Shown: one piece after another, positions 1-64,000 of the stretch
Numbering within the stretch: position 1 is the stretch's first letter
How the letters are laid out: every line of letters starts with the position of its first letter
IMG/VR virus record: IMGVR_UViG_3300034061_002899
Length of the DNA: 64,000 nt
Strand: one strand, 5' to 3'
DNA from: a virus
The notes under the pieces: generated by a model
Told to the model about the DNA's origin: nothing
The model's database searches: none
Seen by the model: only the letters and a program-made list of their open reading frames with translations
Position numbers and translations under genes: made by a program

Positions 1-2
1 GT

Positions 3-179
3 GGTAATACTTACTACACAGTAAGCAACAGACTTCAACCACCTACAATTGCTGATAGTACCGTCGTAGTTGACCTGAACGGCTCTAACTTTATGGATAT
101 TACAGTAACAATTAACTCAGGCGCAGCCAACAGTTGGGTTACATATGATGCTACCGAATTCGGTATCGCAGTAGATTAA
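3..179 (+). CDS. 3' end of a virion structural protein (partial, runs off the window start)
   Basis: Frame 3 is open from the window edge (GNTYYTVSNRLQPP...EFGIAVD) to TAA at 177-179; followed by AAGGA SD of the next gene. Confidence 0.7.
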   Translation, partial: GNTYYTVSNRLQPPTIADSTVVVDLNGSNFMDITVTINSGAANSWVTYDATEFGIAVD

Positions 180-199
180 TAAGAATAAGGAAAAATAAA

Positions 200-3100
200 A
201 TGGCAGCAAATTTACAACCAATATCGTCGGACGGTGGATTTACATCTGGCGGAAATATCAACTCATCCGGTGATCCAAGTTCGGCACCAAGTCTAAATGA
301 TTTCTTCAGTATAACTTCTGCGGCTAACTTTGCTATTGTAACTGACAATGCTAACACTGACCAAACTTGGACATTTGGCACAGATGGTAGTTTAACATTA
401 CCTATTGGTATATCTATTGATAATAGCGTAGACCCTCTGTATCCCAAGATCATTGCAGACAGTAACTTGCTATTCAGTGTTCAAGGGCAAGGTGCTAATG
501 GTTCCGCGGCATTGGCTTGGACTGTGGATCCTGATGCGGCATCTCAGTATGCGGCTGTCGCTGTTACCCGAGCCGGTGGAGACGATCTTGCCAAGGTGAT
601 ATTAACCGCACAAGCCAATTCAGGTGATAGTGCGAATGCAAAGACTTGGACATTTAATGAAGCCGGTAACTTAACATTACCAGGTAATACATTTGCGGTT
701 AACTATGCTAATGGTACACAAGTATCAATTGGAGGCGGTGGCAACACAGGCAATGTGACATTCAGTGATATCAATATCATCGGTGACGGTAACTTAAAGT
801 TACAACCTGATTCTGCTAACGCTGATGCTTATTTGGATATCTTTCTAACCGCAGGTCCAGACATTCACATTGCCGGCAATGGTGAAACTGTTATTCTCGG
901 GACTGATGACTTTGCTAATGTTGCTGTCAATGTTGATGGTAATGTGTCTATACAAGCCGGTGATGCCAATGGCACACATACTTGGAACTTTGATACTGCT
1001 GGTAACTTGACCTTGCCATTAGGCAGTATTGTTTATGAAACCAACATTCCAGACCAATCACTTAGTGGTAGTGCTATTGCTTTAAAACCAATAGGTGGAA
1101 CTACTGCCAATCAACAGTTATTAATATATCCAACTGCGAATGACGGTGACCATATACATATGACAAGTGGAAACTTGTATACAACCGAGTTGTTCTTAGG
1201 TAGTGATAACTTGTATGTTAAGTTAGCAAATACAGGTAATGTTGTTATCAACAGTAATGATGGTAATAGTAGTAATGCTATGTGGACATTTGACACAGAT
1301 GGTAACCTAACACTACCAGGTAATACTTTTGCAGTTAACTACGCTAACGGTACTCAAGTATCAATTGGTGGCGGTGGTGCTAATACAGGTAATGTGACAT
1401 TTAGCGACCAAATTGTAATAGGCACTGGCAGCAATGATGGCACTGACGGATTGTATTTGGCTCCTGGAAATAATAGTATTGCTAATAGTGCATTACAATA
1501 CCTGAGAGTGCGCGGTGGTGATGTTGTCACACACATTCACCTTGACACAGGCAACAATCAATTTTATGACCAATACTTTGGTGATGATGCCAAATATGTA
1601 AAACTTGAATTAGGTGATGCAGGCAATGTCGTAATCGGTACTGATGATGCTAATGGTAATCAGTACAATTGGTCATTTACTAGTGACGGTAATTTAATAT
1701 TAGCAGGTGGCAACAGTGTGATTCAAAGTATCGCTAACAGTTCATCGGAGCCATTATATCCAAATGTCAGCACAATGGTCTTTACACCTGATGCTCTCCT
1801 TAGTTCACAGTCACTAGTACTTGACCCAACTGGTCCAAGTCATATTCACTTACGAGCACCAGGTGCAAATATTGACGAACCAGATGCTAATATATTCTTA
1901 GGCGGTGAAACATCGAGTTTTGAAGTAGGTTACTATAACGGTGCCGCTCCTAACTTATTCGTTCACAGCGGCGGTAACACTTGGACATTTGATACTACTG
2001 GTATTCTAGTATTCCCGCGTGATACTGGTCCTAATACGACTGATCCTATCTTAACTATTACAGGTGGTGCAAGTCCAAAAATCTTGTCAGAAGATGTTAG
2101 TTTAGCAGGTCCTGCTAATCTTGAGATTGCGGCTCTTAATACTATATTCACCGGCTCTAGCGGTAGCGCAATCAAGATTTATCCTGATGATGGTGAAGTT
2201 GCGTCTGATGGTAATCTTCAGATTTGGGCTAACTCTGGCGGCAATACTGAATACAGTTGGACATTTGATACTACTGGTAACTTAACTACACCTAGTAACT
2301 TAGTGATTGGCCCAGGTACCGGTAGTGGTTCAAGTATATTTCAATATAATGAGGGTCTACAAATTCTAGGAGAAGGTGCTAACTCCGTTGTACAGCTGGG
2401 TTGGACAGCAAATACAAGCGCACCCGATAGTGTTACAACAATAGCAATGAATTACCCAGGTGGTGGCGAAGGAAATGTATTGATTGCTGTAGGTAATAAC
2501 GCAACTACAGTAAACTACTGGCTCTTTGACAATACCGGTAATTTAAGATTACCAGGTAATACTTTCGCAGTTAACTACGCTAACGGCACACAAGTACCAG
2601 TAGGAGTCACTCAAGATATCAGTTCTAACGGTGCTATGAGTATAATGCTCTATGATGGTAACATAAAGTATAATAACTATGCTACGGTTGAACCAAGTAC
2701 TGGTAACATCGCTGGCGGCAACATCTCAACTACTGGTGTTGTAACTGCTAATACAGCAAACATTACAACTGGTAACATCACTACTATTAATAGCGGTCTA
2801 TTGCGTAATGGTAACTCAAACATCACTATTACTAGTAACGGCAATGTTTCAATTCAAGCAGCCGGTAGCAACGTTGAATTAGTAGTTACAAGCACTGGTG
2901 CTAATGTTACTGGTACACTAACATCAACTGGTAAGATTGGTTATGCATCAGGTTCTACTGTTACTCAAACTTCTAATAGAGGCAACGGGGTGAATATCAA
3001 CGCATTAGCAGGTACTATTGTTACTGTAAGTGCTAGTATGACAGCCGGTGAAATAGGTGTATTCTCGGTAACAAACAATCAAGTTGATACTAACAATGAT

Positions 3101-3271
3101 ATTGTATTAGTACAAGTGGTTAGTCCGAATTTAGGAAATTATAATGTTATTGCTAACCCTAATTCAGGTATAGGTGGTTTCTATTTGACTTTACAAAACA
3201 TCAGTGGTTTCCCGATAAGTGCAGAAGCAGTTACTATTAGATTTATGGTTATCAAGGCACCTAATGCTTAA
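200..3271 (+). CDS. Tail fibre-like structural protein with repeated WTFDxxGNLxLP motifs
   Basis: 1023 aa, G/N/T/S-rich; about 7 W(T/N/S/L)FxxxGxL motifs, LPGNTFAVNYANGTQV three times; AAGGA SD. Confidence 0.7.
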   Translation: MAANLQPISSDGGFTSGGNINSSGDPSSAPSLNDFFSITSAANFAIVTDNANTDQTWTFGTDGSLTLPIGISIDNSVDPLYPKIIADSNLLFSVQGQGANGSAALAWTVDPDAASQYAAVAVTRAGGDDLAKVILTAQANSGDSANAKTWTFNEAGNLTLPGNTFAVNYANGTQVSIGGGGNTGNVTFSDINIIGDGNLKLQPDSANADAYLDIFLTAGPDIHIAGNGETVILGTDDFANVAVNVDGNVSIQAGDANGTHTWNFDTAGNLTLPLGSIVYETNIPDQSLSGSAIALKPIGGTTANQQLLIYPTANDGDHIHMTSGNLYTTELFLGSDNLYVKLANTGNVVINSNDGNSSNAMWTFDTDGNLTLPGNTFAVNYANGTQVSIGGGGANTGNVTFSDQIVIGTGSNDGTDGLYLAPGNNSIANSALQYLRVRGGDVVTHIHLDTGNNQFYDQYFGDDAKYVKLELGDAGNVVIGTDDANGNQYNWSFTSDGNLILAGGNSVIQSIANSSSEPLYPNVSTMVFTPDALLSSQSLVLDPTGPSHIHLRAPGANIDEPDANIFLGGETSSFEVGYYNGAAPNLFVHSGGNTWTFDTTGILVFPRDTGPNTTDPILTITGGASPKILSEDVSLAGPANLEIAALNTIFTGSSGSAIKIYPDDGEVASDGNLQIWANSGGNTEYSWTFDTTGNLTTPSNLVIGPGTGSGSSIFQYNEGLQILGEGANSVVQLGWTANTSAPDSVTTIAMNYPGGGEGNVLIAVGNNATTVNYWLFDNTGNLRLPGNTFAVNYANGTQVPVGVTQDISSNGAMSIMLYDGNIKYNNYATVEPSTGNIAGGNISTTGVVTANTANITTGNITTINSGLLRNGNSNITITSNGNVSIQAAGSNVELVVTSTGANVTGTLTSTGKIGYASGSTVTQTSNRGNGVNINALAGTIVTVSASMTAGEIGVFSVTNNQVDTNNDIVLVQVVSPNLGNYNVIANPNSGIGGFYLTLQNISGFPISAEAVTIRFMVIKAPNA

Positions 3272-3302
3272 AGTAGCTTATAAATAAACAAAAGGATAAC
3301 AA

Positions 3303-4172
3303 ATGACAATAATAGTAGAGGGTGGAATAGATATAGGGCCTGGTATTACATTAGGCGGAACTCCTCCGCCCCCTCCTGCGCCGCAACAAGCATTTACAAC
3401 TCCAGGAACATTTAGTTGGACAGCACCAGCCGGTGTTACTAGTGTATGTGTTGTTTGCGTAGGTGGCGGAGCAGGTGCAAAAGGTACATTCCCTTCAACT
3501 GGTGGCGGTGGTGGCGGTGGACTTGGTTGGAAAAATAACATCACTGTTACACCGGGTCAGAGTTACACTGTAGTAGTTGGTGCCGGAGGCACCAACACAA
3601 GTACTGCAGGTGGTAATAGTTATTTTATTAATCTTACTACTGTTGCTGGCTATGGCGGTGTTAGTGCGGATCGTGGTGCTATTAATGGCACTAGAGCAAA
3701 CTTTGTAGGTGATGGTGGTGGTCGAGGCGGAGCCGGCGCCGGCAACGGTAACAATTTTGTTTCATGGGGTGGCGGTGGCGCCGGCGGATACTCAGGCAAC
3801 GGTGGTAACGGTGGTGGCGGACAAAGTAATAAAGGTAGTGACGGACCATCTGGGTCAGGGTATGCTGGATTCCCGCCAGAAACTGGTTCCGGTGGCGGGG
3901 GCGGTGGGGGTAATGAGAGACCGGGCGGTAGTGTTGGCATACTAGGACAAGGTAGTGACGGCACTGCACCTGGCAGAATATTTTTTTCAGGTAGCTGGGT
4001 TTATTTTGCAGGCACAGCCGGTTCAGGTGGTGGATCTAACGATGGTGACAACGGTGGTCTATATGGCGCCGGTGGTGCAGGTGTAAACGACTCACTGGGC
4101 GGCGGCGGTGCAGTAAGAATTATTTGGGGAGCAGGTCGTGCATTCCCTGCAACGAATACAGGTGATATTTAA
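3303..4172 (+). CDS. Glycine-rich virion/tail-associated protein
   Basis: FTTPGTFSWTAPAGVTSVCVVCVGGG...VTPGQSYTVVVGAGG...GGGAVRIIWG pattern typical of phage glycine-rich domains; TATAAATA and AAGGA upstream. Confidence 0.75.
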   Translation: MTIIVEGGIDIGPGITLGGTPPPPPAPQQAFTTPGTFSWTAPAGVTSVCVVCVGGGAGAKGTFPSTGGGGGGGLGWKNNITVTPGQSYTVVVGAGGTNTSTAGGNSYFINLTTVAGYGGVSADRGAINGTRANFVGDGGGRGGAGAGNGNNFVSWGGGGAGGYSGNGGNGGGGQSNKGSDGPSGSGYAGFPPETGSGGGGGGGNERPGGSVGILGQGSDGTAPGRIFFSGSWVYFAGTAGSGGGSNDGDNGGLYGAGGAGVNDSLGGGGAVRIIWGAGRAFPATNTGDI

Positions 4173-4195
4173 CAAGGACACTTGATGCAAACCAC

Positions 4196-4223
4196 AAAAA
4201 AGCCCCACTTAAGGGGCTTTTTT
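4196..4223. terminator. Bidirectional intrinsic terminator between convergent gene blocks
   Basis: AAAAAAGCCCC-ACTTAA-GGGGCTTTTTT, A/T tracts on both sides. Confidence 0.85.
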
Positions 4224-4434
4224 AATTCATCTTTTCTAGCATGTGATTAGTAAATTTACTTTCACACATTGCCGGAATCTCAACAAACGGATCTTCAAGA
4301 AAGAAGGGACAACCATTTTTCCACTTACCATTCTTCTTAAAGAATTTAAATTCTAGTAAATCTTTTTTATCTCCAGGATCAAACTCTCTACGTGGATTGA
4401 ATGAGCGACGGAATGTAGATAGATTCATGTTCAT
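4222..4434 (-). CDS. Hypothetical protein
   Basis: 70-aa ORF in the minus-strand block, W..GCPFFLE motif. Confidence 0.65.
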   Translation of the reverse strand: MNMNLSTFRRSFNPRREFDPGDKKDLLEFKFFKKNGKWKNGCPFFLEDPFVEIPAMCESKFTNHMLEKMN

Positions 4435-4437
4435 AAT

Positions 4438-4456
4438 TAAAAGGGGCCGAAGCCCC
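4438..4456 (-). terminator. Intrinsic terminator
   Basis: Minus strand GGGGC-TTCG-GCCCC-TTTT (UUCG tetraloop) just after the 4462 stop. Confidence 0.75.
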
Positions 4457-4461
4457 GTTGA

Positions 4462-4845
4462 TTACTCAGAGATAGCAGACAAAACTTGTTCTGCGGACAC
4501 TTCTTTGTTTTTCTTAGCACGTGCTTTGATAGCATCAATGCTTGGCTTTGTTTTTGTAGCTTTAACTTTAACTACGCCCTTGCTTGCTTCTTTTACTTTG
4601 TCAGCAAGTGTATCAGCAATAGTTGCCTGATCAGATGGGCTAGCGAACTCTGGCAATGTTGCCAAATGATTCAATGCTTCAACTTTAGTCATCTCGCTAG
4701 GCAACTCAACGAAATCGACACGTGATGCGCCACCTTTCGTAAATTGCTTGATACGACGGACCATATCATCAGTGAAACGAACTTTAGCGTTACCATTGTG
4801 AACAGTAATACCAGCGACTTTGAAAGTTTGATTAGAATTAGCCAT
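4462..4845 (-). CDS. Hypothetical protein with Lys/Ala-rich C-terminus (possible nucleic-acid binding)
   Basis: Start reassigned to ATG 4845 (MANSNQTFKV) behind AAAGGAAAC SD; own promoter and terminator. Confidence 0.7.
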   Translation of the reverse strand: MANSNQTFKVAGITVHNGNAKVRFTDDMVRRIKQFTKGGASRVDFVELPSEMTKVEALNHLATLPEFASPSDQATIADTLADKVKEASKGVVKVKATKTKPSIDAIKARAKKNKEVSAEQVLSAISE

Positions 4846-4909
4846 TGTGTTTCCTTTAAATAAAAAGCTAAGTTTAAAAAATGTACTGATATCACTCAGC
4901 ACTGTTATA

Positions 4910-4938
4910 ATGATAACACAAAAGGGTTTTATTGTCAA
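4910..4938 (-). promoter_or_regulatory. Sigma70-type early promoter
   Basis: TTGACA-17 bp-TATCAT. Confidence 0.65.
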
Positions 4939-4961
4939 CCATTGTGTTACCCATTATTCGA

Positions 4962-5117
4962 TTAAGCCGGGTTAGCTGATTCACTAATCAGCAACCGACC
5001 GTACATTGATTTTGCCATTTGAATGGCCTGAAAAGGATTGTCGGCATTGATATACATACGACCGAAACCTGCACCCGGTTCATCTTTATATTTTACCATT
5101 ACCCAATATTGATTCAT
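4962..5117 (-). CDS. Small hypothetical protein (51 aa, not in ORF track)
   Basis: MNQYWVMVKYKDEPGAGFGRVYINADNPFQAIQMAKSMYGRLLISESANPA; AAGG upstream; similar pattern to 19437-19586. Confidence 0.65.
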   Translation of the reverse strand: MNQYWVMVKYKDEPGAGFGRMYINADNPFQAIQMAKSMYGRLLISESANPA

Positions 5118-5118
5118 A

Positions 5119-5325
5119 TTATACCTTTAAAGAAAATTTTGCAAGAATTGATTTTGCTTGATCTAAATCTTTTACCATTTCAGCATCAGCTTTTTCATGG
5201 ACCTGTTCGAACAAACCATTTACATATTCTGAATATTCATCACTAATTGTCTCCAACCAAATATCAAATTGATATTCGTTTAATGACATAATGAAATTAA
5301 AGATTTTGCGGTCTTGTTTTGTCAT
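5119..5325 (-). CDS. Hypothetical protein
   Basis: Likely start ATG 5325 (MTKQDRK), packed between neighbours. Confidence 0.6.
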   Translation of the reverse strand: MTKQDRKIFNFIMSLNEYQFDIWLETISDEYSEYVNGLFEQVHEKADAEMVKDLDQAKSILAKFSLKV

Positions 5326-5329
5326 AATA

Positions 5330-5767
5330 TTAAACTGTAACAGTTTCCCATGAACCTTCAACTTGATAGGGTTTGTCCCACTTACCAATGTTAACGTCAA
5401 CATAGTAGGCAGTGTTGAAGTAATCTGTCATTGCATCCGATTCGTCATACCAGTCGGCCGACTTCAATGCTTTGAATGCTTCAGTTAAGAAAGCCTTAGC
5501 CTTACCATCATAATGATCCTGAAACCAATATGGGTTAACTTGATCGTAGCCATTAGTATTGGGTTTGAAACCACGAGCCACTTGATAGTGGTCATTGCCG
5601 CAAACTTTGTTGCTATTTCCAATAAAGTCAATAACACCTGATTTGAGGGTCAATACAATGCTAGAATGATTACGGACACTCAAGGTACCTTTGACTTTGT
5701 ACTTAGCCAAGATGGGCTTAAGTGCTTTAGAAATTTTCTGTTTGCGTTCTTGATTCATGTAAGCCAT
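5330..5767 (-). CDS. Hypothetical early phage protein
   Basis: 145 aa with AAGGA SD and perfect promoter upstream; SDAMTDYF..AYY motif. Confidence 0.8.
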   Translation of the reverse strand: MAYMNQERKQKISKALKPILAKYKVKGTLSVRNHSSIVLTLKSGVIDFIGNSNKVCGNDHYQVARGFKPNTNGYDQVNPYWFQDHYDGKAKAFLTEAFKALKSADWYDESDAMTDYFNTAYYVDVNIGKWDKPYQVEGSWETVTV

Positions 5768-5800
5768 TTGTTAGTCCTTTATTTAACTGTCTAAGATTCT

Positions 5801-5829
5801 ATTATATACCCAAACCGATTTATTGTCAA
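5801..5829 (-). promoter_or_regulatory. Sigma70-type early promoter
   Basis: TTGACA-ataaatcggtttgggta-TATAAT, perfect consensus. Confidence 0.85.
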
Positions 5830-5835
5830 CCTTTT

Positions 5836-6009
5836 TTAGGAATTAATTGTCTCAAAAGGACTCAATTCCTCAGTCTGGCCCTCAAGGCTTGCTAGTACAT
5901 CGTAAACAATAACGACCGGTATATCAAGTACCGCGGCGATTGTTGCTGGATGTGTGCCTTTTTCAATCATTTCCTCGATATCCATATATAAGTTTGCCAT
6001 CTTACTCAT
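5836..6009 (-). CDS. Small hypothetical protein, possible HTH (57 aa, not in ORF track)
   Basis: MSKMANLYMDIEEMIEKGTHPATIAAVLDIPVVIVYDVL...; start overlaps the stop of 6009-6284 (TAATG). Confidence 0.65.
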   Translation of the reverse strand: MSKMANLYMDIEEMIEKGTHPATIAAVLDIPVVIVYDVLASLEGQTEELSPFETINS

Positions 6010-6284
6010 TACAATACCTCCAACATGCTAGCGGGAACTCTCCAACTACGGAACTGACCCGGTTGATCTACAATAATAAATTTACGATTGATTTTCTTTA
6101 CAACACCGGAGATTGTACCGCGGGTTGAACTAGTGAATCTAACATTGGATCCGATTGTCAATGCCGATTTGTTTCGTACCACTAGTTGGGCACGGGCAAA
6201 ACGAATTGCATCTCCAATGCTATTCAATTCTTCATTAGTAAAATCACCCTGCATGATAGCAGTATTAATTTGCTTGATGTTCAT
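6009..6284 (-). CDS. Hypothetical protein (SH3-like C-terminus)
   Basis: 91 aa, AAGGAG SD; G..V.F...G.V.KINRK...W.VPA..L pattern. Confidence 0.75.
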   Translation of the reverse strand: MNIKQINTAIMQGDFTNEELNSIGDAIRFARAQLVVRNKSALTIGSNVRFTSSTRGTISGVVKKINRKFIIVDQPGQFRSWRVPASMLEVL

Positions 6285-6313
6285 TTGAACTCCTTTTGAC
6301 TGAATAAGACTCT

Positions 6314-6342
6314 ATTATAGACCCAAAACCATTTAATGTCAA
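6314..6342 (-). promoter_or_regulatory. Sigma70-type early promoter
   Basis: TTGACA-17 bp-TATAAT. Confidence 0.85.
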
Positions 6343-6593
6343 CCTTTTTCTTTGATGTTTTTCAAAGAATTGTTCAAATCATTAAGGTGCTTGCGATATC
6401 GGATACGGCCTAGATTGATTGAGTACATTAAATATGCCAAACCACCTAACACAATAGAAATTCCAATATGTGGAATATATTGAATTATTGACTCTGGGAT
6501 GTTATGTAACAAATAAATTACTGCGGATCCGGCGATTGCGGTAAGTGCAAATTCTTTTGCGGTTTGTGCGATAGCTTCAGTTTTTTCTGACAT
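6339..6593 (-). CDS. Small membrane protein
   Basis: Two hydrophobic segments; AAAGGA SD. Confidence 0.7.
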   Translation of the reverse strand: MSEKTEAIAQTAKEFALTAIAGSAVIYLLHNIPESIIQYIPHIGISIVLGGLAYLMYSINLGRIRYRKHLNDLNNSLKNIKEKG

Positions 6594-6625
6594 ATTGATT
6601 TTCCTTTCTAAGTTTCAATATAAGT

Positions 6626-6654
6626 ATTGTAACACCAAAACGATTTATTGTCAA
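6626..6654 (-). promoter_or_regulatory. Sigma70-type early promoter
   Basis: TTGACA-ataaatcgttttggtgt-TACAAT. Confidence 0.75.
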
Positions 6655-6809
6655 ATTTCGGTGCGGTTGGGATGCTTGGGTTTGCGGGTGTACTTGCCCT
6701 TTTCAGATTGTACAACCTTAGGTTTGAATGGAGTGTTGCTACAAAACAACACTTTGTGTGCCCGATGTTTGGGCTCTTTAACGGTGAATGATAGTAGTTC
6801 TTTTTTCAT
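6651..6809 (-). CDS. ArfA-like basic peptide (alternative ribosome-rescue factor A-like), 52 aa, not in ORF track
   Basis: MKKELLSFTVKEPKHRAHKVLFCSNTPFKPKVVQSEKGKYTRKPKHPNRTEI; PF.P.V...KG.Y.RK.KH resembles the ArfA core. Confidence 0.55.
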   Translation of the reverse strand: MKKELLSFTVKEPKHRAHKVLFCSNTPFKPKVVQSEKGKYTRKPKHPNRTEI

Positions 6810-6818
6810 AATACAAGT

Positions 6819-6847
6819 ATTATAACAGAACCCGTATTTATTGTCAA
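6819..6847 (-). promoter_or_regulatory. Sigma70-type early promoter
   Basis: TTGACA-ataaatacgggttctgt-TATAAT just before the ATG at 6809. Confidence 0.8.
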
Positions 6848-8169
6848 ACCATTTTTTTCAGTTCTTCATTCACGGATTCAATAACTCTATCCCATGTTCC
6901 ATCTGTCTGACGGAATAGCCTCATGCAAGTGTAGAATGGAGTATCGTTTCTATTTGTAAACCAACGCCAATCACACGCATAGTCTGATAGCAATGTCCAA
7001 GTAGGCACTCCGATACTGGCAGATAAATGTACAGTGGCTGTATCAATACTGATAACTAAATCTAAATTCTTCATCAAGCCAGCAACACTATAGAAGTCAC
7101 CCAACTCATTTCCATAAACAATAACACCATTGTCTTGTAATAGTTTTGTTTGTTCCGGACTAGCATCAAACTCTAAACTAATCAGTTCAACATCATCACT
7201 TTTAATTTTTAGCAATGTTGGTAAATCAATGTTTTTAAAACGATTGATGAAGTTAGCACGATTACTGTTCCAAACAATACCAATACGTTTCTTAGTTGTC
7301 GGTCCTAGTCTGTTTTTCCAGTATTCAACAATATCATCACCTATACTATAGTTTACAGGGGGTATTGTGTCTATTGTAGTGTTGAAACATTTAGGCAACT
7401 CCATTAATGGAACATGATAATGATACGTTAATTCTTGTTGGTTGTGAATCTTAACGTTAGGATAGTTATACGCAAAGAATCGTTCTAATGGTGGTCGGCA
7501 CAATAACGTGATGTGTGCACCTTTATCTATTAATAGATTTAGGTATCTACCAAATTGAACACAATCACCTAACCCTTGTTCAACATAAACAAACACAATT
7601 TTATTTTTTATATCTTGTGTGCCGTTATATTCTTCACCGTCAAGTATAGGTTTGAAAGAATTATCACTTTCATAGAACCAACGTGCATCATAGTATTCCC
7701 AGCCCTTAGTAAAGTCACCATTCATTAAGTGTGCAATGCAAAGGTTTAACCTAGCAGTCATGTCATTGGGATTAAGTTTAGTTGCTAATTCTAAAAAATG
7801 TATTGCGATATCAGGTCTGCCAAATTCTCTCAATGTGTTAGCGTAATTACTATAAGCCTCACTATGGTCTATATTTAATAGAAATACATTAGCAAATGCA
7901 ACTAATGCTTCTTTATATTTACCGAGTAAACGTAATATGCTACCATATGCTAACCAACTTTCAGCATAGCCATTGTTCATTGGCAGTTGTAGTATAGGTA
8001 TGGCTTCTTTCAGTCTATCAAGTTTAATTAATGATAAACCTTTATTATGACATACTATATAATTTTCAGGATGTACAGCTAGAATAGAATCATAATGAAT
8101 GATTGCTTGTTCATATTGTTTGTTAATATAGCATTGATTGCCTGAGTCTAGTTCAGTTTGCAGGTCCAT
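6844..8169 (-). CDS. TPR-repeat protein with C-terminal glycosyltransferase family 9-like domain
   Basis: N-terminal TPRs, EQGLGDCVQF, DLVISIDTATVHL, DWRW motifs. Confidence 0.85.
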   Translation of the reverse strand: MDLQTELDSGNQCYINKQYEQAIIHYDSILAVHPENYIVCHNKGLSLIKLDRLKEAIPILQLPMNNGYAESWLAYGSILRLLGKYKEALVAFANVFLLNIDHSEAYSNYANTLREFGRPDIAIHFLELATKLNPNDMTARLNLCIAHLMNGDFTKGWEYYDARWFYESDNSFKPILDGEEYNGTQDIKNKIVFVYVEQGLGDCVQFGRYLNLLIDKGAHITLLCRPPLERFFAYNYPNVKIHNQQELTYHYHVPLMELPKCFNTTIDTIPPVNYSIGDDIVEYWKNRLGPTTKKRIGIVWNSNRANFINRFKNIDLPTLLKIKSDDVELISLEFDASPEQTKLLQDNGVIVYGNELGDFYSVAGLMKNLDLVISIDTATVHLSASIGVPTWTLLSDYACDWRWFTNRNDTPFYTCMRLFRQTDGTWDRVIESVNEELKKMV

Positions 8170-8512
8170 GTTCAGTATCTTTGTCAGTATTTAATACACC
8201 AAATACAATGAACACAATAAAATTAATATAAGGTACTAAAAAACTAAGAGTGAACCATGGGCTAATACCTGCATCTCTACAACGTCTAATTGCAGTAGCA
8301 AGCATTGTCCATGTAAGTGTAAGTGAGGTAACTATCATTATAATAGAACCAATTATGATTCCCAGCATGCCGGTAAGTGTTAATATAAAAAATAATAATG
8401 TCACAATAGCAAGAATAAGCCAGGTAGATAAGTATACTCCCCAATATTCGCTACGGGTGGCACGACCTTCAGTCGTAATATATTGTTTATAATGTTGTAA
8501 TGTTTTCATCAT
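8153..8512 (-). CDS. DUF805 (YhaH-like) membrane protein
   Basis: GRATRSEYW and RRCRDAG.SPW motifs, three TM segments. Confidence 0.85.
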   Translation of the reverse strand: MMKTLQHYKQYITTEGRATRSEYWGVYLSTWLILAIVTLLFFILTLTGMLGIIIGSIIMIVTSLTLTWTMLATAIRRCRDAGISPWFTLSFLVPYINFIVFIVFGVLNTDKDTEHGPAN

Positions 8513-8831
8513 ATTCCTTTGTTATGTCGCCCAATGATGTTGAGATATGCTTGATACTTTTGATGGTAAAACTTCTCCATTCGTTTTTTTCTAAATCAAA
8601 AACACGCATTGATGTGGTGCTTTCTTTTCTAGGTTTTTTATCTTCGGTAACTATTTTAGGTTCTACTTTAGGTAATAGTTCTGGATCCAATGTGCATTTC
8701 ATCACACGTTCAGTCCCATCTTTTTTAGTAAATGTAATTGTGACAGGATTGATTTTTAACACGCCATTTAACCATTCGATTAATTTGTCCCAGTCTTTGT
8801 CTGTGTCTGTCCATTCAGTAGAAATGTTCAT
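8487..8831 (-). CDS. SH3/Sm-like beta-barrel protein (WYL_2-like)
   Basis: TFTKKDGTERVMKCTL...VFDLEKNEWRSF motif common in T4-like phages. Confidence 0.8.
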   Translation of the reverse strand: MNISTEWTDTDKDWDKLIEWLNGVLKINPVTITFTKKDGTERVMKCTLDPELLPKVEPKIVTEDKKPRKESTTSMRVFDLEKNEWRSFTIKSIKHISTSLGDITKEYDENITTL

Positions 8832-9115
8832 GCTATCATCCTTATTAATCCGATTGAATCGATTGTGGTAAGCAAGATATAATTAGCCAGCATACCAAAG
8901 GAACGCCTACTATAAGCGCACCAAGCATATATAGCACAACCTGCAATCCATGCGGGGTACAATGCAAGAAGGGGAGGGTTAGGCACGGTGACGGCCATAA
9001 TGATACTACAACCAATAGATATAGCCCAAGCAAGGACCTCAAGATAAAAACGTACTGGATGAGTTTTGTAGTCATCTTTGATCCAAGCGAAAATTCCATA
9101 AAAAATATTGTTCAT
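8828..9115 (-). CDS. Membrane protein
   Basis: Three hydrophobic segments, overlap-coupled with the next gene. Confidence 0.7.
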   Translation of the reverse strand: MNNIFYGIFAWIKDDYKTHPVRFYLEVLAWAISIGCSIIMAVTVPNPPLLALYPAWIAGCAIYAWCAYSRRSFGMLANYILLTTIDSIGLIRMIA

Positions 9116-9158
9116 AATATATGATACACTATGAACGATAGAATATCAACTGGTTTGG

Positions 9159-9470
9159 TTACTGACAAGTACGCTCTCTATAGATAATACCATCAGCGTT
9201 CATAATTTCTTTCCATTCTGTACAGACAGTTTGACGATGTACATAAACAGGGGGTTGTTGAAGAACAACTGTTTCTTGTCGACGGTTGTTTGCAATTGCG
9301 GCTCCTACGACACCGCCAATAATCAAAGGTGCCACCCAGTTACCGTTTCCACCACCGTGAATATATCCATGGTGTCTGTAATGGTTATGCCAATGATGAT
9401 GGTGCCAATGTTGTGCCATTGCTGTACCAGACAATACAAAAAGTGATAATCCTACTAGAATTTTTTTCAT
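9159..9470 (-). CDS. Secreted His-rich protein
   Basis: Signal peptide (..TAMA), poly-His, glycine-zipper W.APLIIGGVVGAAI; AGGAG SD. Confidence 0.75.
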   Translation of the reverse strand: MKKILVGLSLFVLSGTAMAQHWHHHHWHNHYRHHGYIHGGGNGNWVAPLIIGGVVGAAIANNRRQETVVLQQPPVYVHRQTVCTEWKEIMNADGIIYRERTCQ

Positions 9471-9498
9471 AGTATTTCTCCTATACTAATATAACGTT

Positions 9499-10032
9499 TT
9501 ACTCAAGTGTTCCGTTGACACGATGTTTGTCCACAACCTCTTGCAAAATAATCTCTATCATATTATTTAGTGTGATATCACGTTTATGTGCTTCCATGGC
9601 AAGTTGCAAAATAGTATCATTGTCGAGGTCTACCGGTAATTGAATACGAGTATCCCAATAGTCACCATTGAACATTGCTTTTGATTTCTCTAGGAAGTCT
9701 TCATCTGTTTCCAACTCAATCCACTTCACATCATCCCATGCTTGATTGGGTTTGACATTGCGTTCTTTTGCTTCATTGAGATAAGCATCTTTGAATTCAT
9801 TATTAGTCCAACGATATGGTTTGTCATATCGGTCATCATCGGGCCATACCCCCGACTTAATAGATGCGTCTGCTTGATATACAGTTTGGTCTACTGTACT
9901 ATACAATATTGAAACGTGGGCGTATTCACTTTCATAATCTAGGAATCGTGCGTTTGGAAAACAGTTCCAATGATATTCAGACCCACCGGTGATTTGGTGA
10001 TTCATTGCTTCATTTATCTTGCTTAGATGCAT
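9499..10032 (-). CDS. Hypothetical phage protein
   Basis: 177 aa, coupled ORF; C-terminal AH..DITLN motif. Confidence 0.75.
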   Translation of the reverse strand: MHLSKINEAMNHQITGGSEYHWNCFPNARFLDYESEYAHVSILYSTVDQTVYQADASIKSGVWPDDDRYDKPYRWTNNEFKDAYLNEAKERNVKPNQAWDDVKWIELETDEDFLEKSKAMFNGDYWDTRIQLPVDLDNDTILQLAMEAHKRDITLNNMIEIILQEVVDKHRVNGTLE

Positions 10033-10216
10033 TTTTTAACTCCATAAGAGGTTCAATGTTGTTAGTATAAATCTGTTCCATTGTTTTGTAAAGCATTTTG
10101 GCATCTTCTTCTGTCATGCCGGCTGTCCAAGATGGTTCATCTTTGGTTTTTCTCAATCCATAATCATGCCTATATGTCATACACATGTCATGGATTGTTT
10201 TTTCTTTATCGTTCAT
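10010..10216 (-). CDS. Hypothetical protein
   Basis: 68 aa, MC.T.RHDYGL motif. Confidence 0.7.
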   Translation of the reverse strand: MNDKEKTIHDMCMTYRHDYGLRKTKDEPSWTAGMTEEDAKMLYKTMEQIYTNNIEPLMELKNASKQDK

Positions 10217-10498
10217 TTAATCACCGCTATCAATCTGATACCGATCTCCGCAATGTTTGCAAGTATAGCCTGTCAAACATCTTCCATCTGATTGGCTTGT
10301 ATAATTATGTGTACAAGGTACACCATCACTATTTAATCTTACTTGACCTCTAGGAGATCCATACATATACTGTCCACCACAATTATGACAATTACGGTGT
10401 GTTTTATTGTTATTCCAAGAATAACTTTTTTCGGTGTCAGTCAATTCAACTTGACAAGTCCCGTTACATACAGGACACAATCCATATCCGTCTCTCAT
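10217..10498 (-). CDS. Zinc-finger protein
   Basis: Three CxxC pairs; start ATG 10498 behind AAGGAG. Confidence 0.7.
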   Translation of the reverse strand: MRDGYGLCPVCNGTCQVELTDTEKSYSWNNNKTHRNCHNCGGQYMYGSPRGQVRLNSDGVPCTHNYTSQSDGRCLTGYTCKHCGDRYQIDSGD

Positions 10499-10508
10499 AC
10501 TATACTCC

Positions 10509-10736
10509 TTAACTATAAGCCTTAACAAGACCTATTAAACATGTTACGATTGCTACTGCATTAACTATAAACTGTGGTCTATTTTTAACACGAATAGTCC
10601 ATGTCATAAATGCAATTGTACCTAATGTGAATGCTACAATGTTGTAGGGATACGCATCCGGACCAATTGAATTACAAACGTGACCAATGATAATGAATAC
10701 TGCTCCGACCCATTGTAGGCTATCATTCAATTTCAT
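10509..10736 (-). CDS. Small membrane protein
   Basis: Three TM segments from MKLNDSLQW. Confidence 0.65.
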   Translation of the reverse strand: MKLNDSLQWVGAVFIIIGHVCNSIGPDAYPYNIVAFTLGTIAFMTWTIRVKNRPQFIVNAVAIVTCLIGLVKAYS

Positions 10737-10820
10737 TAGAATACATCTTTCAAAATAATTGCTAGACCCATCACAATGACGGGCAACATTACGATACACA
10801 AATTAATATATGCTTGCATT

Positions 10821-11045
10821 TTACAGTCCTACACTTTTCTTAATTACATAACGGGCGATCTTTTCATCAAAGTACATACGAACACCATCTTTGACAGGAT
10901 CCTCAACTACAATCTCACCTAGCTCAGTAGCGAGGGCTTTTGTAAATTTAAGCAAAATACTGTATGTATCCTCAGATTGGTTTAACGGATCACGGTCCAG
11001 AATTTGTACTGTATCGTTAATTAATTTTTCAATTTGTTCGTTCAT
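10821..11045 (-). CDS. Hypothetical protein
   Basis: 74 aa, TAATG-coupled to the upstream ORF. Confidence 0.65.
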   Translation of the reverse strand: MNEQIEKLINDTVQILDRDPLNQSEDTYSILLKFTKALATELGEIVVEDPVKDGVRMYFDEKIARYVIKKSVGL

Positions 11046-11383
11046 TACTTTACTCCAAATGTGTTCAATGCTGGTTGCATTGTGTTGATTAATTCTGTCT
11101 CACGTGCATGAGCAGGACGTTTGCCTCGAACAACCTCTAAGGTTCCAAATACAAAACGCTCGGCACCACGTTCACGCAACGCACGACTCAGACCCCAGTT
11201 TTTGTTTTCTGCTAAGGCACGTTGCATGTGTTTTTGCATACGACGGCGCAATGTGCAAAAAACATTACCTTTGAATGACAAAGCGGTAAGACCGACATAG
11301 TACTCAAGTGTCTCTACATCCTGAATGTAGTATATAACTTGATTGCGGTCTGTTCTGCGTTTGCGGGTGATTTTCGAGTTCAT
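11045..11383 (-). CDS. GIY-YIG-like nuclease domain protein
   Basis: VIY.I......YVGLT...R...H...E..LI....P.LN motif. Confidence 0.6.
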   Translation of the reverse strand: MNSKITRKRRTDRNQVIYYIQDVETLEYYVGLTALSFKGNVFCTLRRRMQKHMQRALAENKNWGLSRALRERGAERFVFGTLEVVRGKRPAHARETELINTMQPALNTFGVK

Positions 11384-11389
11384 AGATGA

Positions 11390-11418
11390 ATTGTACACTA
11401 AAGCCCATTTATTGTCAA
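11390..11418 (-). promoter_or_regulatory. Sigma70-type early promoter
   Basis: TTGACA-ataaatgggctttagtg-TACAAT. Confidence 0.75.
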
Positions 11419-11569
11419 ATTTTGATTGTCCCGTATGTTAGTTAGTACTAACTTAGGATAATTTCTATAGTTGTGAGTCAGTATAGACCCCGGATAACTC
11501 TATCGATTTTGAAGCACCTAAGGCACAAAAATGAGTACTTTTTAATACAAAATATGTAATACTTGAGTA

Positions 11570-12046
11570 TTACTTTTCTTCAGTTTTAGGGATATCTTTT
11601 TCTACGGGATATTCGTAGTTTGTAGTATCAAGATTTTCACGGAAAACAATAGCACCATTCTTTAAATGAAAACGTCTGGCCATATTAGTTTTTGGACTGA
11701 GAGTTACAAACCTAGTTACACTTGGGTATTGTTCTTGTATCCCTTTAACAGCCTGAAATAATAACTCTTGACCTTTACCACTTTTATAACTCCATATAGT
11801 ATAGAATATAGCAGTAGTTGGTACTTGTGCAGTTTTATCTAAATCTTTAATATCTGCTGGAATAAAATCATGGAAACTAACACATACCATTGCTTCTGGA
11901 TTACTTTCTTCTTGTTCATTATCCGTTAATGCCGCTACCATTCTACCATCACTTACTCTATAATCGGTAGGTATTTCAGGACGAACTGGGTCGTCTTTAA
12001 TAAACTCTAAAAATCTATGTGATATATCTCGGATAAAGTGAAGCAT
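11570..12046 (-). CDS. GNAT-like hypothetical protein
   Basis: DDPVRP, FYTIWSY..GKG..L, VTLSP.T.MA.RFH..NGA motifs. Confidence 0.6.
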   Translation of the reverse strand: MLHFIRDISHRFLEFIKDDPVRPEIPTDYRVSDGRMVAALTDNEQEESNPEAMVCVSFHDFIPADIKDLDKTAQVPTTAIFYTIWSYKSGKGQELLFQAVKGIQEQYPSVTRFVTLSPKTNMARRFHLKNGAIVFRENLDTTNYEYPVEKDIPKTEEK

Positions 12047-12130
12047 GTTAATCTCTGGGTAGTGTTATTCATATTTAGCATTAGTTTTAAAATATGTTAT
12101 TATTTAGCGTTATTTACTAGATTACTAAAT

Positions 12131-13048
12131 ATGCATATGGCAAACATAATTGAGTGGAATGTTGGGTTAGACAACTATAAAAAATGTACTTTGGAAATAG
12201 GAACTCCAAGTAATAAATTTACCACAGAATTACTAGATGTTCCTATTAAAACAGGACGAAGTATTACTGATATATTCAATGACCATTTAGCTAATAGACA
12301 AACCAAATACGTAGAGATATTATACAGTGGTGGATTAGATAGTGAATTGGTATTGCTTTCATGTATTAAAAATAATATACCTGTAATAGTAATGACTTTA
12401 ATTATCAAAGTAGATGGTATGATAATTAATACCCATGATTTATATTATGCTGAAAAATTTTGTAGAGAGCATAATATAACTCATAAACTTATTGAATTAA
12501 ATGCTAATAAGTTTTTTGAAAATGGTATATATTTAGATTATTTGGTCCCGTATTATATTATAGAACCACATGTGGCTACACATTTCTGGTTAATAGAACA
12601 ATGTGATTATTTTCCAATATTGGGAGGTGATTGGCCGTGGGTACATACGCATCTTGAAAATAAAATTGTATCTCCGTCTAGATTGGAATTCTCTAGCTAT
12701 GAACGATTTATGAAAGATAAAGGTATAAATGGAATCGGTAATATGATTGGGTACAGTTTAGAAGCCAGTTGTAAATTTATAAAAATGCACATAGACAATC
12801 ATATTCCCGGTGAAACAACATCTAATTTCAAATCACGAATGTATCAACAAATGTATCCGGAGTTAGAACCCAGAATGAGAAGCTATGGATGGGAACATCA
12901 TAGAAATAAAACAAATTTATTTAATATATTAAATTATAAAATAGAGTTACTAAAAAGAGTTAGACCTAATAGTAGTCAGATTAAGTGGAATAACGTCATC
13001 AAAACACTATTAAATGCATCAGCTAATAAAAATGACAAATTTAGATAA
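12131..13048 (+). CDS. PP-loop (asparagine synthase / adenine nucleotide alpha-hydrolase-like) protein
   Basis: YSGGLDSE motif; TAAATA immediately before ATG 12131. Confidence 0.7.
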   Translation: MHMANIIEWNVGLDNYKKCTLEIGTPSNKFTTELLDVPIKTGRSITDIFNDHLANRQTKYVEILYSGGLDSELVLLSCIKNNIPVIVMTLIIKVDGMIINTHDLYYAEKFCREHNITHKLIELNANKFFENGIYLDYLVPYYIIEPHVATHFWLIEQCDYFPILGGDWPWVHTHLENKIVSPSRLEFSSYERFMKDKGINGIGNMIGYSLEASCKFIKMHIDNHIPGETTSNFKSRMYQQMYPELEPRMRSYGWEHHRNKTNLFNILNYKIELLKRVRPNSSQIKWNNVIKTLLNASANKNDKFR

Positions 13049-13616
13049 TTTTAATACCTATGAATCATTCTCACATGGATTAGTAACTAGTAAAATATGG
13101 TTATGTGAGCAATTAGAAAAAGTATTAGGTGACAGAGAATCTGCTACTATTAATATATTAGGGTGCTGGGATAATCTATTAGCATTCATGTTGGTAGTAA
13201 GAAAACCAACTTACTACAAAGAATTACATGGCTATGATATAGATCCTAAATCCATTGCAGTCGCAAATAAAATATGCGATGCTTGGTTATTTGAAGCTAC
13301 TAAAATTTACAACCATGTAGCAGATGCCAACTCTATACATTTTGTTGACAACACCCATGTGTTTATCAATTGTAGTGTGGATCAGTTTAAATCAAATGAA
13401 TGGTTTGATAATATACCAATTGGCAGTCTAGTTTGCATACAATCTAGTGATATGCCAATTGACAATGATAAGTGGGAAATAACTCAAAGTGTTGGTTCAC
13501 TTACTGAATTAGAAGAAAGATATAAAATGTCTAAAGTGTTATATAAAGGGGATTTTTATATTGACTATGGTACTTGGGGTTATACTAGATTTATGCTTAT
13601 TGGTATAAAAAAATAG
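13032..13616 (+). CDS. Class I SAM-dependent methyltransferase-like protein
   Basis: SK.WL...ILGCW...YDIDP...INCS motifs. Confidence 0.65.
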   Translation: MTNLDNFNTYESFSHGLVTSKIWLCEQLEKVLGDRESATINILGCWDNLLAFMLVVRKPTYYKELHGYDIDPKSIAVANKICDAWLFEATKIYNHVADANSIHFVDNTHVFINCSVDQFKSNEWFDNIPIGSLVCIQSSDMPIDNDKWEITQSVGSLTELEERYKMSKVLYKGDFYIDYGTWGYTRFMLIGIKK

Positions 13617-13635
13617 GGACCGAAGTCCCTATTTT
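13610..13635. terminator. Bidirectional intrinsic terminator
   Basis: AAAATAGGGAC-CGAA-GTCCCTATTTT between convergent genes. Confidence 0.85.
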
Positions 13636-14218
13636 AACTCGGTGCATAGACCTCTTCATGGCTCTTCATTCCAACTGAGCCACCTTCATCTTTGATTCGT
13701 TTGATAACATCCTCAAATAAGATTGGTCTATAATCGGTATGTTCAACACATACACAATGATAGCGAGTATCCAGTAATTCTTCATCACTAAATAAATCCC
13801 TATACATTACACGATTTGCATGTAAGTGACCGTGAATGTTAGTTCCGAAACGACCTAACGATTCAGGATGAATTGGAATGTGACTTAATATCATTCCGTT
13901 CATCACATGATAAGCACGTAACTCACGGAAGTACAATCTATACTCATCATCACGGAATATGTCATGGTTACCGCGAATCAATACTTTGTCACCGTTTAAG
14001 CGACTCATAATCTTTAATGCTTTACGATTGATAACAACATCACCTAAGTGATATACTTTATCGTTTGGTCTAACTGTTTCGTTCCAACGCTTAACCATTT
14101 CCTCGTTCATTTCATCTGGATCAGTCCATGGTCGCATCTTTGAACCATCTTTGTTTGTAAAGTGACACACTCCGGTATGTCCAAAGTGGGTATCACTAGT
14201 TAAAAATACTGCTGGCAT
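13634..14218 (-). CDS. Calcineurin-like metallophosphoesterase
   Basis: SDTHFGH, LGD, GNHD, SH, HGH.H motifs. Confidence 0.9.
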   Translation of the reverse strand: MPAVFLTSDTHFGHTGVCHFTNKDGSKMRPWTDPDEMNEEMVKRWNETVRPNDKVYHLGDVVINRKALKIMSRLNGDKVLIRGNHDIFRDDEYRLYFRELRAYHVMNGMILSHIPIHPESLGRFGTNIHGHLHANRVMYRDLFSDEELLDTRYHCVCVEHTDYRPILFEDVIKRIKDEGGSVGMKSHEEVYAPS

Positions 14219-14227
14219 ATTATATTC

Positions 14228-14662
14228 CTATTCAAACAACTTTCTAGCTGCCTTAATTTTATCAATTGTTACTTTATGTGATATCACTCTTTTATTTTGA
14301 TGTAGATAATTATAATGAATTCTTCCATTCTTTGTAAAATAACAAAAATCTTCTACAAATAATTTTCCAGAAAAATTTTTTATACCAGAGTCTTCAACAA
14401 TAATCATGTTCTCATTACTAAGTAATCGTTCAGCCTGGTCCCAACTTATTTCTCCCCAATCAGACCCTTCCTTGTGACATTTAATTTCATAAGAATTAAT
14501 TCTATCCTTTGTTAATGTAATAAGGTCACTGTTTTTATATATTGAATTTTTTCCAAATTTAACAGAAAACTCTTTATATGATCCTGCCCAATCTACTTTT
14601 TTGTTTTCTGTTAAAAACTCTACTGCTCGCTGATGACGCTCATATTTTTGACCGCTGGGCAT
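14228..14662 (-). CDS. Hypothetical protein
   Basis: Likely start ATG 14662 (MPSGQKY), coupled to the upstream stop. Confidence 0.6.
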   Translation of the reverse strand: MPSGQKYERHQRAVEFLTENKKVDWAGSYKEFSVKFGKNSIYKNSDLITLTKDRINSYEIKCHKEGSDWGEISWDQAERLLSNENMIIVEDSGIKNFSGKLFVEDFCYFTKNGRIHYNYLHQNKRVISHKVTIDKIKAARKLFE

Positions 14663-14889
14663 TATACCCTCTCTTTCTTTACTCGGCCGATGCGTGACGC
14701 CTTGTTCCAATCGTATGCAACACCATCTGGACATAGACCGGCTACAACACTATCTACACCAAACTTGCCACAGACTTCAAAGTCTATACCTTTGATGGAT
14801 ACAAACTCATTCATCTTCTTTGCCAAGAACATTGCATCATCTAATGAATATACTTCATATTCTGCATTCTTGCCTATTACTTTAATCAT
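14662..14889 (-). CDS. Hypothetical protein
   Basis: 75 aa, AAGGA SD. Confidence 0.65.
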   Translation of the reverse strand: MIKVIGKNAEYEVYSLDDAMFLAKKMNEFVSIKGIDFEVCGKFGVDSVVAGLCPDGVAYDWNKASRIGRVKKERV

Positions 14890-14898
14890 ATTAATCCT

Positions 14899-15207
14899 TT
14901 ACGCTGTAAACCAACCTACTTCGTCTTTCAATTCAACAGATTCGGCACCATCATATTCATTTATTCTGAATTCAGTGCCTACTGGTATCCATTGAATTTC
15001 CAAATCCATCATACCACCTTTGAAAACTTCGGGGTATTTTAGTTCCATATATGTCTCTAGTTCATCAAACTTTTCTTGTTCAACTAACTTAACAATAGCC
15101 GGGCTGAAAATTAATTCAGGGAATTGTTGATTCCAAGTATACCAGCCGGAGCCAAAGCCCGGGCTATACAATACTGCTACTTTGTCGTTAACAATAACTT
15201 TGTCCAT
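14899..15207 (-). CDS. Hypothetical phage protein
   Basis: VAVLYSPGFG.GW..W and F.I.EYDG.E motifs; promoter upstream. Confidence 0.75.
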   Translation of the reverse strand: MDKVIVNDKVAVLYSPGFGSGWYTWNQQFPELIFSPAIVKLVEQEKFDELETYMELKYPEVFKGGMMDLEIQWIPVGTEFRINEYDGAESVELKDEVGWFTA

Positions 15208-15227
15208 AATTATTCCTTAATATGTGT

Positions 15228-15256
15228 ATTATATACGATTCGGGAATAACTGTCAA
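15228..15256 (-). promoter_or_regulatory. Sigma70-type promoter
   Basis: TTGACA-17 bp-TATAAT. Confidence 0.8.
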
Positions 15257-16030
15257 CTACAATTTAGCCAGTATACTGCTAGTAGTATAGTCTTCCTTAC
15301 TGATTGCATGTTGTTTTAAAAGTGTTAACTTTTGTTCTAATGGCAAAAGTCCCCATTCTCTTTGTACTTTTGGATTATCTACATCAAAATAATTTTCGGG
15401 ATTAGGAATACTTTCAAATGCTGTTGGTCTAACAATAGAATCATAAACCCAATCCATAACGGCAGTCTGTATGCCAAAATCAGTAGCAAGTTTTAATATT
15501 TGTGACTGGCATCCAATTTCATCCCGATATGCGTGGCGGATACTCATTCTATTATGTACATCACTAGTGGACATCATAAAGTGGTCTTCAATACCGATAT
15601 GTTTATTTCCATCAGGGCCGTGTTGATATTCGTAACGGGTAACATATAACGTATTAGGTTCTGGTGGTAATACACTCTTATCTTTTCGTCTAGCATAGAT
15701 AATATCAGGTCTTGTATCAAATACTGCATCATATACTATCTCACGTTCACGTTGTTTTTTATAGGGAATGATTGAATAATTTAAGTGACTTGGTCCAAGC
15801 CAAGAAGTATAGTGAAAGGGGTCAATAAAAACAGGTAAAAACTTAATTAGTTTTTGATTATTATCTATAAAGCTGTCAGTTATTCTTTTTGTGGGCATAT
15901 TCTCAAGTTGCCAAGTAACAAAATAATACTCAACGTTCTCTGCTATTGATTCGTAAAACTTGAAAGCGGCTTTATGATTATAGTCCCATGTTCTATAATG
16001 ACCTCTTAAAATTACAGCAATATTTTTCAC
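15257..16030 (-). CDS. Putative glycosyltransferase-like protein
   Basis: IAV.LRGH.R, YD.V...RPD motifs. Confidence 0.5.
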   Translation of the reverse strand: MKNIAVILRGHYRTWDYNHKAAFKFYESIAENVEYYFVTWQLENMPTKRITDSFIDNNQKLIKFLPVFIDPFHYTSWLGPSHLNYSIIPYKKQREREIVYDAVFDTRPDIIYARRKDKSVLPPEPNTLYVTRYEYQHGPDGNKHIGIEDHFMMSTSDVHNRMSIRHAYRDEIGCQSQILKLATDFGIQTAVMDWVYDSIVRPTAFESIPNPENYFDVDNPKVQREWGLLPLEQKLTLLKQHAISKEDYTTSSILAKL

Positions 16031-16866
16031 AGTAAATTATGTTCAACACAGTATTTGTACATATATTCAGCCCACAATTTGTGACCATAACTGTTAGGAT
16101 GGAACACTTCAAATACTTTTTCATAGTCGTTATTTACTTGTGAAAGAAGATAGTGGTGCATTGTACCTTGTTCTTTACTATCTTTGTTAATAAATTTAAC
16201 TTTGTCAATGCTTTCCCATATTTTTTTAATTCCTAATTCAGTAGTATGAATTTTTTCTGTATATTTTTTATCATCCCATTGGTAAATCATTTGTTGGTAA
16301 TGATGATAAAATGCCTGATGCATTACATATTTTATATTAAGTTGTTTTAACATCATTTCAGTATGCCAAACAGTTGTAACCCATCTAAGTAAAAATTCTT
16401 CTTCACAATAAAAATGTTCAAAGTATAAACGCATCAGTTGATTTATATCATCATTTTTGCAATCGTAATCTAAAGCCCAAGGCCCAAATTCTTGCCATCG
16501 AATACCTTGAGGGTTGTCTTTGTAATAAAACTCAGTTCTTTCTGGACTTGTCCAACCAATAGTAATGAATAAATCACTAGTGTCTCTACCAGAAGTATAT
16601 CCCTCAATACTTAGCCATTCAAGTAGTGTACGTGATATAGCGTCATTACTGTATGCACATTTACTTAAATCAACAATTTCTGTTGCATTTATTGATTTGG
16701 CAAATATATTGAGATATTTGTGTTTTAATCTAAATGCTTCGTTCACTGGTTTAAGATGTAGGTGATGGGCATCGATACCTAATTTCATTATTGGAATAGG
16801 TTCCTCTATTGGATCAACTAACTCTGACCCCCAACACCAACTATCACCGCATCCAATTAGTCGCAT
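16027..16866 (-). CDS. SGNH hydrolase-like protein
   Basis: GDSW near the N-terminus, SND, GWT...R, HPN..GH..WA at the C-terminus. Confidence 0.65.
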   Translation of the reverse strand: MRLIGCGDSWCWGSELVDPIEEPIPIMKLGIDAHHLHLKPVNEAFRLKHKYLNIFAKSINATEIVDLSKCAYSNDAISRTLLEWLSIEGYTSGRDTSDLFITIGWTSPERTEFYYKDNPQGIRWQEFGPWALDYDCKNDDINQLMRLYFEHFYCEEEFLLRWVTTVWHTEMMLKQLNIKYVMHQAFYHHYQQMIYQWDDKKYTEKIHTTELGIKKIWESIDKVKFINKDSKEQGTMHHYLLSQVNNDYEKVFEVFHPNSYGHKLWAEYMYKYCVEHNLL

Positions 16867-17315
16867 CTTATTTCCTTTATTTTATTTATATAGTCGCTAC
16901 ATATAGCCATGCATTCTACATTTAATACATTGTTTAATGTATTGTCTATATACTCCGGCATGACCATAATACTGTTCCGTGTCAGTGGCTTACCGGGTTG
17001 TGTCCATATGTCACCTTGACTAGTTAACACACAACTATCACTTTCATGCCAAAAGAAATTTAGTATTCTGTTTGCACCCATGACATATAGTGCATCTAAA
17101 TTCTTTGCATGTAACCATAAATTAGGTTGTTCTATAAATTCATATGACACTTCATAGTCAGGATGGTCATGTCCTAGAAACCACTTATCATCTACATACC
17201 ACACATCTACTTCACAATGATAGCCTTTACTTAATGCTAATTCAATTTGCTGTGGTCTGTTCTCTAAATTAACATCAGGACCATTAAACAATCCCCTATG
17301 TGCAATGTATATCAT
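16857..17315 (-). CDS. Glycerophosphodiester phosphodiesterase-like protein
   Basis: IAHRG...EN...EVDVW...LGHD. Confidence 0.75.
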   Translation of the reverse strand: MIYIAHRGLFNGPDVNLENRPQQIELALSKGYHCEVDVWYVDDKWFLGHDHPDYEVSYEFIEQPNLWLHAKNLDALYVMGANRILNFFWHESDSCVLTSQGDIWTQPGKPLTRNSIMVMPEYIDNTLNNVLNVECMAICSDYINKIKEIRCD

Positions 17316-18013
17316 AATGTTTTTAGTATTTCCCAAGTTTCTTTATAACCATTGTCAATTTGAAAATATTTATTAACCTTATTAATAGTCATGGGATAAT
17401 CTATTCCATCAGTAAAACATTTATCCCCGAAAAAATATGAATCAGTTAAATCATAATCAATCATCAAAAGACCCGTACAGCTACCCTTGTTGGCGCCACG
17501 TAAACAAATATCAATACTTGTATTACCTCCTAGATATGCTTCAAATCTAGGAAATTGTTCTACAAATTTAGTAGCTAGTAACTTACGCTCGTTGTGCTTT
17601 CTATCCCATTCAATATATTTATTACGGTCATCAATTGTTGCATTTCTTCCCACCACTGAAACATTCAAACTACCTGTTCGTTGTTCTATGTGGTTACCTG
17701 TTTTAGTGGTATATGGGCTTTCTTGTATATAACTATTAAGCCAATATAATTCTTCGGGTCTTAATGTAAATTGATTTAATTTATATTCTCTACCTTCAAT
17801 GAATACATGATTACCCATACAATGAAACTGTATTTTTGCATTGTTAAGTATTTCTGATCCTATTTGGTTTATGGTAGAATGTCTTTCACCACCGGTAAGT
17901 ATGACATATTTTTTATTTTTACTCCATTCAAGAAACCATGCATGAAAATCTGGATCAATTTTTTGACCAGTATCACATAATACGCCATCAACATCAAATA
18001 TCCAAGTTGTCAT
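17312..18013 (-). CDS. HAD-IIB phosphomannomutase-like hydrolase
   Basis: FDVDG.L, TG, IE.R, SIDI, FFGDK...GIDY. Confidence 0.8.
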   Translation of the reverse strand: MTTWIFDVDGVLCDTGQKIDPDFHAWFLEWSKNKKYVILTGGERHSTINQIGSEILNNAKIQFHCMGNHVFIEGREYKLNQFTLRPEELYWLNSYIQESPYTTKTGNHIEQRTGSLNVSVVGRNATIDDRNKYIEWDRKHNERKLLATKFVEQFPRFEAYLGGNTSIDICLRGANKGSCTGLLMIDYDLTDSYFFGDKCFTDGIDYPMTINKVNKYFQIDNGYKETWEILKTL

Positions 18014-18330
18014 ACTATATATTTGTCTCCCGGTATACTAGGTGTTTTAACACATACCACAGTGCAGTCTTCCAAAAATATAGGATCTGCAATTTCGTTT
18101 GTTTCTACGATGAATGTATCACCTGCATTTAACTCTACTCCGCACATTGTCATTTTGCCTGATATTAACACATTATATTCTGTGATTAGTTTATGATAGT
18201 GTGCGCCGTATACTTCACCTTTAGGATGCACTCTAACACACACTTCAAAATCTTTTGTGCGTAATAAACTTTTGTCAAAGTCTCCGATGATCCAACCACG
18301 GTCGTGGTCAGATAGTTTACCTACTATCAT
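18010..18330 (-). CDS. Cupin domain protein
   Basis: GW..GDF, HYHK...E motif. Confidence 0.75.
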   Translation of the reverse strand: MIVGKLSDHDRGWIIGDFDKSLLRTKDFEVCVRVHPKGEVYGAHYHKLITEYNVLISGKMTMCGVELNAGDTFIVETNEIADPIFLEDCTVVCVKTPSIPGDKYIV

Positions 18331-19024
18331 ATAAATACTTCTCCAAATCTTCGGGAGTGCCTACCGGGTAAAATTCTGAATTTTGTATTCTGCATACTCC
18401 AATATCCATCCCCTCTTTTACTAGATAATTGTATGTAGGTGCTATGTAATATTCACCATTCGCTGATTTTTTACCATCGTTTATCATACGTTTTGCTGAT
18501 TCAAAAAAATATTTTGCATGTTTCCAATAGTGTATGCCGGTTAGTGCATGTTTGCTAATCACTTCCTTTTCAACAAATTGTATTGCAAAGCCATCTTCTA
18601 TTCTTACATAACTATGTTTTGGATCATTATCAGTTATTGTAACTACTGCCCCGTCATATGTTCTCATGTCAGAAATTACATCATATGCATTCCAATTCAT
18701 TATTTGATCACAATTTGCAATAATTAATTCATCATCTTTATTAATATAGTCTTCCATAATTAATGCGGATGCGGCAGCTCCATTGGGAGTATAATTAACT
18801 GAAACAATGTTTGGATCAGGACAGATGCTGTAAATTGCACCTATTGTTTGTTGCATGAATTCATTATTGCGAATAACAAAATGATACTTACCAGTAATCC
18901 CTAAACTTTCGATTGCTCTTACAATCATAGGCTTATCATTTATTGATATTAAGGGTTTAGGTAAACTGTGGGTATTTTTAAATCTACTACCTTCACCTGC
19001 CAATGGAATTAAAATATTAAGCAT
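18317..19024 (-). CDS. Sugar-phosphate nucleotidyltransferase
   Basis: AGEGSRF...PKPLI, NCDQ, EK, GEYY, GTPEDL. Confidence 0.85.
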   Translation of the reverse strand: MLNILIPLAGEGSRFKNTHSLPKPLISINDKPMIVRAIESLGITGKYHFVIRNNEFMQQTIGAIYSICPDPNIVSVNYTPNGAAASALIMEDYINKDDELIIANCDQIMNWNAYDVISDMRTYDGAVVTITDNDPKHSYVRIEDGFAIQFVEKEVISKHALTGIHYWKHAKYFFESAKRMINDGKKSANGEYYIAPTYNYLVKEGMDIGVCRIQNSEFYPVGTPEDLEKYLYDSR

Positions 19025-19120
19025 ACAACATATTTATATACAATATGATGTATTAAAATTTTGAGTAAATTACCATTCTGGATGGTTTGGCAGGCATCTA
19101 ATGATGCCCGCTATTATAGT

Positions 19121-19333
19121 TTATCGAATACGTCTTAAATAGTCTCTGCCAACAAGACCCTTTTCAATTTCCATCAATGCTGTAACTGTAGGACCTGCTT
19201 TAGTATTAAGTGTAGAACGATGTCCTCGCTTTAATTCTCTTACACGCTGTGCGGCAATGAGTACTAAATCAAACCGATTTCCAACTGCGTTGGCGGCTTC
19301 TTCACTTGTATAACGTGCTCTTGATTCTGTCAT
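19121..19333 (-). CDS. rpoZ: RNA polymerase omega subunit homolog
   Basis: AR.TSE.A...GNRFDLVLIAAQR.REL..G...P.VTAL.EI..G matches proteobacterial RpoZ. Confidence 0.9.
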   Translation of the reverse strand: MTESRARYTSEEAANAVGNRFDLVLIAAQRVRELKRGHRSTLNTKAGPTVTALMEIEKGLVGRDYLRRIR

Positions 19334-19358
19334 AGTTTCTTTCTTTGGTTGTAAAAAA

Positions 19359-19434
19359 TGGAGCGGGATAAGAGGCTCGAACTCTCGACCTATACCTTGG
19401 CAAGGTATCGCTCTACCAACTGAGCTAATCCCGC
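19359..19434 (-). tRNA. tRNA-Gly(GCC)
   Basis: Cloverleaf, GCC anticodon, TTCGA T-loop, encoded CCA. Confidence 0.95.
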
Positions 19435-19436
19435 AT

Positions 19437-19586
19437 TTAACTTGGTATCATTTTTGGCATATAAGGAACTGCTCTAGGTCCATGACGTTGTTGTAATAGC
19501 ATACGTGCTTCTTCAGCATTGTTTGCTCCTACTCTGTCTGTGAACTCTTTACCGTTCACTCTTACTGTTGCTTCAAATAATTTCAT
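19437..19586 (-). CDS. Small hypothetical protein
   Basis: MKLFEATVRVNGKEFTDRVGANNAEEARMLLQQRHG; start moved out of the tRNA. Confidence 0.65.
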   Translation of the reverse strand: MKLFEATVRVNGKEFTDRVGANNAEEARMLLQQRHGPRAVPYMPKMIPS

Positions 19587-19592
19587 AATGAT

Positions 19593-19668
19593 TGGTGGGT
19601 CGTGACAGGCTCGAACTGCCGACATTCTGCGTGTAAGGCAGACGCTCTACCAACTGAGCTAACGACCC
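19593..19668 (-). tRNA. tRNA-Val(TAC)
   Basis: Cloverleaf, TAC anticodon, CCA. Confidence 0.95.
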
Positions 19669-19678
19669 TTTATTTTAT

Positions 19679-19864
19679 TTAACCACCTTGTTCACTGTCT
19701 TTAACATTTCCCCAATCAATGACTGGCTTTTCTACATTCATGTCAGGGAGAGGAGGAGGAACGTATCGTTCTTTTGGTGGCTTCTTACCGAATATAGCAT
19801 CATGCTTATCGGCTAATTCCTCTAAACTTATACTAAATGGTCTTGGTCTACTACCTTTACTCAT
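19679..19864 (-). CDS. Hypothetical protein
   Basis: MSKGSRPRP N-terminus; AAGGA SD. Confidence 0.7.
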   Translation of the reverse strand: MSKGSRPRPFSISLEELADKHDAIFGKKPPKERYVPPPLPDMNVEKPVIDWGNVKDSEQGG

Positions 19865-19886
19865 TTGATTTCCTTTAAATTAAACT

Positions 19887-19963
19887 TGGTCGGAGTACAA
19901 GGATTCGAACCTTGGACCCCCTGGTCCCAAACCAGGTGCGCTACCAGACTGCGCCACACTCCG
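19887..19963 (-). tRNA. tRNA-Pro(TGG)
   Basis: Cloverleaf, TGG anticodon, CCA. Confidence 0.95.
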
Positions 19964-19990
19964 AATTATTTATAGCCCGATGTTATCGAA

Positions 19991-20626
19991 TCACTTTTTC
20001 CACAAGTGACTCACATCATCAGGCATTTTGTATTCATTTCGATATTGCAATATAGTAATATCATCATACTGATCTTTACCATTCCAAGGTGCACCTAATG
20101 CTAATGTAACCTTACATTCATCTGATGTGTTAATCATCCCGTGAGGGAAGCCACCATCCATTACAAATGCATGTTCTATATCAGGAGCAGATACTTTTCC
20201 TTTATCAGTAATCCAGTATAGTGTACTAGTATTACCTTGCAAAACAATTCTTATCTTATGTTGTAACGTGTTCAACTCATGGGGACTACAATCAATATGT
20301 TCGTTGTTTGCCCCACCTGGTTTTGTTATCAACGCCATTACTCTAGCTTTACAGCCTATCCAGGGAAAAATATAATCTTCAAACCAATCAACGATTACTG
20401 CAGGAGTATGACTAACCCAACAAAAGTCACCCGGTTGATTATTACTAGTTCCGTCGACACCTATCCCGCCTTTAGTGTTTAAAGGAAACATTTGTGTATG
20501 TCTATAGTTGTCCCAAAAACTTAACTTACTATCAAGTGCTAAAATTTCTTTGGAGGCTTTTTTCTTATCTAAGATGGGTATACCATCTATTCTAGCAAAC
20601 AACAAATTATCGGCTGGTTTAATCAT
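19991..20626 (-). CDS. Double-stranded beta-helix dioxygenase-like protein (Asp/Asn beta-hydroxylase-like)
   Basis: HID...H (PHG..N) facial triad pattern. Confidence 0.6.
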   Translation of the reverse strand: MIKPADNLLFARIDGIPILDKKKASKEILALDSKLSFWDNYRHTQMFPLNTKGGIGVDGTSNNQPGDFCWVSHTPAVIVDWFEDYIFPWIGCKARVMALITKPGGANNEHIDCSPHELNTLQHKIRIVLQGNTSTLYWITDKGKVSAPDIEHAFVMDGGFPHGMINTSDECKVTLALGAPWNGKDQYDDITILQYRNEYKMPDDVSHLWKK

Positions 20627-20635
20627 ATAATATAT

Positions 20636-21163
20636 TTATGTTAATAGAAACACTGGATCAATATCTGTAGCAACCGTCATACAGATTCTTGGAACTGTAT
20701 TCATATTTGTATGCACTCTATGTGGTTCTTGAACCCTAATTACTGTAGGTCTAATGATTTCAACCTCTGCTACCTTAGTAGGTATTGAATTATCTTTCAA
20801 TAAGTAATAAGGTATTCCATTCTGTTGAAAAAACATAGTATACTCACCACCTGAATAAAATTCAGTGCGTGAGCCTTCGCAATTCAAAATAGGAATATTG
20901 ATTCGACATTGTGATTTAAGATTACTCTTATAGTCAATATGAACTTTAGAATGTTCTTGTAGGAAGGTTACGTACAACGCAACTTTTTTTACCTTTAGAT
21001 TATAGTCTGCAAACGCAGACAATATTTCAGGACAATATTCAAGGTAGTCCTTATCTAGTAAGGAGAACCCTACTCTCACCGATGAATGATGTTCAAGAAA
21101 CTTTTTGGTCTTTTCTTGAATGACCTCAAAGTTTTGTATTTCAATCTGATTAAAATATTTCAT
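20636..21163 (-). CDS. Dioxygenase-like (cupin/2OG-Fe) protein
   Basis: HID, INIPI.NC, PH.V...R motifs. Confidence 0.6.
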   Translation of the reverse strand: MKYFNQIEIQNFEVIQEKTKKFLEHHSSVRVGFSLLDKDYLEYCPEILSAFADYNLKVKKVALYVTFLQEHSKVHIDYKSNLKSQCRINIPILNCEGSRTEFYSGGEYTMFFQQNGIPYYLLKDNSIPTKVAEVEIIRPTVIRVQEPHRVHTNMNTVPRICMTVATDIDPVFLLT

Positions 21164-21166
21164 ATT

Positions 21167-21241
21167 TGGATGCGGGTGACAGATTCGAACTGCCGATGCA
21201 CCTGGCTTATGAGACCGGTGTGGTGACCAACCCTACCCGCG
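21167..21241 (-). tRNA. tRNA-Met(CAT), initiator-like, atypical D-arm
   Basis: 5' CGCGGG with C1:A72 mismatch, CTCATAA loop, TTCGAAT, CCA; short D-arm. Confidence 0.75.
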
Positions 21242-21244
21242 TAA

Positions 21245-21313
21245 TTTATAAATGTATTTCTTTTTCACTTACAGAGCCAGTCTTATCAGCTGGGTATGAA
21301 ACACATTTATAAA
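21245..21313 (-). ncRNA. Long-stem hairpin element A
   Basis: 16-nt arms TTTATAAATGTGTTTC / GAAATACATTTATAAA (one G-U) just 5' of the tRNA. Confidence 0.55.
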
Positions 21314-21508
21314 GTGAGACTGCTACTACACCACATAGCCCAGTCTCTGAGTTGTTACACTGTCCACTTCTTCAATCTAGACGGTTAGAAGTCCGCCTTT
21401 GTGATTTTTCAAGTCGCTTTAAACAAGCCTTGCAGTAGATCCAATGCACTGTGCTATTAAGGTATTAGCAATTACCTAACTCTATTACGCTGAGTTAACG
21501 CGGGTTTA
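21314..21508 (-). ncRNA. Unassigned structured RNA, copy 1
   Basis: No ORF; several hairpins; shares UGGACAG.GUAAC..CUCA and GG/UAG internal-loop hairpin with 25861-26057. Confidence 0.55.
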
Positions 21509-21509
21509 T

Positions 21510-21585
21510 TGGTGGAGGATACCGGGATCGAACCGATGACCTACTGGTTGCAAACCAGTCGCTCTCCCAACTGAGCTAATCCCCC
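21510..21585 (-). tRNA. tRNA-Ala(TGC)
   Basis: Cloverleaf, TGC anticodon, G3-U70, CCA. Confidence 0.95.
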
Positions 21586-21972
21586 TCATCTCAGTAAGCC
21601 TCTACTTCCTCGTCCACTACCTTTATTCTTGGCAGCATATGATGCAGTTTGGCTATGACAGTTTGGACACAACAGCCTTACATTTTCAGGCATATTATTA
21701 CCAGCATTGCCATCTATATGATCTAACTGTAATGCTAACGGCACATTGTTATGTATTCCGTTATTACTACAACAAGCACATTTATATCCTGTTAGTTTTG
21801 TGATAATCTTATTCAGTGTCCGTCTATCTTTTACCTCACCTAAGTAAAATTTAGGCATAGTTAAATCTTTAAAAGTAAAATCAGCCTGACATTGATTGTC
21901 GCAAAACTTATTTTTATTATTACGCTTTACAGTGTTTTCTCTGTTACAGTGTAGGCAGTTAAATGTATTCAT
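21586..21972 (-). CDS. HNH endonuclease
   Basis: CxxC, LQLDHIDG...NN...N.RLLCPNCH. Confidence 0.9.
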   Translation of the reverse strand: MNTFNCLHCNRENTVKRNNKNKFCDNQCQADFTFKDLTMPKFYLGEVKDRRTLNKIITKLTGYKCACCSNNGIHNNVPLALQLDHIDGNAGNNMPENVRLLCPNCHSQTASYAAKNKGSGRGSRGLLR

Positions 21973-22051
21973 AGTATAATTCTTTGTAGTCCGTATACTA
22001 TTTATGCAAACGCTCTACATTTTGATATTTACCTACACCCCCAATATTCTT

Positions 22052-22128
22052 TGGTGCCCTAGGAGAGACTCGAACTCTCAGTTTACGGCTTCTAAGACCG
22101 CTGTGTCTACCAATTTCACCACCAGGGC
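22052..22128 (-). tRNA. tRNA-Leu(TAG), short variable arm
   Basis: Leu-type D-loop, CTTAGAA loop, CCA; no long variable arm. Confidence 0.85.
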
Positions 22129-22188
22129 ATTCATTTCAATACGTATTGTAACAGAGAACTATTTATCTGTCTACTGTTTTGGATAACT

Positions 22189-22262
22189 TGGAGCGGGGTA
22201 ACAGAATCGAACTGTCCGCATCAGATTGGAAATCTGAGGTATTACCACTATACGAACCCCGC
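22189..22262 (-). tRNA. tRNA-Gly(TCC)
   Basis: Cloverleaf, TCC anticodon, CCA. Confidence 0.95.
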
Positions 22263-23030
22263 TTATATATATTTTCTTTCACTTAACCAGGGCACAATAA
22301 CCTCATCAACAAATTCTTTATGCATCTCTGTTGTGGGGTGATGTGGACCTGTAAGAATATTCCATTCTTCAGGATTAGACTCTGCGTATTTTGAATTTTT
22401 TGATATCCAATTATACTGACTAGTTATAGGAAGATACTGCTCTGTATCAATTTGTTTATATAAGTAATCTATTTCAGGATGTGTTATATTTTCAGGCAGA
22501 ACAATATTATCGTCCATATAATTAGTAAAAAAATATTTAATATTTTTTGATTTTAGAAACCATTGTGTTTTCAATATATGCTCAATCGAATATATACTTG
22601 ATCCTATTTCATCATGGAACATTTTATAATATGTCATCGCTTCTTTATTATTTTCTGCCCAATTGGTATTAAGTATTACCCAATTTTTTGTACTATCTTT
22701 TACAAAACCAGTTGGATTTTCCATCCATCCATTATGTACTTTATCAGATACAAAATGTAATAAACCAGGTGATGTACATCTAAAGTCATGTCTATTAGAA
22801 CCACTCCACATAACACCTACTAGTATATCTTCTGGTTTATGTGTCTTTAGTGCTTCTAGTACACCATATATTATACTTCTACTTATAAGTCCGTTACCCT
22901 GACTACCCATTGCATAACTCTTATGATCATAGTCAGTTAATTCTTTAGATAAATGTATAGGCCACGCTTTATTTGCATAACTAATACATTCACTAAAACT
23001 ACAACCTGAGGTGATTAATAATTTTTTCAT
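22263..23030 (-). CDS. SGNH hydrolase-like protein
   Basis: GCSFS, GN..I, MWSG..R, HP...H motifs. Confidence 0.65.
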   Translation of the reverse strand: MKKLLITSGCSFSECISYANKAWPIHLSKELTDYDHKSYAMGSQGNGLISRSIIYGVLEALKTHKPEDILVGVMWSGSNRHDFRCTSPGLLHFVSDKVHNGWMENPTGFVKDSTKNWVILNTNWAENNKEAMTYYKMFHDEIGSSIYSIEHILKTQWFLKSKNIKYFFTNYMDDNIVLPENITHPEIDYLYKQIDTEQYLPITSQYNWISKNSKYAESNPEEWNILTGPHHPTTEMHKEFVDEVIVPWLSERKYI

Positions 23031-23040
23031 AAATATACTT

Positions 23041-23208
23041 ATGCACATTTACGATGCTATTACAAATTCCGGATTACACATCCATCTTTCAATGATGGAA
23101 GATGAATCCTTTTACATTATGGTACATGATCTTGTGAACTTCACTATGCAAATGAAGTTCTTTAGTAGCGTTGAGCCTGCTAGAGCATTTATTCAATCAC
23201 TAGAATAA
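23041..23208 (+). CDS. Small hypothetical protein
   Basis: ATG 23041 just after TAAATA; 55 aa. Confidence 0.5.
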   Translation: MHIYDAITNSGLHIHLSMMEDESFYIMVHDLVNFTMQMKFFSSVEPARAFIQSLE

Positions 23209-23210
23209 TT

Positions 23211-23284
23211 TGGCATCCCCCCAAGGATTCGAACCTTGACTAACGGTTTTGGAGACCGGTATGCTGCCATTACATTAGGGAGAT
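23211..23284 (-). tRNA. tRNA-Trp(CCA)
   Basis: Cloverleaf, CTCCAAA loop, G73 CCA. Confidence 0.9.
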
Positions 23285-23815
23285 ATTTAATTCTTTTAAT
23301 TTGTCTAAGTAATGTGATTGACCTTTACTGACCATTGAACGCCAGTCATTTAGTGAATCATCATTGGCTCCGTCACTAACAAACTTGTAACATAGAAACT
23401 CTACTTTATGTTTCCTGCATACTTTCGCAATAGCGTATGCTTCCATATCTACTACATCAGCAGGAATTAATAAGTTACTATCTGTGACAAAGTTATCACC
23501 TGTACTACAAGTTAATCCATCACCATTATCAATGATGATAGTATCTTCAAATGGTGTTTGACCTGGTAGACTACCTAACTCACAGCACATCATATCACGT
23601 TGAATAAACTTTGACACTTGATGGAATCCTGACTTAACAGTAACTCCACCTGCTGTACCAAAGTTGATAACACGATCAGGGTTGTACTTGGCAATCAACT
23701 CAGCCGCAGTCATTGCGGCATTTACTTTTCCTACACCTGTGTAAAATACTTTCATACTGAAAGCCATGTCAGGTGCTTCTTCTTTCAATGCAATTAATAT
23801 TAAATCTTTTTTCAT
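23270..23815 (-). CDS. mtnN: 5'-methylthioadenosine/S-adenosylhomocysteine nucleosidase-like protein
   Basis: GVGKVNAA, INFGTAG, TGD.F, DMEAYAIA, SD.A motifs. Confidence 0.8.
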   Translation of the reverse strand: MKKDLILIALKEEAPDMAFSMKVFYTGVGKVNAAMTAAELIAKYNPDRVINFGTAGGVTVKSGFHQVSKFIQRDMMCCELGSLPGQTPFEDTIIIDNGDGLTCSTGDNFVTDSNLLIPADVVDMEAYAIAKVCRKHKVEFLCYKFVSDGANDDSLNDWRSMVSKGQSHYLDKLKELNISLM

Positions 23816-23824
23816 AAATTCTCT

Positions 23825-23916
23825 TGGTGGAAACGGTGAGATTCGAACTCACGGGACGCATTAACATCCGACAGTTTTCAAGACTGTTGCAATAAACCGG
23901 GCTCTGCCACGCTTCC
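23825..23916 (-). tRNA. tRNA-Ser(TGA)
   Basis: Long variable arm, CTTGAAA loop, CCA. Confidence 0.95.
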
Positions 23917-24104
23917 TATTTTATTAGTATATCTACGTTTTGACCTTTAGCGGCAGGTTCTATTTTTCCTGTATTGTCGTAAAGGTATTGTATGACTTCT
24001 AAAACTGTTTTATTTGTCTTAGGATCTACTAGAGTACGATACTCGGTGTTGCGATATTGGTTATAAACCATATCCCAACTGTTTGTTATACTTTGTACTA
24101 TCAT
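23916..24104 (-). CDS. Hypothetical protein
   Basis: 62 aa, TAAATA just upstream. Confidence 0.55.
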   Translation of the reverse strand: MIVQSITNSWDMVYNQYRNTEYRTLVDPKTNKTVLEVIQYLYDNTGKIEPAAKGQNVDILIK

Positions 24105-24118
24105 ATAGTATTTATTAT

Positions 24119-24211
24119 ACCATATAGAAACACACTTTTAAACCTTTCTTCAGCGTTTAGTCGCTATCTCCCTTACTAATCGGGCGTAGGGTAAATGTGT
24201 TTTTATATGGT
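24119..24211 (-). ncRNA. Long-stem hairpin element B
   Basis: ACCATATAAAAACACA / TGTGTTTCTATATGGT arms enclosing two small hairpins; begins at the tRNA-Lys ACCA. Confidence 0.55.
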
Positions 24212-24281
24212 AGGAGTGTTCGGGAACGATCCGAATTTTACCGGTTAAAAGCCGGTTACTTCACCTTAAAGTTTCACTCCC
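24208..24281 (-). tRNA. tRNA-Lys(TTT), atypical T-loop
   Basis: CTTTTAA loop, acceptor stem and CCA intact; T-loop ATCGTTC instead of TTCGAAT. Confidence 0.75.
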
Positions 24282-24341
24282 ATAAGTCGTAATGATTGAT
24301 TTTACGTGCCAATCATAGACCTACGGAAGTCTATGATGACA

Positions 24342-24362
24342 CTATCGCTTACTGCGTTTCAT
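24342..24362 (-). other. Minigene MKRSKR with strong SD, followed by a hairpin
   Basis: AAAGGAAACGAC-ATG AAA CGC AGT AAG CGA TAG, then TCATAGAC/GTCTATGA hairpin. Confidence 0.45.
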
Positions 24363-24385
24363 GTCGTTTCCTTTGTTAAAAAATT

Positions 24386-24461
24386 TGGAGTGGGTGACAG
24401 GGGTCGAACCTGCATGTCACGGATTTGCAATCCGCTACCTAACCATTCAGTACACACCCAC
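24386..24461 (-). tRNA. tRNA-Cys(GCA)
   Basis: TTGCAAA loop, U73, CCA. Confidence 0.92.
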
Positions 24462-24470
24462 ATATTGCTC

Positions 24471-24666
24471 TGGCATCCCCCGGCGGTAATTATAGAGTAT
24501 CAAGACATGACGCTATCATACCCATCACACACTCCTTCCACCCGCTTCCCGAAACAGGGACCGTTCTCGCATTGCCAGCGGCCTTTGGGTTTAAAGACTA
24601 CCACCCGTAGCTGTCACGCTACTTCTCATCCTGTGGGTCACAGTATCCGGAGACACCCGGAACGTT
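24471..24666 (-). ncRNA. Unassigned GC-rich structured RNA
   Basis: GC-rich island with several hairpins; 3' end GGGGGATGCCA is identical to the tRNA-Trp 3' end. Confidence 0.5.
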
Positions 24667-24682
24667 CTTTTATAAATACAGT

Positions 24683-24865
24683 ATGGATATCCAAGACTGC
24701 ATTGATATAGTTGAAAAGTTGTTGCGTCAAAACAACCGTAATTATAAGGATAGCCACGAACAATTATTATATGAACGAGGTTACCTTACTGGTATGCTTG
24801 CTCGGATGATGATTGAAAATCCTATGTTTCGCAATGAAATCATAGACCGAGCAAAAAAGAAATGA
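24683..24865 (+). CDS. Hypothetical protein
   Basis: TATAAATA just upstream; helical 60-aa ORF. Confidence 0.6.
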   Translation: MDIQDCIDIVEKLLRQNNRNYKDSHEQLLYERGYLTGMLARMMIENPMFRNEIIDRAKKK

Positions 24866-24866
24866 T

Positions 24867-24954
24867 TGGTGGAGAGTGTGGGATTCGAACCCACGCACCC
24901 ATTGCTGGATGACAGATTAGCAATCTGTTGGTTTAACCACTCACCCAACTCTCC
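24867..24954 (-). tRNA. tRNA-Ser(GCT)
   Basis: Long variable arm, GCT anticodon, CCA. Confidence 0.95.
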
Positions 24955-24960
24955 TATACA

Positions 24961-25037
24961 TGGTGCCTCCGACAGGACTCGAACCTGTAACCAATGGATT
25001 ATGAGTCCACTGCTCTAACCAATTGAGCTACCGAGGC
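24961..25037 (-). tRNA. tRNA-CAT (Met or Ile2)
   Basis: Cloverleaf, CTCATAA loop, CCA; Met versus lysidine-Ile cannot be decided by eye. Confidence 0.9.
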
Positions 25038-25044
25038 GCTATTT

Positions 25045-25449
25045 TTAATTATTTCTTAAAACTTGTTCTCGCCTTTCTTTGACGATTTCATTTCTTTTAC
25101 TAACATCTTTTATTTTTTGTATATCCAAACAATCTCTAATACAATCGTCAGGTAATGCCATATTTTTTCTAACAAGTTTAGCAACTTCTAATTCATTTGG
25201 TAATAACCCGCGAAGGCCGTTAAAGGGTCTTTTCCACATTCCGTTATCTACTGCATGACAGGTTATACATGTATGATCGGGCATTGAAGGTCGCATGTCT
25301 CTAGCTAAATGATTACCTGTTAACTTAGAGCATACATAGTTATCTGTTACTGTGGGGTATTCTATACCACAACTATTAGTTGAGATTGGTTTTAATGTTG
25401 AACACCCGGTAAGTAAAAGAAACATTAATACTAAGCCTATTTTTTTCAT
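25045..25449 (-). CDS. Lipoprotein with CxxCH (putative c-type heme) motif
   Basis: Lipobox LTGC; CITCH. Confidence 0.6.
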   Translation of the reverse strand: MKKIGLVLMFLLLTGCSTLKPISTNSCGIEYPTVTDNYVCSKLTGNHLARDMRPSMPDHTCITCHAVDNGMWKRPFNGLRGLLPNELEVAKLVRKNMALPDDCIRDCLDIQKIKDVSKRNEIVKERREQVLRNN

Positions 25450-25485
25450 GTATCACCCTTTATATGGACAGAGAACTTAAAAATT

Positions 25486-25571
25486 TGGTGCGACTGGCCG
25501 GAATCGAACCGGCACGCTGTTACGGCGAGAGATTTTAAGTCTCTTGTGTCTACCTATTTCACCACAGTCGC
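25486..25571 (-). tRNA. tRNA-Leu(TAA)
   Basis: Long variable arm, TAA anticodon, CCA. Confidence 0.95.
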
Positions 25572-25619
25572 AAATCTTGTTATCATTATATATCATACAA
25601 TGATTGTAGTCAAATATTA

Positions 25620-25696
25620 TGGCGCACCGTAGGGGACTCGAACCCCTGGCCTCATGCGTGACAGGCATGCGATCTAACCAACTGATCTAACGGTGC
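25620..25696 (-). tRNA. tRNA-Asp(GTC)
   Basis: Cloverleaf, GTC anticodon, G73 CCA. Confidence 0.95.
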
Positions 25697-25768
25697 AAAA
25701 TCTGTGATAGTTTCTATACAACCCATTGAAACTAACAAACATTGAGTATATTGCTACACTATTTGTCT

Positions 25769-25852
25769 TGGTGGAGACGGTTGGAGTTGAACCAACAGTG
25801 CCGAAGCGGAAGATTTACAGTCTCCTGGGGTTACCAATTTTCCTACATCTCC
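25769..25852 (-). tRNA. tRNA-Tyr(GTA)
   Basis: GTA anticodon, variable arm, CCA. Confidence 0.93.
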
Positions 25853-25860
25853 AAAATTAG

Positions 25861-26057
25861 TATAAGCTACTTGTTTCCACACAAGCCCTTAATTGAGCGG
25901 TTACTCTGTCCATCTCATTTATTCAAAGTCTGTGTGCAGTGAGAATCTGCCTATCAGAGCCTGCGAGGGTATTTTTAATCCTCACGCTAACGGTTTTCTG
26001 CCACCGGATCTCTATCATTAATCAAACGCTATTTTAACGAAAATAGTAACGGGATAC
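25861..26057 (-). ncRNA. Unassigned structured RNA, copy 2
   Basis: No ORF; multiple hairpins; paralogous 3' core with 21314-21508. Confidence 0.55.
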
Positions 26058-26133
26058 TGGAGCTCGGTACGGGATTCGAACCCGTGTGAATGCCGTGAAA
26101 GGGCACTATCCTAGGCCACTAGATGAACCGAGC
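26058..26133 (-). tRNA. tRNA-Glu(TTC)
   Basis: Cloverleaf, TTC anticodon, CCA. Confidence 0.93.
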
Positions 26134-26137
26134 ATTA

Positions 26138-26265
26138 TGTTATTAGTTTTGCTGACGCACTATTTGCTATGTCTCAACGGAATTGGTGGCCACACTACCG
26201 TTTATCGTCATAGTTACGTAGGGTTGACGTTTACCCAAGGGCTTACATCAGCAAAACTAATAACA
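26138..26265 (-). ncRNA. Long-stem structured element C
   Basis: Perfect 18-bp arms TGTTATTAGTTTTGCTGA / TCAGCAAAACTAATAACA around a ~90-nt structured core. Confidence 0.6.
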
Positions 26266-26267
26266 CA

Positions 26268-26480
26268 CTATATGAAAACACACTATGGGAACTACTAAAC
26301 AAATAGTCAGTACCGTCTACTGATTCAATGTCATTCGTCATTACTGCCTAACTGCCCGTCACGTTCGTAACTTTCGTTATCATACGCTTCTTGTACTCTA
26401 TGCGAAGCCAGTCCGTCAACTGGTTATGCTTCCATAGAGTACCTAACGGATCAGGTAACCCTTAATATGTTTACATATAG
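26268..26480 (-). ncRNA. Long-stem multibranch element D
   Basis: CTATATGTAAACAT / GTGTTTTCATATAG closing stem; internal GTACTCTATG/CATAGAGTAC, GAAA tetraloop and TCAGTA/TACTGA stems. Confidence 0.6.
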
Positions 26481-26514
26481 AGCCCTGAACTTAACAGGGA
26501 TATATGAATTCTAA

Positions 26515-26526
26515 ATTTTAAAGAAC
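26515..26526 (-). promoter_or_regulatory. boxA-like antitermination site
   Basis: GTTCTTTAAAAT about 35 nt downstream of a promoter, resembling rrn boxA (TGCTCTTTAACA). Confidence 0.5.
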
Positions 26527-26566
26527 TTTGTTGAAATGTCTGATGACTTTCTCAACTCATGCTATG

Positions 26567-26595
26567 ATTGTATCATAACTTCCATTTGTTGTCAA
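26567..26595 (-). promoter_or_regulatory. Sigma70 promoter inside the tRNA array
   Basis: TTGACA-17 bp-TACAAT. Confidence 0.7.
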
Positions 26596-26648
26596 ATTCT
26601 TTTTTGTGTCTCTGTTTCCAAGAACTTGTTCAATCAATCTATAACTAG

Positions 26649-26677
26649 AGTATAGCACTAAACTGATTTATTGTCAA
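26649..26677 (-). promoter_or_regulatory. Sigma70 promoter inside the tRNA array
   Basis: TTGACA-ataaatcagtttagtgc-TATACT. Confidence 0.75.
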
Positions 26678-26681
26678 ATTT

Positions 26682-26756
26682 TGGTCCGGGGTACAGGAAT
26701 CGAACCTGTATTGACTGCTTAGAAGGCAGCTGTATTATCCATTATACTAACCCCAG
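26682..26756 (-). tRNA. tRNA-Arg(TCT)
   Basis: Cloverleaf, TCT anticodon, CCA. Confidence 0.93.
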
Positions 26757-26777
26757 ATAAATGTCTAACTTGCCTCT

Positions 26778-26806
26778 ATTATAGCAGAGAATTGATTTAT
26801 TGTCAA
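26778..26806 (-). promoter_or_regulatory. Sigma70 promoter for tRNA-Arg(TCT)
   Basis: TTGACA-ataaatcaattctctgc-TATAAT. Confidence 0.8.
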
Positions 26807-26827
26807 GTGTGACAATAACTATTTGAT

Positions 26828-26903
26828 TGGCTCCCCGACCTGGGCTCGAACCAGGGACCTACGGATTAACAGTCCGGTGCTCTACCAACTGAGCTATCGA
26901 GGA
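26828..26903 (-). tRNA. tRNA-Asn(GTT)
   Basis: Cloverleaf, GTT anticodon, CCA. Confidence 0.95.
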
Positions 26904-26908
26904 ATATT

Positions 26909-26983
26909 TGGTGCCCCAGGTTAGAATCGAACTAACTACCTACCGCTTACAAGGCGGGTGCTCTACCAGTGAGCTACAAGGGC
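26909..26983 (-). tRNA. tRNA-Thr(TGT)
   Basis: Cloverleaf, TGT anticodon, CCA. Confidence 0.95.
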
Positions 26984-27013
26984 TTTTGTCTTACGACTTG
27001 TTTATTTAACAGT

Positions 27014-27042
27014 ATTGTATCATAGGAAAACTTTTTTGTCAA
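27014..27042 (-). promoter_or_regulatory. Sigma70 promoter
   Basis: TTGACA-17 bp-TACAAT. Confidence 0.65.
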
Positions 27043-27043
27043 C

Positions 27044-27604
27044 CTATGATAATAATATTCTACTGTGTTTGGGAACACCGGCAAGCAAGTATTCCATTTG
27101 GTCTGCAAGAATAGTTCTATGTTGTAATATCATATTCTCGTAATGATTAGGTACGTAAGGTGCATAAATTAATTCCATACGTGCTTCTTTCAATGTCTTG
27201 TGACCTTTCTTGCTGTTACAATCTTTACAAGCTGTAACAACGTTCATCCAGGTGTTCTCACCACCTTTACTCTTTGGATGAATATGATCTCTACTTAGTA
27301 AGTGAAAGTTAGGAAAGTGTTCACCGCAGTAAGCGCATACATGTCTATCACGACCAAATAATGTTTTGTTAGTTAGTGCTACACAAGAATGTTTGTATGG
27401 GTTGAATCCGTGTCCTTTGATAGCAATAATACTAGTAGCTTCCAAGTAACTTAATGTACCGTCTTTTTGTATGCCACCACGATATTTAGCCACAATTTCC
27501 CCCATTGACCATGCTATGGCATCTTTTGCTTTATAGGTAATTGCGTCATCATTTGAGATCCACTGCCGGGGAACTCCTGAGATATCTAGTGCTAGAACAG
27601 CCAT
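27044..27604 (-). CDS. HNH endonuclease
   Basis: RD...CAYCG...DHIHPKSKGG...W.NVVTAC..CN..K; AAGGAG SD before ATG 27604. Confidence 0.9.
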   Translation of the reverse strand: MAVLALDISGVPRQWISNDDAITYKAKDAIAWSMGEIVAKYRGGIQKDGTLSYLEATSIIAIKGHGFNPYKHSCVALTNKTLFGRDRHVCAYCGEHFPNFHLLSRDHIHPKSKGGENTWMNVVTACKDCNSKKGHKTLKEARMELIYAPYVPNHYENMILQHRTILADQMEYLLAGVPKHSRILLS

Positions 27605-27652
27605 GTAAAACTCCTTTTCTGCTATTGTCACTAATTGTATTTAATGCCGTAT

Positions 27653-27727
27653 TGGCGGGTCCTGCAGGAATCGAACCCACATCCCGAAGTTCGAAGCATC
27701 GTATTCTATCCATTGAACTAAGGACCC
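27653..27727 (-). tRNA. tRNA-Arg(TCG)
   Basis: CTTCGAA loop, cloverleaf with one anticodon-stem mismatch, CCA. Confidence 0.88.
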
Positions 27728-27729
27728 AT

Positions 27730-27805
27730 TGGTACCAAGAGTTGGACTCGAACCAACCACACCTAGTGCTTCAAACTAGTGCTCTACCTGATGAGCTATC
27801 TTGGC
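27730..27805 (-). tRNA. tRNA-Phe(GAA)
   Basis: TTGAAGC loop, cloverleaf, CCA. Confidence 0.9.
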
Positions 27806-27812
27806 TTATAAA

Positions 27813-27961
27813 GGTGGGAGCCTAACTATCTTATTGTTAGTAAGCCTCGCTAGATTGTCTCGTATAGGCAAGTTTATACACCCATCAATCATACTATAGT
27901 GTCATCACAGTTAACCCCACGGTGACTAGATTGGCAGGGACTCGAACCTATCGTCTATCCC
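27813..27961 (-). ncRNA. tRNA-like structured RNA candidate
   Basis: 5' GGGA can pair with 3' TCCC-ACC; contains T-loop-like GGTTCGAGTCC near the 5' end; no ORF. Confidence 0.4.
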
Positions 27962-27978
27962 ATAAACTTTGAAAATTA

Positions 27979-28647
27979 TTATTTACTTTTATAAGGCAAC
28001 GTACACCACATGATTACAGCAGTTTTCGATTCTATGCCATTTTTAAGATAGTTATCGCTACAGTGCCATTTATATCGGCTGGCTGCCAACAATGAACCGG
28101 TCTTCCATGGGAAAACGGTTTCAATTGATAAGTATCTCATTTTTTCTCTCAACTCATATGAAAGGTATTTTTCATATGTTTCGTCATCTATAGAATCAAT
28201 GGGGTCTGCTTTTTGAATGTATTCGTCAATATTTTTACTAGTGGTATACCATTCATTAAAAATGACAGTATTAGAATCTACTGTTTCTAATGGAATAACA
28301 ACTGTATATGCACCATAGTGGTCATCATCTATTCCATATTCCCCATATATACCATCTATATGTGTTCGGTATGGAGTATATGATTCTAATATATGCATCC
28401 CACCTATAACTAAATCAGCTCCAAATTCTTTATGCATTTTTTCTCTTAATAACAAATCAGAATTTTTCATCGACGGATTATCTAATATTGACGTAATTTT
28501 ACATTCTAATTCATTTTCGGAATATGTTTCAGATATAGCGTTTGGATCTACGGTAATAGCTTCAAGTAAAATAGATTCAACCTCTGTATTAGATAAAAAA
28601 TTATCTATAACTCTAGTATCAACAATGGGTGGGTTAAGATTAATCAT
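27979..28647 (-). CDS. Dioxygenase-like (2OG-Fe/cupin) protein
   Basis: HID, VIPL, WH.S..K motifs; TATAAATA upstream. Confidence 0.6.
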   Translation of the reverse strand: MINLNPPIVDTRVIDNFLSNTEVESILLEAITVDPNAISETYSENELECKITSILDNPSMKNSDLLLREKMHKEFGADLVIGGMHILESYTPYRTHIDGIYGEYGIDDDHYGAYTVVIPLETVDSNTVIFNEWYTTSKNIDEYIQKADPIDSIDDETYEKYLSYELREKMRYLSIETVFPWKTGSLLAASRYKWHCSDNYLKNGIESKTAVIMWCTLPYKSK

Positions 28648-28670
28648 AATATAACTATTTATATAATGTT

Positions 28671-28748
28671 TGGCACCCCCTCAAGGATTCGAACCTCGGT
28701 GTGTCGGAATCAAAATCCGATGCCTTAGACCAACTTGGCGAAGGGGGT
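28671..28748 (-). tRNA. tRNA-Gln(TTG)
   Basis: Cloverleaf, TTG anticodon, G73 CCA. Confidence 0.92.
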
Positions 28749-28865
28749 ATTTTATCTTTAATAAAGAGACTCCTTGTACACATTACATAAATGTGTCCAT
28801 GCTTCAATTTCTTGTTTATGCTTTTCTACTGATTGATTCCAACTCATTTGAGTCTCCTTAAAATT

Positions 28866-28940
28866 TGGTACCGCCACCTGGACTTGAACCAGGGACCTAC
28901 GCCTTATCAAGGCGGTGCTCTACCACTGAGCTATAGCGGT
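28866..28940 (-). tRNA. tRNA-Ile(GAT)
   Basis: Cloverleaf, GAT anticodon, CCA. Confidence 0.95.
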
Positions 28941-28944
28941 GAAT

Positions 28945-29019
28945 TGGTGGATGTAAGTAGATTTGAACTACTGACCTGCTCCGTATGAAGGAGATGCACT
29001 ACCGCTGTGCTATACATCC
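28945..29019 (-). tRNA. tRNA-CAT (Met elongator or Ile2)
   Basis: TTCATAC loop, cloverleaf, CCA. Confidence 0.9.
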
Positions 29020-29020
29020 A

Positions 29021-29097
29021 TGGGGTGCTTGATGGGATTCGAACCCACGTATATCGGAATCACAATCCGAGGTCTTAACCGCTTGACGACAAGCACC
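29021..29097 (-). tRNA. tRNA-His(GTG)
   Basis: G-1:C73 pair, GTG anticodon, CCA. Confidence 0.95.
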
Positions 29098-29104
29098 ATA
29101 CTAT

Positions 29105-29181
29105 TGGTACGACCTAAGAGAGTTGAACTCCTGACCCCCAAGTTCGTAGCCTGGTGCTCTATCCATCTGAGCTAAGGTCGC
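29105..29181 (-). tRNA. tRNA-Arg(ACG)
   Basis: Cloverleaf, ACG anticodon, CCA; first tRNA of the array. Confidence 0.95.
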
Positions 29182-29253
29182 ATTCTAAAACATACTATGG
29201 CTTAACCTTTCAGGGGTCAGGGTACTGTTTACCCATAGTATGTTTTAGAATGC
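29180..29253 (-). ncRNA. Long-stem hairpin element E
   Basis: Perfect 21-bp inverted repeat GCATTCTAAAACATACTATGG / CCATAGTATGTTTTAGAATGC abutting the tRNA 5' end. Confidence 0.6.
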
Positions 29254-29400
29254 CGTGTATTTCTACACGACATGATAGGGTCGATACCCTATCCAGTAGT
29301 CTTACTTTTTGTGTTACCGCCACAAATTTCATGTGTACTGTCCGCCCATTCTATACATTTTGCGCTGTATTACGGCTCTCGTTGCCTATTCACGCTGTCA
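29254..29400 (-). ncRNA. Unassigned structured RNA candidate
   Basis: Run of hairpins (GATAGGG/CCCTATC, CGTGTA/TACACG, TTTGTG/CACAAA), a GGACAG motif, no ORF. Confidence 0.4.
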
Positions 29401-29568
29401 TCAATCAGTATAAGTTAGTTGGTTAACTTTCTTAGTAGCCTCTTGATAGACTTTAGCACGTTCAAGTTTATTTTCTATCAACCGTGCTACTTGCTCCTTA
29501 GTCAAAACATGATTGCTAAACCAATCTGTCTTGTCTTTAGAAGTTGTGTATTCTATCTGTTCATCCAT
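29401..29568 (-). CDS. Small helical protein (55 aa, not in ORF track), first ORF after the attenuator
   Basis: MDEQIEYTTSKDKTDWFSNHVLTKEQVARLIENKLERAKVYQEATKKVNQLTYTD; its start overlaps a promoter-like sequence. Confidence 0.5.
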   Translation of the reverse strand: MDEQIEYTTSKDKTDWFSNHVLTKEQVARLIENKLERAKVYQEATKKVNQLTYTD

Positions 29569-29591
29569 TTATTGTCAAATCCATTCTGTAT

Positions 29592-29630
29592 AAGTAAAAA
29601 CCCCTGAGACTTTTTAGTTTCCCAGGGGTT
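29592..29630 (-). terminator. Intrinsic terminator of the putative attenuator
   Basis: AACCCCTGGGA...TCTCAGGGGTT 11-bp stem followed by a U-rich tract. Confidence 0.8.
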
Positions 29631-29658
29631 AGATAAATTTAGTTATGATGTTAACTTG

Positions 29659-29796
29659 TTACCTAGTCCCCGGGCCATGTTCATTTGAATCATTGTAGCC
29701 ACGAATACTTGTTGGATATGCTGGTACAAAGGATACACTGGCTGTTGTCTGCCATTGCCCGTTATGCTTCAACATGTTACAAGTTTTATTCATCAT
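29659..29796 (-). CDS. Putative attenuator leader peptide containing all 20 amino acids (45 aa, not in ORF track)
   Basis: MMNKTCNMLKHNGQWQTTASVSFVPAYPTSIRGYNDSNEHGPGTR*; last codons and stop pair with the terminator 5' arm. Confidence 0.7.
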   Translation of the reverse strand: MMNKTCNMLKHNGQWQTTASVSFVPAYPTSIRGYNDSNEHGPGTR

Positions 29797-29872
29797 AGTC
29801 TTTTATTTAGTCCTGGTTTAAAATTAGTGCAAATTACATATGTTTTTTGCACCTTTTCTCAATTCATGCTGA

Positions 29873-29901
29873 AGTATAGCATAGCTAGGAATTGATGTCA
29901 A
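29873..29901 (-). promoter_or_regulatory. Sigma70 promoter upstream of the leader ORF and tRNA array
   Basis: TTGACA-tcaattcctagctatgc-TATACT. Confidence 0.8.
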
Positions 29902-29962
29902 CATTTTTTTAAAGCATGTTGCCCAAAAATTTTGTTTATGATTAGCCCGTATACCCTAGTTA

Positions 29963-30787
29963 TTATTTAAATAAATGATCAAACAGTTTGGCAATTTTTG
30001 TATGACCAAGTAGAGTTGGATGGAAGGAATATGGGTTAATTAGGTCATTTGCAATAAGATGATCTATTCTATTTGTGTCTTTTACCCATTGACTAGTATG
30101 GTAGCCGTCAATATTATTATTGAATTCAGAATCTATTGCAAGTTGACTCATAAGGTCTCTTGATGTTGGATGATCTATAACAAAATTATTGATTTGAGTA
30201 TTGTTCTTATAATTAGATTCTGATCCTTGTTTAAGACCCGGACTATCTAAAGTGTAATCATGATGGTTAAATGAATCGAACCAATAATTTTTTATGCCCA
30301 ACGCATTAAAGAATGAATTCCAATGATTCATTTCCTGTGCCAGTTCAAAGATTTCATGATTATGGTCATATATATTTTTGAGCATGAATTCAGACATGTT
30401 TTTTTCTACAGGACAAGGGTGTTTGTCACTTGACAATAAGAAGTTCGTATAGTCATTATTCATTGAGGAAAACCATTCATTTCTTCCAGTAGAGGTTATC
30501 CCCCACAGTACGATAACTTCACTACCAGATTGTTTGATAGAGTTAAAAGAAGTTCCTGAAAAAAAATTCCTGGCTAGTCTAAATTGTCGTCTATTACTAG
30601 ATCGCCATATTGACATGTTTATATTTTTATACCCATATTGTTCAGCTAGTATGTTTCTGAAACTTAGGGTGTCGGCTACATTTTTATCAAATACGATTTT
30701 TTTAAAATCTACATCAGACATACCAGATGTATAACCAACACCAGCTCCCCATGTCCAACTACATCCCAGTGTTATTAAATATTTCAT
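29963..30787 (-). CDS. SGNH hydrolase-like protein
   Basis: GCSWT.G, SN, WGIT..R, HPT..GH. Confidence 0.65.
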   Translation of the reverse strand: MKYLITLGCSWTWGAGVGYTSGMSDVDFKKIVFDKNVADTLSFRNILAEQYGYKNINMSIWRSSNRRQFRLARNFFSGTSFNSIKQSGSEVIVLWGITSTGRNEWFSSMNNDYTNFLLSSDKHPCPVEKNMSEFMLKNIYDHNHEIFELAQEMNHWNSFFNALGIKNYWFDSFNHHDYTLDSPGLKQGSESNYKNNTQINNFVIDHPTSRDLMSQLAIDSEFNNNIDGYHTSQWVKDTNRIDHLIANDLINPYSFHPTLLGHTKIAKLFDHLFK

Positions 30788-31766
30788 ATTTGAATGTCAT
30801 TTTGTTTTTTAAATCATTAATATACTGTATCGGATTATTCAATACCAGTTGATTTTGTTTTGCATGATAGTTACTTAAAGTATATTTGATAAATTCTTGT
30901 TTGTCAACTTCCAATTGCCCAAAAAGTTTTGTAAATATATGAGTTAACTGGTCTCCGTCATTTAGTCTAATAACATCATATGGTAATATTATACATTCTT
31001 CATCTATAAAATCAGAATAAGGTGCGATTACCTTAAAAGGTTCTTGTTGACCAATTTCATGACCCACATTGGGTAATAATACATGATGACCGACCGTTGG
31101 CAACAACACATAATTAACTACGTCAGGTGTATCCCCTAATAACTTGTAGTATTCAAACATGCGAACCAGGGTAATATAAGTTACTATATCTTGGTAATCA
31201 GGATTGAATCTATCATCTACAATCGTTTTTGCTAACTCTTTATCATCAAATAGTTTAGTAATTTTATATTCAGCATATTCTTTCCATCTATCTAATGCAA
31301 CATTACGTCTGTTTTTGGAAATGGTTGATATCACATTAGGATCTAATATGTTTTTTAATTGTTGTAATATTGTAATTGTTAATTTTTCAGCCAAGGACTC
31401 TTGGGTAACTACTAGTATTTTTGCGTTTGGAAACAGGTGGCGGTAAATTGGGATGTTTGTAAAATCGTGTGTACAGCTTATTATTGGTTTTTTTATATCA
31501 AGTTGGGTGAATTGTTGTTGAACGTCAGAAATTTTAGCTAACCTATTGTGTGCTAATGATAACGGTCGTACAAAAGTAGTACGTGGTAAATTTACTTTAT
31601 TAGATGTAGTATTTGATATTACGTGAAAACTTCCAGTTGAAGAAATGTCTAACTTAGACAAGTTGTTTGACATTAGTTTATCTGTCAATCCTGCTAGAAA
31701 ATTACCACCGGCGCCCGGGTGAAAAACGATAAAATAATGTCTTAAGTTATATACATCGCTCATCAC
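30759..31766 (-). CDS. P-loop/sulfotransferase-like protein
   Basis: N-terminal FHPGAGGNFL resembling a PAPS-binding loop; similar to 37473-38138. Confidence 0.45.
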   Translation of the reverse strand: MMSDVYNLRHYFIVFHPGAGGNFLAGLTDKLMSNNLSKLDISSTGSFHVISNTTSNKVNLPRTTFVRPLSLAHNRLAKISDVQQQFTQLDIKKPIISCTHDFTNIPIYRHLFPNAKILVVTQESLAEKLTITILQQLKNILDPNVISTISKNRRNVALDRWKEYAEYKITKLFDDKELAKTIVDDRFNPDYQDIVTYITLVRMFEYYKLLGDTPDVVNYVLLPTVGHHVLLPNVGHEIGQQEPFKVIAPYSDFIDEECIILPYDVIRLNDGDQLTHIFTKLFGQLEVDKQEFIKYTLSNYHAKQNQLVLNNPIQYINDLKNKMTFKYEIFNNTGM

Positions 31767-31769
31767 ATA

Positions 31770-32087
31770 TTAAACTTCTTCTTCTGAAATTAATTCTTTA
31801 ATAAATCCGTGTTCTTCTTTTTGTCTACGCATGTGAACGAACAATCCTGCAGTGATGATCGGGTCATCTAGATATTCTAGCCAAGATGCTTTATTATCCC
31901 AAAGCATAGTAATAACTCTTTCTAGATTATTTTCAGATAATTCAGAAGTTACAAGTATACATTTATGTGTATCTCTGTAATTGGCTATCCAATAATCTCT
32001 GACTTCACTCGAAATACTTTCATGTCCCATAGATATAAATTCTACTGATTCATTGGGTCTAATGACTTTTTGTTTAATAAGATACAT
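31770..32087 (-). CDS. Dimeric alpha/beta barrel-like small protein
   Basis: RP..SV.F...Y.DT.K.....SE..L....W; similar to the N-terminus of 32107-33030. Confidence 0.5.
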   Translation of the reverse strand: MYLIKQKVIRPNESVEFISMGHESISSEVRDYWIANYRDTHKCILVTSELSENNLERVITMLWDNKASWLEYLDDPIITAGLFVHMRRQKEEHGFIKELISEEEV

Positions 32088-32106
32088 AAGTAATTCCTTA
32101 AATTGA

Positions 32107-33030
32107 TTATATTATATTTATCATAGTTGCAAGGTTTCCTGTTACATCTTTTGTAATATCAGCGTAACCTTCTTTTATAAAGGCTTCAGGATAGTAACTT
32201 TTAATTAAATCTTCTTGATATTTTCCTTGAATTTGACCTTTCCATTGCACTGCGGCACTGGTCATTTCTTCTGGATTTTCCCAACGTTGGAATGCTAAAA
32301 TGACAAAACCATTACCAGTGCTTGCATCTGCATCACCGCCATGGTATGCACCATTAACTAACTTAGTACTAAGTCCTCCCCAAGTGCTACCTGTATTGGT
32401 GGTTGATCCTTCATTTGGTTTCCAATTTCCCCCACCTCCCATTGTCATAGTAATTACTTCCATTCTAGGATGTGAGTGTTTCCAAATATACATGTTTGGA
32501 TACTCAATGTAAAATTCAACTTGATAATTACCCTTTCTGAATAAACAAATAGCTACAGCATCATCACTGCGTATTACATTTGCATTCCACGGAATCATCA
32601 TAGGCATTCTTTGTTCACAATACCAATCTACAAAATCTTCAAGACTGGACCAATCCTCTGGAATTTTAACATCTTTAAAATAATCATCAGCATTGATTGT
32701 TTTCCAAGTTGGTCTAATAAATCCAGCATCAGATGTTGATGATGATGTTATGCCATTCAATTGGTCATATTCTGCACTAATTTTTAAAAAGTTTTCTATA
32801 CAAAACGAGTCGGTGAAGAATTCAGCAAAGGCTTCTTGTGATTCCCATTCTGACGTAGCAGTTATAGTCAACTGATCCTCTGACATTGTTCTCTCAAATC
32901 TTAATAGTTTACCGGTATCTATATAATTTGCTTTTAAATATGATCCGTATTCGGGTCTGACAAGTTTAGTCTGATAAAAGAATGGAATGTCTGCGCTAGG
33001 TCTTGTTTGTGTTTTTACGATTGATATCAT
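32107..33030 (-). CDS. Alpha/beta barrel plus cupin-like fusion protein
   Basis: N-terminal domain like 31770-32087; C-terminal HSHP..E...HGG cupin motif. Confidence 0.55.
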   Translation of the reverse strand: MISIVKTQTRPSADIPFFYQTKLVRPEYGSYLKANYIDTGKLLRFERTMSEDQLTITATSEWESQEAFAEFFTDSFCIENFLKISAEYDQLNGITSSSTSDAGFIRPTWKTINADDYFKDVKIPEDWSSLEDFVDWYCEQRMPMMIPWNANVIRSDDAVAICLFRKGNYQVEFYIEYPNMYIWKHSHPRMEVITMTMGGGGNWKPNEGSTTNTGSTWGGLSTKLVNGAYHGGDADASTGNGFVILAFQRWENPEEMTSAAVQWKGQIQGKYQEDLIKSYYPEAFIKEGYADITKDVTGNLATMINII

Positions 33031-33042
33031 TTTTATTCCTTA

Positions 33043-33960
33043 TTAATAATTACCCAATATTTCTAATTTCAATTGATCGGGCGTTCTGTCTACAGATTGC
33101 CTGTACGGCAATCCGTTATACTTTTTCTGCAAAAAAGATTCAAACTCACTTACAAGTAAATCAGTTTTTTCAAATCCTGTTTGTTTTTTTCTTTCTATCA
33201 GATCAGGGAACGCTTCCCTGTATCCTATAATTTTAGTCGAGTTGAATCCCGTTTTACCGTAATATTTATCGTTCGTTATGTTGGTGAACCATTTAAGTTG
33301 AGTAAACGATATTACTAGTCCAGGAGTCCATTTGAACCATTCAGCAATTCCAGGTCTATTAGTCTCACGTAAATACTTTGACCAACCTATATCATGCTCC
33401 CAACAACGTATAAGCCATGTACCCTCTACGTTGTAATCATCATTTGTTCTAACACCGGTCAAATCGCTTGAACAAATAATAGGTAACCCTTCTACTAAAT
33501 CTGCAAACTTACATTGCGGCAATGCTCTAGGTCTACATATTTGTGCCAACTCTGAGATTTTCTCTGCGTCATTTTCATAAAACTTCTGTAGATTAAAATC
33601 AACAATAGTATAATCTACATTTAACAATGAACAAATAGTAACAGCATAACTTACATCATATATGTTGTAATCATTCTCATACCTAATGATGTATACTTTA
33701 GGATTGGCGCCAATCTTTAAGTAGGATCTCAATACAATTTCACTATCTACTCCACCACTAAAAAGTATACTAGGACGTATGTTAGGATAATGCTCTAATG
33801 TACTTGCTGCCGCGTTTGTCATTTCTTTGCTAAAACTTGATACATACCCATTAAACTTTTCATAATGTGTTTGTAGCTTGTCATTATTTTGTTGTCTACC
33901 AAACTTTGAGCCATCACCATAGCTCCAGCTATACCAATTGTTTTCACTAGTAAAAATCAT
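33043..33960 (-). CDS. PP-loop (asparagine synthase-like) protein
   Basis: FSGGVDSE, R.K.TGFE. Confidence 0.7.
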   Translation of the reverse strand: MIFTSENNWYSWSYGDGSKFGRQQNNDKLQTHYEKFNGYVSSFSKEMTNAAASTLEHYPNIRPSILFSGGVDSEIVLRSYLKIGANPKVYIIRYENDYNIYDVSYAVTICSLLNVDYTIVDFNLQKFYENDAEKISELAQICRPRALPQCKFADLVEGLPIICSSDLTGVRTNDDYNVEGTWLIRCWEHDIGWSKYLRETNRPGIAEWFKWTPGLVISFTQLKWFTNITNDKYYGKTGFNSTKIIGYREAFPDLIERKKQTGFEKTDLLVSEFESFLQKKYNGLPYRQSVDRTPDQLKLEILGNY

Positions 33961-34715
33961 TACGTTTTTATCAATTTAATAATAAGTCCCGCCGGATCAA
34001 ACTCCCACCATTTTCTTCCTATTCGATAGTCACCGGGATATAAATGATGATTGTTATGCCAACCTTCACCAAATGTTAGTAAAGCCCACCACCAAACATT
34101 ATGAGATTGATCTTTACTTTTATCAGCTTGTGTGCCAAATTTAGGATCATGATCGATCCAGTTACTCAATCTAGATGCTACTGTGTTTAAGAACATTGGA
34201 ATCCAGAATAGATATACAGATAACAATGGATCAATCATGTACAATACAAGTACAGTTGCTAACACTATTAGCATGTAGTATTCATGCATAAATCTGTGCA
34301 CAGGATCATTAATGATATCTCTGACTTCCCACTTGTTAAACTTGCTTGTATAGTCTCCTATGATTGCCCCCATTGGGCCAAGTACAACAGGACTATGCGG
34401 GTCGCCGGGCTTGTCTGCAAATTTATGATGAGTTCTATGTACAAAAACCCACCCCACAGAACTACCTGTACATCCCAGATTACCTAGATAACTGAAAAAA
34501 TATTCTAAAGGCTTCGCTAACTTGTAGGATTTATGAGTTAATAATCTATGAAATGTAACAGACACACCTAAGCATGTTATCAAAAAGTAACCAAATATTG
34601 CGGTAAGCCAATAACTCAATCCTGCAGGATTAAAGATTGCCCACATTGTGACAATGCTAGCAATAATCTGCATTAATATAAAAAACCATTCTCTTGGATA
34701 CAAATATTGTTTCAT
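33960..34715 (-). CDS. Fatty acid desaturase (delta-9 type)
   Basis: His boxes HRLLTH, HRTHH, DPHSP, GEGWHNNHH; TM segments. Confidence 0.92.
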   Translation of the reverse strand: MKQYLYPREWFFILMQIIASIVTMWAIFNPAGLSYWLTAIFGYFLITCLGVSVTFHRLLTHKSYKLAKPLEYFFSYLGNLGCTGSSVGWVFVHRTHHKFADKPGDPHSPVVLGPMGAIIGDYTSKFNKWEVRDIINDPVHRFMHEYYMLIVLATVLVLYMIDPLLSVYLFWIPMFLNTVASRLSNWIDHDPKFGTQADKSKDQSHNVWWWALLTFGEGWHNNHHLYPGDYRIGRKWWEFDPAGLIIKLIKT

Positions 34716-35464
34716 TTTCTAATCATCCTAATAAGATATCCAGCAGGATCAATTTCCCACCATTTCATTTGCGTAGTCATAGAAGCAGGATTACCGTGAT
34801 GATTGTTATGCCAAGCATCACCCATTATCAACGGCCACAACAATATGTTGTTACTACTGGTATCTTTTGTCTCGTAGTTTCTATAACCATATGTATGTGC
34901 AAAATAGTTAAAACTATTCTGGCTCATTTGTACTAAAAACACAGGTAGAACCCAAACGAAATACGCTACATCTAGACCAAATATAGCTAACACAGAAACG
35001 AATGCCAAGATTATAGCAAGATAGTAATCGTGTATAAAAATATGCTGTTTGTTCATCAAGTCCTTGACTAAGAATACATTCATCTTTCCTGCTGTAGCTT
35101 CTATGTGTTTGAAGTTAAACAATTTAAATCCAATGTTGCCGGGACCGTGCGGGTCCTTTTCAGTGTCAGAGTGTGCGTGATGCAATCTATGAACATAAAC
35201 CCATCCTAGGATACTGGCTCTACCAGATAGTATTGCAATCAATGTACATATCCATTTCATAAATATAAATCTAAATTCAAATGATTTATGTGCATAGTAT
35301 CTGTGTAACGTTAATCCAACCCCTATAACACTATAAGCATAGAAACTGACTAATAGCAAAACAATGTTTGATAAAGTAAAGTCAAAATAAAACAATCCGG
35401 CAATTGACAATAATCCGGTAATCATTTGAATTTTGGTAATTGTTTGGGCATTAGATGAAAACAT
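34712..35464 (-). CDS. Fatty acid desaturase (delta-9 type)
   Basis: HRYYAH, HRLHH, DPH, WHNNHH. Confidence 0.92.
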   Translation of the reverse strand: MFSSNAQTITKIQMITGLLSIAGLFYFDFTLSNIVLLLVSFYAYSVIGVGLTLHRYYAHKSFEFRFIFMKWICTLIAILSGRASILGWVYVHRLHHAHSDTEKDPHGPGNIGFKLFNFKHIEATAGKMNVFLVKDLMNKQHIFIHDYYLAIILAFVSVLAIFGLDVAYFVWVLPVFLVQMSQNSFNYFAHTYGYRNYETKDTSSNNILLWPLIMGDAWHNNHHGNPASMTTQMKWWEIDPAGYLIRMIRK

Positions 35465-35477
35465 ATAAATATTTATC
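35465..35477. promoter_or_regulatory. Palindromic bidirectional late-promoter-like site
   Basis: ATAAATATTTAT gives TAAATA on both strands between divergent starts 35464 and 35488. Confidence 0.5.
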
Positions 35478-35487
35478 TTATACGAAT

Positions 35488-36093
35488 ATGTTCATGCAAA
35501 TAAAGACCTATAACTCACTAGAGGACAAACAACAGTTTCTTACTTTTTGTAAGGAACAATCATTGTTAGATGACAACCAATCATCAGCAAACATGTGGAG
35601 TGACGATGTGAATAATCATCATACTCTTCCCTACATACTAGAGAATACTAACAGGTTTGATGGGATAAATGGCGAGTTTTTTGTCTTATTTGACGGTGAT
35701 AAAATAGCCGGGTGCGGTGGGGTTTATCTAAGTGATTTCAACAAACACATTGCTTTGGCAGGTGTTAGAACTTGGGTAAGCCAAGATTATCGTCATTTAT
35801 CGCTACACAGAGACTATCTATTAATAGAGCATAAAAAATGGTGTATAGAAAGACACGTTAAATTGATAGCACTATCATTCAATGATTACAACAAAAATAT
35901 CATAGAAATTTTTAAACGAAATCGATTGGGTGAGAAGAACAATAGAATCAATAACAGAGAACCAAAGCATATGTTCTACGCTGGAATAGGAGAAGTTGAA
36001 TTTCCTGTAATGATCCAATACACTCCTCAATGGGTTATATATGAAAATCTTGACAAAGATTTTTTATTTGATTGGACTACTATCAAATGTTAA
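35488..36093 (+). CDS. GNAT acetyltransferase-like protein
   Basis: F.VL.DGDKIAG.GG...R.WV..DYR motif. Confidence 0.6.
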   Translation: MFMQIKTYNSLEDKQQFLTFCKEQSLLDDNQSSANMWSDDVNNHHTLPYILENTNRFDGINGEFFVLFDGDKIAGCGGVYLSDFNKHIALAGVRTWVSQDYRHLSLHRDYLLIEHKKWCIERHVKLIALSFNDYNKNIIEIFKRNRLGEKNNRINNREPKHMFYAGIGEVEFPVMIQYTPQWVIYENLDKDFLFDWTTIKC

Positions 36094-36581
36094 ACGACTA
36101 TTTTTTAAATTTAAATTACTCACCTAAACACCTGCTATCTATAATGTATGATGAAGCCTCACGTTCTGATAATTATTACTTAAGTCCGGTTAATGTGTTA
36201 AGATGTGATGTTAGTACATATTTGAGTACAGAATTATCTAAAGTTATAAATGCACCGTTTACGTGTTGTGGTTTTTTAAAAACGTTACCATTAACTGTAT
36301 ATCCTACTCATACTGATAAGTTTAGAATTGCAGCCATTAATATGCCTTTATTTGAAGAAACACCAGGATTTGATTCTAGTATGTTTACTGGAAAAAAGAT
36401 GGAAGCAATTGTATACAAAACAAATTATTTTACTATGTTGAATGTGACTAAACCGCATTATGTAAGAAATGAAAATCCTGATAGTGAACGTATAATGTTA
36501 TCTATTGGATTTAAAAATAATAGATACAATGATTTAAAAGAAATGCATCATAAAAAGGAATTAATTAATGATACATTATAA
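36087..36581 (+). CDS. Dioxygenase-like (cupin/2OG-Fe) protein
   Basis: HTD..R..AIN.P...PH.V.N...R..LSI. Confidence 0.6.
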   Translation: MLNDYFLNLNYSPKHLLSIMYDEASRSDNYYLSPVNVLRCDVSTYLSTELSKVINAPFTCCGFLKTLPLTVYPTHTDKFRIAAINMPLFEETPGFDSSMFTGKKMEAIVYKTNYFTMLNVTKPHYVRNENPDSERIMLSIGFKNNRYNDLKEMHHKKELINDTL

Positions 36582-37137
36582 AAAATTAAATGTTGATAAT
36601 TTTGAAACAATGCGGCTTGAATTAGAAGCGGCAACTATTGATAAAGTAAACGCAAATATAAGATTTTGGGGAGAAGAATATTCATGGTTTAAAAATCATA
36701 GTCCTACTTTTTATAACTTTATTGAAAGTAGAAAAAAAGTCCCTATCAGAATGTGTAGATTTTACCTAACTCCTGCATATGATTTTTTAGAACCACATGC
36801 AGACGGAACGTCAAATTGGAGATCGCCGATTGGATTAAATATACCTATTAGTGGATATCAAAATACTACTATGGATTGGTATAGTTGCCCTGATGACAAC
36901 TTTGATAACGGTCATTTAGGTTTTAACAAAACAACCGCTAGTAAAGTTATAGATTTTACTAAGTTAGTAAAAATAGATACAACTGTAATCGACTGCCCTA
37001 CATTTGTCAGGACAGATGTAGTACATGGTATAGTAAATGATAAACCTACACGTAGATTGGTATTAAGTTTAAGATTTCCATATTCGTATAAGTTTGGTCA
37101 AAACTTTGAGGATGTTATGAACATAACAGACCTATAA
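36568..37137 (+). CDS. Dioxygenase-like (cupin/2OG-Fe) protein
   Basis: HADG, LNIPI, H...N...R..LSLRF. Confidence 0.6.
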   Translation: MIHYKKLNVDNFETMRLELEAATIDKVNANIRFWGEEYSWFKNHSPTFYNFIESRKKVPIRMCRFYLTPAYDFLEPHADGTSNWRSPIGLNIPISGYQNTTMDWYSCPDDNFDNGHLGFNKTTASKVIDFTKLVKIDTTVIDCPTFVRTDVVHGIVNDKPTRRLVLSLRFPYSYKFGQNFEDVMNITDL

Positions 37138-37173
37138 CCACTTCTATGTTATATATTCAATAAAAAGTGTAAA

Positions 37174-37476
37174 CTATTCTTCGGCGGTGGTTAAGCCATT
37201 ACTGTGTTTGTCTGTTATTTTTTCAGTATCTTGGAACAAGCGTTTCTCTTGTGCTGTGAGTCTGTCTTTGTGAGTTTTGCGCGGATTACCACATAGATAG
37301 CAATCAGGATTACCGCAATCCATAACATGATGTTTCACTAGACGATGAGGTTCTTTGATTGCTTTGTCATTAAAACCTAAACCATGTGTTTTAGCAATTC
37401 GTACTTGTCGAGCAATTGCTACATCATTTTTATGACGCCGGCGGCTATTTATGTATTTTGCGGTTTCGTTACTCAT
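37174..37476 (-). CDS. Basic Zn-binding hypothetical protein
   Basis: K.H..DCG.P.C.LCGNPR. Confidence 0.7.
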   Translation of the reverse strand: MSNETAKYINSRRRHKNDVAIARQVRIAKTHGLGFNDKAIKEPHRLVKHHVMDCGNPDCYLCGNPRKTHKDRLTAQEKRLFQDTEKITDKHSNGLTTAEE

Positions 37477-38138
37477 GAAGGGTCCATAAAAGTGTCTATG
37501 CAATATTGAGTTTTAGTTCTCCAATGAATTACTGATTCAACGGAAAAGTTAACATAATTAATGCTAGTAAATGTACTTAGTTTTGCAATTAGATCATCAA
37601 TATTTTCTTTAAACAATTCTTTCCAAGACACAAACAATACATTTGGCATATTTTCAATTTTTTTAAATTTTTCGTTAAACGTATATCTCGGTAATATAGC
37701 CGCTACGTTTACCGAATGATTTATATTTAATTTTGTTTTTCTCGCATCAACTCTATTTTTTCCATAAAACGCGGCAGATATCTCCGGTATATCATCAAGA
37801 TCATATGTAATTCTTATTGATTTTTTAAAAGCAGAATTAATTAAAGCAATGTCAACCAGATGTACGGGTGTATAGTATGGTTTTTCTAAGTATGGTTTTT
37901 CTACTTTAGCTAAGTTTGCCTTATTAAGTATATAATCAATTTTTAGATGGTCAGGCACTACTACACCATACGGCGATCCACCAATATCTTTTAAAGAATG
38001 GACATGAGCGTTTCCATATTTAGAAAGTTCAATAATATCTTGTATGTTTCTCTTAGCACTAATTATTAAATGGCATAAAAAATTTCCGCCAGTTCCCCCC
38101 ATAAAAGTTACAGGGATAATGTCCTCAGTAGGCATCAT
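37473..38138 (-). CDS. P-loop/sulfotransferase-like protein
   Basis: FMGGTGGNFL; similar to 30759-31766. Confidence 0.45.
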   Translation of the reverse strand: MMPTEDIIPVTFMGGTGGNFLCHLIISAKRNIQDIIELSKYGNAHVHSLKDIGGSPYGVVVPDHLKIDYILNKANLAKVEKPYLEKPYYTPVHLVDIALINSAFKKSIRITYDLDDIPEISAAFYGKNRVDARKTKLNINHSVNVAAILPRYTFNEKFKKIENMPNVLFVSWKELFKENIDDLIAKLSTFTSINYVNFSVESVIHWRTKTQYCIDTFMDPS

Positions 38139-38523
38139 GTCTCTTTTTGTAATCTTCTACTGCGGCTTTGATGGCGTCTTCGGCGAGGATGCTACAGTGG
38201 ATTTTGACTGGGGGTAATGCTAGTTCTTCGGCAATTTGGGAGTTTTTGAGTTGTGCGGCTTCATCAAGGGTTTTTCCTTTGACCCATTCTGTAACGAGGC
38301 TCGAACTCGCAATAGCCGATCCGCAGCCATACGTTTTAAATTTTGCATCTGTAATAATACCTGTATCATTGTCAACCTTTATTTGTAGTTTCATTACATC
38401 ACCTAACTAACCACACGCCGGGGCTCCTACCATACCAGTCCCAACGTGCGTGTCCTCCTTATCAAAGGTTCCCGCATTGCGGGGGTTATTATAGTGATCC
38501 AACACTTTATCTGAATATGCCAT
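38125..38523 (-). CDS. iscU: Fe-S cluster scaffold IscU, interrupted by an in-frame TAG in a 9-nt insertion (recoded gene or pseudogene)
   Basis: MAYSDKVLDHYNNPRNAG...GMVGAPACG*LGDVMKLQIKV...GCGSAIASSS...LPPVKIHCSILAEDA; TAG at 38407-38409. Confidence 0.85.
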
Positions 38524-39112
38524 TATAGTTCTCCAATATATTATTAACTATTTCCTCAGATTGAAATGTATCCCATTTCTTTCTGTTTTCCTCACCTGTT
38601 ATAAATCTTAAATTACATAGATGCCCTATAATCATAGGATCAATTTTAAGTTCATATCCTTGTTTAAAGGGTATTATATGATCTACTTGAATATCTGTTT
38701 TCTTTTTTCCAGTCACTGGCATTAAATTTTGTTTTATAAGTCTATATAGAGTACGACGGGTTGCTTTCCTGCATTCTCTCTTGTATTTAACAAATTCATC
38801 ATTTATTTGATTTTTCGGTCGTATATTGTTTAATTTGCCTTCCCAATTTGGATTTGAAAGACCGGTCCATTTTTCTTTTTGTACTTGATTTGGCACACCC
38901 TTATTCCATCCATGTCCTTTTTTAAGACCTTCTGTATTTAATTTAGACTTTTGGTCAGGTGTCATTTGTATACCTTTATTCCAAGGTATATTACCTTTAC
39001 GATTTATGGGATTCTTACAGGGAGTTGAACAGTACTCTAAAAATCTAGGTTTTGTCACAAACTCAGAGCTACAATGTATACACTGTATTAATAAGCCATA
39101 TTTCGTTTTCAT
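38507..39112 (-). CDS. Free-standing HNH homing endonuclease-like protein
   Basis: Zn-finger, PWNKG/GWNKG NUMOD-like repeats, DHIIP...NL.FI...EN..K; overlaps the iscU start. Confidence 0.8.
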   Translation of the reverse strand: MKTKYGLLIQCIHCSSEFVTKPRFLEYCSTPCKNPINRKGNIPWNKGIQMTPDQKSKLNTEGLKKGHGWNKGVPNQVQKEKWTGLSNPNWEGKLNNIRPKNQINDEFVKYKRECRKATRRTLYRLIKQNLMPVTGKKKTDIQVDHIIPFKQGYELKIDPMIIGHLCNLRFITGEENRKKWDTFQSEEIVNNILENYNGIFR

Positions 39113-39169
39113 ATAACTATTTATCTCGGTGCACCCGTTTGTGAGATTTAGATGTTATATTTAGTAAGT

Positions 39170-39733
39170 TTAAAAGTTATCGTTTGTATCGGTTACAATC
39201 CAACCTAATTTTAATAGGTCAGCACGAATTTCGTCAGTGACTACACTTTCGGCTACAAAGGATTTTCCTACTAGGTATGCTTGTTGTTGTTCTTTAGTTA
39301 GTTGACGAAACTGGTCATCGTCTAGTTCATTTGCATCCCGTATGCCACTACAGTACCAGTCAATGTAATCACCCTCTCCACGCATATCTGCCACAATACC
39401 GCCGGCGCTTCTCCAACTGGCGCACCAACGTTTTTCAGTTAGTATAGGAATAACATCATTTCTAGTAAAGTCATTGTTACATATAGCGGCATATAAGTGT
39501 TGTGCATACACTTCATCACCTTTTACTTTATCAACAATCCACTGAGTAGAACGTAGGTCATATTCCATGTTGTCTATTTTCCACTCATTAGTTTCTTCAA
39601 GTTCTAATCTTTGTTGTTGCCAAGACTTGAACATTTCAATATATTCAGGATTAGGCAACTTACCTTCTTCTTCGCACCGTTTAATATAACCTTCTTTCTG
39701 GAAGGTATTCCGATCAGGGCTTTTACTTATCAT
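39170..39733 (-). CDS. Hypothetical phage protein
   Basis: YAQ.LYAA.CNN, SWRSAGG.VA, GDY.DWYCSG motifs. Confidence 0.8.
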   Translation of the reverse strand: MISKSPDRNTFQKEGYIKRCEEEGKLPNPEYIEMFKSWQQQRLELEETNEWKIDNMEYDLRSTQWIVDKVKGDEVYAQHLYAAICNNDFTRNDVIPILTEKRWCASWRSAGGIVADMRGEGDYIDWYCSGIRDANELDDDQFRQLTKEQQQAYLVGKSFVAESVVTDEIRADLLKLGWIVTDTNDNF

Positions 39734-40199
39734 CCTCTACCTCTATCCATGTGTGATCTCCTAACCATTTAACTCTTGCTAAGTATTCATATTCTTCTGG
39801 CTTACCTGTACACCAATCGATTGGGCCATTGATACTCAATCTAGTAAACTGTTTTCTATGGTCGTATAACAACCAATATATTTGTCCATTGAATAATTGA
39901 AAATCATATTTAGCGGCATGAACCATATCAGTCAAGTCTAATCTATGTTTGATTTGTTCTGCTTGCTTTTGTAAAACAGTTACTAGTTCCATGATTCTAT
40001 CATACTCTTGCTTGGCATGCAACCTTGCAACGTTAAGCATTATGTCTTTATGCTTTTCAACTGGAACTAAATCAAATTTAGGACCTGAACTTTCAGTAGC
40101 ATATGGTGTAACATTTCGATTAAAGAAATGAATTAATGAACCGGAACTAGTAGAATCATAACTACTAACACCATTTGCTGAGTTTAATTTATCGGTCAT
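39723..40199 (-). CDS. DUF2452-like protein
   Basis: PY....GP.F, A.Y.F....G..Y.LY, LS...P..W, L.DHTW. Confidence 0.65.
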   Translation of the reverse strand: MTDKLNSANGVSSYDSTSSGSLIHFFNRNVTPYATESSGPKFDLVPVEKHKDIMLNVARLHAKQEYDRIMELVTVLQKQAEQIKHRLDLTDMVHAAKYDFQLFNGQIYWLLYDHRKQFTRLSINGPIDWCTGKPEEYEYLARVKWLGDHTWIEVEDDK

Positions 40200-40749
40200 T
40201 AACAGATTCTTTGGGTTTTTTAGCTTTACTATAAAACACGTGACCACCTATTGTAGCAACTTTCTTATAGGGCCACATTGGGTCTATATTAATTGAATGA
40301 AAAAATAATGTTGATTTTGGTACTACATCTTTATGCATACCCAAATACATAACCTCATATGCAATTTGCTCTGCTACTTTATATCTATAACTATTTTTAT
40401 TGGGCTCACTTTTACCTTCACAAACCCAGCTAAATTGACAAACAATTCTATCTTGTACCGTTATCTTTTGATAAACCACATTACAGGGATTATTTGCAAA
40501 ACCGTGATTCACTCTATTCATTACAACTACAGCAACGGCGGCTTGACCCTTGATTGATTCGCCACCTGCTTCATAGAATATATTTTTAGCCATACAAGCT
40601 AATTGTTTTGCATCAATTTTAGTTACGGGGTTAGTACCATTAAAAGTTATATTGGGCATAGCAGTACCCAATGGGCTTATGGTAAGTATACTTGCCCATA
40701 ACAATAGTGCGGTTAATAATAGTTTAACGTTTTTTGAAAAGGTTAACAT
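40189..40749 (-). CDS. Cell wall hydrolase (SleB/Hydrolase_2)
   Basis: C.A.NI.YEA.GE...GQ.AVA.V..NR, QFSW, FFH, IG.H.FY. Confidence 0.9.
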   Translation of the reverse strand: MLTFSKNVKLLLTALLLWASILTISPLGTAMPNITFNGTNPVTKIDAKQLACMAKNIFYEAGGESIKGQAAVAVVVMNRVNHGFANNPCNVVYQKITVQDRIVCQFSWVCEGKSEPNKNSYRYKVAEQIAYEVMYLGMHKDVVPKSTLFFHSINIDPMWPYKKVATIGGHVFYSKAKKPKESVNDR

Positions 40750-40808
40750 ATAGTTCTTTCTCCCATATTGTAACACAGGAACAAAATAAATTCAAGTGTT
40801 TTTGGTTA

Positions 40809-42260
40809 TTACAACCAGCAATCACAGTTACAGTCGATAACTTGTTCGATTGCTTCCGGTACCGAGTATTGTGCCGGTAACAATACATCCGATGTGAAAA
40901 GTGTGTTTAACTGTGGTGGTATTAAAGTTTGATAAGGTGACTTTGCTAAACTGCCTGGCACTTTTGGGCCACCTGTATCTACTGGTACAAACGGACTGCC
41001 TGTTAACGGACTGCCTATAGTGCTACCAATATTGCTACCAATAGTACCTGGCAATAACGGGCTACCAATAGTACCTGGCACTATTGGATTGCCAGTAATG
41101 CCGGGTGAATTAGATACATAATAATTTTGATCAACAGGATCATAATAACCCGCAGGTAAAGTATTATTCGGGAATGCAGGCACTGAATTAGCAAGAACAC
41201 CGTTACCTATCCATTCTTTTTGTTCTTCAATGAAGTCTGGTATATTGTCATCTAATGATACACCAACATAATCTAATCTATCTTGATTTCTAGCTTGACG
41301 CATTGCACCTATAATACTTTGACCAGCAACAAATGTTAAATCTGATATTGCTTCAAGTGTTTGAGCTGCCATATGCGGTTGTGTTTGTTTACCGTATAAA
41401 GGTAATGAGTCCACAAATGAATATATAGTTATTGGGAATTTATTTATATAAGGGTCTCTAGGATCAGGCAAAGGAGATAGACCTGTATTTCTAGCACGTT
41501 GTTCATTTCCTAATTGTACAGCAAATGTATTATATAAATCATTTAAATCTACTGATGCGCCTGGACGTAGAGTGCGTATGGATGCAATTTCATCATTTGC
41601 TAACTCAATTTGTGCTTGTATTGCGGCGTCTAATCCAGGATTAGAACCTTGCGTAGCATTATATAAATTTTCATATATAGTGACTAGTGCAGGAGTTTGT
41701 AAATCTGTAATTGCTGTTTGTAATTGTGGCCAATTATATGGCAATCCAGACATACATCCATAAAAATCAGAATATGTAAATGTTTTATATGGTCCTGTAC
41801 CTAATGCTACTAATTCATATGCTGCCTGAGCTTCTGATACATCAGTAGGAACATTCGTACCATTGATTAAATCAAGACCCTGTATTGTTTCCATACTTGC
41901 AACTACTTGTGCAAATTTTTCTATAGGTATTTGTGTAATGTTTTTTACTTGTTGCATTGACGCGCCAAATGCGCCTGCTGTTACAGCTATGTCGTTTGGT
42001 AAAATATCTGCTAGATATGATCCGAAACCTTCTGCTAAAACTTGATCGGTGATAACTATAGTATCAGATAATTTTAATGCTGATTCAACTACGGCTACGG
42101 GTATTGAAGCTGGTATTCCAACTAGTTCAGCATCAAAATATCCTGCAGGGGGAGAGATGGCACTTCCGGTACCGGCACCATCATTTTCTAAAGCCTGTAG
42201 GATGCCTCCTCCTCCATCAGTTTGGATGAAGCGAAAGCTCTCAAAACGTATGCCCGCCAT
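40809..42260 (-). CDS. Virion/baseplate-region structural protein (possibly the C-terminal half of a split gene)
   Basis: 483 aa ending CNCDCW; lies downstream of the PAAR gene and 43277-44749. Confidence 0.6.
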   Translation of the reverse strand: MAGIRFESFRFIQTDGGGGILQALENDGAGTGSAISPPAGYFDAELVGIPASIPVAVVESALKLSDTIVITDQVLAEGFGSYLADILPNDIAVTAGAFGASMQQVKNITQIPIEKFAQVVASMETIQGLDLINGTNVPTDVSEAQAAYELVALGTGPYKTFTYSDFYGCMSGLPYNWPQLQTAITDLQTPALVTIYENLYNATQGSNPGLDAAIQAQIELANDEIASIRTLRPGASVDLNDLYNTFAVQLGNEQRARNTGLSPLPDPRDPYINKFPITIYSFVDSLPLYGKQTQPHMAAQTLEAISDLTFVAGQSIIGAMRQARNQDRLDYVGVSLDDNIPDFIEEQKEWIGNGVLANSVPAFPNNTLPAGYYDPVDQNYYVSNSPGITGNPIVPGTIGSPLLPGTIGSNIGSTIGSPLTGSPFVPVDTGGPKVPGSLAKSPYQTLIPPQLNTLFTSDVLLPAQYSVPEAIEQVIDCNCDCWL

Positions 42261-42261
42261 G

Positions 42262-43287
42262 TTATTCCCTCACCTTTTGTTTATTATCTAAAAACCATTT
42301 ATGTAGTTCGGGATACTTAGATAAAGAAGATTGCTCGTACAAATTCATAGCTTCCATTATACATAAATTATCAAATGTTTTTTGGTCAACTGTTTTTGTT
42401 GTACCGTCATTAGTATTTAATGTTAATGTGTTAGTTAATAATGCTAGTTCTAATGTGTTTGGTCTATCTAATGTTGAGAATAATTCTACTAGGTCAGTTG
42501 CTTCAGATCCAATCATTCTTACAACTAATTCACGTTGAGTAATATCTAGTGTTTTAGTTGTAAATATGTTGGTACCAAATACACTATGTAATGCACCAGC
42601 AGAACATACTACATCAGAACATCCATGCTTTTTTAACAAATCATAAGTTCTTAGTAAATGACTAAATAGGTTGCTACTACCATGTTTAATTTTATCAGCA
42701 CCAAGATAAATTAAGAATTCTTGTATTTTATTACGTAATAGGTCTTGTTCTAAACTAAATTTAAACATTAATGTTATTCTTAGATCCGGGCATATTCTAC
42801 TAGGTGATTTAGCTACATGCCATTGACTTCCTGGAAATATTAATGCTTTATTAAATTTTGGTATTTCTGCGTGTGTGATAACATTGTCGTTATAAATCAT
42901 AGTTTCACCTCCCCATTCGCGGCGCCATGTTTTATTAAGATATACTACTGCGGTGTAATCACATGTTCTCAATGAATCCGTGTGAGGATACCCTTCTACA
43001 CCAAAGGTATGTGAGTTAGCATAGCATCTCAACAATGTAGCATTGTGGAAGTAATTATTTTTTAAATGACTCCATGCTTGTTGTAATTCCGGATGTTTTA
43101 CTTTATTTTCAACATCCAAACCGTTTGATGGCCCGGCTCTTGTGAAATCTTTGTTCCAATGTCCATAGCCCATATTATTATTACTGCGCCAACCGTATTT
43201 CCAATCTGAATTAGAAATTAGCAGATTTAGTTGATCAGCTAATTCAACGGGGAAGCAGTTTTCAATTTGTTGTATATTATTCTCCAT
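42262..43287 (-). CDS. 2OG-Fe(II) oxygenase fused to an HD-like (DUF6817-like) domain
   Basis: Real start MENNIQ at 43287; HTD...YLN..W...WGGE...H.A...R; H....L..HL..T...GALHS.FGT. Confidence 0.8.
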   Translation of the reverse strand: MENNIQQIENCFPVELADQLNLLISNSDWKYGWRSNNNMGYGHWNKDFTRAGPSNGLDVENKVKHPELQQAWSHLKNNYFHNATLLRCYANSHTFGVEGYPHTDSLRTCDYTAVVYLNKTWRREWGGETMIYNDNVITHAEIPKFNKALIFPGSQWHVAKSPSRICPDLRITLMFKFSLEQDLLRNKIQEFLIYLGADKIKHGSSNLFSHLLRTYDLLKKHGCSDVVCSAGALHSVFGTNIFTTKTLDITQRELVVRMIGSEATDLVELFSTLDRPNTLELALLTNTLTLNTNDGTTKTVDQKTFDNLCIMEAMNLYEQSSLSKYPELHKWFLDNKQKVRE

Positions 43288-44749
43288 CACCGCCACCATC
43301 TCCGCCGCCATCGCCGCCACCATCACCCCCGTCTGCGCCATCTGCGCCATCTGCGCCATCTGCGCCATCTGCGCCATCTGCACCGTCGGCGCCATCTGCG
43401 CCATCTGCGCCATCTGCACCGCTGTCTGCTCCACTATCGTTGCCATCGCCACTATCACTGCCGGTGCCATCAGCGGCGCCACTGCCGGCGCTACCATCGT
43501 TGCCATCGCCACCTACACCATCACCTATGCCCGTACCTATACCATCACCTCCACCATTAAATACGCCACCAAACGCAGTAAATTCGGGAGGATCTATTAC
43601 TGGTATACCTGGAGGTATTACAGTGCCGACTGTTGCGGCTACAGCAGGAGAAAGTATAGCATATCCATAGATAGGATAGTATGTTTTACTATTAGTAGGC
43701 AATCCAGGTACTGCATTGTATATAGGAACTGTTAACGTTAAGAAACTATTAGGAAATAATTTTCTAATATTTAATAAGTCAGCTAATGTTTCAAGCCCTT
43801 GAGTTTTGCAATTTAATGAAATTAGTATAGATTCTAAGTCTACTCCGGATATTATATTAAAGGCTGCATATATTTTTTGTTGTTGTGATTTAGTAACATT
43901 TATATTATTAGAAACTTGTTCTACTTCTGAATTAGTTAAACCACTAGCTAATAATGCTAATACAACTGATTCTGTTAATGCATTGTATGTTTTTAAAGTT
44001 TCTAGCAAATTAGATGGAAAACCAAATGTTCTAATTTTATTTAAATTAATTGCTTTGCCTAATGCAATCAAGTCTTGTCCAAATACGCTAGGTGATAAGC
44101 TGATTCCAGTGATATCACCGGTAATCAAATCATTCATGTTACTATACGTACCATTTAGAAAATTAAATGAATTCTGCATAGCCATCACACCTTGATTAGT
44201 GTAATCAATGAATGAACTTGCCTCTAACCATGATCCTACAAAATCTGTATAGTTAGTAACATTTTGTTTATAGTATAATGTATTGTTATAATTAAATTCT
44301 TTATATGCTTGTAACGCATATAAACCAACAAAGCCGTAACTAGTATTTTTGTCTACGTCAGCTATGTTATCATATGGTGCTACCCAATTTGGACTTAACG
44401 GTGGTACATTTTCATCAAAGTATGTATAGTCTGGTGGTTTAGTATTACCCAATGCAGGTATCGTTGTTTTGCCAATATTAATTAAATTAAAATAAGTAGT
44501 ATCTGTAATTTGACTAGCATCATACAATGCCCAACCTGCTTGTATGGCATCAGTTAATTTATTCAATGATGAGATTGAACCATTGGTATAAGTATAGTTG
44601 TCATATGGCGGTGTTGTTGGGTAAGGATAAGTAGTTGTAAACGATCCCATGTAACTAGCGGCTGTGTTATTAATCCAAAAGCCTTTGCCTTGGATTAAAC
44701 CACTCATAACATTAACGCCTAAGGGACTTTGTTTTCCTGTATTACTCAT
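43277..44749 (-). CDS. Virion/baseplate-region structural protein with C-terminal Asp/Gly repeat tail
   Basis: 490 aa coupled to PAAR; ends in (ADG)n and (GGGD)n. Confidence 0.65.
   Translation of the reverse strand: MSNTGKQSPLGVNVMSGLIQGKGFWINNTAASYMGSFTTTYPYPTTPPYDNYTYTNGSISSLNKLTDAIQAGWALYDASQITDTTYFNLINIGKTTIPALGNTKPPDYTYFDENVPPLSPNWVAPYDNIADVDKNTSYGFVGLYALQAYKEFNYNNTLYYKQNVTNYTDFVGSWLEASSFIDYTNQGVMAMQNSFNFLNGTYSNMNDLITGDITGISLSPSVFGQDLIALGKAINLNKIRTFGFPSNLLETLKTYNALTESVVLALLASGLTNSEVEQVSNNINVTKSQQQKIYAAFNIISGVDLESILISLNCKTQGLETLADLLNIRKLFPNSFLTLTVPIYNAVPGLPTNSKTYYPIYGYAILSPAVAATVGTVIPPGIPVIDPPEFTAFGGVFNGGGDGIGTGIGDGVGGDGNDGSAGSGAADGTGSDSGDGNDSGADSGADGADGADGADGADGADGADGADGADGADGGDGGGDGGGDGGGDGE
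43286..43500 (-). repeat. 9-bp (ADG) and 12-bp (GGGD) tandem coding repeats
   Basis: Tandem CCATCTGCG units on the plus strand, about 43330-43420. Confidence 0.9.
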
Positions 44750-45030
44750 GGGACAAACACATCTCCGCTACCCTGAGTAATACTATGACCACATGAATTA
44801 GTTGAGCCTATTCTTAGTACTGGACTACCCTCAGCAAATACAGTAGGACTAGCCGACGTAGTAGTTGCGGCTTTATGCGGAGGGTGAGCTTTTCTAGACC
44901 AGGGAGCGTGAGGGGAAATTACACTTACATGTAACCCCACAGGTATACCGTTACAGAACACAGTGCCAGCTCCTCGCATAATTGCACCACCTTCTGAATT
45001 AGTATCCCCTTTTCTACTCAACCCTGCCAT
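44746..45030 (-). CDS. PAAR-domain spike tip protein (T4 gp5.4-like)
   Basis: R.GD...G...TVF.NG.P...H...S.TVFAEG...R.G...CGH...GS.DVF. Confidence 0.9.
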   Translation of the reverse strand: MAGLSRKGDTNSEGGAIMRGAGTVFCNGIPVGLHVSVISPHAPWSRKAHPPHKAATTTSASPTVFAEGSPVLRIGSTNSCGHSITQGSGDVFVP

Positions 45031-45033
45031 ATT

Positions 45034-45339
45034 TTATCCTAGAATTAATTTCTTCTCTGGTACTTGAATACCTGTAGTTGCCTCAATATACTTGACTTTG
45101 ATACCATCATCAGTTTGTGCAACCATTGCAATACTATTAGTATTTAGTTTAAATTCTTCCTTCGGATTTGCGGTAAAAACGCTAGGAATCATTTGTAGAC
45201 CTTGTTGTCCGGGTGCAATAGAAACTGGCTCTGCTATGACAATAAAGTCTGCCCCTGCTAAAATAACTTTAGCGATGAGTTCTTCACCTGAGTTTAATTT
45301 GAATGTGTATACTTCGTTTGATTTTAGTGCTATTTGCAT
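45034..45339 (-). CDS. Sm-like hypothetical protein
   Basis: KLNSGEELIAK...P......Y..ATTGI motif. Confidence 0.7.
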   Translation of the reverse strand: MQIALKSNEVYTFKLNSGEELIAKVILAGADFIVIAEPVSIAPGQQGLQMIPSVFTANPKEEFKLNTNSIAMVAQTDDGIKVKYIEATTGIQVPEKKLILG

Positions 45340-45569
45340 TAGATACTTTCTGTTAGTTTTTGTTTAAGTTCGGTGAAACCACCAATTAATACCCCGTCTA
45401 ATATAATTTGAGGTACTGTACGTGCTGTTGGGATTGCTTCTAGCAATTCTTCTTTGGTATAACCATCTCCGATCTTACGTTCTTCAAATTGTATACCTTT
45501 ACTTGTTAATAATGCCTTTGCCTGATCACAGTAAGGGCAGTGATATTTACTCCATACGATTGCTTTCAT
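45339..45569 (-). CDS. Glutaredoxin
   Basis: CPYC, RTVPQI, IGGF; AGGAG SD before ATG 45569. Confidence 0.92.
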   Translation of the reverse strand: MKAIVWSKYHCPYCDQAKALLTSKGIQFEERKIGDGYTKEELLEAIPTARTVPQIILDGVLIGGFTELKQKLTESI

Positions 45570-45582
45570 TATTATTCTCCTT

Positions 45583-46683
45583 TTAAATAGTCGGTAGTTC
45601 ATCATAATTAATAATATCAGTCATAACACCGATAACATAATTAGTTGATTCATTTTCTTGTAGTGCAGTTTGCTTTTTGCTAGTATCGCTGTGTTTATTG
45701 AACCAAGGGATAGGAGTTGTCTTTGGTGCTGGACTAGTATATCTAATACCAATTTCTTTCAATGCGATATTTGCTGTATAATCTACAAAGTCTTTTAACA
45801 CCGTAGCGTTTAATCCAATGACTGGACCCATTTTAAACAAATAGTCTGCCCAGTCTTTTTCTTCACGTATAACATCCATATAAAGTTGATAGACTTCACT
45901 TTCACACTCTGACTTAACTTGTGCAAAACGACTATCTTCTTTAACTACTTGATTGATAAGGTAAGCAGTCCAGCCTTTATGTAATAATTCATCTTGGAGA
46001 ATTAAACTGATAATATTGCCATTACCAATAAAGATTTTGTTCTCAACCATTGCCAAACTTGTAGCAAATGATACCATAAAGCGGAATGCTTCTAATGCAT
46101 AACTAGCATGTAATGCCATATAAATTGCTTTGATGTGTTCTTTTTCGTTCACATCTTGACCTAACTCTTTGCGACAGTTAACTTTGTGTAGTTCATCATA
46201 GTAACGACCAACACTAGATGCCATGTCTACAATCTCTTTTGTATCATGTATAGTATTGAATACATCTTTAGGTACATTATAGATGTTACGAATGATGTGA
46301 CTATAACTGCGACTGTGAATGTTAGTTTCAAAGAATGACCAGTTATAAATCAATGCTTCTAGTTCAGGCAATGACACTACAGGCGTGAACACTTGACTAG
46401 GTGCTCTACCTTGTAAACTATCTAATGCTGTTTGACGTAATAAGTTACTAGTAAAGATATGTCTTACTGCATCACTGGCTTCTTTGAAGTCATTAGCATC
46501 TTTGGTAAGACTAACTTCTTCTGGCACCCAGAAGAAACCACGTGCCGTTGTTTCAAAGTCTGCAATCTTTTTATATTTTACTTCTTCAAATCGTTGAATG
46601 GTTACGGGACCTTCCGGGTCCAAAAACATTTTTCTATTCAAATAATCTGTCTTAGTGTTTAAGTTATATTGTTGTTTTGACAT
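45583..46683 (-). CDS. nrdB: Ribonucleotide reductase class Ia beta subunit
   Basis: FW.PEE, DS.Q.R, E.IHSRSY, EA.RF..SF, DE.LH, QE.E...Y. Confidence 0.97.
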   Translation of the reverse strand: MSKQQYNLNTKTDYLNRKMFLDPEGPVTIQRFEEVKYKKIADFETTARGFFWVPEEVSLTKDANDFKEASDAVRHIFTSNLLRQTALDSLQGRAPSQVFTPVVSLPELEALIYNWSFFETNIHSRSYSHIIRNIYNVPKDVFNTIHDTKEIVDMASSVGRYYDELHKVNCRKELGQDVNEKEHIKAIYMALHASYALEAFRFMVSFATSLAMVENKIFIGNGNIISLILQDELLHKGWTAYLINQVVKEDSRFAQVKSECESEVYQLYMDVIREEKDWADYLFKMGPVIGLNATVLKDFVDYTANIALKEIGIRYTSPAPKTTPIPWFNKHSDTSKKQTALQENESTNYVIGVMTDIINYDELPTI

Positions 46684-46691
46684 TGTTTTCC

Positions 46692-49013
46692 TTACAGCTT
46701 ACATGACTCACATGATTCTTCGTCATCCATATCATTAAAGCCACTTGGCAAATCTAATACAGTTTCATCTTGGCTCTTGCTACCTGCTTTATTAATCAAG
46801 CTATAGTAGAAAGTCTTTAAGCCCCAATAGTGACTTTGCATCAAGTTTTTAGCAATCAATGTTGTTGGGACTTTTCTCTCAGGGAAATGAGCAGGGTTAT
46901 AGAATGTATTAGTTGAGATACTTTGGTCAACATAAGCCGCAATAACTGCCGCTGTCTTTAAGTAACCATCACAATCTTTTTGTTCCCACATCATTTGATA
47001 TTTGTTTTTCAACTTATGATATTCAGGAACAACTTGTACAAACGATCCTGCTTTGCTTTCTTTAACTGAGATTAAACTCATTGGCATTTCGATACCATTC
47101 GTAGAGTTAATAACTACACTGCTTGATTCTACAGGAGCTACAGCCATTTGTGTAGCGTTACGGACACCATAACTACGCATCATAGCACGTAGACCTTCCC
47201 AGTTTAGTTCTGGTTCAAAGTTAGCTAATTCATTAACACCTTTAGCACGTAGTTCCCAGGGGAATATACCTTGTCCATAACGTGTTTTATCACTATGGGC
47301 ACAACGACCACGTTCTTGTGCTAGTTCTACACTTGCTTCAGTTAGATAGAATGCTAAGTGTTCCATCCAAGATTTTACTTCTTGTAGGGCATCCTTCTCT
47401 CCATACTTAAGACTACGTTTTGCATGCCAGTATGCTAAGTTAGTTACACCAATACCCAATGGACGAATCTCGTCATTACTTAGTTTAGATTGTATGCTTA
47501 GAAAGTCTTGATAGTCCAATATATTATTGAGGCTACGGTGTAGAATGCGACAAGCGCGGCGCATATCTTCAGGATTGCGGAATGCACCCCAGTTAATAGA
47601 TCCGAGCGTACATAAAGCAATACGACCGTCAGGATCATCAAGACGTTTAAAAGATTTAGTAGGAAGAAGAATTTCACAGCATAAGTTACTCTGGTAAATT
47701 GTATGGTACTCGGGGTCAAACGGACCTTGATTCATAACATTGTCTACGAATACCAAATAGATACGACCTGTATCTGTTCTCTCTTTAAGAATACCACCTT
47801 TGAATACATCTTCTGCATTCATTGTTTTCTTGCGTAAGTCTTTACGCTTTTCATATTTCACATATAGTTCTTCAAACAACTCTGTATTTGAATAGAATGC
47901 TTCATATAAATCAGGAACTTCATTAGGATCAAAGAAGGTTATGTTTTCTTTGTTTTTAAATCGTCTCCAGAAGAAAGCACTAAGCACAACCCCATAATCC
48001 ATATGACGGACTCGGGTTTCTTCGGTTCCTTGGTTGTTCTTAAGTACAATAAGATCATCAAACTGATGATGCCAAATAGGGTAAAAAACAGTAGCACTTG
48101 CATTACGAATACCTCCTTGACTGCACGAACGTAGGTCACCAAACCATTTCTTTAAGAAAGGTATCATGCCTGTATGCATAATCTCACCACCGCGAATCGG
48201 TGAGCCCAAAGGACGTAATCGTCCAATCTCTAAGCCTATGCCAGCACGTTTGCTAGCATATTTAGCCATCATTTCTCCACTAGCAAAAATACTGTCTAAA
48301 TCATCATCTGAGCGAATGAGAACACAACTGCTAAACTGCTTAGTAGGAGTGCCAAGCCCAGCGAGGACAGGAGTAGCAAGAGTAAAAAGACCATCACTGG
48401 CAGCGTTGTAATACTCTTTGATATAGCGCATTCTAGCATTGTTAGGTTCTTCTTTATGAAAGACTGTAGCGGCTGCAACCATGTATCTAATTTGCGGAGT
48501 TTCATATATTTCCTTTGTGCTTCTATTCTTTACTAAGTATTTTTCAATCAATTGCTCAATGGCGGCATAACTATATTGCTCATCTTTAGAATGGTCAAGC
48601 ATATCATTCATCTTGTTCCAGTCTTCCATTGTATACCATTCTAGTAGTTCACTGGTATATAATCCTGTAGCTACATTCTTTTTAACAATCTCGTAGAGAT
48701 GCGGAACTTCGTATGATCCATATACATCTTTACGTAACATAGATACACGTTGTTTACCCGCTACAAATTGATAGTTAGTGTGACCAACATCAGGATTATT
48801 TTCTACGTCAATTAAATCAACAATTGCTCGTAATGTTATTCCATCTATCTCTGTAGTTGAGATTCCATCATAGAAGTGTAGTTGACTTTTAATTTCAATC
48901 ATTGAGGGACTTACATCTGCTATCCCTTTACATACTGTTGATACTTGTGCTTGCCATTTTGCCAAATCTAGTGGTTCTTTTTTACCACTACGTTTAGTGA
49001 CGTTTATAATCAT
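46692..49013 (-). CDS. nrdA: Ribonucleotide reductase class Ia alpha subunit
   Basis: ATP cone, QFSSC, SNLCCEI, LKTFYY, C-terminal CESC. Confidence 0.97.
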   Translation of the reverse strand: MIINVTKRSGKKEPLDLAKWQAQVSTVCKGIADVSPSMIEIKSQLHFYDGISTTEIDGITLRAIVDLIDVENNPDVGHTNYQFVAGKQRVSMLRKDVYGSYEVPHLYEIVKKNVATGLYTSELLEWYTMEDWNKMNDMLDHSKDEQYSYAAIEQLIEKYLVKNRSTKEIYETPQIRYMVAAATVFHKEEPNNARMRYIKEYYNAASDGLFTLATPVLAGLGTPTKQFSSCVLIRSDDDLDSIFASGEMMAKYASKRAGIGLEIGRLRPLGSPIRGGEIMHTGMIPFLKKWFGDLRSCSQGGIRNASATVFYPIWHHQFDDLIVLKNNQGTEETRVRHMDYGVVLSAFFWRRFKNKENITFFDPNEVPDLYEAFYSNTELFEELYVKYEKRKDLRKKTMNAEDVFKGGILKERTDTGRIYLVFVDNVMNQGPFDPEYHTIYQSNLCCEILLPTKSFKRLDDPDGRIALCTLGSINWGAFRNPEDMRRACRILHRSLNNILDYQDFLSIQSKLSNDEIRPLGIGVTNLAYWHAKRSLKYGEKDALQEVKSWMEHLAFYLTEASVELAQERGRCAHSDKTRYGQGIFPWELRAKGVNELANFEPELNWEGLRAMMRSYGVRNATQMAVAPVESSSVVINSTNGIEMPMSLISVKESKAGSFVQVVPEYHKLKNKYQMMWEQKDCDGYLKTAAVIAAYVDQSISTNTFYNPAHFPERKVPTTLIAKNLMQSHYWGLKTFYYSLINKAGSKSQDETVLDLPSGFNDMDDEESCESCKL

Positions 49014-49023
49014 ATTTTACCTA

Positions 49024-49461
49024 TTATATTTTTGTTGTTATGTTTTTTAAACTTAAACTATCTGTTATCTTAAAATTCTTTAGATTGATATTTACTACCA
49101 TATTAGGCCAGTAATTCAATACATATTTTGCGCGGTCAACCATGACTAATGCCACGTCTTCATTATTATCGTCTTTTCCTAAACAAAAGTCAATATCTTT
49201 TATACCCGTTAACATAAGTGTATATATCATTCCCAAACCTCGTGCAAGATGACAGTATTCGTTGTCATATAATAGTTCCCAGGGCGTTGGCCATGTATCT
49301 ATTTCATGTGGGTGAAGATAATGGTTAACCAATGGTGCGGATTGCCACCACTTGTCTATTTCTAAACATTTGGTTTTGGTATCCGCGTTTTGGAGAGTTT
49401 GTCTTAGATCATACCAGCTTCTTAGTCTGGAATCATAGTTTAATTGAAATACATTAATCAC
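49024..49461 (-). CDS. Hypothetical phage protein
   Basis: 145 aa, GTG start, WPTPWELL..N.YC motif. Confidence 0.75.
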   Translation of the reverse strand: MINVFQLNYDSRLRSWYDLRQTLQNADTKTKCLEIDKWWQSAPLVNHYLHPHEIDTWPTPWELLYDNEYCHLARGLGMIYTLMLTGIKDIDFCLGKDDNNEDVALVMVDRAKYVLNYWPNMVVNINLKNFKITDSLSLKNITTKI

Positions 49462-49501
49462 ACTGTACTTATCATTACAAAAAGTACAGTGTGAAATTGT
49501 A

Positions 49502-52500
49502 TTAGAATCGTCCTACAGCTACTTCAACTATGCCAGAAGCACCAGTGAAGTTTTCTAGTGACTTACCAATAATAGTACCTGCACGTGCTATGTTATTAGC
49601 GGTAGCATATCCATTACCTGTTGATACTAATAGATCACCTTTAAAGATTGGGCCAATTACTTTAGCTGGCACACGACCTTGTAGAGCAATAGTAGCAACG
49701 TGTTCACCTTCACAACCATTATTCATAGTATATGCTGGGTTAGTTGTTACAACACCAGCTACTCTGAATGAATCTGTTTCTGTTGATAATGTAACTTCAT
49801 GTTCGCCACCAAATACTAAAACTGTTCCTGGCTCATAATCAGCATCAGCAGTATATTTTTCTGCCAAGTCAGCGTATGTTGCATTCAATCTAGAACCTGC
49901 ACTCAATGTCCAGTTACCAGTAACCGTACCTGCTGTAGTATTTGCACCAGTTGTTAGAGTCGTACCAAAGTGAGTTGCTGTACCTGTACCAATTTGAACT
50001 GCGCCGGTCAGTGTACCAGATAATGTTAAGCCAGTCAATGTACCAACTGATGTGATATTTGGCTGTGCCGCTGTTGTTACAGTACCTGCTGTAGTTGCAC
50101 TTGCTACTGTTCCAGTTACGCTAACTGTGACTCCTCCGGTTGCGCCACTGACTGCAATGTTAGTACCTGCTACAATACTGGTTACGCCTGTATTAGTAAT
50201 AGTTACAGCAGAACTGCCGTTATAACTTGTGCCACCAAGACCTGTACCGATTGTAAGTGCATTAGTTGCTGTTGCAGTAATAGTACCAGATCCACCAAGT
50301 GAAATTGCCGTACCGTTAACAGTTAATGAACTATTAGCAAGTCTTGCTTGTGCTAATGTACCAGAACTGATATTACTTGCGTTCAATGCAGTTAAAGAAG
50401 AACCGTTACCAGTGAACACACCTGTATTTGCAGTAAATGCTGAGGCTGTTACAGTGCCGTTAACACCCAAACCAGTTAGTGTACCAACACTTGTAATGTT
50501 AGGTTGAGCCGCTGTAGTAACAGTACCTGCTGTAGTTGCACTAGTAGCCGCACCTGATAGAGCACCAGTAAATGTTGTAGCAGATACGTTACCTGCGCTG
50601 ATGTTTCCAGTTACTGCTAAACTTGTTAGTGTACCTACTGAAGTAATATTAGGTTGTGCCGCAGTAGTTACGGTGCCCGCTGTAGTTGCACTAGTAGCCG
50701 CACCACTTAGTGCGCCTGTAAACGTAGTTGCACTTACATTACCAGCAGATATATTACCTGTAACAGCAAGTGATGTTAATGTACCTACTGATGTAATATT
50801 AGGTTGTGCCGCTGTAGTAACAGTACCAGCAGTAGTTGCCGCACCACTCAATGCACCAGTAAATGTTGTTGCACTTACATTACCTGCACTAATATTGCCT
50901 GTTACTGCCAGTGATCCTAGTGTACCAACGCTTGTCAAACTAGAAGTAACAACTGTTGATTTTAATGTTGTGCCTGACAAGTTTGCGGCATTTGCAGTGA
51001 TTGCAACGTTAGCGGCAGCAGTTAGTTGGCCTTGACCGTTAACAGTAAATGATGCTACTGCATCTCCGTTACCATAACTACCTGCTGACACAGCAGTATT
51101 AGTAATACTAAACGCACCACCTGTTAATGTTAATCCTGTACCAGCAGTGTATTCGCCGGCGCCGCTGAACTGTACCCATTCAATTGGATCTGTACCGATT
51201 GTAGTGACCTCGTCAGTTTGAACCCAACCAGTTGAGTTGTATAATGTGCCGGCAGTAACGAAAGTGAAGTCACCGCCTTGAATCTCAGCACCGGTATCAA
51301 AGTCAGTAGCACGGGTTAATACTGTTGAACTTGTGCGAACATATATACCATTATTTGCGGCAGTCGCTTCATTCTTAACAAGAATACGCATACCATTTGT
51401 TAATGTTACACCGTCAATAGTTGTATATGAACCTGTTGTTGTCAATGTTGCGCCTACACCTGCTGTACCATTATTATATGTAACAGTACCACCTGAGATA
51501 CTTGCTAATGTGGTTTGAGTGGCTGCGTTACAACTTGCATGTACGTGTAGACCTTGTGCAATATCATCAACATATTGTTTTGTTGCGGCATCAGTTGATG
51601 CAATTGGAGTACCAACATTAGAAATAATAAAGTTACCAACATTAACTTTACCAGTTCCTGTAGGAGTTAAATTGATGTTTTGATTTGTACCAGTTGCAGT
51701 AATTGATACACCTGTTGTTCTGCCAACAATCAAATCAGTTACTAAGTTAGCATTAGTTACAATATTACCGGTTGCACTTACTAAACCACCGGTAGTCAAG
51801 TTACCGCCAGTGATATTACCTGTAGCAGTAATCAATCCACCTGTACCCAAATTACCTACGTTAGCATTACCTGAAACACTAACACTTGTTAGTGTACCAA
51901 CTGAAGTAATGTTAGGTTGTGCGGCTGTTGTTAAACTACCTGCAACTGTTGTAAATATACCTGCGGCTGCTCCGATGTTTCCTACGTTAGCATTACCTGA
52001 AACACTAACACTTGTTAGTGTACCAACTGATGTAATATTTGGCTGAGCCGCAGTAGTAACAGTACCTGCTGTAGTTGCCGCACCACTCAATGCACCAGTA
52101 AATGTTGTAGCAGATACGTTACCAAATGTACCATTACCTGTAGCACTTACAATACCTGCTGTAATGACATTACCGGCATTCAAATTACCGGTAGCAGTAA
52201 TTAAACCAGCTGTGCCTAAATTACCTACATTAGCATTACCACTAGAACTTAGTGTAGTTGCAAATACTCCAGTTGCACCAATGTTACCTACATTAGCATT
52301 ACCTGTAGCAGATATAACACCACCGGTTATTAAATTACCACCAGTGATATTACCTGTAGCGGCAATCAATCCACCTGTACCAATATTGCCGATGTTTGCA
52401 TTACCTGACACTGATACACTAGTTAAAGTTCCAACCGATGTAATATTAGGTTGTGCGTTGGTTGTCAATGTACCTGTTAATAATGTCCCAATTACATTAC

Positions 52501-55500
52501 CACCGGTAATGTTACCTGTAGCAGTGATTAAACCAGATGTGCCTAAGTTACCAACATTAGCATTGCCACCTACTGATAAACTTCCGGTTGTTATTAAATT
52601 AGCACCAGCTACATTACCTGACATGCTAATAGCACTACCATTAGAAGTCATTCTGGCATTGCCTAAATAGATTGTGCTATTAGATAAGTATATGTCTTTC
52701 CAGCGTTGTGTATTAGAACCTAAATCGTATGTAACATCTACATTAGGTAACAAAGCACTGGTTACATTGCCTGATACATTTAAGTTAACTACATTAGCAG
52801 TACCAGTACTTATGTTGCCAAATGTGCCATTACCAGTAGCACTTACAATGCCACCTGTTACTAAATTACCAGCAGTAACATTACCAGTAGCAGTTACTAA
52901 ACCACCTGTAGTTAAGTTACCACCAGTTACATTACCTGTAGCAGTTACTAAACCGCCGGTTACTAAGTTACCACCACCAATATTACCTGTAGCAGTTATT
53001 AAACCACCTGTACCAATGTTACCAATGTTAGCATTACCAACAACGCTTAATGCATTACCAATTTGTACTACATTAGAAGTTTTATTAAATGTGAAGGCTG
53101 CACTACCACCAAAGGCGTCAGCATCATTAAATTGAATTTGTGCGTTTGAACCACCTGCTTGTTGGAAGTCAACTGGGCTACCATTAGCATAATAATAATT
53201 ATTTGTTTTAATACCACCAACTGCGGCATTACCGGTTACGTTTAAGTAACCCTGTGTATATATACCTTCTGCGCCATCTGTAGTTTCAATACCAAAGATG
53301 TTTGCTTTGCCAGTTGAATTAAATGTTAGTGCCGCATTTGAGTTATCTACTAAATCCCAAATTGTTGCAGTTTCAATAGAACCAATGTTACCTGCTTGCA
53401 CATAGAAAGCATAGCTACCTATACCAGAACCAGATGCGTTACCTAAAACACCAATGTTGTAACCACCTGAGTGTGTTTGAGTAGAGTAACCACGTACACC
53501 AACTGCGGCGCCGGTATCGGCTGAGTTTGTTACATAACCGCCACCTTGAACACCAGTTGCTTTAGTAGCACCATTTGCACGTGCTTCACCCAATACACCA
53601 ATACCCCATGTGTTTGCATTACCAGAATCTGCAACAGCTTCACCAACAACACCAATATTTTCTGAGTGTGTTTGACCACTATTATCTTGTGATATGATTG
53701 CTTTAGCATTTGGGAAATCAACTTGTGCCGCGGTTGCACCAACTAACAAACCAGTCAATGTACCAACACTTGTAATATTAGATTGAGCCGCAGTTGTAAC
53801 CGTACCTGCTGTTGTTGCGCTAGTTGCGGCGCCGCTTAGTGCACCAACAAATGTAGTCGCTGTAATAGAGTTATTTGATAGGTTAGCAACTAAACCAGTA
53901 CTTGTTAGTTCTGATACATTACCTGTTGCCGCATTTGCAAAAATAAGGAAGTTATTTCCTGTACCGGCTGCCACACTAATAAAGTCTGCCACGTTAGCAT
54001 AATCAACGTTTAAGTTTGCGACACGTGTAGTAGAAGTTACAGTCAATGGTGCTGTACCTGTTGCAATATTTGATATAAAACGAGTTGCTGTTTCTGTTCC
54101 AGATGTGTTGATATTACCAAATGTACCGTTACCAGTTACTGCTAAAGAACTTAATGTACCAACACTAGTGATGTTTGGTTGTGCCGCAGTTGTTACTGTA
54201 CCCGCTGTCGTAGCACTAGTTGCCGCCCCGGTTAATGCACCGACAAACGTAGTAGATGTAACACTAGATAAGCCCGCCACAGTAGTAGTTGTACCACCCA
54301 ATGTTAAAGTAGTGTTACCTAATGTTAACGTACTGTTTGCAAGTCTTGCTTGTGCTAGTGTACCACTTGCAATACTAGATGCGTTTATTCCAGTTATTGA
54401 TGACCCGTTACCTGAGAAAGAGTTAGCACTTACTAAGTTAACTCCAGAAATCTGTGATCCAGCGCCTGACATTGTAATTTGTGCATTTGCTACAAAAGTC
54501 AATCCACTAAATGAAGTACTTACTGAAGTGATATTAGGCTGAGCCGCAGTTGTTACAGTACCCGCTGTAGTTGCACTACTTACTGTACCAGTTACGTTAG
54601 CACCTGCAATAGCACTCAATCCACTACCATTACCCGTAAACACACCTGTATTAGCAGTGAATGCGGGGGCGGTTATAGTACCACTTGAGTTTAAACCAGT
54701 TAGCGTACCGACAGCGGTAACCTGTGTCTGACTTGCATTTACACTGAAAGTAGAACCAGTTAATGTTAAACCAGTGCCTGCTTGATAGGTTCCTGCACCT
54801 GAGAACTGCTCCCAAACTATTGGATCTGTGCCAACTGTAGTAACATCGTCAATTTGTACCCAACCAGTTGAATTATATAGAGTACCAGCCGTGACAAAAG
54901 TGAAGTCACCGCCTGCAATTTCGGCAGCAGTATCAAAGTCAGTAGCACGAGTCAACACAGTTGAGCTTGTTCTTACATAGATACCGTTATTTGCTTGAGT
55001 TGCTTCGTTCTTAACAAGAATACGCATTCCGTTTGATAGTGTGACACCATCAATAGTGGTATATGAACCAGTAGTTGTTAGTGTTGCACCTACACCAGCT
55101 GTACCATTGTTATAGGTAACTGTACCGCCTGAGATAGTTGCTAATGTAGTTTGAGTGGCTGCGTTACAAGAAGCGTGAATATGCAATCCCTGTGCAACAT
55201 CGTCAACATATTGTTTTGTTGCGGCATCAGATGAGTTAGTTGGAGTAGCAAGATTGATAATGGTATTGCTAGTCATATCCAAATTGCCAGCAATACTGCT
55301 TACACCAGTACCAGTAACACTTAGTACACCAGTTGTTGTCAAGTTGCCGGCTGCAACGTTACCAGTAACAGTAGCACTTGTTAGTGTTCCTACTGAAGTT
55401 ATGTTTGGTTGCGCGGCTGTTGTTACTGTGCCGGCTGTAGTTGCACTTGATACTGTGCCGGTAACATTAGCACCTGCAATCGCACTTAATCCACTACCAT

Positions 55501-58500
55501 TACCAGTGAACACACCTGTATTTGCAGTGATGTTTACGCCGGTTATAGTGCCATTAACGCCTAAACCAGTTAGCGTACCGACTGACGTAATATTTGGCTG
55601 TGCTGCCGTATAGACAGTACCTGCTACAAGTGCATTTGCTACTTGACCAGAAACATTAGCACCTGCTACTGCGTTTGCGGTTGATGCAAATGATACGGCA
55701 CCAGTTACATTAGCACCTGCGATGGCACTCAATCCTGAACCATTACCTGTAAATACACCTGTATTAGCTGTAAATGCCGAAGCAGTGACAGTACCACTTA
55801 CACCCAAACTAGTTAGAGTACCGACTGACGTAATATTTGGCTGAGCCGCAGTTGTAACAGTACCCGCAGTTGTCGCACTTGTTGCCGCTCCCGATAAAGC
55901 ACCGACGAATGTTGTTGCTGTGATAGAGGCATTGCCTAAGTTAGCACTGATTCCAGTGTTAATAACAGCACTTGAGTTTCCATTAGCACTTGATGTACTG
56001 AATGTTGGATAGACTGTAGTTGCAGTTGAGGTGTTCTGTAACAGTGCAGATGCATTGGTTGCCGCAGTAGCACTTGATACAGTACCGGTTACGTTAGCAC
56101 CTGCTATTGCACTCAATCCACTACCATTACCCGTAAACACACCTGTGTTTGCAGTAAATGCAGGAGCTGTTACAGTACCGCTTACATTTAGACTTGTCAA
56201 CGTACCAACAGACGTAATATTAGATTGAGCCGCAGTTGTAACCGTACCTGCAGTTGTAGCACTAGTTGCCGCACCACTTAGTGCACCAACAAATGTTGTA
56301 GCAGTAATAGAGTTATTTGATAGGTTAGCAACTAGACCAGTACTTGTTAGTTCTGCTACGTTACCTGTTGCCGCGTTTGCAAAAATTAAGAAATTGTTTC
56401 CTGTTCCGGCTACTACATTAATAGTATCAGCAACGTTAGCATACGCAACGTTTAAGTTTGAAACACGGGTAGTACTTGTTACTGTTAGTGGTGCGGTACC
56501 TGTTGCTATGTTTGAAGTTAACGTGCTTGCTACTACTGCTCCTGCTGTATTTAGATTACCGGCGGATGCATTGCCAGTTACCGCTAATGATGATAATGTG
56601 CCAACACTTGTTATGTTTGGTTGAGCATTAGTATAAACTGTACCTGCTACAAGAGCGTTGCCAACTTGACCTGACACGTTAGCACCTGCTACTGCATTAG
56701 CGGTTGTTGCAAATGCTACTGCACCAGTAACATTGGCGCCTGTGATTGAACTTAATGATGAACCGTTACCTGATACATTAGTGAATACACCATTCGTTGC
56801 ACCAATATTGCCAACGTTAGCGTTACCAGTAGCATTCAATGTACCAGCTACGTTAACGCCAGTACCAGTGACTATTGCAATATTTGCATTACCTGCACTA
56901 CTGATGTTGACGTTACCGTTTGCGGCAGGAATACTTACGTTTGAGTTACCGTTTGAAAGAGATGTGCCAATTGGGATATTAGTTAGTAAACTACCATCAC
57001 CAATGAAGAAATTAGCCCTTGCGGCATTACCTAAGTTAGCGTTACCCGAAGATAGATTACCAGTTACCGCTAATGAACTTAACGTACCAACTGATGTGAT
57101 ATTGGGTTGTGCATTAGTTGTTACTGTACCGGCTGTCGTTGCCGCACCACTTAATGCACCTGTGAATGTTGTTGCTGATACGTTACCGGCACTAATATTA
57201 CCAGTTACACCCAAACTAGTTAGTGTACCAACTGATGTGATGTTTGGTTGAGCCGCAGTTGTTACTGTACCGGCTGTCGTTGCCGCACCACTTAATGCAC
57301 CTGTGAATGTTGTTGCTGATACGTTACCGGCACTAATATTACCAGTTACCGCTAATGAACTTAACGTACCAACTGATGTGATGTTTGGTTGAGCCGCAGT
57401 TGTTACTGTACCGGCAGTTGTTGCACTTGTGGCTGCACCAGATAGGGCACCAACAAATGTTGTTGCGGTAATAGAGTTGTTAGATAAGTTGGCAGTGAGA
57501 CCTGTACTAGTTATTTCTGCTACATTACCTGTTGCCGCATTTGCAAAAATAAGGAAGTTATTTCCTGTGCCGGCTGCTACATTAATATTATCTGCAACGT
57601 TTGCATATGCAACATTCAAGTTACTAACACGTGTTGTACTTGTTACTGTTAACGGTGCAGTACCTGTTGCTACATTACTTGTTAATGTACTTCCTACTAC
57701 TGCTCCGGCAGTATTTAAGTTTCCTGCACTTGCATTACCTGTTACGGCCAATGATGTTAGTGTACCAACGCTTGTTAAACTAGAGTTAACGACTGTTGAT
57801 TTTAATGTTGTGCCAGATAAATTTGCGGCGTTAGCTGTAATTGCAACGTTAGCTGCCGCTGTAAGTTGACCTTGACCGTTAACTGTAAATGATCCTACGC
57901 TGTCTCCATTGCCATAACTACCTGCTGTCACAGCAGTATTAGTAATACTAAACTGTGATCCTGTTAATGTTAATCCTGTACCAGCAGTAAATGTTCCAGC
58001 CCCACTGAACTGTACCCAAACAACTGGACTTGTACCAACTGTTGTTACTGGGTCGGGCATTACCCAACCTGTGTTGTCATACAATGTACCTGCTGTAACA
58101 AAGGTAAAGTCGCCACCTGCCATTTCTGTTGGAGTGTCAAAATCAGTTGAACGAGTCAATACCGTTGAACTTGTTCTGTCATAGATACCATTATGTGCCG
58201 TATTTGCTTCGTTCTTAACAAGAATACGCATACCGTTTGACAATGTAACACCGTCAATAGTTGTGTATGATCCTGTTGTTGTTAGTGTAGCCCCTACTCC
58301 CGATGTACCGTTATTATATGTAATTGTACCACCTGATGCCACTGCTAGAGTAGTTGAAGTGGCTGCATTACAACTATCATGTGTATGTAGTCCTTGAGCA
58401 ACGTCATCAACGTATTGTTTCGTTGCCGCATCAGTGCTTGCTACCGGAGTAGCAACATTAGAAATTATAAAGTTACCAACGTTAACTTTACCAGTTCCTG

Positions 58501-60646
58501 TTGGAACTAAGTTGATATTTTGATTTGTGCCGGTAGCAGTAATTGTTACACCACTAGTTCTACCAACAATTAAATCTGTAACAACGTTTGCACTAGTTTG
58601 AATATTACCTGATGCAGTAACACTAGATAGTGTACCTACACTTGTGATGTTTGGCTGTGCGGCTGTTGTTAATGTACCAGCAACAAAGTTTGCTGTTAGT
58701 AAATTACCTGCATTAACGTTTCCTGCACTTGCGTTCCCTGTTACAGCTAATGAACTTAATGTGCCAACACTTGTTATGTTTGGTTGTGAGGCTGTTGTAA
58801 GTGTGCCAGTTAATAAACTAGCACCAATTGTACCTGAGTTAGCATAAACATTACCTGCAGTTGTATTACCCGTTACTGCTACAGAAGTTAAAGTTCCAAC
58901 ACTAGTAACGTTTGGCTGTGATCCTGTAGTTAAACTACCTGCAACAGTTGTAAACACACCTGCGGCTGCTCCAATATTTCCAACGTTCGCATTACCAGTT
59001 ACGCTTAATGCTCCAGCAGTAGTTAAGTTGCCACCAGTTACATTACCTGTTGCTACTACTGCACCAGCCGTTGTTAAGTTGCCACCAGTTACGTTACCAG
59101 TTGCAACGATTAAACCTGCAGTACCTAAGTTACCAACATTAGCATTACCTGTTGCATTTAATGTACCTGATATATTTGCACCAGTGTTTGTAACTACTAA
59201 TTCAACAGTGCTGCCGGCTGCTTGAATTGAAACGTTGCCGTTAGCAGTGATTGCGATATTGCTATTACCGTTCTGTAACAATCCACTATTGATAGTTGTG
59301 ATGTTACCAGTAGTTGCGATTAGAGTAGTTGTACCTAAGTTACCTGTATTTGCATTGCCAGTTACGCTCAATGCGCCGGCAGTAGTTAAGTTGCCGCCAG
59401 TTACATTACCTGTTGCTACTACTGCACCAGCCGTTGTTAAGTTACCACCTGACACATTACCTGTTGCTGTGATAAGACCGGCTGTTCCTAAATTACCAAC
59501 GTTAGCGTTGCCTGTTACTGATAACACACCACCAGTTGATATGTTACCTGCTGAAGCATTACCTGTCACCGTTAATGAGGTTAGTGAACCAACACTTGTA
59601 ATATTAGGTTGTGCGGCTGTTGTAACAGTACCTGCTGTTGTGGCTGCACCACTTAATGTCGCTGTGATGATGTTTGCGCTAAAACTTCCGTCAGTATCAC
59701 GAATTACTACTGTATTTCCTGTTGCCGCTGTTGCTGTGCTATAGCCATCAAGTAAGTCAGCGTTTAAGTTTGTTACTTTGGTCGTTGATGCAACTACAAA
59801 TGGTGCAGTGCCTGTTGTTACGTTTGATTCTAATGTTGAAGCAACTACTTTACCTGCTGTATTAAAATTACCTGCGCTGACATTACCTGTAACAGTTAAA
59901 TCAACAAGAGTACCAACACTAGTAATATTTGGTTGTGATGCATCTGTTACTTCTGCGGCAAAAGCGGCAAAGTTAGCATTTGAAATATTACCACTAATGT
60001 TACCAGTAATGTTACCACCAGGAATGTTAGTTAATCCAGCACCGTTACCATAAAATGCTCCGGTGTTTGCAATGACATTTGATGCAGTAAGATTGCCATT
60101 GACACCTAATGTTGATAATGTACCAACACTTGTAATATTTGGTTGTGCATTAGTAATTAGAGAACCAGCTAAAGTTGTTGCTACAATACCAGTAGCACCC
60201 AAGTTACCTACATTAGCGTTTCCAGTAGCATTCAGTGTACCGGTGATATTTGCTCCGGTAGATGTTACTACCAATACGTTAGCTACACCTGCTACACTTG
60301 TTGTTATATTACCACTTACACCAACAATATCAACATTACTTGTTCCGTTTGCAATACTAGAAACTGCAATATCTCCAGCAATCAATGTTCCAGTGACCGT
60401 TAGATTTGCAACTGTCATTAAATCTGTTGTTTTGTCAAACGTTAAGTTAGCATCCTGTCCCAACGAGCCAGCATCATTGAAAAATACACTTCCATTTCCA
60501 GTAGCGGTGAACGTAGGTATTGAGGTGGTGTTGCCAGCACTGTCTTTAATTGTTAGTTGATCGGATCCATTAAGGAATACTGTACCTTTTCCAGCAGGCG
60601 GTGTTGGTACTGAGTTAGCGTTTTCTTGTTTTAAAATTAATGACAT
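49502..60646 (-). CDS. Giant repeat-rich tail fibre-like protein with C-terminal chaperone/autocleavage-like domain
   Basis: 3714 aa; over 20 AQPNITSVGTL repeats; three ATKQYVDD...QFSGAG modules; C-terminal YADLAE.Y...GRVP.KV. Confidence 0.8.
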   Translation of the reverse strand: MSLILKQENANSVPTPPAGKGTVFLNGSDQLTIKDSAGNTTSIPTFTATGNGSVFFNDAGSLGQDANLTFDKTTDLMTVANLTVTGTLIAGDIAVSSIANGTSNVDIVGVSGNITTSVAGVANVLVVTSTGANITGTLNATGNANVGNLGATGIVATTLAGSLITNAQPNITSVGTLSTLGVNGNLTASNVIANTGAFYGNGAGLTNIPGGNITGNISGNISNANFAAFAAEVTDASQPNITSVGTLVDLTVTGNVSAGNFNTAGKVVASTLESNVTTGTAPFVVASTTKVTNLNADLLDGYSTATAATGNTVVIRDTDGSFSANIITATLSGAATTAGTVTTAAQPNITSVGSLTSLTVTGNASAGNISTGGVLSVTGNANVGNLGTAGLITATGNVSGGNLTTAGAVVATGNVTGGNLTTAGALSVTGNANTGNLGTTTLIATTGNITTINSGLLQNGNSNIAITANGNVSIQAAGSTVELVVTNTGANISGTLNATGNANVGNLGTAGLIVATGNVTGGNLTTAGAVVATGNVTGGNLTTAGALSVTGNANVGNIGAAAGVFTTVAGSLTTGSQPNVTSVGTLTSVAVTGNTTAGNVYANSGTIGASLLTGTLTTASQPNITSVGTLSSLAVTGNASAGNVNAGNLLTANFVAGTLTTAAQPNITSVGTLSSVTASGNIQTSANVVTDLIVGRTSGVTITATGTNQNINLVPTGTGKVNVGNFIISNVATPVASTDAATKQYVDDVAQGLHTHDSCNAATSTTLAVASGGTITYNNGTSGVGATLTTTGSYTTIDGVTLSNGMRILVKNEANTAHNGIYDRTSSTVLTRSTDFDTPTEMAGGDFTFVTAGTLYDNTGWVMPDPVTTVGTSPVVWVQFSGAGTFTAGTGLTLTGSQFSITNTAVTAGSYGNGDSVGSFTVNGQGQLTAAANVAITANAANLSGTTLKSTVVNSSLTSVGTLTSLAVTGNASAGNLNTAGAVVGSTLTSNVATGTAPLTVTSTTRVSNLNVAYANVADNINVAAGTGNNFLIFANAATGNVAEITSTGLTANLSNNSITATTFVGALSGAATSATTAGTVTTAAQPNITSVGTLSSLAVTGNISAGNVSATTFTGALSGAATTAGTVTTAAQPNITSVGTLTSLGVTGNISAGNVSATTFTGALSGAATTAGTVTTNAQPNITSVGTLSSLAVTGNLSSGNANLGNAARANFFIGDGSLLTNIPIGTSLSNGNSNVSIPAANGNVNISSAGNANIAIVTGTGVNVAGTLNATGNANVGNIGATNGVFTNVSGNGSSLSSITGANVTGAVAFATTANAVAGANVSGQVGNALVAGTVYTNAQPNITSVGTLSSLAVTGNASAGNLNTAGAVVASTLTSNIATGTAPLTVTSTTRVSNLNVAYANVADTINVVAGTGNNFLIFANAATGNVAELTSTGLVANLSNNSITATTFVGALSGAATSATTAGTVTTAAQSNITSVGTLTSLNVSGTVTAPAFTANTGVFTGNGSGLSAIAGANVTGTVSSATAATNASALLQNTSTATTVYPTFSTSSANGNSSAVINTGISANLGNASITATTFVGALSGAATSATTAGTVTTAAQPNITSVGTLTSLGVSGTVTASAFTANTGVFTGNGSGLSAIAGANVTGAVSFASTANAVAGANVSGQVANALVAGTVYTAAQPNITSVGTLTGLGVNGTITGVNITANTGVFTGNGSGLSAIAGANVTGTVSSATTAGTVTTAAQPNITSVGTLTSATVTGNVAAGNLTTTGVLSVTGTGVSSIAGNLDMTSNTIINLATPTNSSDAATKQYVDDVAQGLHIHASCNAATQTTLATISGGTVTYNNGTAGVGATLTTTGSYTTIDGVTLSNGMRILVKNEATQANNGIYVRTSSTVLTRATDFDTAAEIAGGDFTFVTAGTLYNSTGWVQIDDVTTVGTDPIVWEQFSGAGTYQAGTGLTLTGSTFSVNASQTQVTAVGTLTGLNSSGTITAPAFTANTGVFTGNGSGLSAIAGANVTGTVSSATTAGTVTTAAQPNITSVSTSFSGLTFVANAQITMSGAGSQISGVNLVSANSFSGNGSSITGINASSIASGTLAQARLANSTLTLGNTTLTLGGTTTTVAGLSSVTSTTFVGALTGAATSATTAGTVTTAAQPNITSVGTLSSLAVTGNGTFGNINTSGTETATRFISNIATGTAPLTVTSTTRVANLNVDYANVADFISVAAGTGNNFLIFANAATGNVSELTSTGLVANLSNNSITATTFVGALSGAATSATTAGTVTTAAQSNITSVGTLTGLLVGATAAQVDFPNAKAIISQDNSGQTHSENIGVVGEAVADSGNANTWGIGVLGEARANGATKATGVQGGGYVTNSADTGAAVGVRGYSTQTHSGGYNIGVLGNASGSGIGSYAFYVQAGNIGSIETATIWDLVDNSNAALTFNSTGKANIFGIETTDGAEGIYTQGYLNVTGNAAVGGIKTNNYYYANGSPVDFQQAGGSNAQIQFNDADAFGGSAAFTFNKTSNVVQIGNALSVVGNANIGNIGTGGLITATGNIGGGNLVTGGLVTATGNVTGGNLTTGGLVTATGNVTAGNLVTGGIVSATGNGTFGNISTGTANVVNLNVSGNVTSALLPNVDVTYDLGSNTQRWKDIYLSNSTIYLGNARMTSNGSAISMSGNVAGANLITTGSLSVGGNANVGNLGTSGLITATGNITGGNVIGTLLTGTLTTNAQPNITSVGTLTSVSVSGNANIGNIGTGGLIAATGNITGGNLITGGVISATGNANVGNIGATGVFATTLSSSGNANVGNLGTAGLITATGNLNAGNVITAGIVSATGNGTFGNVSATTFTGALSGAATTAGTVTTAAQPNITSVGTLTSVSVSGNANVGNIGAAAGIFTTVAGSLTTAAQPNITSVGTLTSVSVSGNANVGNLGTGGLITATGNITGGNLTTGGLVSATGNIVTNANLVTDLIVGRTTGVSITATGTNQNINLTPTGTGKVNVGNFIISNVGTPIASTDAATKQYVDDIAQGLHVHASCNAATQTTLASISGGTVTYNNGTAGVGATLTTTGSYTTIDGVTLTNGMRILVKNEATAANNGIYVRTSSTVLTRATDFDTGAEIQGGDFTFVTAGTLYNSTGWVQTDEVTTIGTDPIEWVQFSGAGEYTAGTGLTLTGGAFSITNTAVSAGSYGNGDAVASFTVNGQGQLTAAANVAITANAANLSGTTLKSTVVTSSLTSVGTLGSLAVTGNISAGNVSATTFTGALSGAATTAGTVTTAAQPNITSVGTLTSLAVTGNISAGNVSATTFTGALSGAATSATTAGTVTTAAQPNITSVGTLTSLAVTGNISAGNVSATTFTGALSGAATSATTAGTVTTAAQPNITSVGTLTGLGVNGTVTASAFTANTGVFTGNGSSLTALNASNISSGTLAQARLANSSLTVNGTAISLGGSGTITATATNALTIGTGLGGTSYNGSSAVTITNTGVTSIVAGTNIAVSGATGGVTVSVTGTVASATTAGTVTTAAQPNITSVGTLTGLTLSGTLTGAVQIGTGTATHFGTTLTTGANTTAGTVTGNWTLSAGSRLNATYADLAEKYTADADYEPGTVLVFGGEHEVTLSTETDSFRVAGVVTTNPAYTMNNGCEGEHVATIALQGRVPAKVIGPIFKGDLLVSTGNGYATANNIARAGTIIGKSLENFTGASGIVEVAVGRF

Positions 60647-60683
60647 AAATTATCCTATTATATGTATTTATCTTTTTTTGAAT

Positions 60684-61145
60684 TCATAATTCTATAAGTA
60701 TCCCATCAACTTCCAATGCACCATCAATTGTAATGGGTATAGTAAAAAGTCCTTGAAAGTTATTTGATACTGTATACGACTCTCCTACGGGAATAAAGTA
60801 CGGCATAGGTGCCGCTAAATTACTAGTTGCAGATACCGAAGTGAAGGCTAAGTTTCCCAATCCATCAGTAGTTACTACTTGTCCATTAGAACCGCCGGTA
60901 ATCTTTACATTGCCAACATTGCCAAGATTACTTATACCATTAACTGTTAGTGAACTCAGAGTAAGAGCATTACTCCAAACTCTGCTATTGCTTGTGCTTA
61001 TTGTCAATACTGAGTTATTTGCGCCCGCGCCAAGACTTGGTTCTGCTTCACTAAGTCCTAAGAACAGATGGCGGTCATTAGTCAGACTACTATATGGAGT
61101 AACCGGAACTCGACCACTTAACAGCTTTGCATTATTAATTGCCAT
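60684..61145 (-). CDS. Virion structural protein
   Basis: LLSGRV, AEP.LG, LGNVGNVKITGG.NGQV.TTDG.GNL.F fibre motif. Confidence 0.7.
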   Translation of the reverse strand: MAINNAKLLSGRVPVTPYSSLTNDRHLFLGLSEAEPSLGAGANNSVLTISTSNSRVWSNALTLSSLTVNGISNLGNVGNVKITGGSNGQVVTTDGLGNLAFTSVSATSNLAAPMPYFIPVGESYTVSNNFQGLFTIPITIDGALEVDGILIEL

Positions 61146-61148
61146 ATT

Positions 61149-61487
61149 TTATGATCCAGTAACCAATGTTTCTAAATAACTCAACACCAATTGTGAGCTG
61201 TTATTAGCACTACTTGTAAATTGCAATGTATCTCCAAAGTTTAAAATTAAGCGTCCGGTTAGTACTGTGATAGCGTCATTGACCGGAACACTAGCTAGAT
61301 TAATAAGAGATGTATAATTGTTTGAACGATTAACTCCAGCTGATATTTGTACAGTACTGTTACCAGTATTACTAACTTGGGCCATCAAAACAACCGTAGA
61401 ATAACCTACAGGTGGTGTATACACATTGGCTGTAGTCGTTGTCAAATTTTCTAATGTCGTTTTAAAATTATTTAATGCGGCTGGCAT
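61149..61487 (-). CDS. Small virion structural protein
   Basis: VYT.P.GYS.VVL.AQV.N...L.LSYLET motif. Confidence 0.7.
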   Translation of the reverse strand: MPAALNNFKTTLENLTTTTANVYTPPVGYSTVVLMAQVSNTGNSTVQISAGVNRSNNYTSLINLASVPVNDAITVLTGRLILNFGDTLQFTSSANNSSQLVLSYLETLVTGS

Positions 61488-61512
61488 AATCTTCCTTTAT
61501 TCTTTATTATAT

Positions 61513-62763
61513 TTAATCGCTACCCAACGCCAATATAAATGGTGTCATTTGAGCAAATAAACTTACATAAAAATCGGTACCTGTAATAGTACCAGTAGCT
61601 TGACTGATTGTAAATCCATCACCTACTTTAAAATTTCCTTTTTGATCTGTACTTGTAAATGTTATGACTGCTCCATTGGTAGCGATAACTTCATTTGCTT
61701 CGATAGGTATACCACCATATTGTGGTAATGCTGTTGCAGGATTAGTTCCAGCTCCTACATATTCAAATGTATGAGCACTTGCTATGATTGAGCTTCTTAC
61801 AAAAAATTCAATATTTGTACCAGGTGCCGGAGTCCCGTTATAAATTTGTTGTATTACTACTGTTGATTTTCCAGCACTTGGTTGATTAGGTAAAATAGTA
61901 TCAATGGTATAATAAGTTGGATCCCCATCAACAAGCATAACAGTATTTACATGTGGTTGACCATTAGTCAAAGTATTAAGCACAAATGTTCCAAACTGTT
62001 CTGATTCTAATGTTCCAGATGTTTGCAACGGTCCAACACCGTCAGCAATTAAACCATAGTTACCAATAGAACAATCGCTACCATTTAATGTACAGAATCC
62101 ACCGGATTCTACTTCAATACCAATATCACATGCAATAGTGTAAATGTTAACTAACTGACTGTAGCCTGAATTTACAATATGTATACCTTTACCACCGCGA
62201 TTGATAATAGTAAAGAATCCTACAATCATTGCCTTAGTGCTTATACTACTGACATTGTTACCATCAATATAAACAGCAGTACCAGTCGTAGTACTTGATG
62301 TTAAATTCTGTATGTATGGGCTTACAAATACATTCTGTGACGGTGTCGATGGGTCATAGCTAAATCCATTAGCTGTATAATCTTTAATTGTGATACCCCA
62401 AACATAAGAACCGTTTTTTACATAAAATAAATCAGATGATGGAGTTTGTGGTATTACAAATACACTTCTTAAATTGTCACCCATCAATGATACATTAGCA
62501 GGAATAGTAACAGGATTTGCTTCAGTATAAGTGCCCGGAGCAACATGAACTGCAATGTTTCCAGCCGCTGCCGCAGTCAGTGCGGCTTTGATAGTTAAGA
62601 ACGGGCTATTAATACTACCGTTATTACTATCATTACCGTTTTTACCAACGTAGATAATGTTTTGTGATGTATCTAATAGATTGCCGTCGGCATCAAATAC
62701 AACTTTGTTGGTACCATTACCTACGCTATAACCAGCTTCTGAATTAAAAGGTCTTATTGCCAT
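61513..62763 (-). CDS. Pectin-lyase-like beta-helix structural protein
   Basis: YV.KNG.DSN.G....PF.TI..A, PGTYTE, GD.LR, SPYIQN, FTSTDQ.GNF.VG. Confidence 0.75.
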   Translation of the reverse strand: MAIRPFNSEAGYSVGNGTNKVVFDADGNLLDTSQNIIYVGKNGNDSNNGSINSPFLTIKAALTAAAAGNIAVHVAPGTYTEANPVTIPANVSLMGDNLRSVFVIPQTPSSDLFYVKNGSYVWGITIKDYTANGFSYDPSTPSQNVFVSPYIQNLTSSTTTGTAVYIDGNNVSSISTKAMIVGFFTIINRGGKGIHIVNSGYSQLVNIYTIACDIGIEVESGGFCTLNGSDCSIGNYGLIADGVGPLQTSGTLESEQFGTFVLNTLTNGQPHVNTVMLVDGDPTYYTIDTILPNQPSAGKSTVVIQQIYNGTPAPGTNIEFFVRSSIIASAHTFEYVGAGTNPATALPQYGGIPIEANEVIATNGAVITFTSTDQKGNFKVGDGFTISQATGTITGTDFYVSLFAQMTPFILALGSD

Positions 62764-62773
62764 TTGTTACCTC

Positions 62774-64000
62774 TTAAATCAATCTGTATTGTGTTGTCCA
62801 AACAGTTGAATTACTACTTGCCGGTGTCACTTGTAACCTTACAGTTGAACCAACAACGTTGACTGCTAAACTACCTGTATATCCACCTAATTGACTAGAT
62901 CCATATATTGCATAGTCTGCATTAGTTCCATCTGTTACTGCTAAAACAGTTGCTACACTATATTTTGATCCGGTAGAATCAATACCTTTAACCAAATATT
63001 CGATACCAGTAACTCCGGTAATATTGAAACTAGCAATCGTTTGATTAGCAGAAATAGATGAAGTTGTTAGTGTGCCAGTTGTGATTGTAGTATTAGCAAT
63101 TACTACTGAAGTATTTGCACTAAATGTAGGTGAAACAATATTGCCACTAAAGTTAGCTGTATTACCATTGATAAGATTTGTAACGCTGATGTTGTTTGCA
63201 TTAGCAATATTACCCTGAACAACCAAATCGTTAGCAAAGTTGCCATAATTAGCAGTTACTAAGTTACCTAAATTAGCATTTAATGCTATAATGTTACCAG
63301 TAAAATTAGCTGTATTACCATCTAATTGTAAATTAACTGTTAAATTACTTGTAGTTATGTTACTTGCAATGTTCGCAAAGTTAGCAATTATTAAATTACC
63401 TAAGTTTGCATTGGCAGCAGTTAAGTTGCCACTGAAGTTTGCAACATTACCACTTAGTGTAGTGTTAACTTGTAGATTTGCTATTACAACGTTACCACTG
63501 AAGTTTGCTGTGTTACCACTTAACTCTAAGTTAACTGTTGCATTGTTTACTAATAAGTTAGCATTTGCGCTGATATTGGCAGCAATAATGTTACCCGACG
63601 CTTCAAAGTCAATCGCCGTTACTTTAGCATTGCTATTAACATTACCTGCTAATACATTACCTGTCAAGTCTACACTAGTACCAGTTGCCGCACCGATGTT
63701 TGGTGTAGTGAACTGAGCATTTGCTTTGACGATAACATTACCACCACTGATTTCAGTTGTGATATTATCAACGTTTACACTGAATACTGTACCAGTTAAT
63801 GTTAAACCTTGGCCTGCTGTATATTCACCAGCACCACTGAATTGATCCCAAACAATAGGATCTGTACCTACTGTATTAACTTCATCAATCTGCACCCAAC
63901 CTGTTGAGTTATATGTTGTACCACCAGTAACGAATGTAAAATCTCCGCCTTGAATCTCGGCAGCAGTATCAAAGTCAGTAGCACGTGTAAGTGTAGTGCC
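62774..64000 (-). CDS. Tail fibre-like protein (partial, runs off the window end)
   Basis: Frame is open to position 64000 (GTTLTRATDFDTAAEIQGGDFTFV...); shares the module of the giant protein. Confidence 0.8.
   Translation of the reverse strand, partial: GTTLTRATDFDTAAEIQGGDFTFVTGGTTYNSTGWVQIDEVNTVGTDPIVWDQFSGAGEYTAGQGLTLTGTVFSVNVDNITTEISGGNVIVKANAQFTTPNIGAATGTSVDLTGNVLAGNVNSNAKVTAIDFEASGNIIAANISANANLLVNNATVNLELSGNTANFSGNVVIANLQVNTTLSGNVANFSGNLTAANANLGNLIIANFANIASNITTSNLTVNLQLDGNTANFTGNIIALNANLGNLVTANYGNFANDLVVQGNIANANNISVTNLINGNTANFSGNIVSPTFSANTSVVIANTTITTGTLTTSSISANQTIASFNITGVTGIEYLVKGIDSTGSKYSVATVLAVTDGTNADYAIYGSSQLGGYTGSLAVNVVGSTVRLQVTPASSNSTVWTTQYRLI

Follow-up and report, generated by a model that had tools for sequence, protein, structure and literature searches.

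Lakes and oceans commonly harbour phages that have nearly complete sets of tRNAs, and the reason for this carriage is debated. GOLLD and ROOL RNAs often adjoin tRNA genes in phage DNA. These 'ornate' RNAs of phages and prophages are orphan non-coding RNAs with intricate folds rich in pseudoknots (PMC12286853), features that the RNAs described here share. The rnaC and rnaD genes of phage T4 (species 1 and species 2 stable RNAs) also encode small stable RNAs of unknown function in a phage tRNA cluster, and the RNAs described here are probably like them in this. They come from a 64-kb stretch of viral DNA, referred to below as the window.

Two RNA elements and their relatives

The first-pass annotation of this DNA had reported two RNAs on the minus strand, each 3′ of a tRNA. 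This was confirmed, with RNA1 following tRNA-Ala and RNA2 following tRNA-Glu. The limits it gave, 21314-21508 and 25861-26057, were right in placement and could be replaced by better boundaries.

21309..21508, minus strand: RNA1 (type-A paralogue, ~200 nt), covariance models R1 and R2
25853..26057, minus strand: RNA2 (type-B paralogue, ~205 nt), models R1 and R2; row 1 of type-B alignment A6
21510..21585, minus strand: tRNA-Ala(UGC), directly upstream of RNA1
26058..26133, minus strand: tRNA-Glu(UUC), directly upstream of RNA2
25769..25852, minus strand: tRNA-Tyr(GUA), its 5′ end abutting the RNA2 3′ end

RNA1 begins 1-4 nt past the CCA of tRNA-Ala, and RNA2 occupies the whole gap between tRNA-Glu and tRNA-Tyr. 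R1 and R2 are covariance models of 210 model positions, each built on a complementary set of helices. RNA1 scored 128.7 bits with R1 (E ~1e-29, model positions 1-210) and 118 bits with R2. RNA2 scored 64.7 bits over its full length with R1 (E ~1e-13) and 59.7 bits with R2 (E 3e-16). That both models found both copies at full length indicates that RNA1 and RNA2 are paralogues along their entire length. A core common to both copies had been recognized before; the likeness runs further, and the two align over all 210 model positions.

The conserved 3′ part of the two RNAs consists of the following features.

21348..21366, minus strand: RNA1 invariant core UGGACAGUGUAACAACUCA, exact motif match, family-wide invariance
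25894..25912, minus strand: RNA2 invariant core UGGACAGAGUAACCGCUCA, exact motif match, family-wide invariance
21316..21347, minus strand: RNA1 hairpin J (J1, J2; GG / UAG internal loop; terminal loop UGUGGUG), 10/10 pairs
25862..25893, minus strand: RNA2 hairpin J (J1, J2; GG / UAG internal loop; terminal loop UGUGGAAA), 9/9 pairs, covariation within type B

The 19-nt core TGGACAGnGTAACnnCTCA has exactly two copies in the 64-kb window. Shuffled sequences are expected to give 0.03, and none of 100 shuffles gave two matches. Only 25 positions are invariant in the family, 17 of them inside the core (UGGACAGrGUAACnrCUCA), whose two variable positions covary (A..G, G..A, U..A). The stems of hairpin J differ between the copies and stay paired, as had been claimed (GAGACUG/CAGUCUC versus UAAG/CUUA; CUA/UAG versus CUUG/CAAG), and the GG / UAG internal loop and the GUGG-containing terminal loop were also as described. 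These stems were 90-99.8% paired with many double substitutions across 72-106 distinct homologues; in alignment A4, J1 was 99.8% and J2 99.6% paired family-wide. Conservation at the sequence level is that of the 3′ domain, i.e. the core and the GG / UAG internal loop. The pseudoknot chain described below is conserved only structurally.

IMG/VR contained at least 120 exact core matches. Of 120 loci that were retrieved, 119 had the same hairpin downstream, with compensatory changes. Models R1 and R2 each returned 107-108 full-length members, both window copies included. The RNA family occurs widely among large uncultured phages, in their arrays of tRNA genes. These phages are very divergent, with genomes of 162-345 kb. 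Three near-complete genomes carried 2, 2 and 1 copies. Phage genomes seem to have either one paralogue or two diverged ones, of types A and B, and the window has one of each. In 596 Gb of prokaryote genomes there was one real copy, on one contig. We found no match by blastn in 50,697 GenBank phage records, no cultured phage carrying the RNA among the phage records searched, and no match to the core motif in the literature searched.

A scan of the whole window with the 4227 models of Rfam 15 at gathering scores returned tRNAs only. At E ≤ 10, a scan of positions 19000-30000 found nothing inside either element except a YrlA match of 19.3 bits (gathering score 69), which mostly covers tRNA-Ala. 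The models included those of RNase P, tmRNA, riboswitches, self-cleaving ribozymes, GOLLD, ROOL, HEARO and YrlA, and no family matched either element. The first-pass annotation could place the RNAs neither with RNase P or tmRNA nor among riboswitches or known ribozymes, and this holds, with no Rfam 15 match and no ARAGORN tmRNA. Judged by these comparisons, the family appears to be new, matching no RNA in Rfam 15.

A closed chain of predicted pseudoknots

The structure proposed at first comprised the 3′ third of the RNA. That part stood, and the complete RNA is predicted to be a chain of five pseudoknots. Covariation backs 14 helices, and these show a predicted fold of five interlocked H-type pseudoknots: K/J, A/B, C/D, E/F around hairpin G, and H/I. 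A/B, C/D, E/F and H/I follow one another almost without linkers. By the same covariation, pseudoknot K is shown to join the predicted 5′ end to the 3′ hairpin loop, which closes the chain.

21503..21505, minus strand: RNA1 K, 5′ strand ACC, with GGU at 21330-21332 (J terminal loop), 3/3 pairs
26052..26054, minus strand: RNA2 K, 5′ strand UCC, with GGA at 25876-25878 (J terminal loop), 3/3 pairs
21477..21502, minus strand: RNA1 pseudoknot 1, stem A (21499-21502 / 21488-21491) interleaved with stem B (21493-21497 / 21477-21481)
21452..21476, minus strand: RNA1 pseudoknot 2, stem C (21473-21476 / 21461-21464) interleaved with stem D (21468-21470 / 21452-21454)
21399..21451, minus strand: RNA1 pseudoknot 3, hairpin E (21447-21451 / 21433-21437) with hairpin G (21410-21432) nested
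21440-21444 with 21399-21403, minus strand: RNA1 stem F, its first strand in the E loop
21367..21398, minus strand: RNA1 pseudoknot 4, hairpin H (21392-21398 / 21379-21385)
21387-21391 with 21367-21371, minus strand: RNA1 stem I, from the H loop to the segment immediately 5′ of the core
25912..26051, minus strand: RNA2 pseudoknots 1-4
26049-26051 / 26038-26040, minus strand: RNA2 stem A
26042-26046 / 26029-26033, minus strand: RNA2 stem B
26025-26028 / 26016-26019, minus strand: RNA2 stem C
~26021-26023 / 26007-26009, minus strand: RNA2 stem D
26003-26006 / 25991-25994, minus strand: RNA2 stem E
~25997-26000 / 25955-25958, minus strand: RNA2 stem F
~25947-25950 / 25936-25939, minus strand: RNA2 stem H
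~25941-25945 / 25912-25916, minus strand: RNA2 stem I

K was 91.4% paired family-wide, with AU 44 times, UA 43 times and CG 4 times at its outer pair (alignment A5); its variants run from ACC/GGU to UCC/GGA to CCU/AGG. Stem B was 95.5-95.8% paired with double changes at all five pairs, stem A 70.6% (alignment A5), stem C 80-90% and stem D 76-86%. Stem F, which is absent from model R1, was still 84% paired with double changes at 5/5 pairs. Stem I was 79% paired when unfitted by the model and 80-89% when fitted. Helices omitted from a model still covaried, namely F, I and C in A4 and B, D, E and J in A5. In type B proper, F and H are invariant, which limits their backing within that type to analogy and divergent B-like members.

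In alignment A4, 83.6% of the cells were paired, compared with 65.4% after shuffling. The covariation score was 0.518 versus 0.196 for shuffled alignments, and none of 500 shuffles reached the observed score; slid controls gave 0.06-0.15. Observed and shuffled values for alignment A5 were 83.2% and 63.2% paired, with covariation of 0.452 and 0.163. For the RNA2 class, an unfitted MAFFT alignment gave 93.9% versus 86.7% paired and 0.216 versus 0.099 for covariation. The first-pass annotation had taken conserved loops with compensated stems as the sign of a functional structured-RNA family; with well over 100 members and strong covariation, the idea gained support. Single-sequence folding of the two elements (z = -1.05 and -0.02) was uninformative because pseudoknots dominate the fold.

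Genomic context and possible function

In most loci, 132-159 nt separate the end of the preceding tRNA from the core, and in dozens of loci there are 59-60 nt from the core start to the next tRNA. The RNA usually occupies the entire tRNA-to-tRNA gap, and its neighbouring genes are all co-oriented with it. No intrinsic terminator was found on the array strand in the 64-kb window. Most tRNA junctions in the same arrays are without such an element, and gaps of 1-7 nt are common. Several more conserved ORF-free modules were observed in the tRNA arrays that carry the RNA. A minority of loci have the RNA without direct tRNA flanks. One of them, L027, lacks tRNAs throughout its 12.8 kb; there the RNA begins 11 nt past a consensus promoter of its own (TTGACA-18-TATAAT, 12/12 positions). 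The protein genes 3′ of the RNA vary by locus (membrane protein, parvulin-type isomerase), and at some loci the RNA forms a 5′ leader ~15-20 nt ahead of a ribosome-binding site.

This arrangement suggests that the RNA and the phage tRNAs would be co-transcribed as one polycistron, from which host tRNA-processing nucleases would excise the RNA. RNase P, by cutting where the next tRNA begins, would create the RNA 3′ end; for RNA2, this cleavage would fall at the 5′ end of tRNA-Tyr. The 5′ end would arise when an endonuclease cuts past the CCA of the tRNA before it and the remainder is trimmed, and pseudoknot K may then hide this end. As some loci have no directly flanking tRNAs, release by tRNA processing cannot be the sole route.

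Taken as a whole, the comparative data indicate that each element is probably the gene of a stable and compact non-coding RNA, ~200 nt long and with a five-pseudoknot fold; our best guess is that tRNA processing releases it and that it acts in trans. Conceivably, the pseudoknot chain of the released RNA serves as a rigid scaffold on which the invariant core is offered to a partner. We would guess at a protein or an RNA, from host or phage, that belongs to the machinery of translation or RNA processing. The search for an obligate protein partner gave none: the commonest neighbour proteins were absent from complete RNA-bearing genomes or present in RNA-less phages. It counts against this reading that ribozymes and ligand sensors could just as well be compact, built wholly of pseudoknots and equipped with a small invariant pocket.

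A ribozyme might be self-cleaving and help to cut the tRNA polycistron, like the theta/HDV-like ribozymes found behind phage tRNAs, or act in trans on tRNAs or other RNAs, with the core and the GG / UAG loop as the active site. The pseudoknot-dominated fold and the small invariant unpaired core are consistent with this, and so is the confinement of the RNA to phages with very large tRNA sets, where it begins a few nucleotides past a tRNA CCA and stops at a tRNA 5′ end. However, both borders are already explained by host RNase P and 3′-end processing, and the RNA is also found away from tRNAs with its own promoter (L027). It is much larger, at ~200 nt, than the known small self-cleaving classes, and no Rfam ribozyme matched even at E ≤ 10. 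We consider a ribozyme quite unlikely. A cis-acting structural module, which would insulate tRNAs, or block exonucleases and stabilize the flanking transcript, without any function as a free RNA, also seems decidedly doubtful. A spacer or roadblock needs no 17 invariant unpaired nucleotides across phages as divergent as these (162-345 kb), nor two diverged paralogues kept per genome, and most junctions of the same arrays do without it (1-7 nt gaps being common). Such a module would nevertheless fit the occupation of whole spacers, the other ORF-free modules of the arrays, the leader position ~15-20 nt before a ribosome-binding site in some loci, and the burial of the 5′ end in a pseudoknot, a trait of exonuclease-resistant RNAs.

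The core can also be drawn as helix 44 of 23S rRNA (G-C closing pair, 2-nt bulge, A-U, G-C, covarying closing pair, GUAAnn hexaloop). In a manual comparison, 13 of 17 core positions equalled E. coli 23S 1087-1103, with the covarying positions at the place of the C1092-G1099 pair and an A-rich linker upstream resembling the 1067 loop. The RNA might then mimic the L11-binding GTPase-associated centre and titrate a ribosomal protein, a translation factor or an agent targeting that site. This is very improbable, as an unbiased local alignment of six members with E. coli rrnB missed the region, its best scores lying within the shuffle distribution; an unrelated exact 10-mer elsewhere in RNA1 matched the same rRNA helix by chance, and the Rfam LSU rRNA models gave no local match. 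In 24 of 119 loci, a 470-aa DUF2828/DUF7788 (vWA-type) protein is encoded no more than a few kb away, and in L009 it lies immediately upstream of the RNA; this suggested that the RNA might resemble Y RNA and partner a Ro60-like or vWA protein. However, neither the window nor three complete RNA-bearing genomes encode this protein, which had no sequence relative in the PDB at E ≤ 1. The RNA has neither a terminal Ro-binding stem nor a tRNA-like domain, and the only YrlA matches lay on tRNAs and scored 19-24 bits, where the gathering score is 69. The position just ahead of a gene start in a few loci might suit a riboswitch-like ligand sensor; the genes that follow are not the same from locus to locus (membrane protein, parvulin-type isomerase, tRNAs), however, and no expression platform was visible. 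Both ideas are largely refuted and hardly credible.

A bolder reading would make the RNA a new catalytic or RNP-core class, brought together with a full tRNA set by large lytic phages. It would serve in the processing, modification, protection or redirection of tRNAs or of the translation apparatus, its five-pseudoknot ring holding a 19-nt active or recognition site. We think this rather unlikely. A second kind of gene travels in phage tRNA arrays, an RNA with well over 100 members and 25 invariant nucleotides, and the 'spacers' of these arrays are gene-dense in RNA. The closed five-pseudoknot topology is unusual. Its size of ~200 nt and well-determined secondary structure make the RNA tractable for cryo-EM, chemical probing and pull-downs, and its function could reveal what phages do to host translation or RNA processing beyond codon supply.

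Comparison with known RNA classes

Several classes were rejected. No RNase P model matched at E ≤ 10; the core bears some likeness to CR-V, which together with CR-I forms helix P4 of RNase P RNA, and no partner strand was found for it. For bacterial Y RNA (YrlA)/Ro60, the 5′ end pairs with the J loop and not with the 3′ end, there was no TROVE match, and the vWA-type neighbour was absent from complete genomes. A type III antitoxin (ToxI-like, with tandem direct repeats of ~34-45 nt beside a toxin gene) was dismissed since neither element contains a tandem repeat, and the five pseudoknots are not copies of each other.

Like the new RNA, theta/HDV-like ribozymes are pseudoknotted and start immediately 3′ of a phage tRNA. 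Self-cleaving ribozyme models (theta/HDV-like and others) gave no match at E ≤ 10, and the new RNA is 3-4 times larger, has another topology, abuts the 5′ end of the next tRNA as well, and occurs without tRNAs. It differs from GOLLD and ROOL in being 3-4 times smaller, with no Rfam match at either element. The arc PK1-PK4 of tmRNA is similar in its consecutive H-type pseudoknots of ~25-40 nt each, conserved in structure and not in sequence. tmRNA itself was rejected, with no ARAGORN tmRNA in the window and no Rfam tmRNA match. The new RNA has no tRNA-like domain, tag reading frame or ARAGORN call, whereas its chain is closed by a fifth pseudoknot and it carries the invariant 19-nt core.

With T4 rnaC and rnaD there was no homology in sequence or structure. 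The core motif is absent from them, and model R1 found no match in the T4 tRNA region (L121) at E ≤ 1. The T4 RNAs are 119 and 139 nt long, rnaC having a T-arm-like 3′ hairpin, whereas the new family is ~200 nt, consists of pseudoknots throughout and has no tRNA-like part. The likeness is one of arrangement: in the T4 annotation, as in the window, the RNA genes are co-oriented with tRNAs and abut them, and there are two per genome, presumably freed by tRNA-processing enzymes.

An RNA family in phage DNA

On the transcribed strand, the two stretches flagged in the first-pass annotation indeed each come immediately after a tRNA, one after tRNA-Ala and the other after tRNA-Glu. The core sequence that they were said to share, TGGACAGnGTAACnnCTCA, has exactly two occurrences in the window (21348-21366 and 25894-25912), whereas 0.03 copies would be expected from shuffled sequences.

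21309-21508, minus strand: RNA1 (type A), after tRNA-Ala
25853-26057, minus strand: RNA2 (type B), after tRNA-Glu

In a pairwise alignment of RNA1 and RNA2, the likeness continued beyond the core over the whole length. A motif scan of IMG/VR on 16 specified bases of the core revealed at least 120 loci. Among the 120 loci listed, 119 also had the hairpin that had been noticed after the core. In these 119 loci, the motif is followed by an outer stem, GG, an inner stem, a loop containing UGG, UAG and the outer stem again; both stems vary freely yet keep pairing. As a control, we searched 596 Gb of bacterial and archaeal genomes with the same motif pattern and obtained 54 matches. By covariance model, only one of them was a true member; it lies on a contig of 3 kb that had been binned into a cyanobacterial MAG from a lake. 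Therefore, the RNA family is real, large and essentially confined to phage DNA.

The window itself comes from a large phage that is uncultured and has a baseplate of the contractile-tail type. Its NrdA is at most 60% identical to those of cultured phages, the top ones being Xanthomonas phage BUDD, Ralstonia RSP15 and Stenotrophomonas Moby. Covariance-model searches of the whole genomes of these three nearest cultured relatives found nothing, and blastn in "distant" mode with both types gave no match in 50,697 GenBank phage records. Three near-complete genomes carrying the RNA (345, 162 and 214 kb) have one, two and two copies among them. Two of the fetched loci, L116 and L097, resemble the window in having one type A copy and one type B copy each.

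Both copies in the window are situated in a tRNA array with scattered small ORFs, which include two HNH endonucleases and a PNP_UDP-type protein. Outside the array, the window codes for ribonucleotide reductase, a baseplate or tail-fibre protein and a very long ORF.

Main features of the window
Between 19359 and 29181, all on the minus strand: 26 tRNA genes (ARAGORN/Rfam)
21586-21972, minus strand: HNH homing-endonuclease-type ORF between tRNA genes (Pfam HNH, E = 2e-4)
27044-27631, minus strand: HNH homing-endonuclease-type ORF between tRNA genes (Pfam HNH_5, E = 1.7e-17)
49502-60646, minus strand: single 3714-aa ORF

Covariation and the pseudoknotted fold

Single-sequence MFE folding gave no signal for either copy (z = -1.05 and -0.02), because the fold is made of pseudoknots. 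The helices, named A to K, were found by hand from alignments before any model was built. We then used two covariance models fitted on complementary helix sets, so that the helices left out of one model could be scored in its alignment. R1 was built from 58 type-A sequences with the nested helices only (B, D, E, G, H and J, the last being the 3′ hairpin after the core). It found 107 full-length matches in the window and 99 loci, and scored RNA1 at 128.7 bits and RNA2 at 64.7 bits, both across model positions 1-210. In the R1-derived alignment of 72 distinct sequences, 83.6% of the cells were paired, compared with 65.4% in shuffles. The covariation score was 0.518 against 0.196 after shuffling; none of 500 shuffles reached it, and slid controls gave 0.06-0.15. 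Stems C, F and I, which are outside R1, were paired at 80%, 84% and 79%, with double substitutions in 3/4, 5/5 and 5/5 of their pairs, respectively.

R2, fitted on helices K, A, C, F, G and I, found 108 matches. Its alignment contained 106 distinct sequences of all types, and the unfitted helices were again mostly paired (B 95.5%, J2 93.8%, J1 89.8%, E 85.2% and D 76.3%). Helix H was the exception, with 54.5% in this alignment, where it is poorly aligned, and about 70% in the R1-derived one. Helix K, in which nucleotides 3-5 pair with the terminal loop of J, was paired at 91.4%. At the outer pair of K, 44 sequences have A-U, 43 have U-A and four have C-G, and single members have UCCC/GGGA, CCUC/GAGG, CCUCG/CGAGG or UUCUGG/CUAGAA. 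For the class of RNA2, we aligned 42 type-B and B-like sequences by plain MAFFT, RNA2 being the first row, and the same helices were backed (93.9% of cells paired versus 86.7% shuffled; covariation 0.216 versus 0.099). Stems F (CAGA/UCUG) and H are invariant in type B proper, and UCUG has an alternative partner, so this part of RNA2 is the least certain.

Three other pairings were rejected. The GUAAC of a long-range GUUAC/GUAAC pairing is invariant, and the 5′ GUUAC is swapped in many type-A members without compensation. In the type-B CACACAG/UUGUGUG pairing, J2 shifts from CUUG to CUGG while CACACAG is unchanged. The UGG of the J loop might have bound the CCA ends of tRNAs, but the loop covaries instead with the RNA's own 5′ end.

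The fold consists of five pseudoknots that interlock: K/J, A/B, C/D, E/F (with hairpin G inside it) and H/I. In A/B, C/D and E/F, the second stem is followed immediately by the first stem of the pseudoknot after it, and stem I leads straight into the core. Because K ties the 5′ end to the 3′ hairpin, the chain is closed. Both elements are conserved genes for a structured RNA with this five-pseudoknot fold.

Conservation of at least 97% is seen at only 25 consensus positions, and 17 of them are in the core, UGGACAGrGUAACnrCUCA. The others are mostly in the GG/GUaGC internal loop of J, together with the K-pairing G of the J loop. Two variable positions of the core covary non-canonically (A..G, G..A and U..A), which points to a small local hairpin whose loop is GUAACn. 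It looks as if the first two-thirds of the RNA is a scaffold and the last third the business end.

Neighbors of the RNA

We ran ARAGORN over the 120 listed loci and found as many as 36 tRNAs per 14 kb. The distance from the end of the nearest upstream same-strand tRNA to the core is 132-159 nt in most of these loci, and that from the core start to the next tRNA start is 59-60 nt in dozens of them. With such spacing on either side, the RNA takes up one complete "tRNA slot" of about 195-210 nt. The neighboring genes are all co-oriented with it. The RNA is not bound to tRNA neighbors. At locus L027, there is no tRNA within 12.8 kb, and the RNA lies between two protein genes behind a perfect promoter (TTGACA-18-TATAAT) ending 11 nt upstream of it. 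On the minus strand, the array of the window has several strong sigma-70-like promoters (e.g. 26806-26778, scoring 12/12), and no terminator-like site was found on that strand of the array, which fits polycistronic transcription.

Other modules were observed in these arrays. At 21170-21241 (minus strand), a degenerate tRNA-like gene whose anticodon is CAU was missed by ARAGORN in the window and scored 18.6 bits with the Rfam tRNA model (cut-off 29). In L007, L100, L116, L065 and L084, a tRNA-Met(CAT) is called by ARAGORN at this same distance from the core (+128). Between it and RNA1, at 21242-21308 (minus strand), is a 67-nt long-stem hairpin cassette with 92-96% identity in L007, L100, L116 and L061. 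Just 3′ of B-like or C-type RNA copies, L001 and L119 have a common short stretch starting with AUGGAyAGUGACAAGAGUGGUAA. It sits behind a Shine-Dalgarno-like sequence and is a tiny ORF or else one more RNA module. Five further segments of the window array had no match in Rfam; they are probably more uncatalogued RNA genes.

ORF-free, G+C-richer segments of the window array, with the number of fetched loci in which each is conserved
19435-19592: 11 loci
24105-24207: 10 loci
24282-24385: 15 loci
24462-24682: 24 loci
26134-26330: 14 loci

Protein partners were sought in a census of ORFs in 119 loci and in the genome-wide co-occurrence of the RNA with protein families in five genomes.

Protein families near the RNA in 119 loci
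Metallophosphoesterase, about 200 aa: 48/119 loci; directly upstream of the RNA in L027 and L068
RpoZ/Rpb6-like protein, 70-76 aa: 45/119 loci; window 19121-19333, minus strand
DSP/PTP-like phosphatase: 41/119 loci
DUF2828/DUF7788 vWA-type protein, 470 aa: 24/119 loci; e.g. L048:969-2381, minus strand

The metallophosphoesterase is present in all three near-complete genomes with the RNA (67-76% identity). It was rejected as a partner since homologues with 36-39% identity also occur in phages lacking the RNA. The vWA protein has 59-90% identity across the tRNA regions of many of these phages and no sequence relative in the PDB. It is absent from the window, and both it and the DSP/PTP-like phosphatase were rejected because they are missing from the same three genomes. 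The 70-aa ORF in the window matches the RNA polymerase omega/Rpb6 family (PF01192, E = 1.7e-11), and its homologues lie at distances between a few hundred bases and a few kb from the RNA. To our knowledge, a phage-encoded omega-like subunit beside a tRNA array is unusual. Across the 119 loci and the near-complete genomes, no obligate protein partner emerges.

Possible working and relation to known RNAs

Considering the exact abutment to tRNAs and established tRNA processing, we infer that the 3′ end of the RNA would be made when RNase P cuts the 5′ end of the downstream tRNA, and the 5′ end by endonucleolytic cleavage behind the CCA-encoding upstream tRNA. Pseudoknot K might then sequester the new 5′ end. 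Our guess is that the free RNA works in trans, with the invariant core acting on some component of either translation or RNA metabolism.

Other explanations are that the RNA works as a ribozyme, insulates or stabilises in cis, mimics rRNA, or has a Y-RNA-like or riboswitch role. We rejected the riboswitch role since the genes following the RNA vary between loci (parvulin-like in L068 and L074, a small membrane protein in L027). Mimicry of rRNA was considered because, by eye, the core is like helix 44 of 23S rRNA, in the GTPase-associated centre, at 13 of 17 positions and in its layout of a bulge and a hexaloop. An unbiased alignment with shuffles did not support it: in local alignments of six members with the E. 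coli rrnB operon, helix 44 was not singled out and all scores were within the shuffle range. The likeness may serve as a weak lead. A trans-acting RNA is the reading that we prefer.

The Rfam scan proposed in the first-pass annotation, run here with Rfam 15, gave no match at either element, whether at gathering scores or, with permissive filters, at E ≤ 10. ARAGORN found no tmRNA in the window. The resemblance of the core to RNase P CR-V was dismissed, as there was no Rfam model match and no partner strand. Across 8.4 million papers and preprints, the core strings occurred only as unrelated primers. In a survey of IMG/VR from 2023, 10,006 viral candidate RNAs are reported, with motifs of 29-151 nt, and 8,495 of the candidate motifs in it are unnamed; a fragment of our RNA could be among them. 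No tandem repeats were found in RNA1 or RNA2, and thus the family differs from ToxI-like arrays. R1 had no match in the T4 tRNA region (8 kb), which includes rnaC and rnaD. These two T4 RNAs are without the core motif, but they occupy the same genomic niche as the RNA family.

Follow-up and report, generated by a model that had tools for sequence, protein, structure and literature searches.

A probable ribosome-dependent transcription attenuator with an all-20-amino-acid leader peptide at the head of a phage tRNA region

Large phages often carry arrays of tRNA genes, which current work relates to codon usage and to the evasion of host defences that cleave tRNA. To our knowledge, their regulation is largely unknown. 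The question is raised in a concrete form by a window of 64,000 nucleotides, the whole stretch of viral DNA analysed here (IMG/VR record IMGVR_UViG_3300034061_002899), in which a promoter, a 45-codon open reading frame (ORF) containing all 20 amino acids and an intrinsic terminator precede a tRNA array. A sequence-only reading of this window had proposed that the ORF is the leader peptide of an attenuator gating the array. Two things are therefore asked of this locus, namely whether the leader and terminator form an attenuator and what such an attenuator would sense.

On the minus strand, the order of the elements is P1, a 5' UTR with a hairpin, CAGGACUAAAUAAAAGACU, the 45-codon ORF, a 28-nt spacer, the intrinsic terminator, P2, ORF2 and the tRNA array, the latter starting at 29181 and running downward (Table 1). 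Most of what the sequence-only reading had described at this level stands. P1 was found again by a consensus scan with 11 of 12 matches, and most aligned homologs retain both TTGACA and TATACT. The ORF encodes the peptide that had been given for it, all 20 amino acids being present by codon 39 (Glu39 is the last newcomer) and 31 distinct codons being counted from the sequence. The array was said to comprise 27 tRNAs for 20 amino acids; ARAGORN and Rfam give 26 genes, with the complete coverage upheld, and an HNH endonuclease ORF and further promoter-like sites are also found among them. The 5' UTR hairpin carries a C-G to U-A change in one relative (L001) and is missing from three others (L003, L025 and L027), and is thus not essential. 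The Shine-Dalgarno sequence (SD) of the leader is weak and its spacing atypical for the phage, as AGGA (29814-29811) lies 14 nt before the leader AUG, against 5-8 nt in the SD-bearing genes of the same phage. This caveat had been raised from the start, together with the closeness of the Glu codon to the antiterminator and the promoter-like sites at the position of P2 and within the array, and all three were borne out.

Table 1. Features of the leader locus and of the tRNA region behind it, in transcription order, with promoters and RNA structures as predicted (positions are those of the window)
Feature	Positions	Strand	Description
Promoter P1	29873-29901	minus	-35 TTGACA (29901-29896), 17-nt spacer, TG-extended -10 TATACT (29878-29873)
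5' UTR hairpin GGUGCAAA...UUUGCAC	29827-29853	minus	-9.5 kcal/mol
Translation-initiation region CAGGACUAAAUAAAAGACU	29797-29815	minus	nearly invariant in alignments
Leader ORF	29659-29796	minus	45 codons + UAA, MMNKTC...PAYPTSIRG...GPGTR
Antiterminator hairpin	29621-29674	minus	outer helix 29674-29668 with 29627-29621 (CCCGGGG:CCCUGGG); total -21.6 kcal/mol
Antiterminator inner helix	29665-29659 with 29636-29630	minus	UAGGUAA:UUAUCUA; includes stop codon
Antiterminator apical hairpin	29656-29641	minus	from folding
Intrinsic terminator	29596-29630	minus	arms AACCCCUGGGA (29630-29620) and UCUCAGGGGUU (29609-29599), 10-nt loop
Promoter P2	29550-29578	minus	TTGACA-17-TAGAAT; between terminator and array, overlaps ORF2 start
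ORF2	29401-29568	minus	55 aa; AUG 10 nt after start of P2 -35, inside P2 spacer
tRNA array	19359-29181	minus	26 tRNA genes, 20/20 amino acids; interspersed ORFs

The end of the leader ORF and the terminator share an RNA strand. The last five codons of the leader plus its stop, CCCGGGGACUAGGUAA (29674-29659), pair with UUAUCUAACCCCUGGG (29636-29621) at 14 of 16 positions, as had been claimed and as obtained both by hand and by folding, and the outer strand of the resulting hairpin corresponds to codons 41-43. The terminator has an 11-bp stem followed by five U (29600-29596), its hairpin being evaluated at -16.7 to -17.0 kcal/mol. Because both structures need nucleotides 29621-29630, they are mutually exclusive. 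The exclusion that had been asserted for the two hairpins as wholes holds for the outer seven pairs of the antiterminator, to which the competition is confined, whereas the inner helix can coexist with the terminator. The antiterminator (-21.6 kcal/mol) and the state combining the terminator with the inner hairpin (-21.3 kcal/mol) are thus iso-energetic, and the antiterminator is transcribed before the terminator completes. From the leader stop codon to the end of the U tract, the distance is about 63 nt. As to a pause or 1:2-type hairpin that could synchronise ribosome and polymerase, no clear one was recognised, the two structures considered being the dispensable 5' UTR hairpin and a proposal over codons 25-33 at -0.5 kcal/mol.

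About 170 homologous loci were collected, all of them in uncultured phage contigs (metagenomic and IMG/VR) and mostly from freshwater and lakes. A search of 185,579 bacterial and archaeal genomes gave no relative of the leader, so that the leader apparently occurs in no sequenced prophage. A DNA search with positions 29150-30000 gave no match among 50,697 phage records, and no close relatives of the phage were found among deposited phage genomes. The leader ORF is intact in 172 of 172 loci, which yield 85 distinct peptides of 43-59 aa whose ORF lengths differ exclusively by whole codons. Pairwise dN/dS has a median of 0.42, and the codon position that varies most is the third. Together with the intact ORF, these values fit a translated ORF with a constrained core and a looser remainder. 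Upstream genes differ completely between relatives (radical-SAM/SPASM enzymes, desaturases, TctC and CMD-type proteins), sometimes lying on the opposite strand, and the 274-aa gene upstream in the window has no relatives in the viral contigs searched. Downstream, the order leader, terminator, ORF2 and tRNAs is retained. Of the 77 distinct loci for which 1 kb or more of downstream DNA was available, 75 carry tRNA genes on the same strand no farther than 1.5 kb away, the median distance from the leader stop being 525 nt.

The predicted RNA switch is retained along with this gene order. A G+C-rich terminator hairpin with a U run follows the ORF in 99 of 100 distinct sequences and, when the RNA is folded from the start codon to the terminator loop with the 3' arm withheld, the 5' arm pairs with the 3' end of the ORF in 99 of 99. 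Within the terminator, base pairing is possible in 98.9% of alignment cells, and both partners have changed in a compensatory manner at two pairs (C-G to A-U in 15 sequences, U-A to C-G in 2). Three strands change together: the ORF end, the 5' arm and the 3' arm read CCCGGGG, CCCCUGGG and CUCAGGGG in the window, and UCUCGGGG, CCCCGAGA and UCUCGGGG in L085, while L081 has the compensatory pair CUCGGGG / CCCUGAG. The inner helix covaries as well, with CGGAAUAA:UUAUUUUG in L076, CUAUAGAC:GUUUAUA in L079 and GUUUCAUAG:UAUGAAAC in L094. The covarying terminator and antiterminator that the sequence-only reading had predicted for related phages are thus present in 99 of 100 distinct sequences. Pairing and compensatory changes both exceed those of controls. 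In a plain MAFFT alignment, 90.4% of the antiterminator cells are paired, compared to at most 54% with slid partners; a covariance-model alignment of 98 distinct sequences gives 93%, with a bias towards the model to which it was fitted, so that the alignments span 90-93% against at most 59% in slid controls. Compensatory changes affect 10 of 19 antiterminator pairs in the model-fitted alignment, versus 2-4 in slid controls and 3.1 ± 0.9 in shuffles.

One clade bears on what is conserved. In the L076 clade, a one-base indel turns the C-terminus PGTR* into PRGTE*, and the motif CCCGGGGA and the in-helix stop codon are retained despite the change of frame, which argues that the RNA and the position of the stop, and not these C-terminal residues, are under constraint. 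Almost all relatives share the arrangement of the window, with the stop codon within the inner helix and the outer strand in the codons just before it; the exceptions are L094-L097, where that strand precedes the stop by about 10 codons.

Attenuators of amino-acid operons include those controlled by the trpL, hisL, leuL, thrL and pheL leaders and by the multivalent leader of ilvGMEDA. Like them (see also PMC1183508), the phage element has a promoter, a short leader and an intrinsic terminator, together with an antiterminator whose 5' strand a ribosome at the leader end would mask, and read-through would again be the default when no ribosome is present; the distance from the stop to the end of the U tract is also like that of trp. 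It differs in having no clear 1:2 pause hairpin, in its invariant peptide core, in being phage-borne and in what lies downstream, a small ORF and tRNA genes instead of biosynthetic enzymes. No Rfam family reaches its cut-off in 29150-29960, a permissive threshold included, and the score of the His_leader family (RF00514), 16 bits against a cut-off of 49 bits with an E value of 6.3, is at chance level. Four of the features by which classical attenuation is recognised in sequence are nevertheless present, namely a short leader ORF, an intrinsic terminator, a covarying and exclusive antiterminator, and a stop codon placed for masking; of two others, codon runs give way to complete coverage and a pause hairpin is not evident. 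From these comparative signatures, the phage tRNA region is very probably headed by a transcription attenuator of the leader-peptide type, which depends on the ribosome.

What the sequences show directly are the elements with their conservation and covariation, the all-20 constraint and the linkage to tRNA arrays. We infer translation of the leader, a dependence of termination and read-through on where the ribosome stands on it, and the roles proposed below for the products of read-through. RNA synthesis would start at P1 and the 45-codon leader would be translated while RNA polymerase advances. The RNA could then form a hairpin with the last five codons and the stop as 5' strand and the 5' arm of the terminator as 3' strand. 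A ribosome reaching the leader end in time would hold the 5' strand, the terminator would form and the transcript would end at about 29596. If the ribosome were delayed earlier in the leader, or had never loaded, the antiterminator would form first and the polymerase would read on.

The second question concerns what the leader would sense. Leaders of amino-acid operon attenuators carry runs of codons for one to three amino acids, whereas runs for particular amino acids are absent from the phage leader, in which coverage is complete and each amino acid is mostly present once or twice. Complete coverage is rare by chance at this length, as it is reached in 0.8% of random draws of 45 residues from the window composition and in 2% of 45-residue windows of the long ORFs of the window; among the 70 ATG ORFs of 40-60 aa in the window, the leader alone has all 20 amino acids. 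The same holds in relatives. All 20 are found in 78 of the 85 distinct DNA-derived leader peptides (the remaining seven hold 17-19) and in 17 of 24 further cluster representatives sharing less than 50% mutual identity. Sole copies are seen to relocate. Phe moves from SFVPAY to GSFDS or GDFNQ in L078, L089 and L091, Asp is found instead in SIDSL in L087 and L088, and Cys at position 17 in P0028; Lys is relocated in L091, and Val is retained at one or another of positions 21, 24 and 26. Both codon boxes are represented for Ser in 98 of 98 leader coding sequences, for Arg in 94 and for Leu in 83.

This coverage exceeds what independent conservation of single positions predicts. When alignment columns were shuffled among 21 sequences sharing at most 60% identity, 4.9 ± 1.8 all-20 peptides were obtained (maximum 11 in 5000 shuffles), compared to 16 observed. 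In a second null, sites evolved independently of one another along the inferred tree, each with its own profile and rate, from a root holding all 20 amino acids; it yields 21 ± 8 all-20 peptides with a maximum of 50 in 3000 runs, against 61 of 70 observed. Under the same null, the enlarged leader family (19.84 observed against 18.86 ± 0.29 simulated) was matched in 0 of 2000 runs, whereas ORF2, used as a control, fits (17.13 observed against 16.99 ± 0.23 simulated, P 0.23). We therefore take the all-20 constraint on the leader, as judged from these alignments, to be real. The expectation of the sequence-only reading that relatives would show near-complete amino-acid coverage ahead of their tRNA arrays was thus realised, in 78 of 85 peptides and 75 of 77 loci and above a phylogeny-aware null. 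Every amino acid appears to be kept by selection, usually once or twice, and the most economical reading would be that the leader acts as a gauge of overall decoding, with a shortage of almost any charged tRNA leading to more read-through. That the composition serves to sense a shortage of nearly any charged tRNA has, on this sequence evidence, a chance approaching even but short of it.

Two limits apply to such sensing. If the ribosome is assumed to reach about 12 nt beyond its A-site codon, the outer helix would be covered during a stall at Glu39, and all 20 amino acids stand upstream of the masking limit in just 8 of 99 leaders, Glu being the usual exception. With this standard footprint, the sole Glu codon is modelled as too close to the hairpin for sensing, and the original proposal that a stall at any earlier codon permits read-through would have to be qualified accordingly. 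Furthermore, a leader composed as a mirror of its array was considered and rejected. The L085 leader is without Asp, yet the L085 array has two tRNA-Asp genes, so that leader and array are not one-to-one mirrors.

The genes that read-through would reach are ORF2 and the tRNA array. In 84 of 93 distinct downstream regions of relatives, a sequence of the form TTGAC(A/G)-17-TAnAAT is found after the terminator and ahead of the array. The final T of the P2 -10 element is conserved while the overlapping ORF2 codon varies (Tyr, Ser, Leu, Phe or Cys), and this comparative evidence argues that P2 is a real promoter. In the clade without ORF2 (L081, L091 and L093), weak promoter-like sites persist after the terminator. 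Owing to P2 and the internal promoter-like sites, the attenuator cannot be the sole gate of the tRNA array. The gating claimed from the sequence is consequently retained as far as the conserved position at the array head is concerned, and abandoned in its exclusive form. Read-through RNA would add to array transcription besides P2.

For ORF2, the arrangement is stricter. In 78 of 83 loci, exactly 10 nt separate the beginning of the -35 element from the ORF2 start codon. The AUG is thereby upstream of any P2 transcript, so that ORF2 would be translatable from P1 read-through RNA only. According to this layout, ORF2 would be the gene most directly controlled by the predicted read-through, and would strictly depend on it, read-through RNA alone carrying its start codon. 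Structure prediction gives a helix-turn-long-helix, or helical hairpin, with a pLDDT of 79; matches in Pfam and PHROGs are at chance level and a lead from the protein atlas stays below threshold, so that no known family is assigned. The predicted fold says nothing about function.

Attenuators responding to the state of translation rather than to one amino acid are known. Bacillus subtilis vmlR is preceded by a ribosome-mediated attenuator answering general translation inhibition (PMC9226507), and yxjB by a tylosin-induced one (PMC6851288). The phage element resembles these and the erm-type systems in its leader ORF, in its alternative terminator and antiterminator, and in the proposed passage from a stall to read-through. 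In leaders of the vmlR, yxjB and erm type, however, the trigger is a ribosome that has bound a drug and stands at a specific peptide motif, and the genes controlled confer resistance. Nothing in the phage element suggests a drug, and neither the all-20 constraint nor the tRNA context is matched in these systems. No published description of attenuation of phage tRNA arrays, of an all-20 leader or of the peptide motif discussed below was found in full-text searches of the literature. The assertion that no equivalent had been described can thus be kept for the all-20 leader and its tRNA target; it is too broad for the sensing of general translation inhibition, in view of vmlR (PMC9226507).

One feature of the leader that a gauge of decoding leaves unexplained is its core. 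The sequence-only reading had predicted low peptide identity between relatives, and this was not the case, as PAYPTSIRG is nearly invariant even where overall identity between homologs falls to 44%. A role in codon sampling alone does not account for this invariance. An RNA explanation was tried and rejected: RNAalifold proposes a hairpin over this block (codons 25-33) with which synonymous changes are in agreement, but its stability is merely -0.5 kcal/mol.

The core thus brings in another form of attenuator, in which the nascent PAYPTSIRG peptide would programme a ribosome pause or arrest, as in SecM, TnaC or the erm/vmlR leaders, in response to another cue, for instance translation inhibition in general, a small molecule or a factor made by phage or host, the all-20 composition being secondary. 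The terminator and antiterminator evidence serves this form equally well. The codons of the motif show synonymous changes among homologs while its residues stay the same; it lies 9-21 residues before the leader C-terminus, and its distance to the 5' strand of the antiterminator is roughly constant in the long-ORF clade L094-L097. A short ORF upstream of a regulated gene with a strongly conserved motif 10-20 residues from its end is likewise the arrangement of SecM, TnaC and MifM, although these act through Rho access or SD exposure whereas control via an intrinsic terminator is proposed here. Retention of all 20 amino acids beyond the site-independent null, including sole copies that relocate, would be left unexplained by a nascent-peptide signal. 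PAYPTSIRG, moreover, matches none of the known arrest motifs or described arrest peptides in sequence, nor is there a cue that could be named for it. Programmed arrest as the main signal is regarded as fairly unlikely.

A more ordinary reading would see the locus as the gene of a small phage protein, equipped with a promoter and a terminator of its own. The hairpin at the stop codon would then act in translation termination or in the processing or stability of the mRNA instead of in antitermination, and the all-20 composition would be a by-product of a peptide that is unusual but functional. The conserved peptide core and a dN/dS below 1 are what such a gene would show, P1 is strong and the terminator good, the downstream genes have P2 as their own promoter, and complete coverage in 45 residues arises by chance at 1-2%. 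Such a gene would nevertheless not call for a terminator 5' arm that covaries with both the ORF 3' end and the 3' arm, for a motif that survives a frame change, or for two folds that are iso-energetic as well as mutually exclusive. Nor would it account for the placement of the ORF2 start for read-through RNA alone, or for an all-20 retention that exceeds the null when the neighbouring small protein family does not. The leader peptide also belongs to no Pfam or PHROGs family. Given this balance, an ordinary protein gene appears quite improbable. A RiPP precursor, suggested by the radical-SAM genes upstream in some relatives, was rejected because this upstream island varies completely while the leader stays linked to ORF2 and tRNAs. 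As for a -1 frameshift at C CCG GGG, it was set aside since its product would be shorter by just one residue.

The explanation that best covers the whole, and that is somewhat favoured on comparative grounds, would thus be an attenuator combined with an all-20 gauge of overall decoding capacity and with read-through into ORF2 and the array. More tentatively, and with a probability a little below even, the element may act as a pan-aminoacyl-tRNA gauge, in which selection would maintain one codon or more per amino acid as well as both Ser and both Arg boxes, and in which depletion or cleavage of almost any tRNA, through starvation, phage-induced shut-off or anticodon nucleases, would slow the leader ribosome and let the antiterminator form. 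ORF2 would then be switched on and the supply of replacement tRNAs boosted, both being turned off once decoding recovers. The link to anticodon nucleases such as PrrC, RloC and PARIS is speculation.

The idea of such a gauge is made credible and testable by the finding that, over more than 100 distinct sequences, the all-20 composition is largely maintained through the relocation of sole copies. A cell-free test would not require culture of the host, as promoter and terminator both follow the standard bacterial pattern. Similar sensors may be searched for by a simple rule combining a short ORF, complete amino-acid coverage and overlap with an antiterminator. If the proposal is true, the locus would be an attenuator of the trp style that reads overall decoding capacity instead of the supply of one amino acid, and that feeds into tRNA genes and the small ORF2 protein. 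It would then represent a virus-encoded homeostatic control of translation capacity.

The leader, the 45-codon ORF ahead of the tRNA array, and ORF2, a 55-aa ORF located just downstream of the leader's intrinsic terminator, share an atypical start context. In both, an AGGA/GGA-like element is separated from the AUG by 13-14 nt with an A-rich spacer, whereas the spacing is 5-8 nt in other genes of the phage, and the AGGA-containing stretch preceding the leader AUG is nearly invariant. A special initiation mechanism may underlie this arrangement. ORF2 is moreover interlaced with P2, the promoter (TTGACA-17-TAGAAT) lying between the terminator and the array: its AUG falls within the P2 spacer, 10 nt past the start of the -35 element in 78 of the 83 relatives, and its codons 5-7 constitute the -10 hexamer. 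Thus, ORF2 cannot be encoded by transcripts starting at P2, as its start codon is inside the promoter spacer. Both ORF2 and P2 are missing from one divergent clade (homologous loci L081, L091 and L093), in which a G+C-richer structured stretch, e.g. AGUGCAAGUCGGAACGAGGCUGCAAAGCACU, is located between the terminator and the first tRNA, a tRNA-Gln.

Coordinates of features in the window and in homologous loci (L)
Feature	Position	Strand	Remark
Hypervariable island directly 5' of leader	29963-38138; upstream flanks of L001-L014
Start region with AGGA/GGA-like element, leader	29797-29815	-
Start region with AGGA/GGA-like element, ORF2	29569-29590	-
P2	29550-29578	-	overlaps ORF2
ORF2	29401-29568	-
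tRNA array	19359-29181	-
HNH endonuclease gene	27044-27631	-	inserted within array; Pfam HNH_5, E 1.7e-17
Array promoter-like sites	26778-26806, 27014-27042, 26649-26677, 26567-26595, 25585-25613	-	near-consensus sigma-70
Single 3714-aa ORF	49502-60646	-
Divergent-clade regions examined	L081:1700-1899, L091:1700-1990, L093:1700-1987

The array comprises 26 tRNAs according to both ARAGORN and Rfam, two of them with a CAU anticodon, and not the 27 counted in the sequence-only reading; the additional one may be degenerate or a miscount. HNH or NUMOD3 genes also occur at similar places in relatives. The array of L085, another homologous locus (array region L179, G001:C1:4500-15000), includes a tRNA-Asp with anticodon AUC, unusual for Asp, besides the GUC one. 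The internal sigma-70 promoter-like sites, including a perfect TTGACA-17-TATAAT immediately 5' of tRNA-Arg(tct), suggest that the array is divided into several transcription units.

A jumbo phage is the suggested source, given the 3714-aa ORF and the 350-525 kb length of related contigs. Gene content of the island upstream of the leader differs among relatives (it includes radical-SAM/SPASM enzymes, fatty-acid desaturases, TctC, CMD, AhpC, NifU, ACPS and aldolase), with genes in some cases on the opposite strand. The leader is the border between a variable upstream island and a conserved tRNA region.

Follow-up and report, generated by a model that had tools for sequence, protein, structure and literature searches.

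In the iscU gene of a large phage (IMG/VR record IMGVR_UViG_3300034061_002899) a glycine codon is followed directly by 9 extra bases that hold a TAG stop, a short spacer and a second glycine codon, and judged from the sequences this junction is quite probably read by a programmed Gly-to-Gly stop-hop, which would protect the allele from its own homing nuclease. The insert probably belongs to a natural and widespread family of 6-10 nt stop-hops that would use the refolding of an upstream hairpin and not the machinery of gene 60. On this reading the family would have had an origin separate from that of gene 60, as the part of a homing-endonuclease cassette that confers immunity; it would then be the second bypass system known from phages and the first case in which the short 'hop' is used in nature. 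The features concerned, all on the minus strand of the window (the whole stretch of 64,000 nt that was analysed), are:

38523..38125, minus strand: iscU, with its start at 38523 and a TGA stop at 38127-38125
38410..38523, minus strand: iscU codons 1-38 (MAYSD...GAPACG), the upstream frame up to the take-off Gly codon (translation; Pfam NifU_N, E 3.8e-11)
38410..38412, minus strand: proposed take-off codon GGT (Gly38), from the sequence; in relatives a GGN directly before the stop
38401..38409, minus strand: the 9 extra bases, made up of TAG (38409-38407), the spacer TTA (38406-38404) and the proposed landing codon GGT (38403-38401)
38125..38400, minus strand: iscU from Asp39 (GAT) to the TGA stop, with the cluster-site residues Cys63, His105 and Cys106 (Pfam NifU_N, E 1.7e-36)
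38412..38450, minus strand: conserved 16-bp RNA hairpin inside the iscU coding sequence (fold energy and covariation)
38386..38401, minus strand: recombination breakpoint interval, the 3' edge of the mobile cassette (alignment with loci L083/L089 and L007)
38507..39112, minus strand: ORF of 201 aa for an HNH-like (probable homing) endonuclease, its last 17 nt overlapping the iscU start

The junction in iscU and its relatives

The minus-strand junction reads GGA GCC CCG GCG TGT GGT TAG TTA GGT GAT GTA ATG (the ATG at 38394-38392), just as the original prediction had described the stop-containing 9-nt addition at GAPAC-GGT-TAG-TTA-GGT-GAT, and the translation of the window gene runs MAYSDKVLDHYNNPRNAGTFDKEDTHVGTGMVGAPACG*LGDVMKLQ.... 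The addition counts exactly 9 nt because 79 HNH-less IMG/VR loci read GAPACGDVM without an insert. By their profile matches both halves of the gene belong to an IscU/NifU_N Fe-S scaffold, and the NifU_N ligands Cys37, Asp39, Cys63, His105 and Cys106 would all be intact in the hop product (34 of 34 full-length alleles). The window contains one iscU copy. The GC content of the N part (0.51) is indeed high for this genome (0.37 over the window), as had been remarked for the 5' part of the gene, but the enrichment is not confined to the 5' part, the C part also being GC-richer (0.43). Some relatives carry an intein in iscU at Cys63.

Alignment of phage iscU genes, which had been proposed as a check, revealed homologous inserts of 6-10 nt at the same site: stop-containing inserts were found in 164 IMG/VR loci, representing 86 unique alleles and 29 junction types. 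The GGT-TAG-TTA-GGT junction of the window recurs identically in at least seven separate IMG/VR contigs from seven metagenome datasets, which argues against an assembly error as the source of the 9 nt. All 86 alleles follow one grammar, GGN + TAG/TGA/TAA + 0-4 nt + GGN GAY GTN, with insert lengths of 6 nt (3 alleles), 7 nt (41), 8 nt (20), 9 nt (18) and 10 nt (4). When loci were sampled via the HNH gene alone, the stop stood directly after the take-off codon in 47 of 49; the exception is one allele (L093/L094) with TGT instead. Beyond these metagenomic loci, a megablast search of cultured phages with 20 kb of the window as query gave no matches, iscU matches among those phages were distant only, and a pattern scan of genome contigs gave at least 120 chance matches in GC-rich bacteria with no iscU among the matches listed.

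The variation within the grammar is informative. The inserts are out of frame in 65 of the 86 unique alleles and all three reading frames are represented in the family, so that read-through is not a general rescue; cassettes that differ at no more than 5 of 90 upstream nucleotides carry inserts unlike in length and in frame. The spacer varies freely, and the landing GGN, GAY and GTN change at third positions alone, which would mean that the downstream frame is the one in which Asp39 and Val40 are read. The same Gly codon serves for take-off and for landing in 30 of the 86 alleles, among them the window with GGT...GGT; in the others the two codons share the first two bases only. A point against the hop is that in 36 alleles (e.g. 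GGU>GGA) the two codons have no common standard isoacceptor, and re-pairing there would therefore rest on the first two bases. As far as the junction sequences tell, only frame-independent Gly-to-Gly re-pairing would restore one protein in every junction type.

Among 34 insert alleles dN/dS is 0.12 for the N part and 0.08 for the C part (dS>1), values from which we conclude that both halves of iscU are under purifying selection; decay of insert-bearing relatives (dN/dS near 1), which the original prediction had set against its own reading, is contradicted by them. In the window TAG is an ordinary stop that ends 6 of the 49 large ORFs, and of the 26 tRNAs found there none is a suppressor and none has a CUA anticodon. 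Nothing points to a tRNA specialised for hopping either: tRNA-Gly(GCC) and tRNA-Gly(UCC) of the phage have ordinary 7-nt anticodon loops. Stop reassignment or read-through as a family-wide rescue was rejected on three grounds, namely the out-of-frame alleles, the lack of a CUA anticodon and the use of TAG as a stop. A group I intron (>200 nt of self-splicing RNA) or an intein was rejected for an insert of merely 6-10 nt.

The upstream hairpin and the linked HNH-like gene

Directly upstream of the insert the iscU message can form a hairpin with the 5' arm CGCACGUUGGG-A-CU.. and the 3' arm ..AG-C-CCCGGCGUGUG, with a fold energy of -21.7 kcal/mol (z -2.3); the first G of the take-off codon takes part in its last pair, so the 3' arm finishes on that codon. 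Of the 16 pairs, 14-16 are retained in each of the 86 unique insert alleles, while the means for insert-free alleles are 10.0 pairs (68 HNH-less alleles) and 9.3 pairs (9 HNH-containing alleles), and over the alignment the hairpin cells are paired in 95.3% of cases versus 28-42% in slid controls. Double changes were found at four pairs; pair 12-42 occurs as AU, CG, UA and GC and pair 15-39 as UA, CG, GC, UG and GU, both without a mismatch in 86 alleles. Judged by these comparisons the hairpin is specific to insert alleles and absent from insert-free ones. It is retained as well in 17 insert alleles without the HNH gene and in 9 with only a remnant of it. The hairpin conserved in the relatives (38450..38412) is distinct from the one that had been pointed out originally, CCCGCAATGCGGG (38484..38472), which did not hold up: it is weakly enriched in insert alleles (mean -4.0 versus -2.8 kcal/mol) and only about half of these fold it at all. 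No extra structure was found 3' of the landing site, where the fold of the 63 nt is no more stable than in insert-free alleles (-8.1 versus -7.8 kcal/mol), nor was an A-site stem-loop of the gene 60 type, with the take-off codon in its 5' arm; the conserved structure lies solely upstream.

The ORF that overlaps the iscU start by 17 nt, an overlap also noted originally, has an N-terminal CxxC...CxxxC, two WNKG repeats and a C-terminal D-H...N...N, and D144-H145...N167...N176 is invariant in an alignment of its homologues. Its assignment to the HNH fold is nevertheless weak. The match to Pfam HNH (E 0.023, 15.3 bits) is below the cut-off of 21.4; PHROG searches gave phrog_5104 (1.5e-13) and phrog_1271 'HNH endonuclease' (0.0087); the nuclease alignment, used for a profile search of the PDB, had no credible match there; and the best structural matches are sub-threshold, both with Foldseek (HNH domains of Cas9 and colicin, E>0.2) and with VIA-align (the Gme HNH nicking endonuclease, Z 4.9, rmsd 4.9, 68 aligned). 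We found 74 homologues in IMG/VR, every one immediately upstream of iscU. The best matches in cultured phages are unannotated ORFs with 27-59% identity over partial lengths.

Among loci sampled by way of IscU (80) or of the HNH gene (74), the insert was present in 49 of the 66 loci with an HNH gene or a remnant of it and in none of the 79 without, in line with the co-occurrence that had been predicted. The other 17 HNH-containing loci have neither insert nor hairpin, and the insert is therefore not obligatory for carrying the nuclease gene. Conversely, 17 insert alleles have lost the HNH gene.

The alleles are mosaic. Codons 1-38 of the window gene are 97-99% identical in nucleotides to those of the HNH-containing loci L083, L084, L087 and L089 and 66-73% identical to HNH-less alleles from the same phage lineage, whereas the first 129 nt of the C part are 99% identical to the HNH-less locus L007 and about 80% to HNH-containing relatives. 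The window tracks L083 and L089 up to the landing codon (38401) and L007 from 38386 on, the 14 nt between these positions having no informative sites, so that the breakpoint falls within 16 nt 3' of the insert. Empty sites were found in the syntenic relatives L006, L026, L028, L029 and L047. Insert state changes 3 times on the tree of the N part versus 19 times on that of the C part, where a single insert clade is rejected (p-AU 2e-95). From these patterns we conclude that the insert travels together with the HNH gene and iscU codons 1-38 as a single mobile cassette. Co-occurrence, breakpoint and tree mobility thus bear out the linkage of insert and HNH gene that had been predicted by analogy with mobA and gene 60 of T4.

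Reading the junction

A mobile cassette, consisting of the HNH-like gene, the hairpin-recoded codons 1-38 and the stop insert, has invaded phage iscU genes, and the insert most likely renders the occupied allele immune to the nuclease of the cassette, which would cleave unoccupied alleles. During translation peptidyl-tRNA-Gly would sit on the take-off GGU with a slowly decoded stop (UAG in the window) in the A site. The tRNA would unpair, the mRNA would slide by 9 nt (6-10 nt in the relatives) and the tRNA would re-pair on the second GGN, after which decoding would resume at GAU (Asp39) and yield the canonical GAPACGDVM. The pull may be supplied by re-zipping of the upstream hairpin: the 3' arm of its 11-bp outer stem would be inside the ribosome at take-off, and a forward slide of 6-10 nt would release about as many bases for pairing. 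We infer both the hop and its efficiency. The Gly-to-Gly hop that had been proposed for the window is supported by the junction grammar, purifying selection, co-occurrence with the HNH gene, the breakpoint and the tree mobility of the cassette.

Purifying selection on both halves would be predicted equally if IscU were split, the stop releasing a 38-residue N-peptide and the C part being started separately by coupling or re-initiation, after which the chains would associate. We regard this as improbable. An ATG (Met41) lies 9-12 nt past the insert in 70 of the 86 alleles, preceded by a GGAGAT or GGTGAT that resembles a Shine-Dalgarno sequence, but a start there would drop Asp39, a conserved cluster-site residue, and codon 41 is Leu and not ATG in 16 alleles, so that restart at the downstream ATG is not general. 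Among the 20 8-nt alleles 16 contain ATGA, in which stop and start overlap and the start is in frame with the C part, and in most 7-nt alleles an in-frame GTG is found 21 nt upstream, but the 6- and 9-nt classes (21 alleles) offer no start codon in the C frame ahead of Asp39, and the 29 junction types share neither a start nor a Shine-Dalgarno geometry. A split would moreover give no role to the conserved hairpin, nor does it fit the synonymous-only variation of GGN-GAY-GTN before Met41 beside a freely varying spacer. There is likewise little probability in recoding that differs between alleles, with read-through of the 6- and 9-nt inserts (including that of the window), +1 shifts for 7 and 10 nt and -1/+2 shifts for 8 nt, which would leave 2-3 extra residues between Gly38 and Asp39. 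The window insert is in frame, and read-through of its TAG could there give an IscU 3 residues longer, but TAG is a stop in the window, which has no suppressor tRNA. The base after the stop is C in 50 of the 86 alleles, a weak termination context in E. coli that speaks for the hop as well, and an A-site stop in such a context (here TGAC, TAAC) stimulates the +1 frameshifting of prfB, but GGN-U offers no re-pairing in the +1 frame (GUU, GAU, GCU). Three mechanisms would be needed for alleles that are a handful of bases apart, variable extra residues would be placed in the Cys37-Asp39 ligand loop of an otherwise tightly conserved protein, and the invariant second GGN would be left unexplained.

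The position of the hairpin, which ends exactly at the insert, might also suit removal of the insert from the mRNA by cleavage and re-ligation followed by ordinary translation, and RNA ligases and repair enzymes are often encoded by large phages. We hold this to be very improbable: neither the stop after GGN nor the conserved second GGN would have a role, no intron-like or bulge-helix-bulge features were seen, and we know of no precedent for a phage mRNA out of which 6-10 nt are cut. Most strongly disfavoured is a dead scar, that is an iscU pseudogene left by a nuclease cut and sloppy repair, or a 9-nt assembly error. The site of the insert is indeed one at which cutting by a homing nuclease would be expected, and auxiliary genes of phages are often dispensable, but on either side of it dN/dS is about 0.1 and dS is saturated, all 34 of the 34 full-length alleles have kept their frames, the hairpin covaries, the insert persists in the alleles that lost the HNH gene, and the same junction was found in independent contigs.

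Known systems and significance

The closest known counterpart of the proposed stop-hop is the bypass in gene 60 of T4 with its MobA HNH homing-endonuclease cassette (Huang et al. 1988; Bonocora et al. 2011; described in Manning & Atkins, bioRxiv 10.1101/2022.08.31.505936). The two systems share Gly codons for take-off and landing, a stop directly 3' of take-off, a stem-loop upstream of take-off to which the forward movement is attributed, an insert in a conserved phage gene adjoining the gene of an HNH-family nuclease, the presence/absence pattern of a mobile cassette with an insert proposed to protect against the nuclease, and loss or decay of the nuclease gene in some lineages. They differ in the gap, which is 3-7 nt in iscU (a 6-10-nt shift) versus 50 nt in gene 60 and without sequence homology; in the conserved structure, which in iscU lies upstream alone with the take-off codon at its 3' base; in the landing codon, which in iscU often differs from take-off at the third base; in the host gene, iscU not being split in two as opposed to the topoisomerase subunit of T4; and in the nuclease, which unlike MobA is about 200 aa long and weakly recognisable as HNH. 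We found no homology between the iscU cassette and the gene 60/MobA cassette. The N-terminal peptide is conserved in all IscU, so that a nascent-peptide signal of the kind that contributes in gene 60 would not stand out in the sequence.

In E. coli, stop-hops made in the laboratory and tRNA hopping (Weiss et al. 1987; O'Connor et al. 1989; refs 5-8 of bioRxiv 10.1101/2022.08.31.505936) are similar in that peptidyl-tRNA makes a short, frame-independent hop past a slow codon or a stop to a matching codon a few bases further on. Those events are synthetic or accidental, of low efficiency and without a stimulatory structure, whereas the iscU junctions are natural, occur in 86 unique alleles and combine a covarying hairpin with a selected gene. 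The inefficiency of the laboratory events (Weiss et al. 1987, as cited there) counts against a hop in iscU. The 'byps' in the mitochondria of the yeast Magnusiomyces capitatus resemble the iscU inserts in being many natural inserts that spread as mobile elements and are bypassed in translation, but they are 27-55 nt long, have an unassigned sense codon instead of a stop and no link to a nuclease, and belong to a eukaryotic organelle. A literature search for iscU together with bypassing or homing endonucleases returned nothing relevant.

Free-standing homing endonucleases of phages (e.g. Mob and Seg of T4) are encoded in intergenic positions beside their targets, co-convert the flanks into mosaic alleles and pass through a cycle of gain, decay and loss. 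What protects their targets is usually a set of silent substitutions, an intron or an intein. The iscU cassette resembles them in the nuclease gene next to the target, the mosaic alleles and the cycle of gain, decay and loss, but differs in that protection apparently comes from an insert that breaks the reading frame and is made good by recoding.

So far a single system, T4 gene 60 with its homologues, has stood for programmed bypassing in bacteria and phages, and short stop-hops have been known solely as inefficient laboratory events. If our reading is right, iscU would add a further natural system, independent of the first, with a simple signal (a hairpin, a stop and a second Gly codon) and 29 variants of the junction, in which the minimal needs of peptidyl-tRNA take-off, sliding and landing would be directly testable. 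Such iscU genes would be called pseudogenes or two ORFs, which is a warning for annotation. The cassette would also be the second case of a selfish nuclease gene that travels with a recoding signal mending the damage it causes.

The interrupted iscU gene and its relatives

The source of the window is a large uncultivated phage, for which no close match was found among cultured phages. Its genes include those for ribonucleotide reductase and tail fibres, and a single ORF of 3714 aa (49502-60646, minus strand) adjoins the tail-fibre-like genes. The two genes of interest are:

39112..38507, minus strand: 201-aa ORF, with a 17-nt overlap with the iscU start
start at 38523, minus strand: iscU, directly after the 201-aa ORF

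Translation of the window sequence bore out the original prediction of the iscU start, of the in-gene TAG with GGT on either side and of the overlap with the upstream gene. The junction reads ...GGA GCC CCG GCG TGT GGT TAG TTA GGT GAT GTA ATG... (...GMVGAPACG*LGDVMKLQ...), and both parts of the gene matched Pfam NifU_N (E 3.8e-11 for the 38 codons before the stop, E 1.7e-36 after it). TAG terminates 6 of the 49 large ORFs in the window, and the genetic code is therefore standard. The 26 tRNA genes, clustered at 19359-29181 (minus strand) and covering most amino acids, include no CUA anticodon or suppressor; tRNA-Gly(GCC) and tRNA-Gly(UCC) are both present and look ordinary, with normal anticodon loops.

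The whole analysis is a sequence comparison of metagenomic contigs, in which relatives' iscU loci are denoted by L-numbers. An IMG/VR scan with the C-terminal portion of IscU yielded 80 loci, of which 78 have the insert-free GAPACGDVM that had been taken as canonical. The other two (L077 and L080) are interrupted at this position by an insert unlike that of the window, and both have a homologue of the upstream ORF. A second scan, with the upstream ORF, yielded 74 loci, and the ORF was found directly 5' of iscU in all of them. Taking both scans together, 66 loci have the ORF or what remains of it, and 49 of these carry the insert, whereas none of the 79 loci lacking the ORF does, so that the suspected co-occurrence of an insertion at the CG-D site with the HNH gene was indeed found. 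A third scan, in which GAPACG had to have a stop after it, brought in 115 more iscU loci. The pooled 164 loci represent 86 unique sequence contexts, with 29 types of junction. The exact junction of the window is present in at least seven separate contigs from different metagenomes, which makes an assembly error unlikely as the source of the insert.

Both frames are open in all 34 unique full-length insert alleles, and Cys37, Asp39, Cys63, His105 and Cys106 are kept in every one. Pairwise dN/dS was 0.12 for codons 1-38 and 0.08 for the remainder (dS >1), far from the value near 1 that had been named as a sign of decay in insert-bearing relatives, and a recent pseudogene or neutral scar is therefore excluded.

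Junction, hairpin and proposed hop

All 86 alleles have the order GGN (the proposed take-off codon), stop, 0-4 nt, GGN (the proposed landing codon), GAY, GTN. The stop is TGA in 42, TAG in 29 and TAA in 15, the spacer varies freely (C, A, G, CA, CT, CC, TTA, ATA, CTG, ATTT and others), and the GGN, GAY and GTN codons after it differ at third positions only.

Insert length among unique alleles
6 nt: 3
7 nt: 41
8 nt: 20
9 nt: 18
10 nt: 4

With these lengths, 65 of the 86 unique alleles have an out-of-frame insert. Cassettes that differ in only 3-5 of 90 upstream nt can bear inserts unlike in length and frame, for instance L158 (TAG CTG GGC) and L161 (TGA C GGC). Since the third scan itself demanded a stop, the frequency of the stop was taken from the upstream-ORF sample only, in which it follows the take-off codon in 47 of 49 insert loci. 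The exception is L093/L094 (3186-3216 in each), with GGT TGTT GGA, a 7-nt insert without a stop; here Cys UGU would occupy the A site, the gene is otherwise intact and the upstream ORF is 88% identical to that of the window. This allele could be decaying, or hopping without a stop. In 50 of 86 alleles the stop is followed by C, a context in which E. coli terminates weakly.

A 16-bp stem-loop (38450..38412 in the window, -21.7 kcal/mol) is formed by the 48 nt up to and including the take-off codon. The fold energy was -26.4 ± 2.8 kcal/mol in insert alleles versus -16.2 ± 4.2 in HNH-less insert-free alleles, and -14.1 kcal/mol in alleles with the ORF and without the insert; insert-free alleles had on average 10 of the 16 hairpin positions paired. 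An alignment of 16 distinct sequences showed pairing in 95.3% of cells, versus 28-42% with a slid partner, and changes on both sides at four pairs. Over the 86 alleles zero mismatches were found at pair 12-42 (AU 49, CG 31, UA 5, GC 1) and pair 15-39 (UA 59, CG 12, UG 8, GC 6, GU 1). The covarying changes are synonymous Ala/Pro codon choices, matched opposite in a variable peptide region. The hairpin is retained in 17 alleles without the upstream ORF and in nine with only a remnant, which argues that it is tied to the insert and not to expression of the ORF. The small hairpin of the original prediction was not consistently present among the alleles compared, and no extra structure was found downstream of the landing site.

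Most likely, peptidyl-tRNA-Gly hops from the first GGN to the second, the only reading that would account for all 29 junction types. Such a hop would be frame-independent, would need both GG doublets, would be helped by a slow A-site codon and would yield the canonical GAPACGDVM. A split IscU, with restart at Met41 making the C-terminal part, is improbable: most 7-nt alleles do have an in-frame GTG within the hairpin arm, and in 16 of the 20 8-nt alleles (among them L099, L123, L130-L133 and L153-L157) the stop overlaps an ATG in frame with the C part (ATGA; GGA-TGA-Cx-GGN), but restart at Met41 fails in 16 alleles with Leu41, leaves the codon-like conservation of Gly-Asp-Val before it unexplained, and in the 6- and 9-nt classes no start codon precedes Asp39. 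ATGA overlaps of this kind are a classic coupling motif, and in the 8-nt subset the C-terminal part could also be made by that route. Read-through mixed with frameshifting, differing by allele, is compatible with the in-frame insert of the window, but it would need three mechanisms among near-identical cassettes and gives no re-pairing, and we consider it just as doubtful. Removal of the insert at the RNA level is very unlikely; we know of no precedent for it.

The hop would be driven by the hairpin. When the take-off codon occupies the P site, the inner stem (5 bp) would stand where the mRNA leaves the ribosome and the outer 3' arm (11 nt) within it, and a forward slide of 6-10 nt would free roughly as many GC-rich pairs to form. 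In gene 60 the 5' stem-loop is proposed to have the same driving role (bioRxiv 10.1101/2022.08.31.505936; bioRxiv 10.1101/2024.12.09.627546).

The closest known system is T4 gene 60 with MobA. The two share Gly codons for take-off and landing (the proposed ones in iscU), an adjacent stop and a mobile cassette; the nuclease in the iscU cassette is probably HNH, as MobA is, and its insert would likewise be protective. The iscU system differs in gap length and host gene, in being without take-off stem-loop and homology, and in tolerating a third-base mismatch at landing. Constructs in E. coli have shown short stop-hops before (references in bioRxiv 10.1101/2022.08.31.505936). In the literature we found no report of a natural, conserved short stop-hop and no paper connecting iscU with bypassing.

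The upstream ORF and mobility of the cassette

The upstream ORF is probably an HNH nuclease, an assignment that is not secure. It matched Pfam HNH below the cut-off (E 0.023) and a PHROG family 'HNH endonuclease' (E 0.0087); another PHROG that it matched (E 1.5e-13) is of unknown function, and a PDB profile search found no match. D-H...N...N is invariant across 13 homologues. The AlphaFold model (pLDDT 73.5 overall, >80 in the C-terminal domain) had HNH domains as best structural matches, all weak (Foldseek E>0.2; VIA-align Z 4.9 to Gme HNH nicking endonuclease). Its nearest cultured-phage relatives (31-43% identity, partial length; e.g. NC_049445.1 110657-111019) are unannotated ORFs of T4-like Acinetobacter phages, and most of these ORFs adjoin or overlap the gene for the tail tube. 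They probably belong to one family with it, as free-standing homing nucleases aimed at another target. L002 (CAKLQF020000009.1 34460-42743), filed as 'Acinetobacter phage MD-2021a', holds a complete bacterial iscRSUA-hscBA-fdx operon and looks like bacterial DNA binned as phage.

The ORF behaves like a homing endonuclease gene: it is free-standing, occupies a single site or is missing from it, decays to remnants and has mosaic flanks. Relatives with the same neighbouring genes as in the window (upstream, homologues of the 174-aa and the 187-aa ORF; downstream, one of the 109-aa ORF) occur both with and without the ORF plus insert. Codons 1-38 of the window have 97-99% DNA identity to the ORF-bearing L083/84/87/89 versus ~80% for the downstream part, whereas identity to L007, in which both ORF and insert are missing, is 99% over the first 129 nt past the insert and 73% over codons 1-38. 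The switch in identity lies between 38401 and 38386, and this recombination edge just 3' of the insert is where a homing nuclease cut would be expected. For 150 alleles the tree of the N part had three changes of insert state (nine without the hairpin columns, 69 nt left) and that of the C part 19, and on the latter grouping the insert alleles together was rejected (lnL difference 649, p-AU 2e-95). By the mosaic identities and discordant trees, the ORF, the hairpin-bearing codons 1-38 and the insert travel as one unit into different iscU backgrounds.

At 17 loci (L097, L110, L122, L134-L146) the HNH-like ORF is upstream and neither insert nor hairpin is present; the site carries substitutions in several (GDLM, GDVLQLS, PSCGDVLKL) and is canonical in others, which suggests other immunity routes or nuclease variants with other targets. 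Some relatives have an intein of ~345 residues in iscU at Cys63 (FKTYG/CLTSN...VGSHN/CGSAIASS), namely L112:3090-4496 (also L113-L116), L130:3197-4498, L133 and probably L226, L238 and L258, and sometimes, as in L130, it shares one iscU gene with a stop-containing insert (GGA TGA CT GGA). Selfish elements thus have a hotspot in the iscU gene of these phages.
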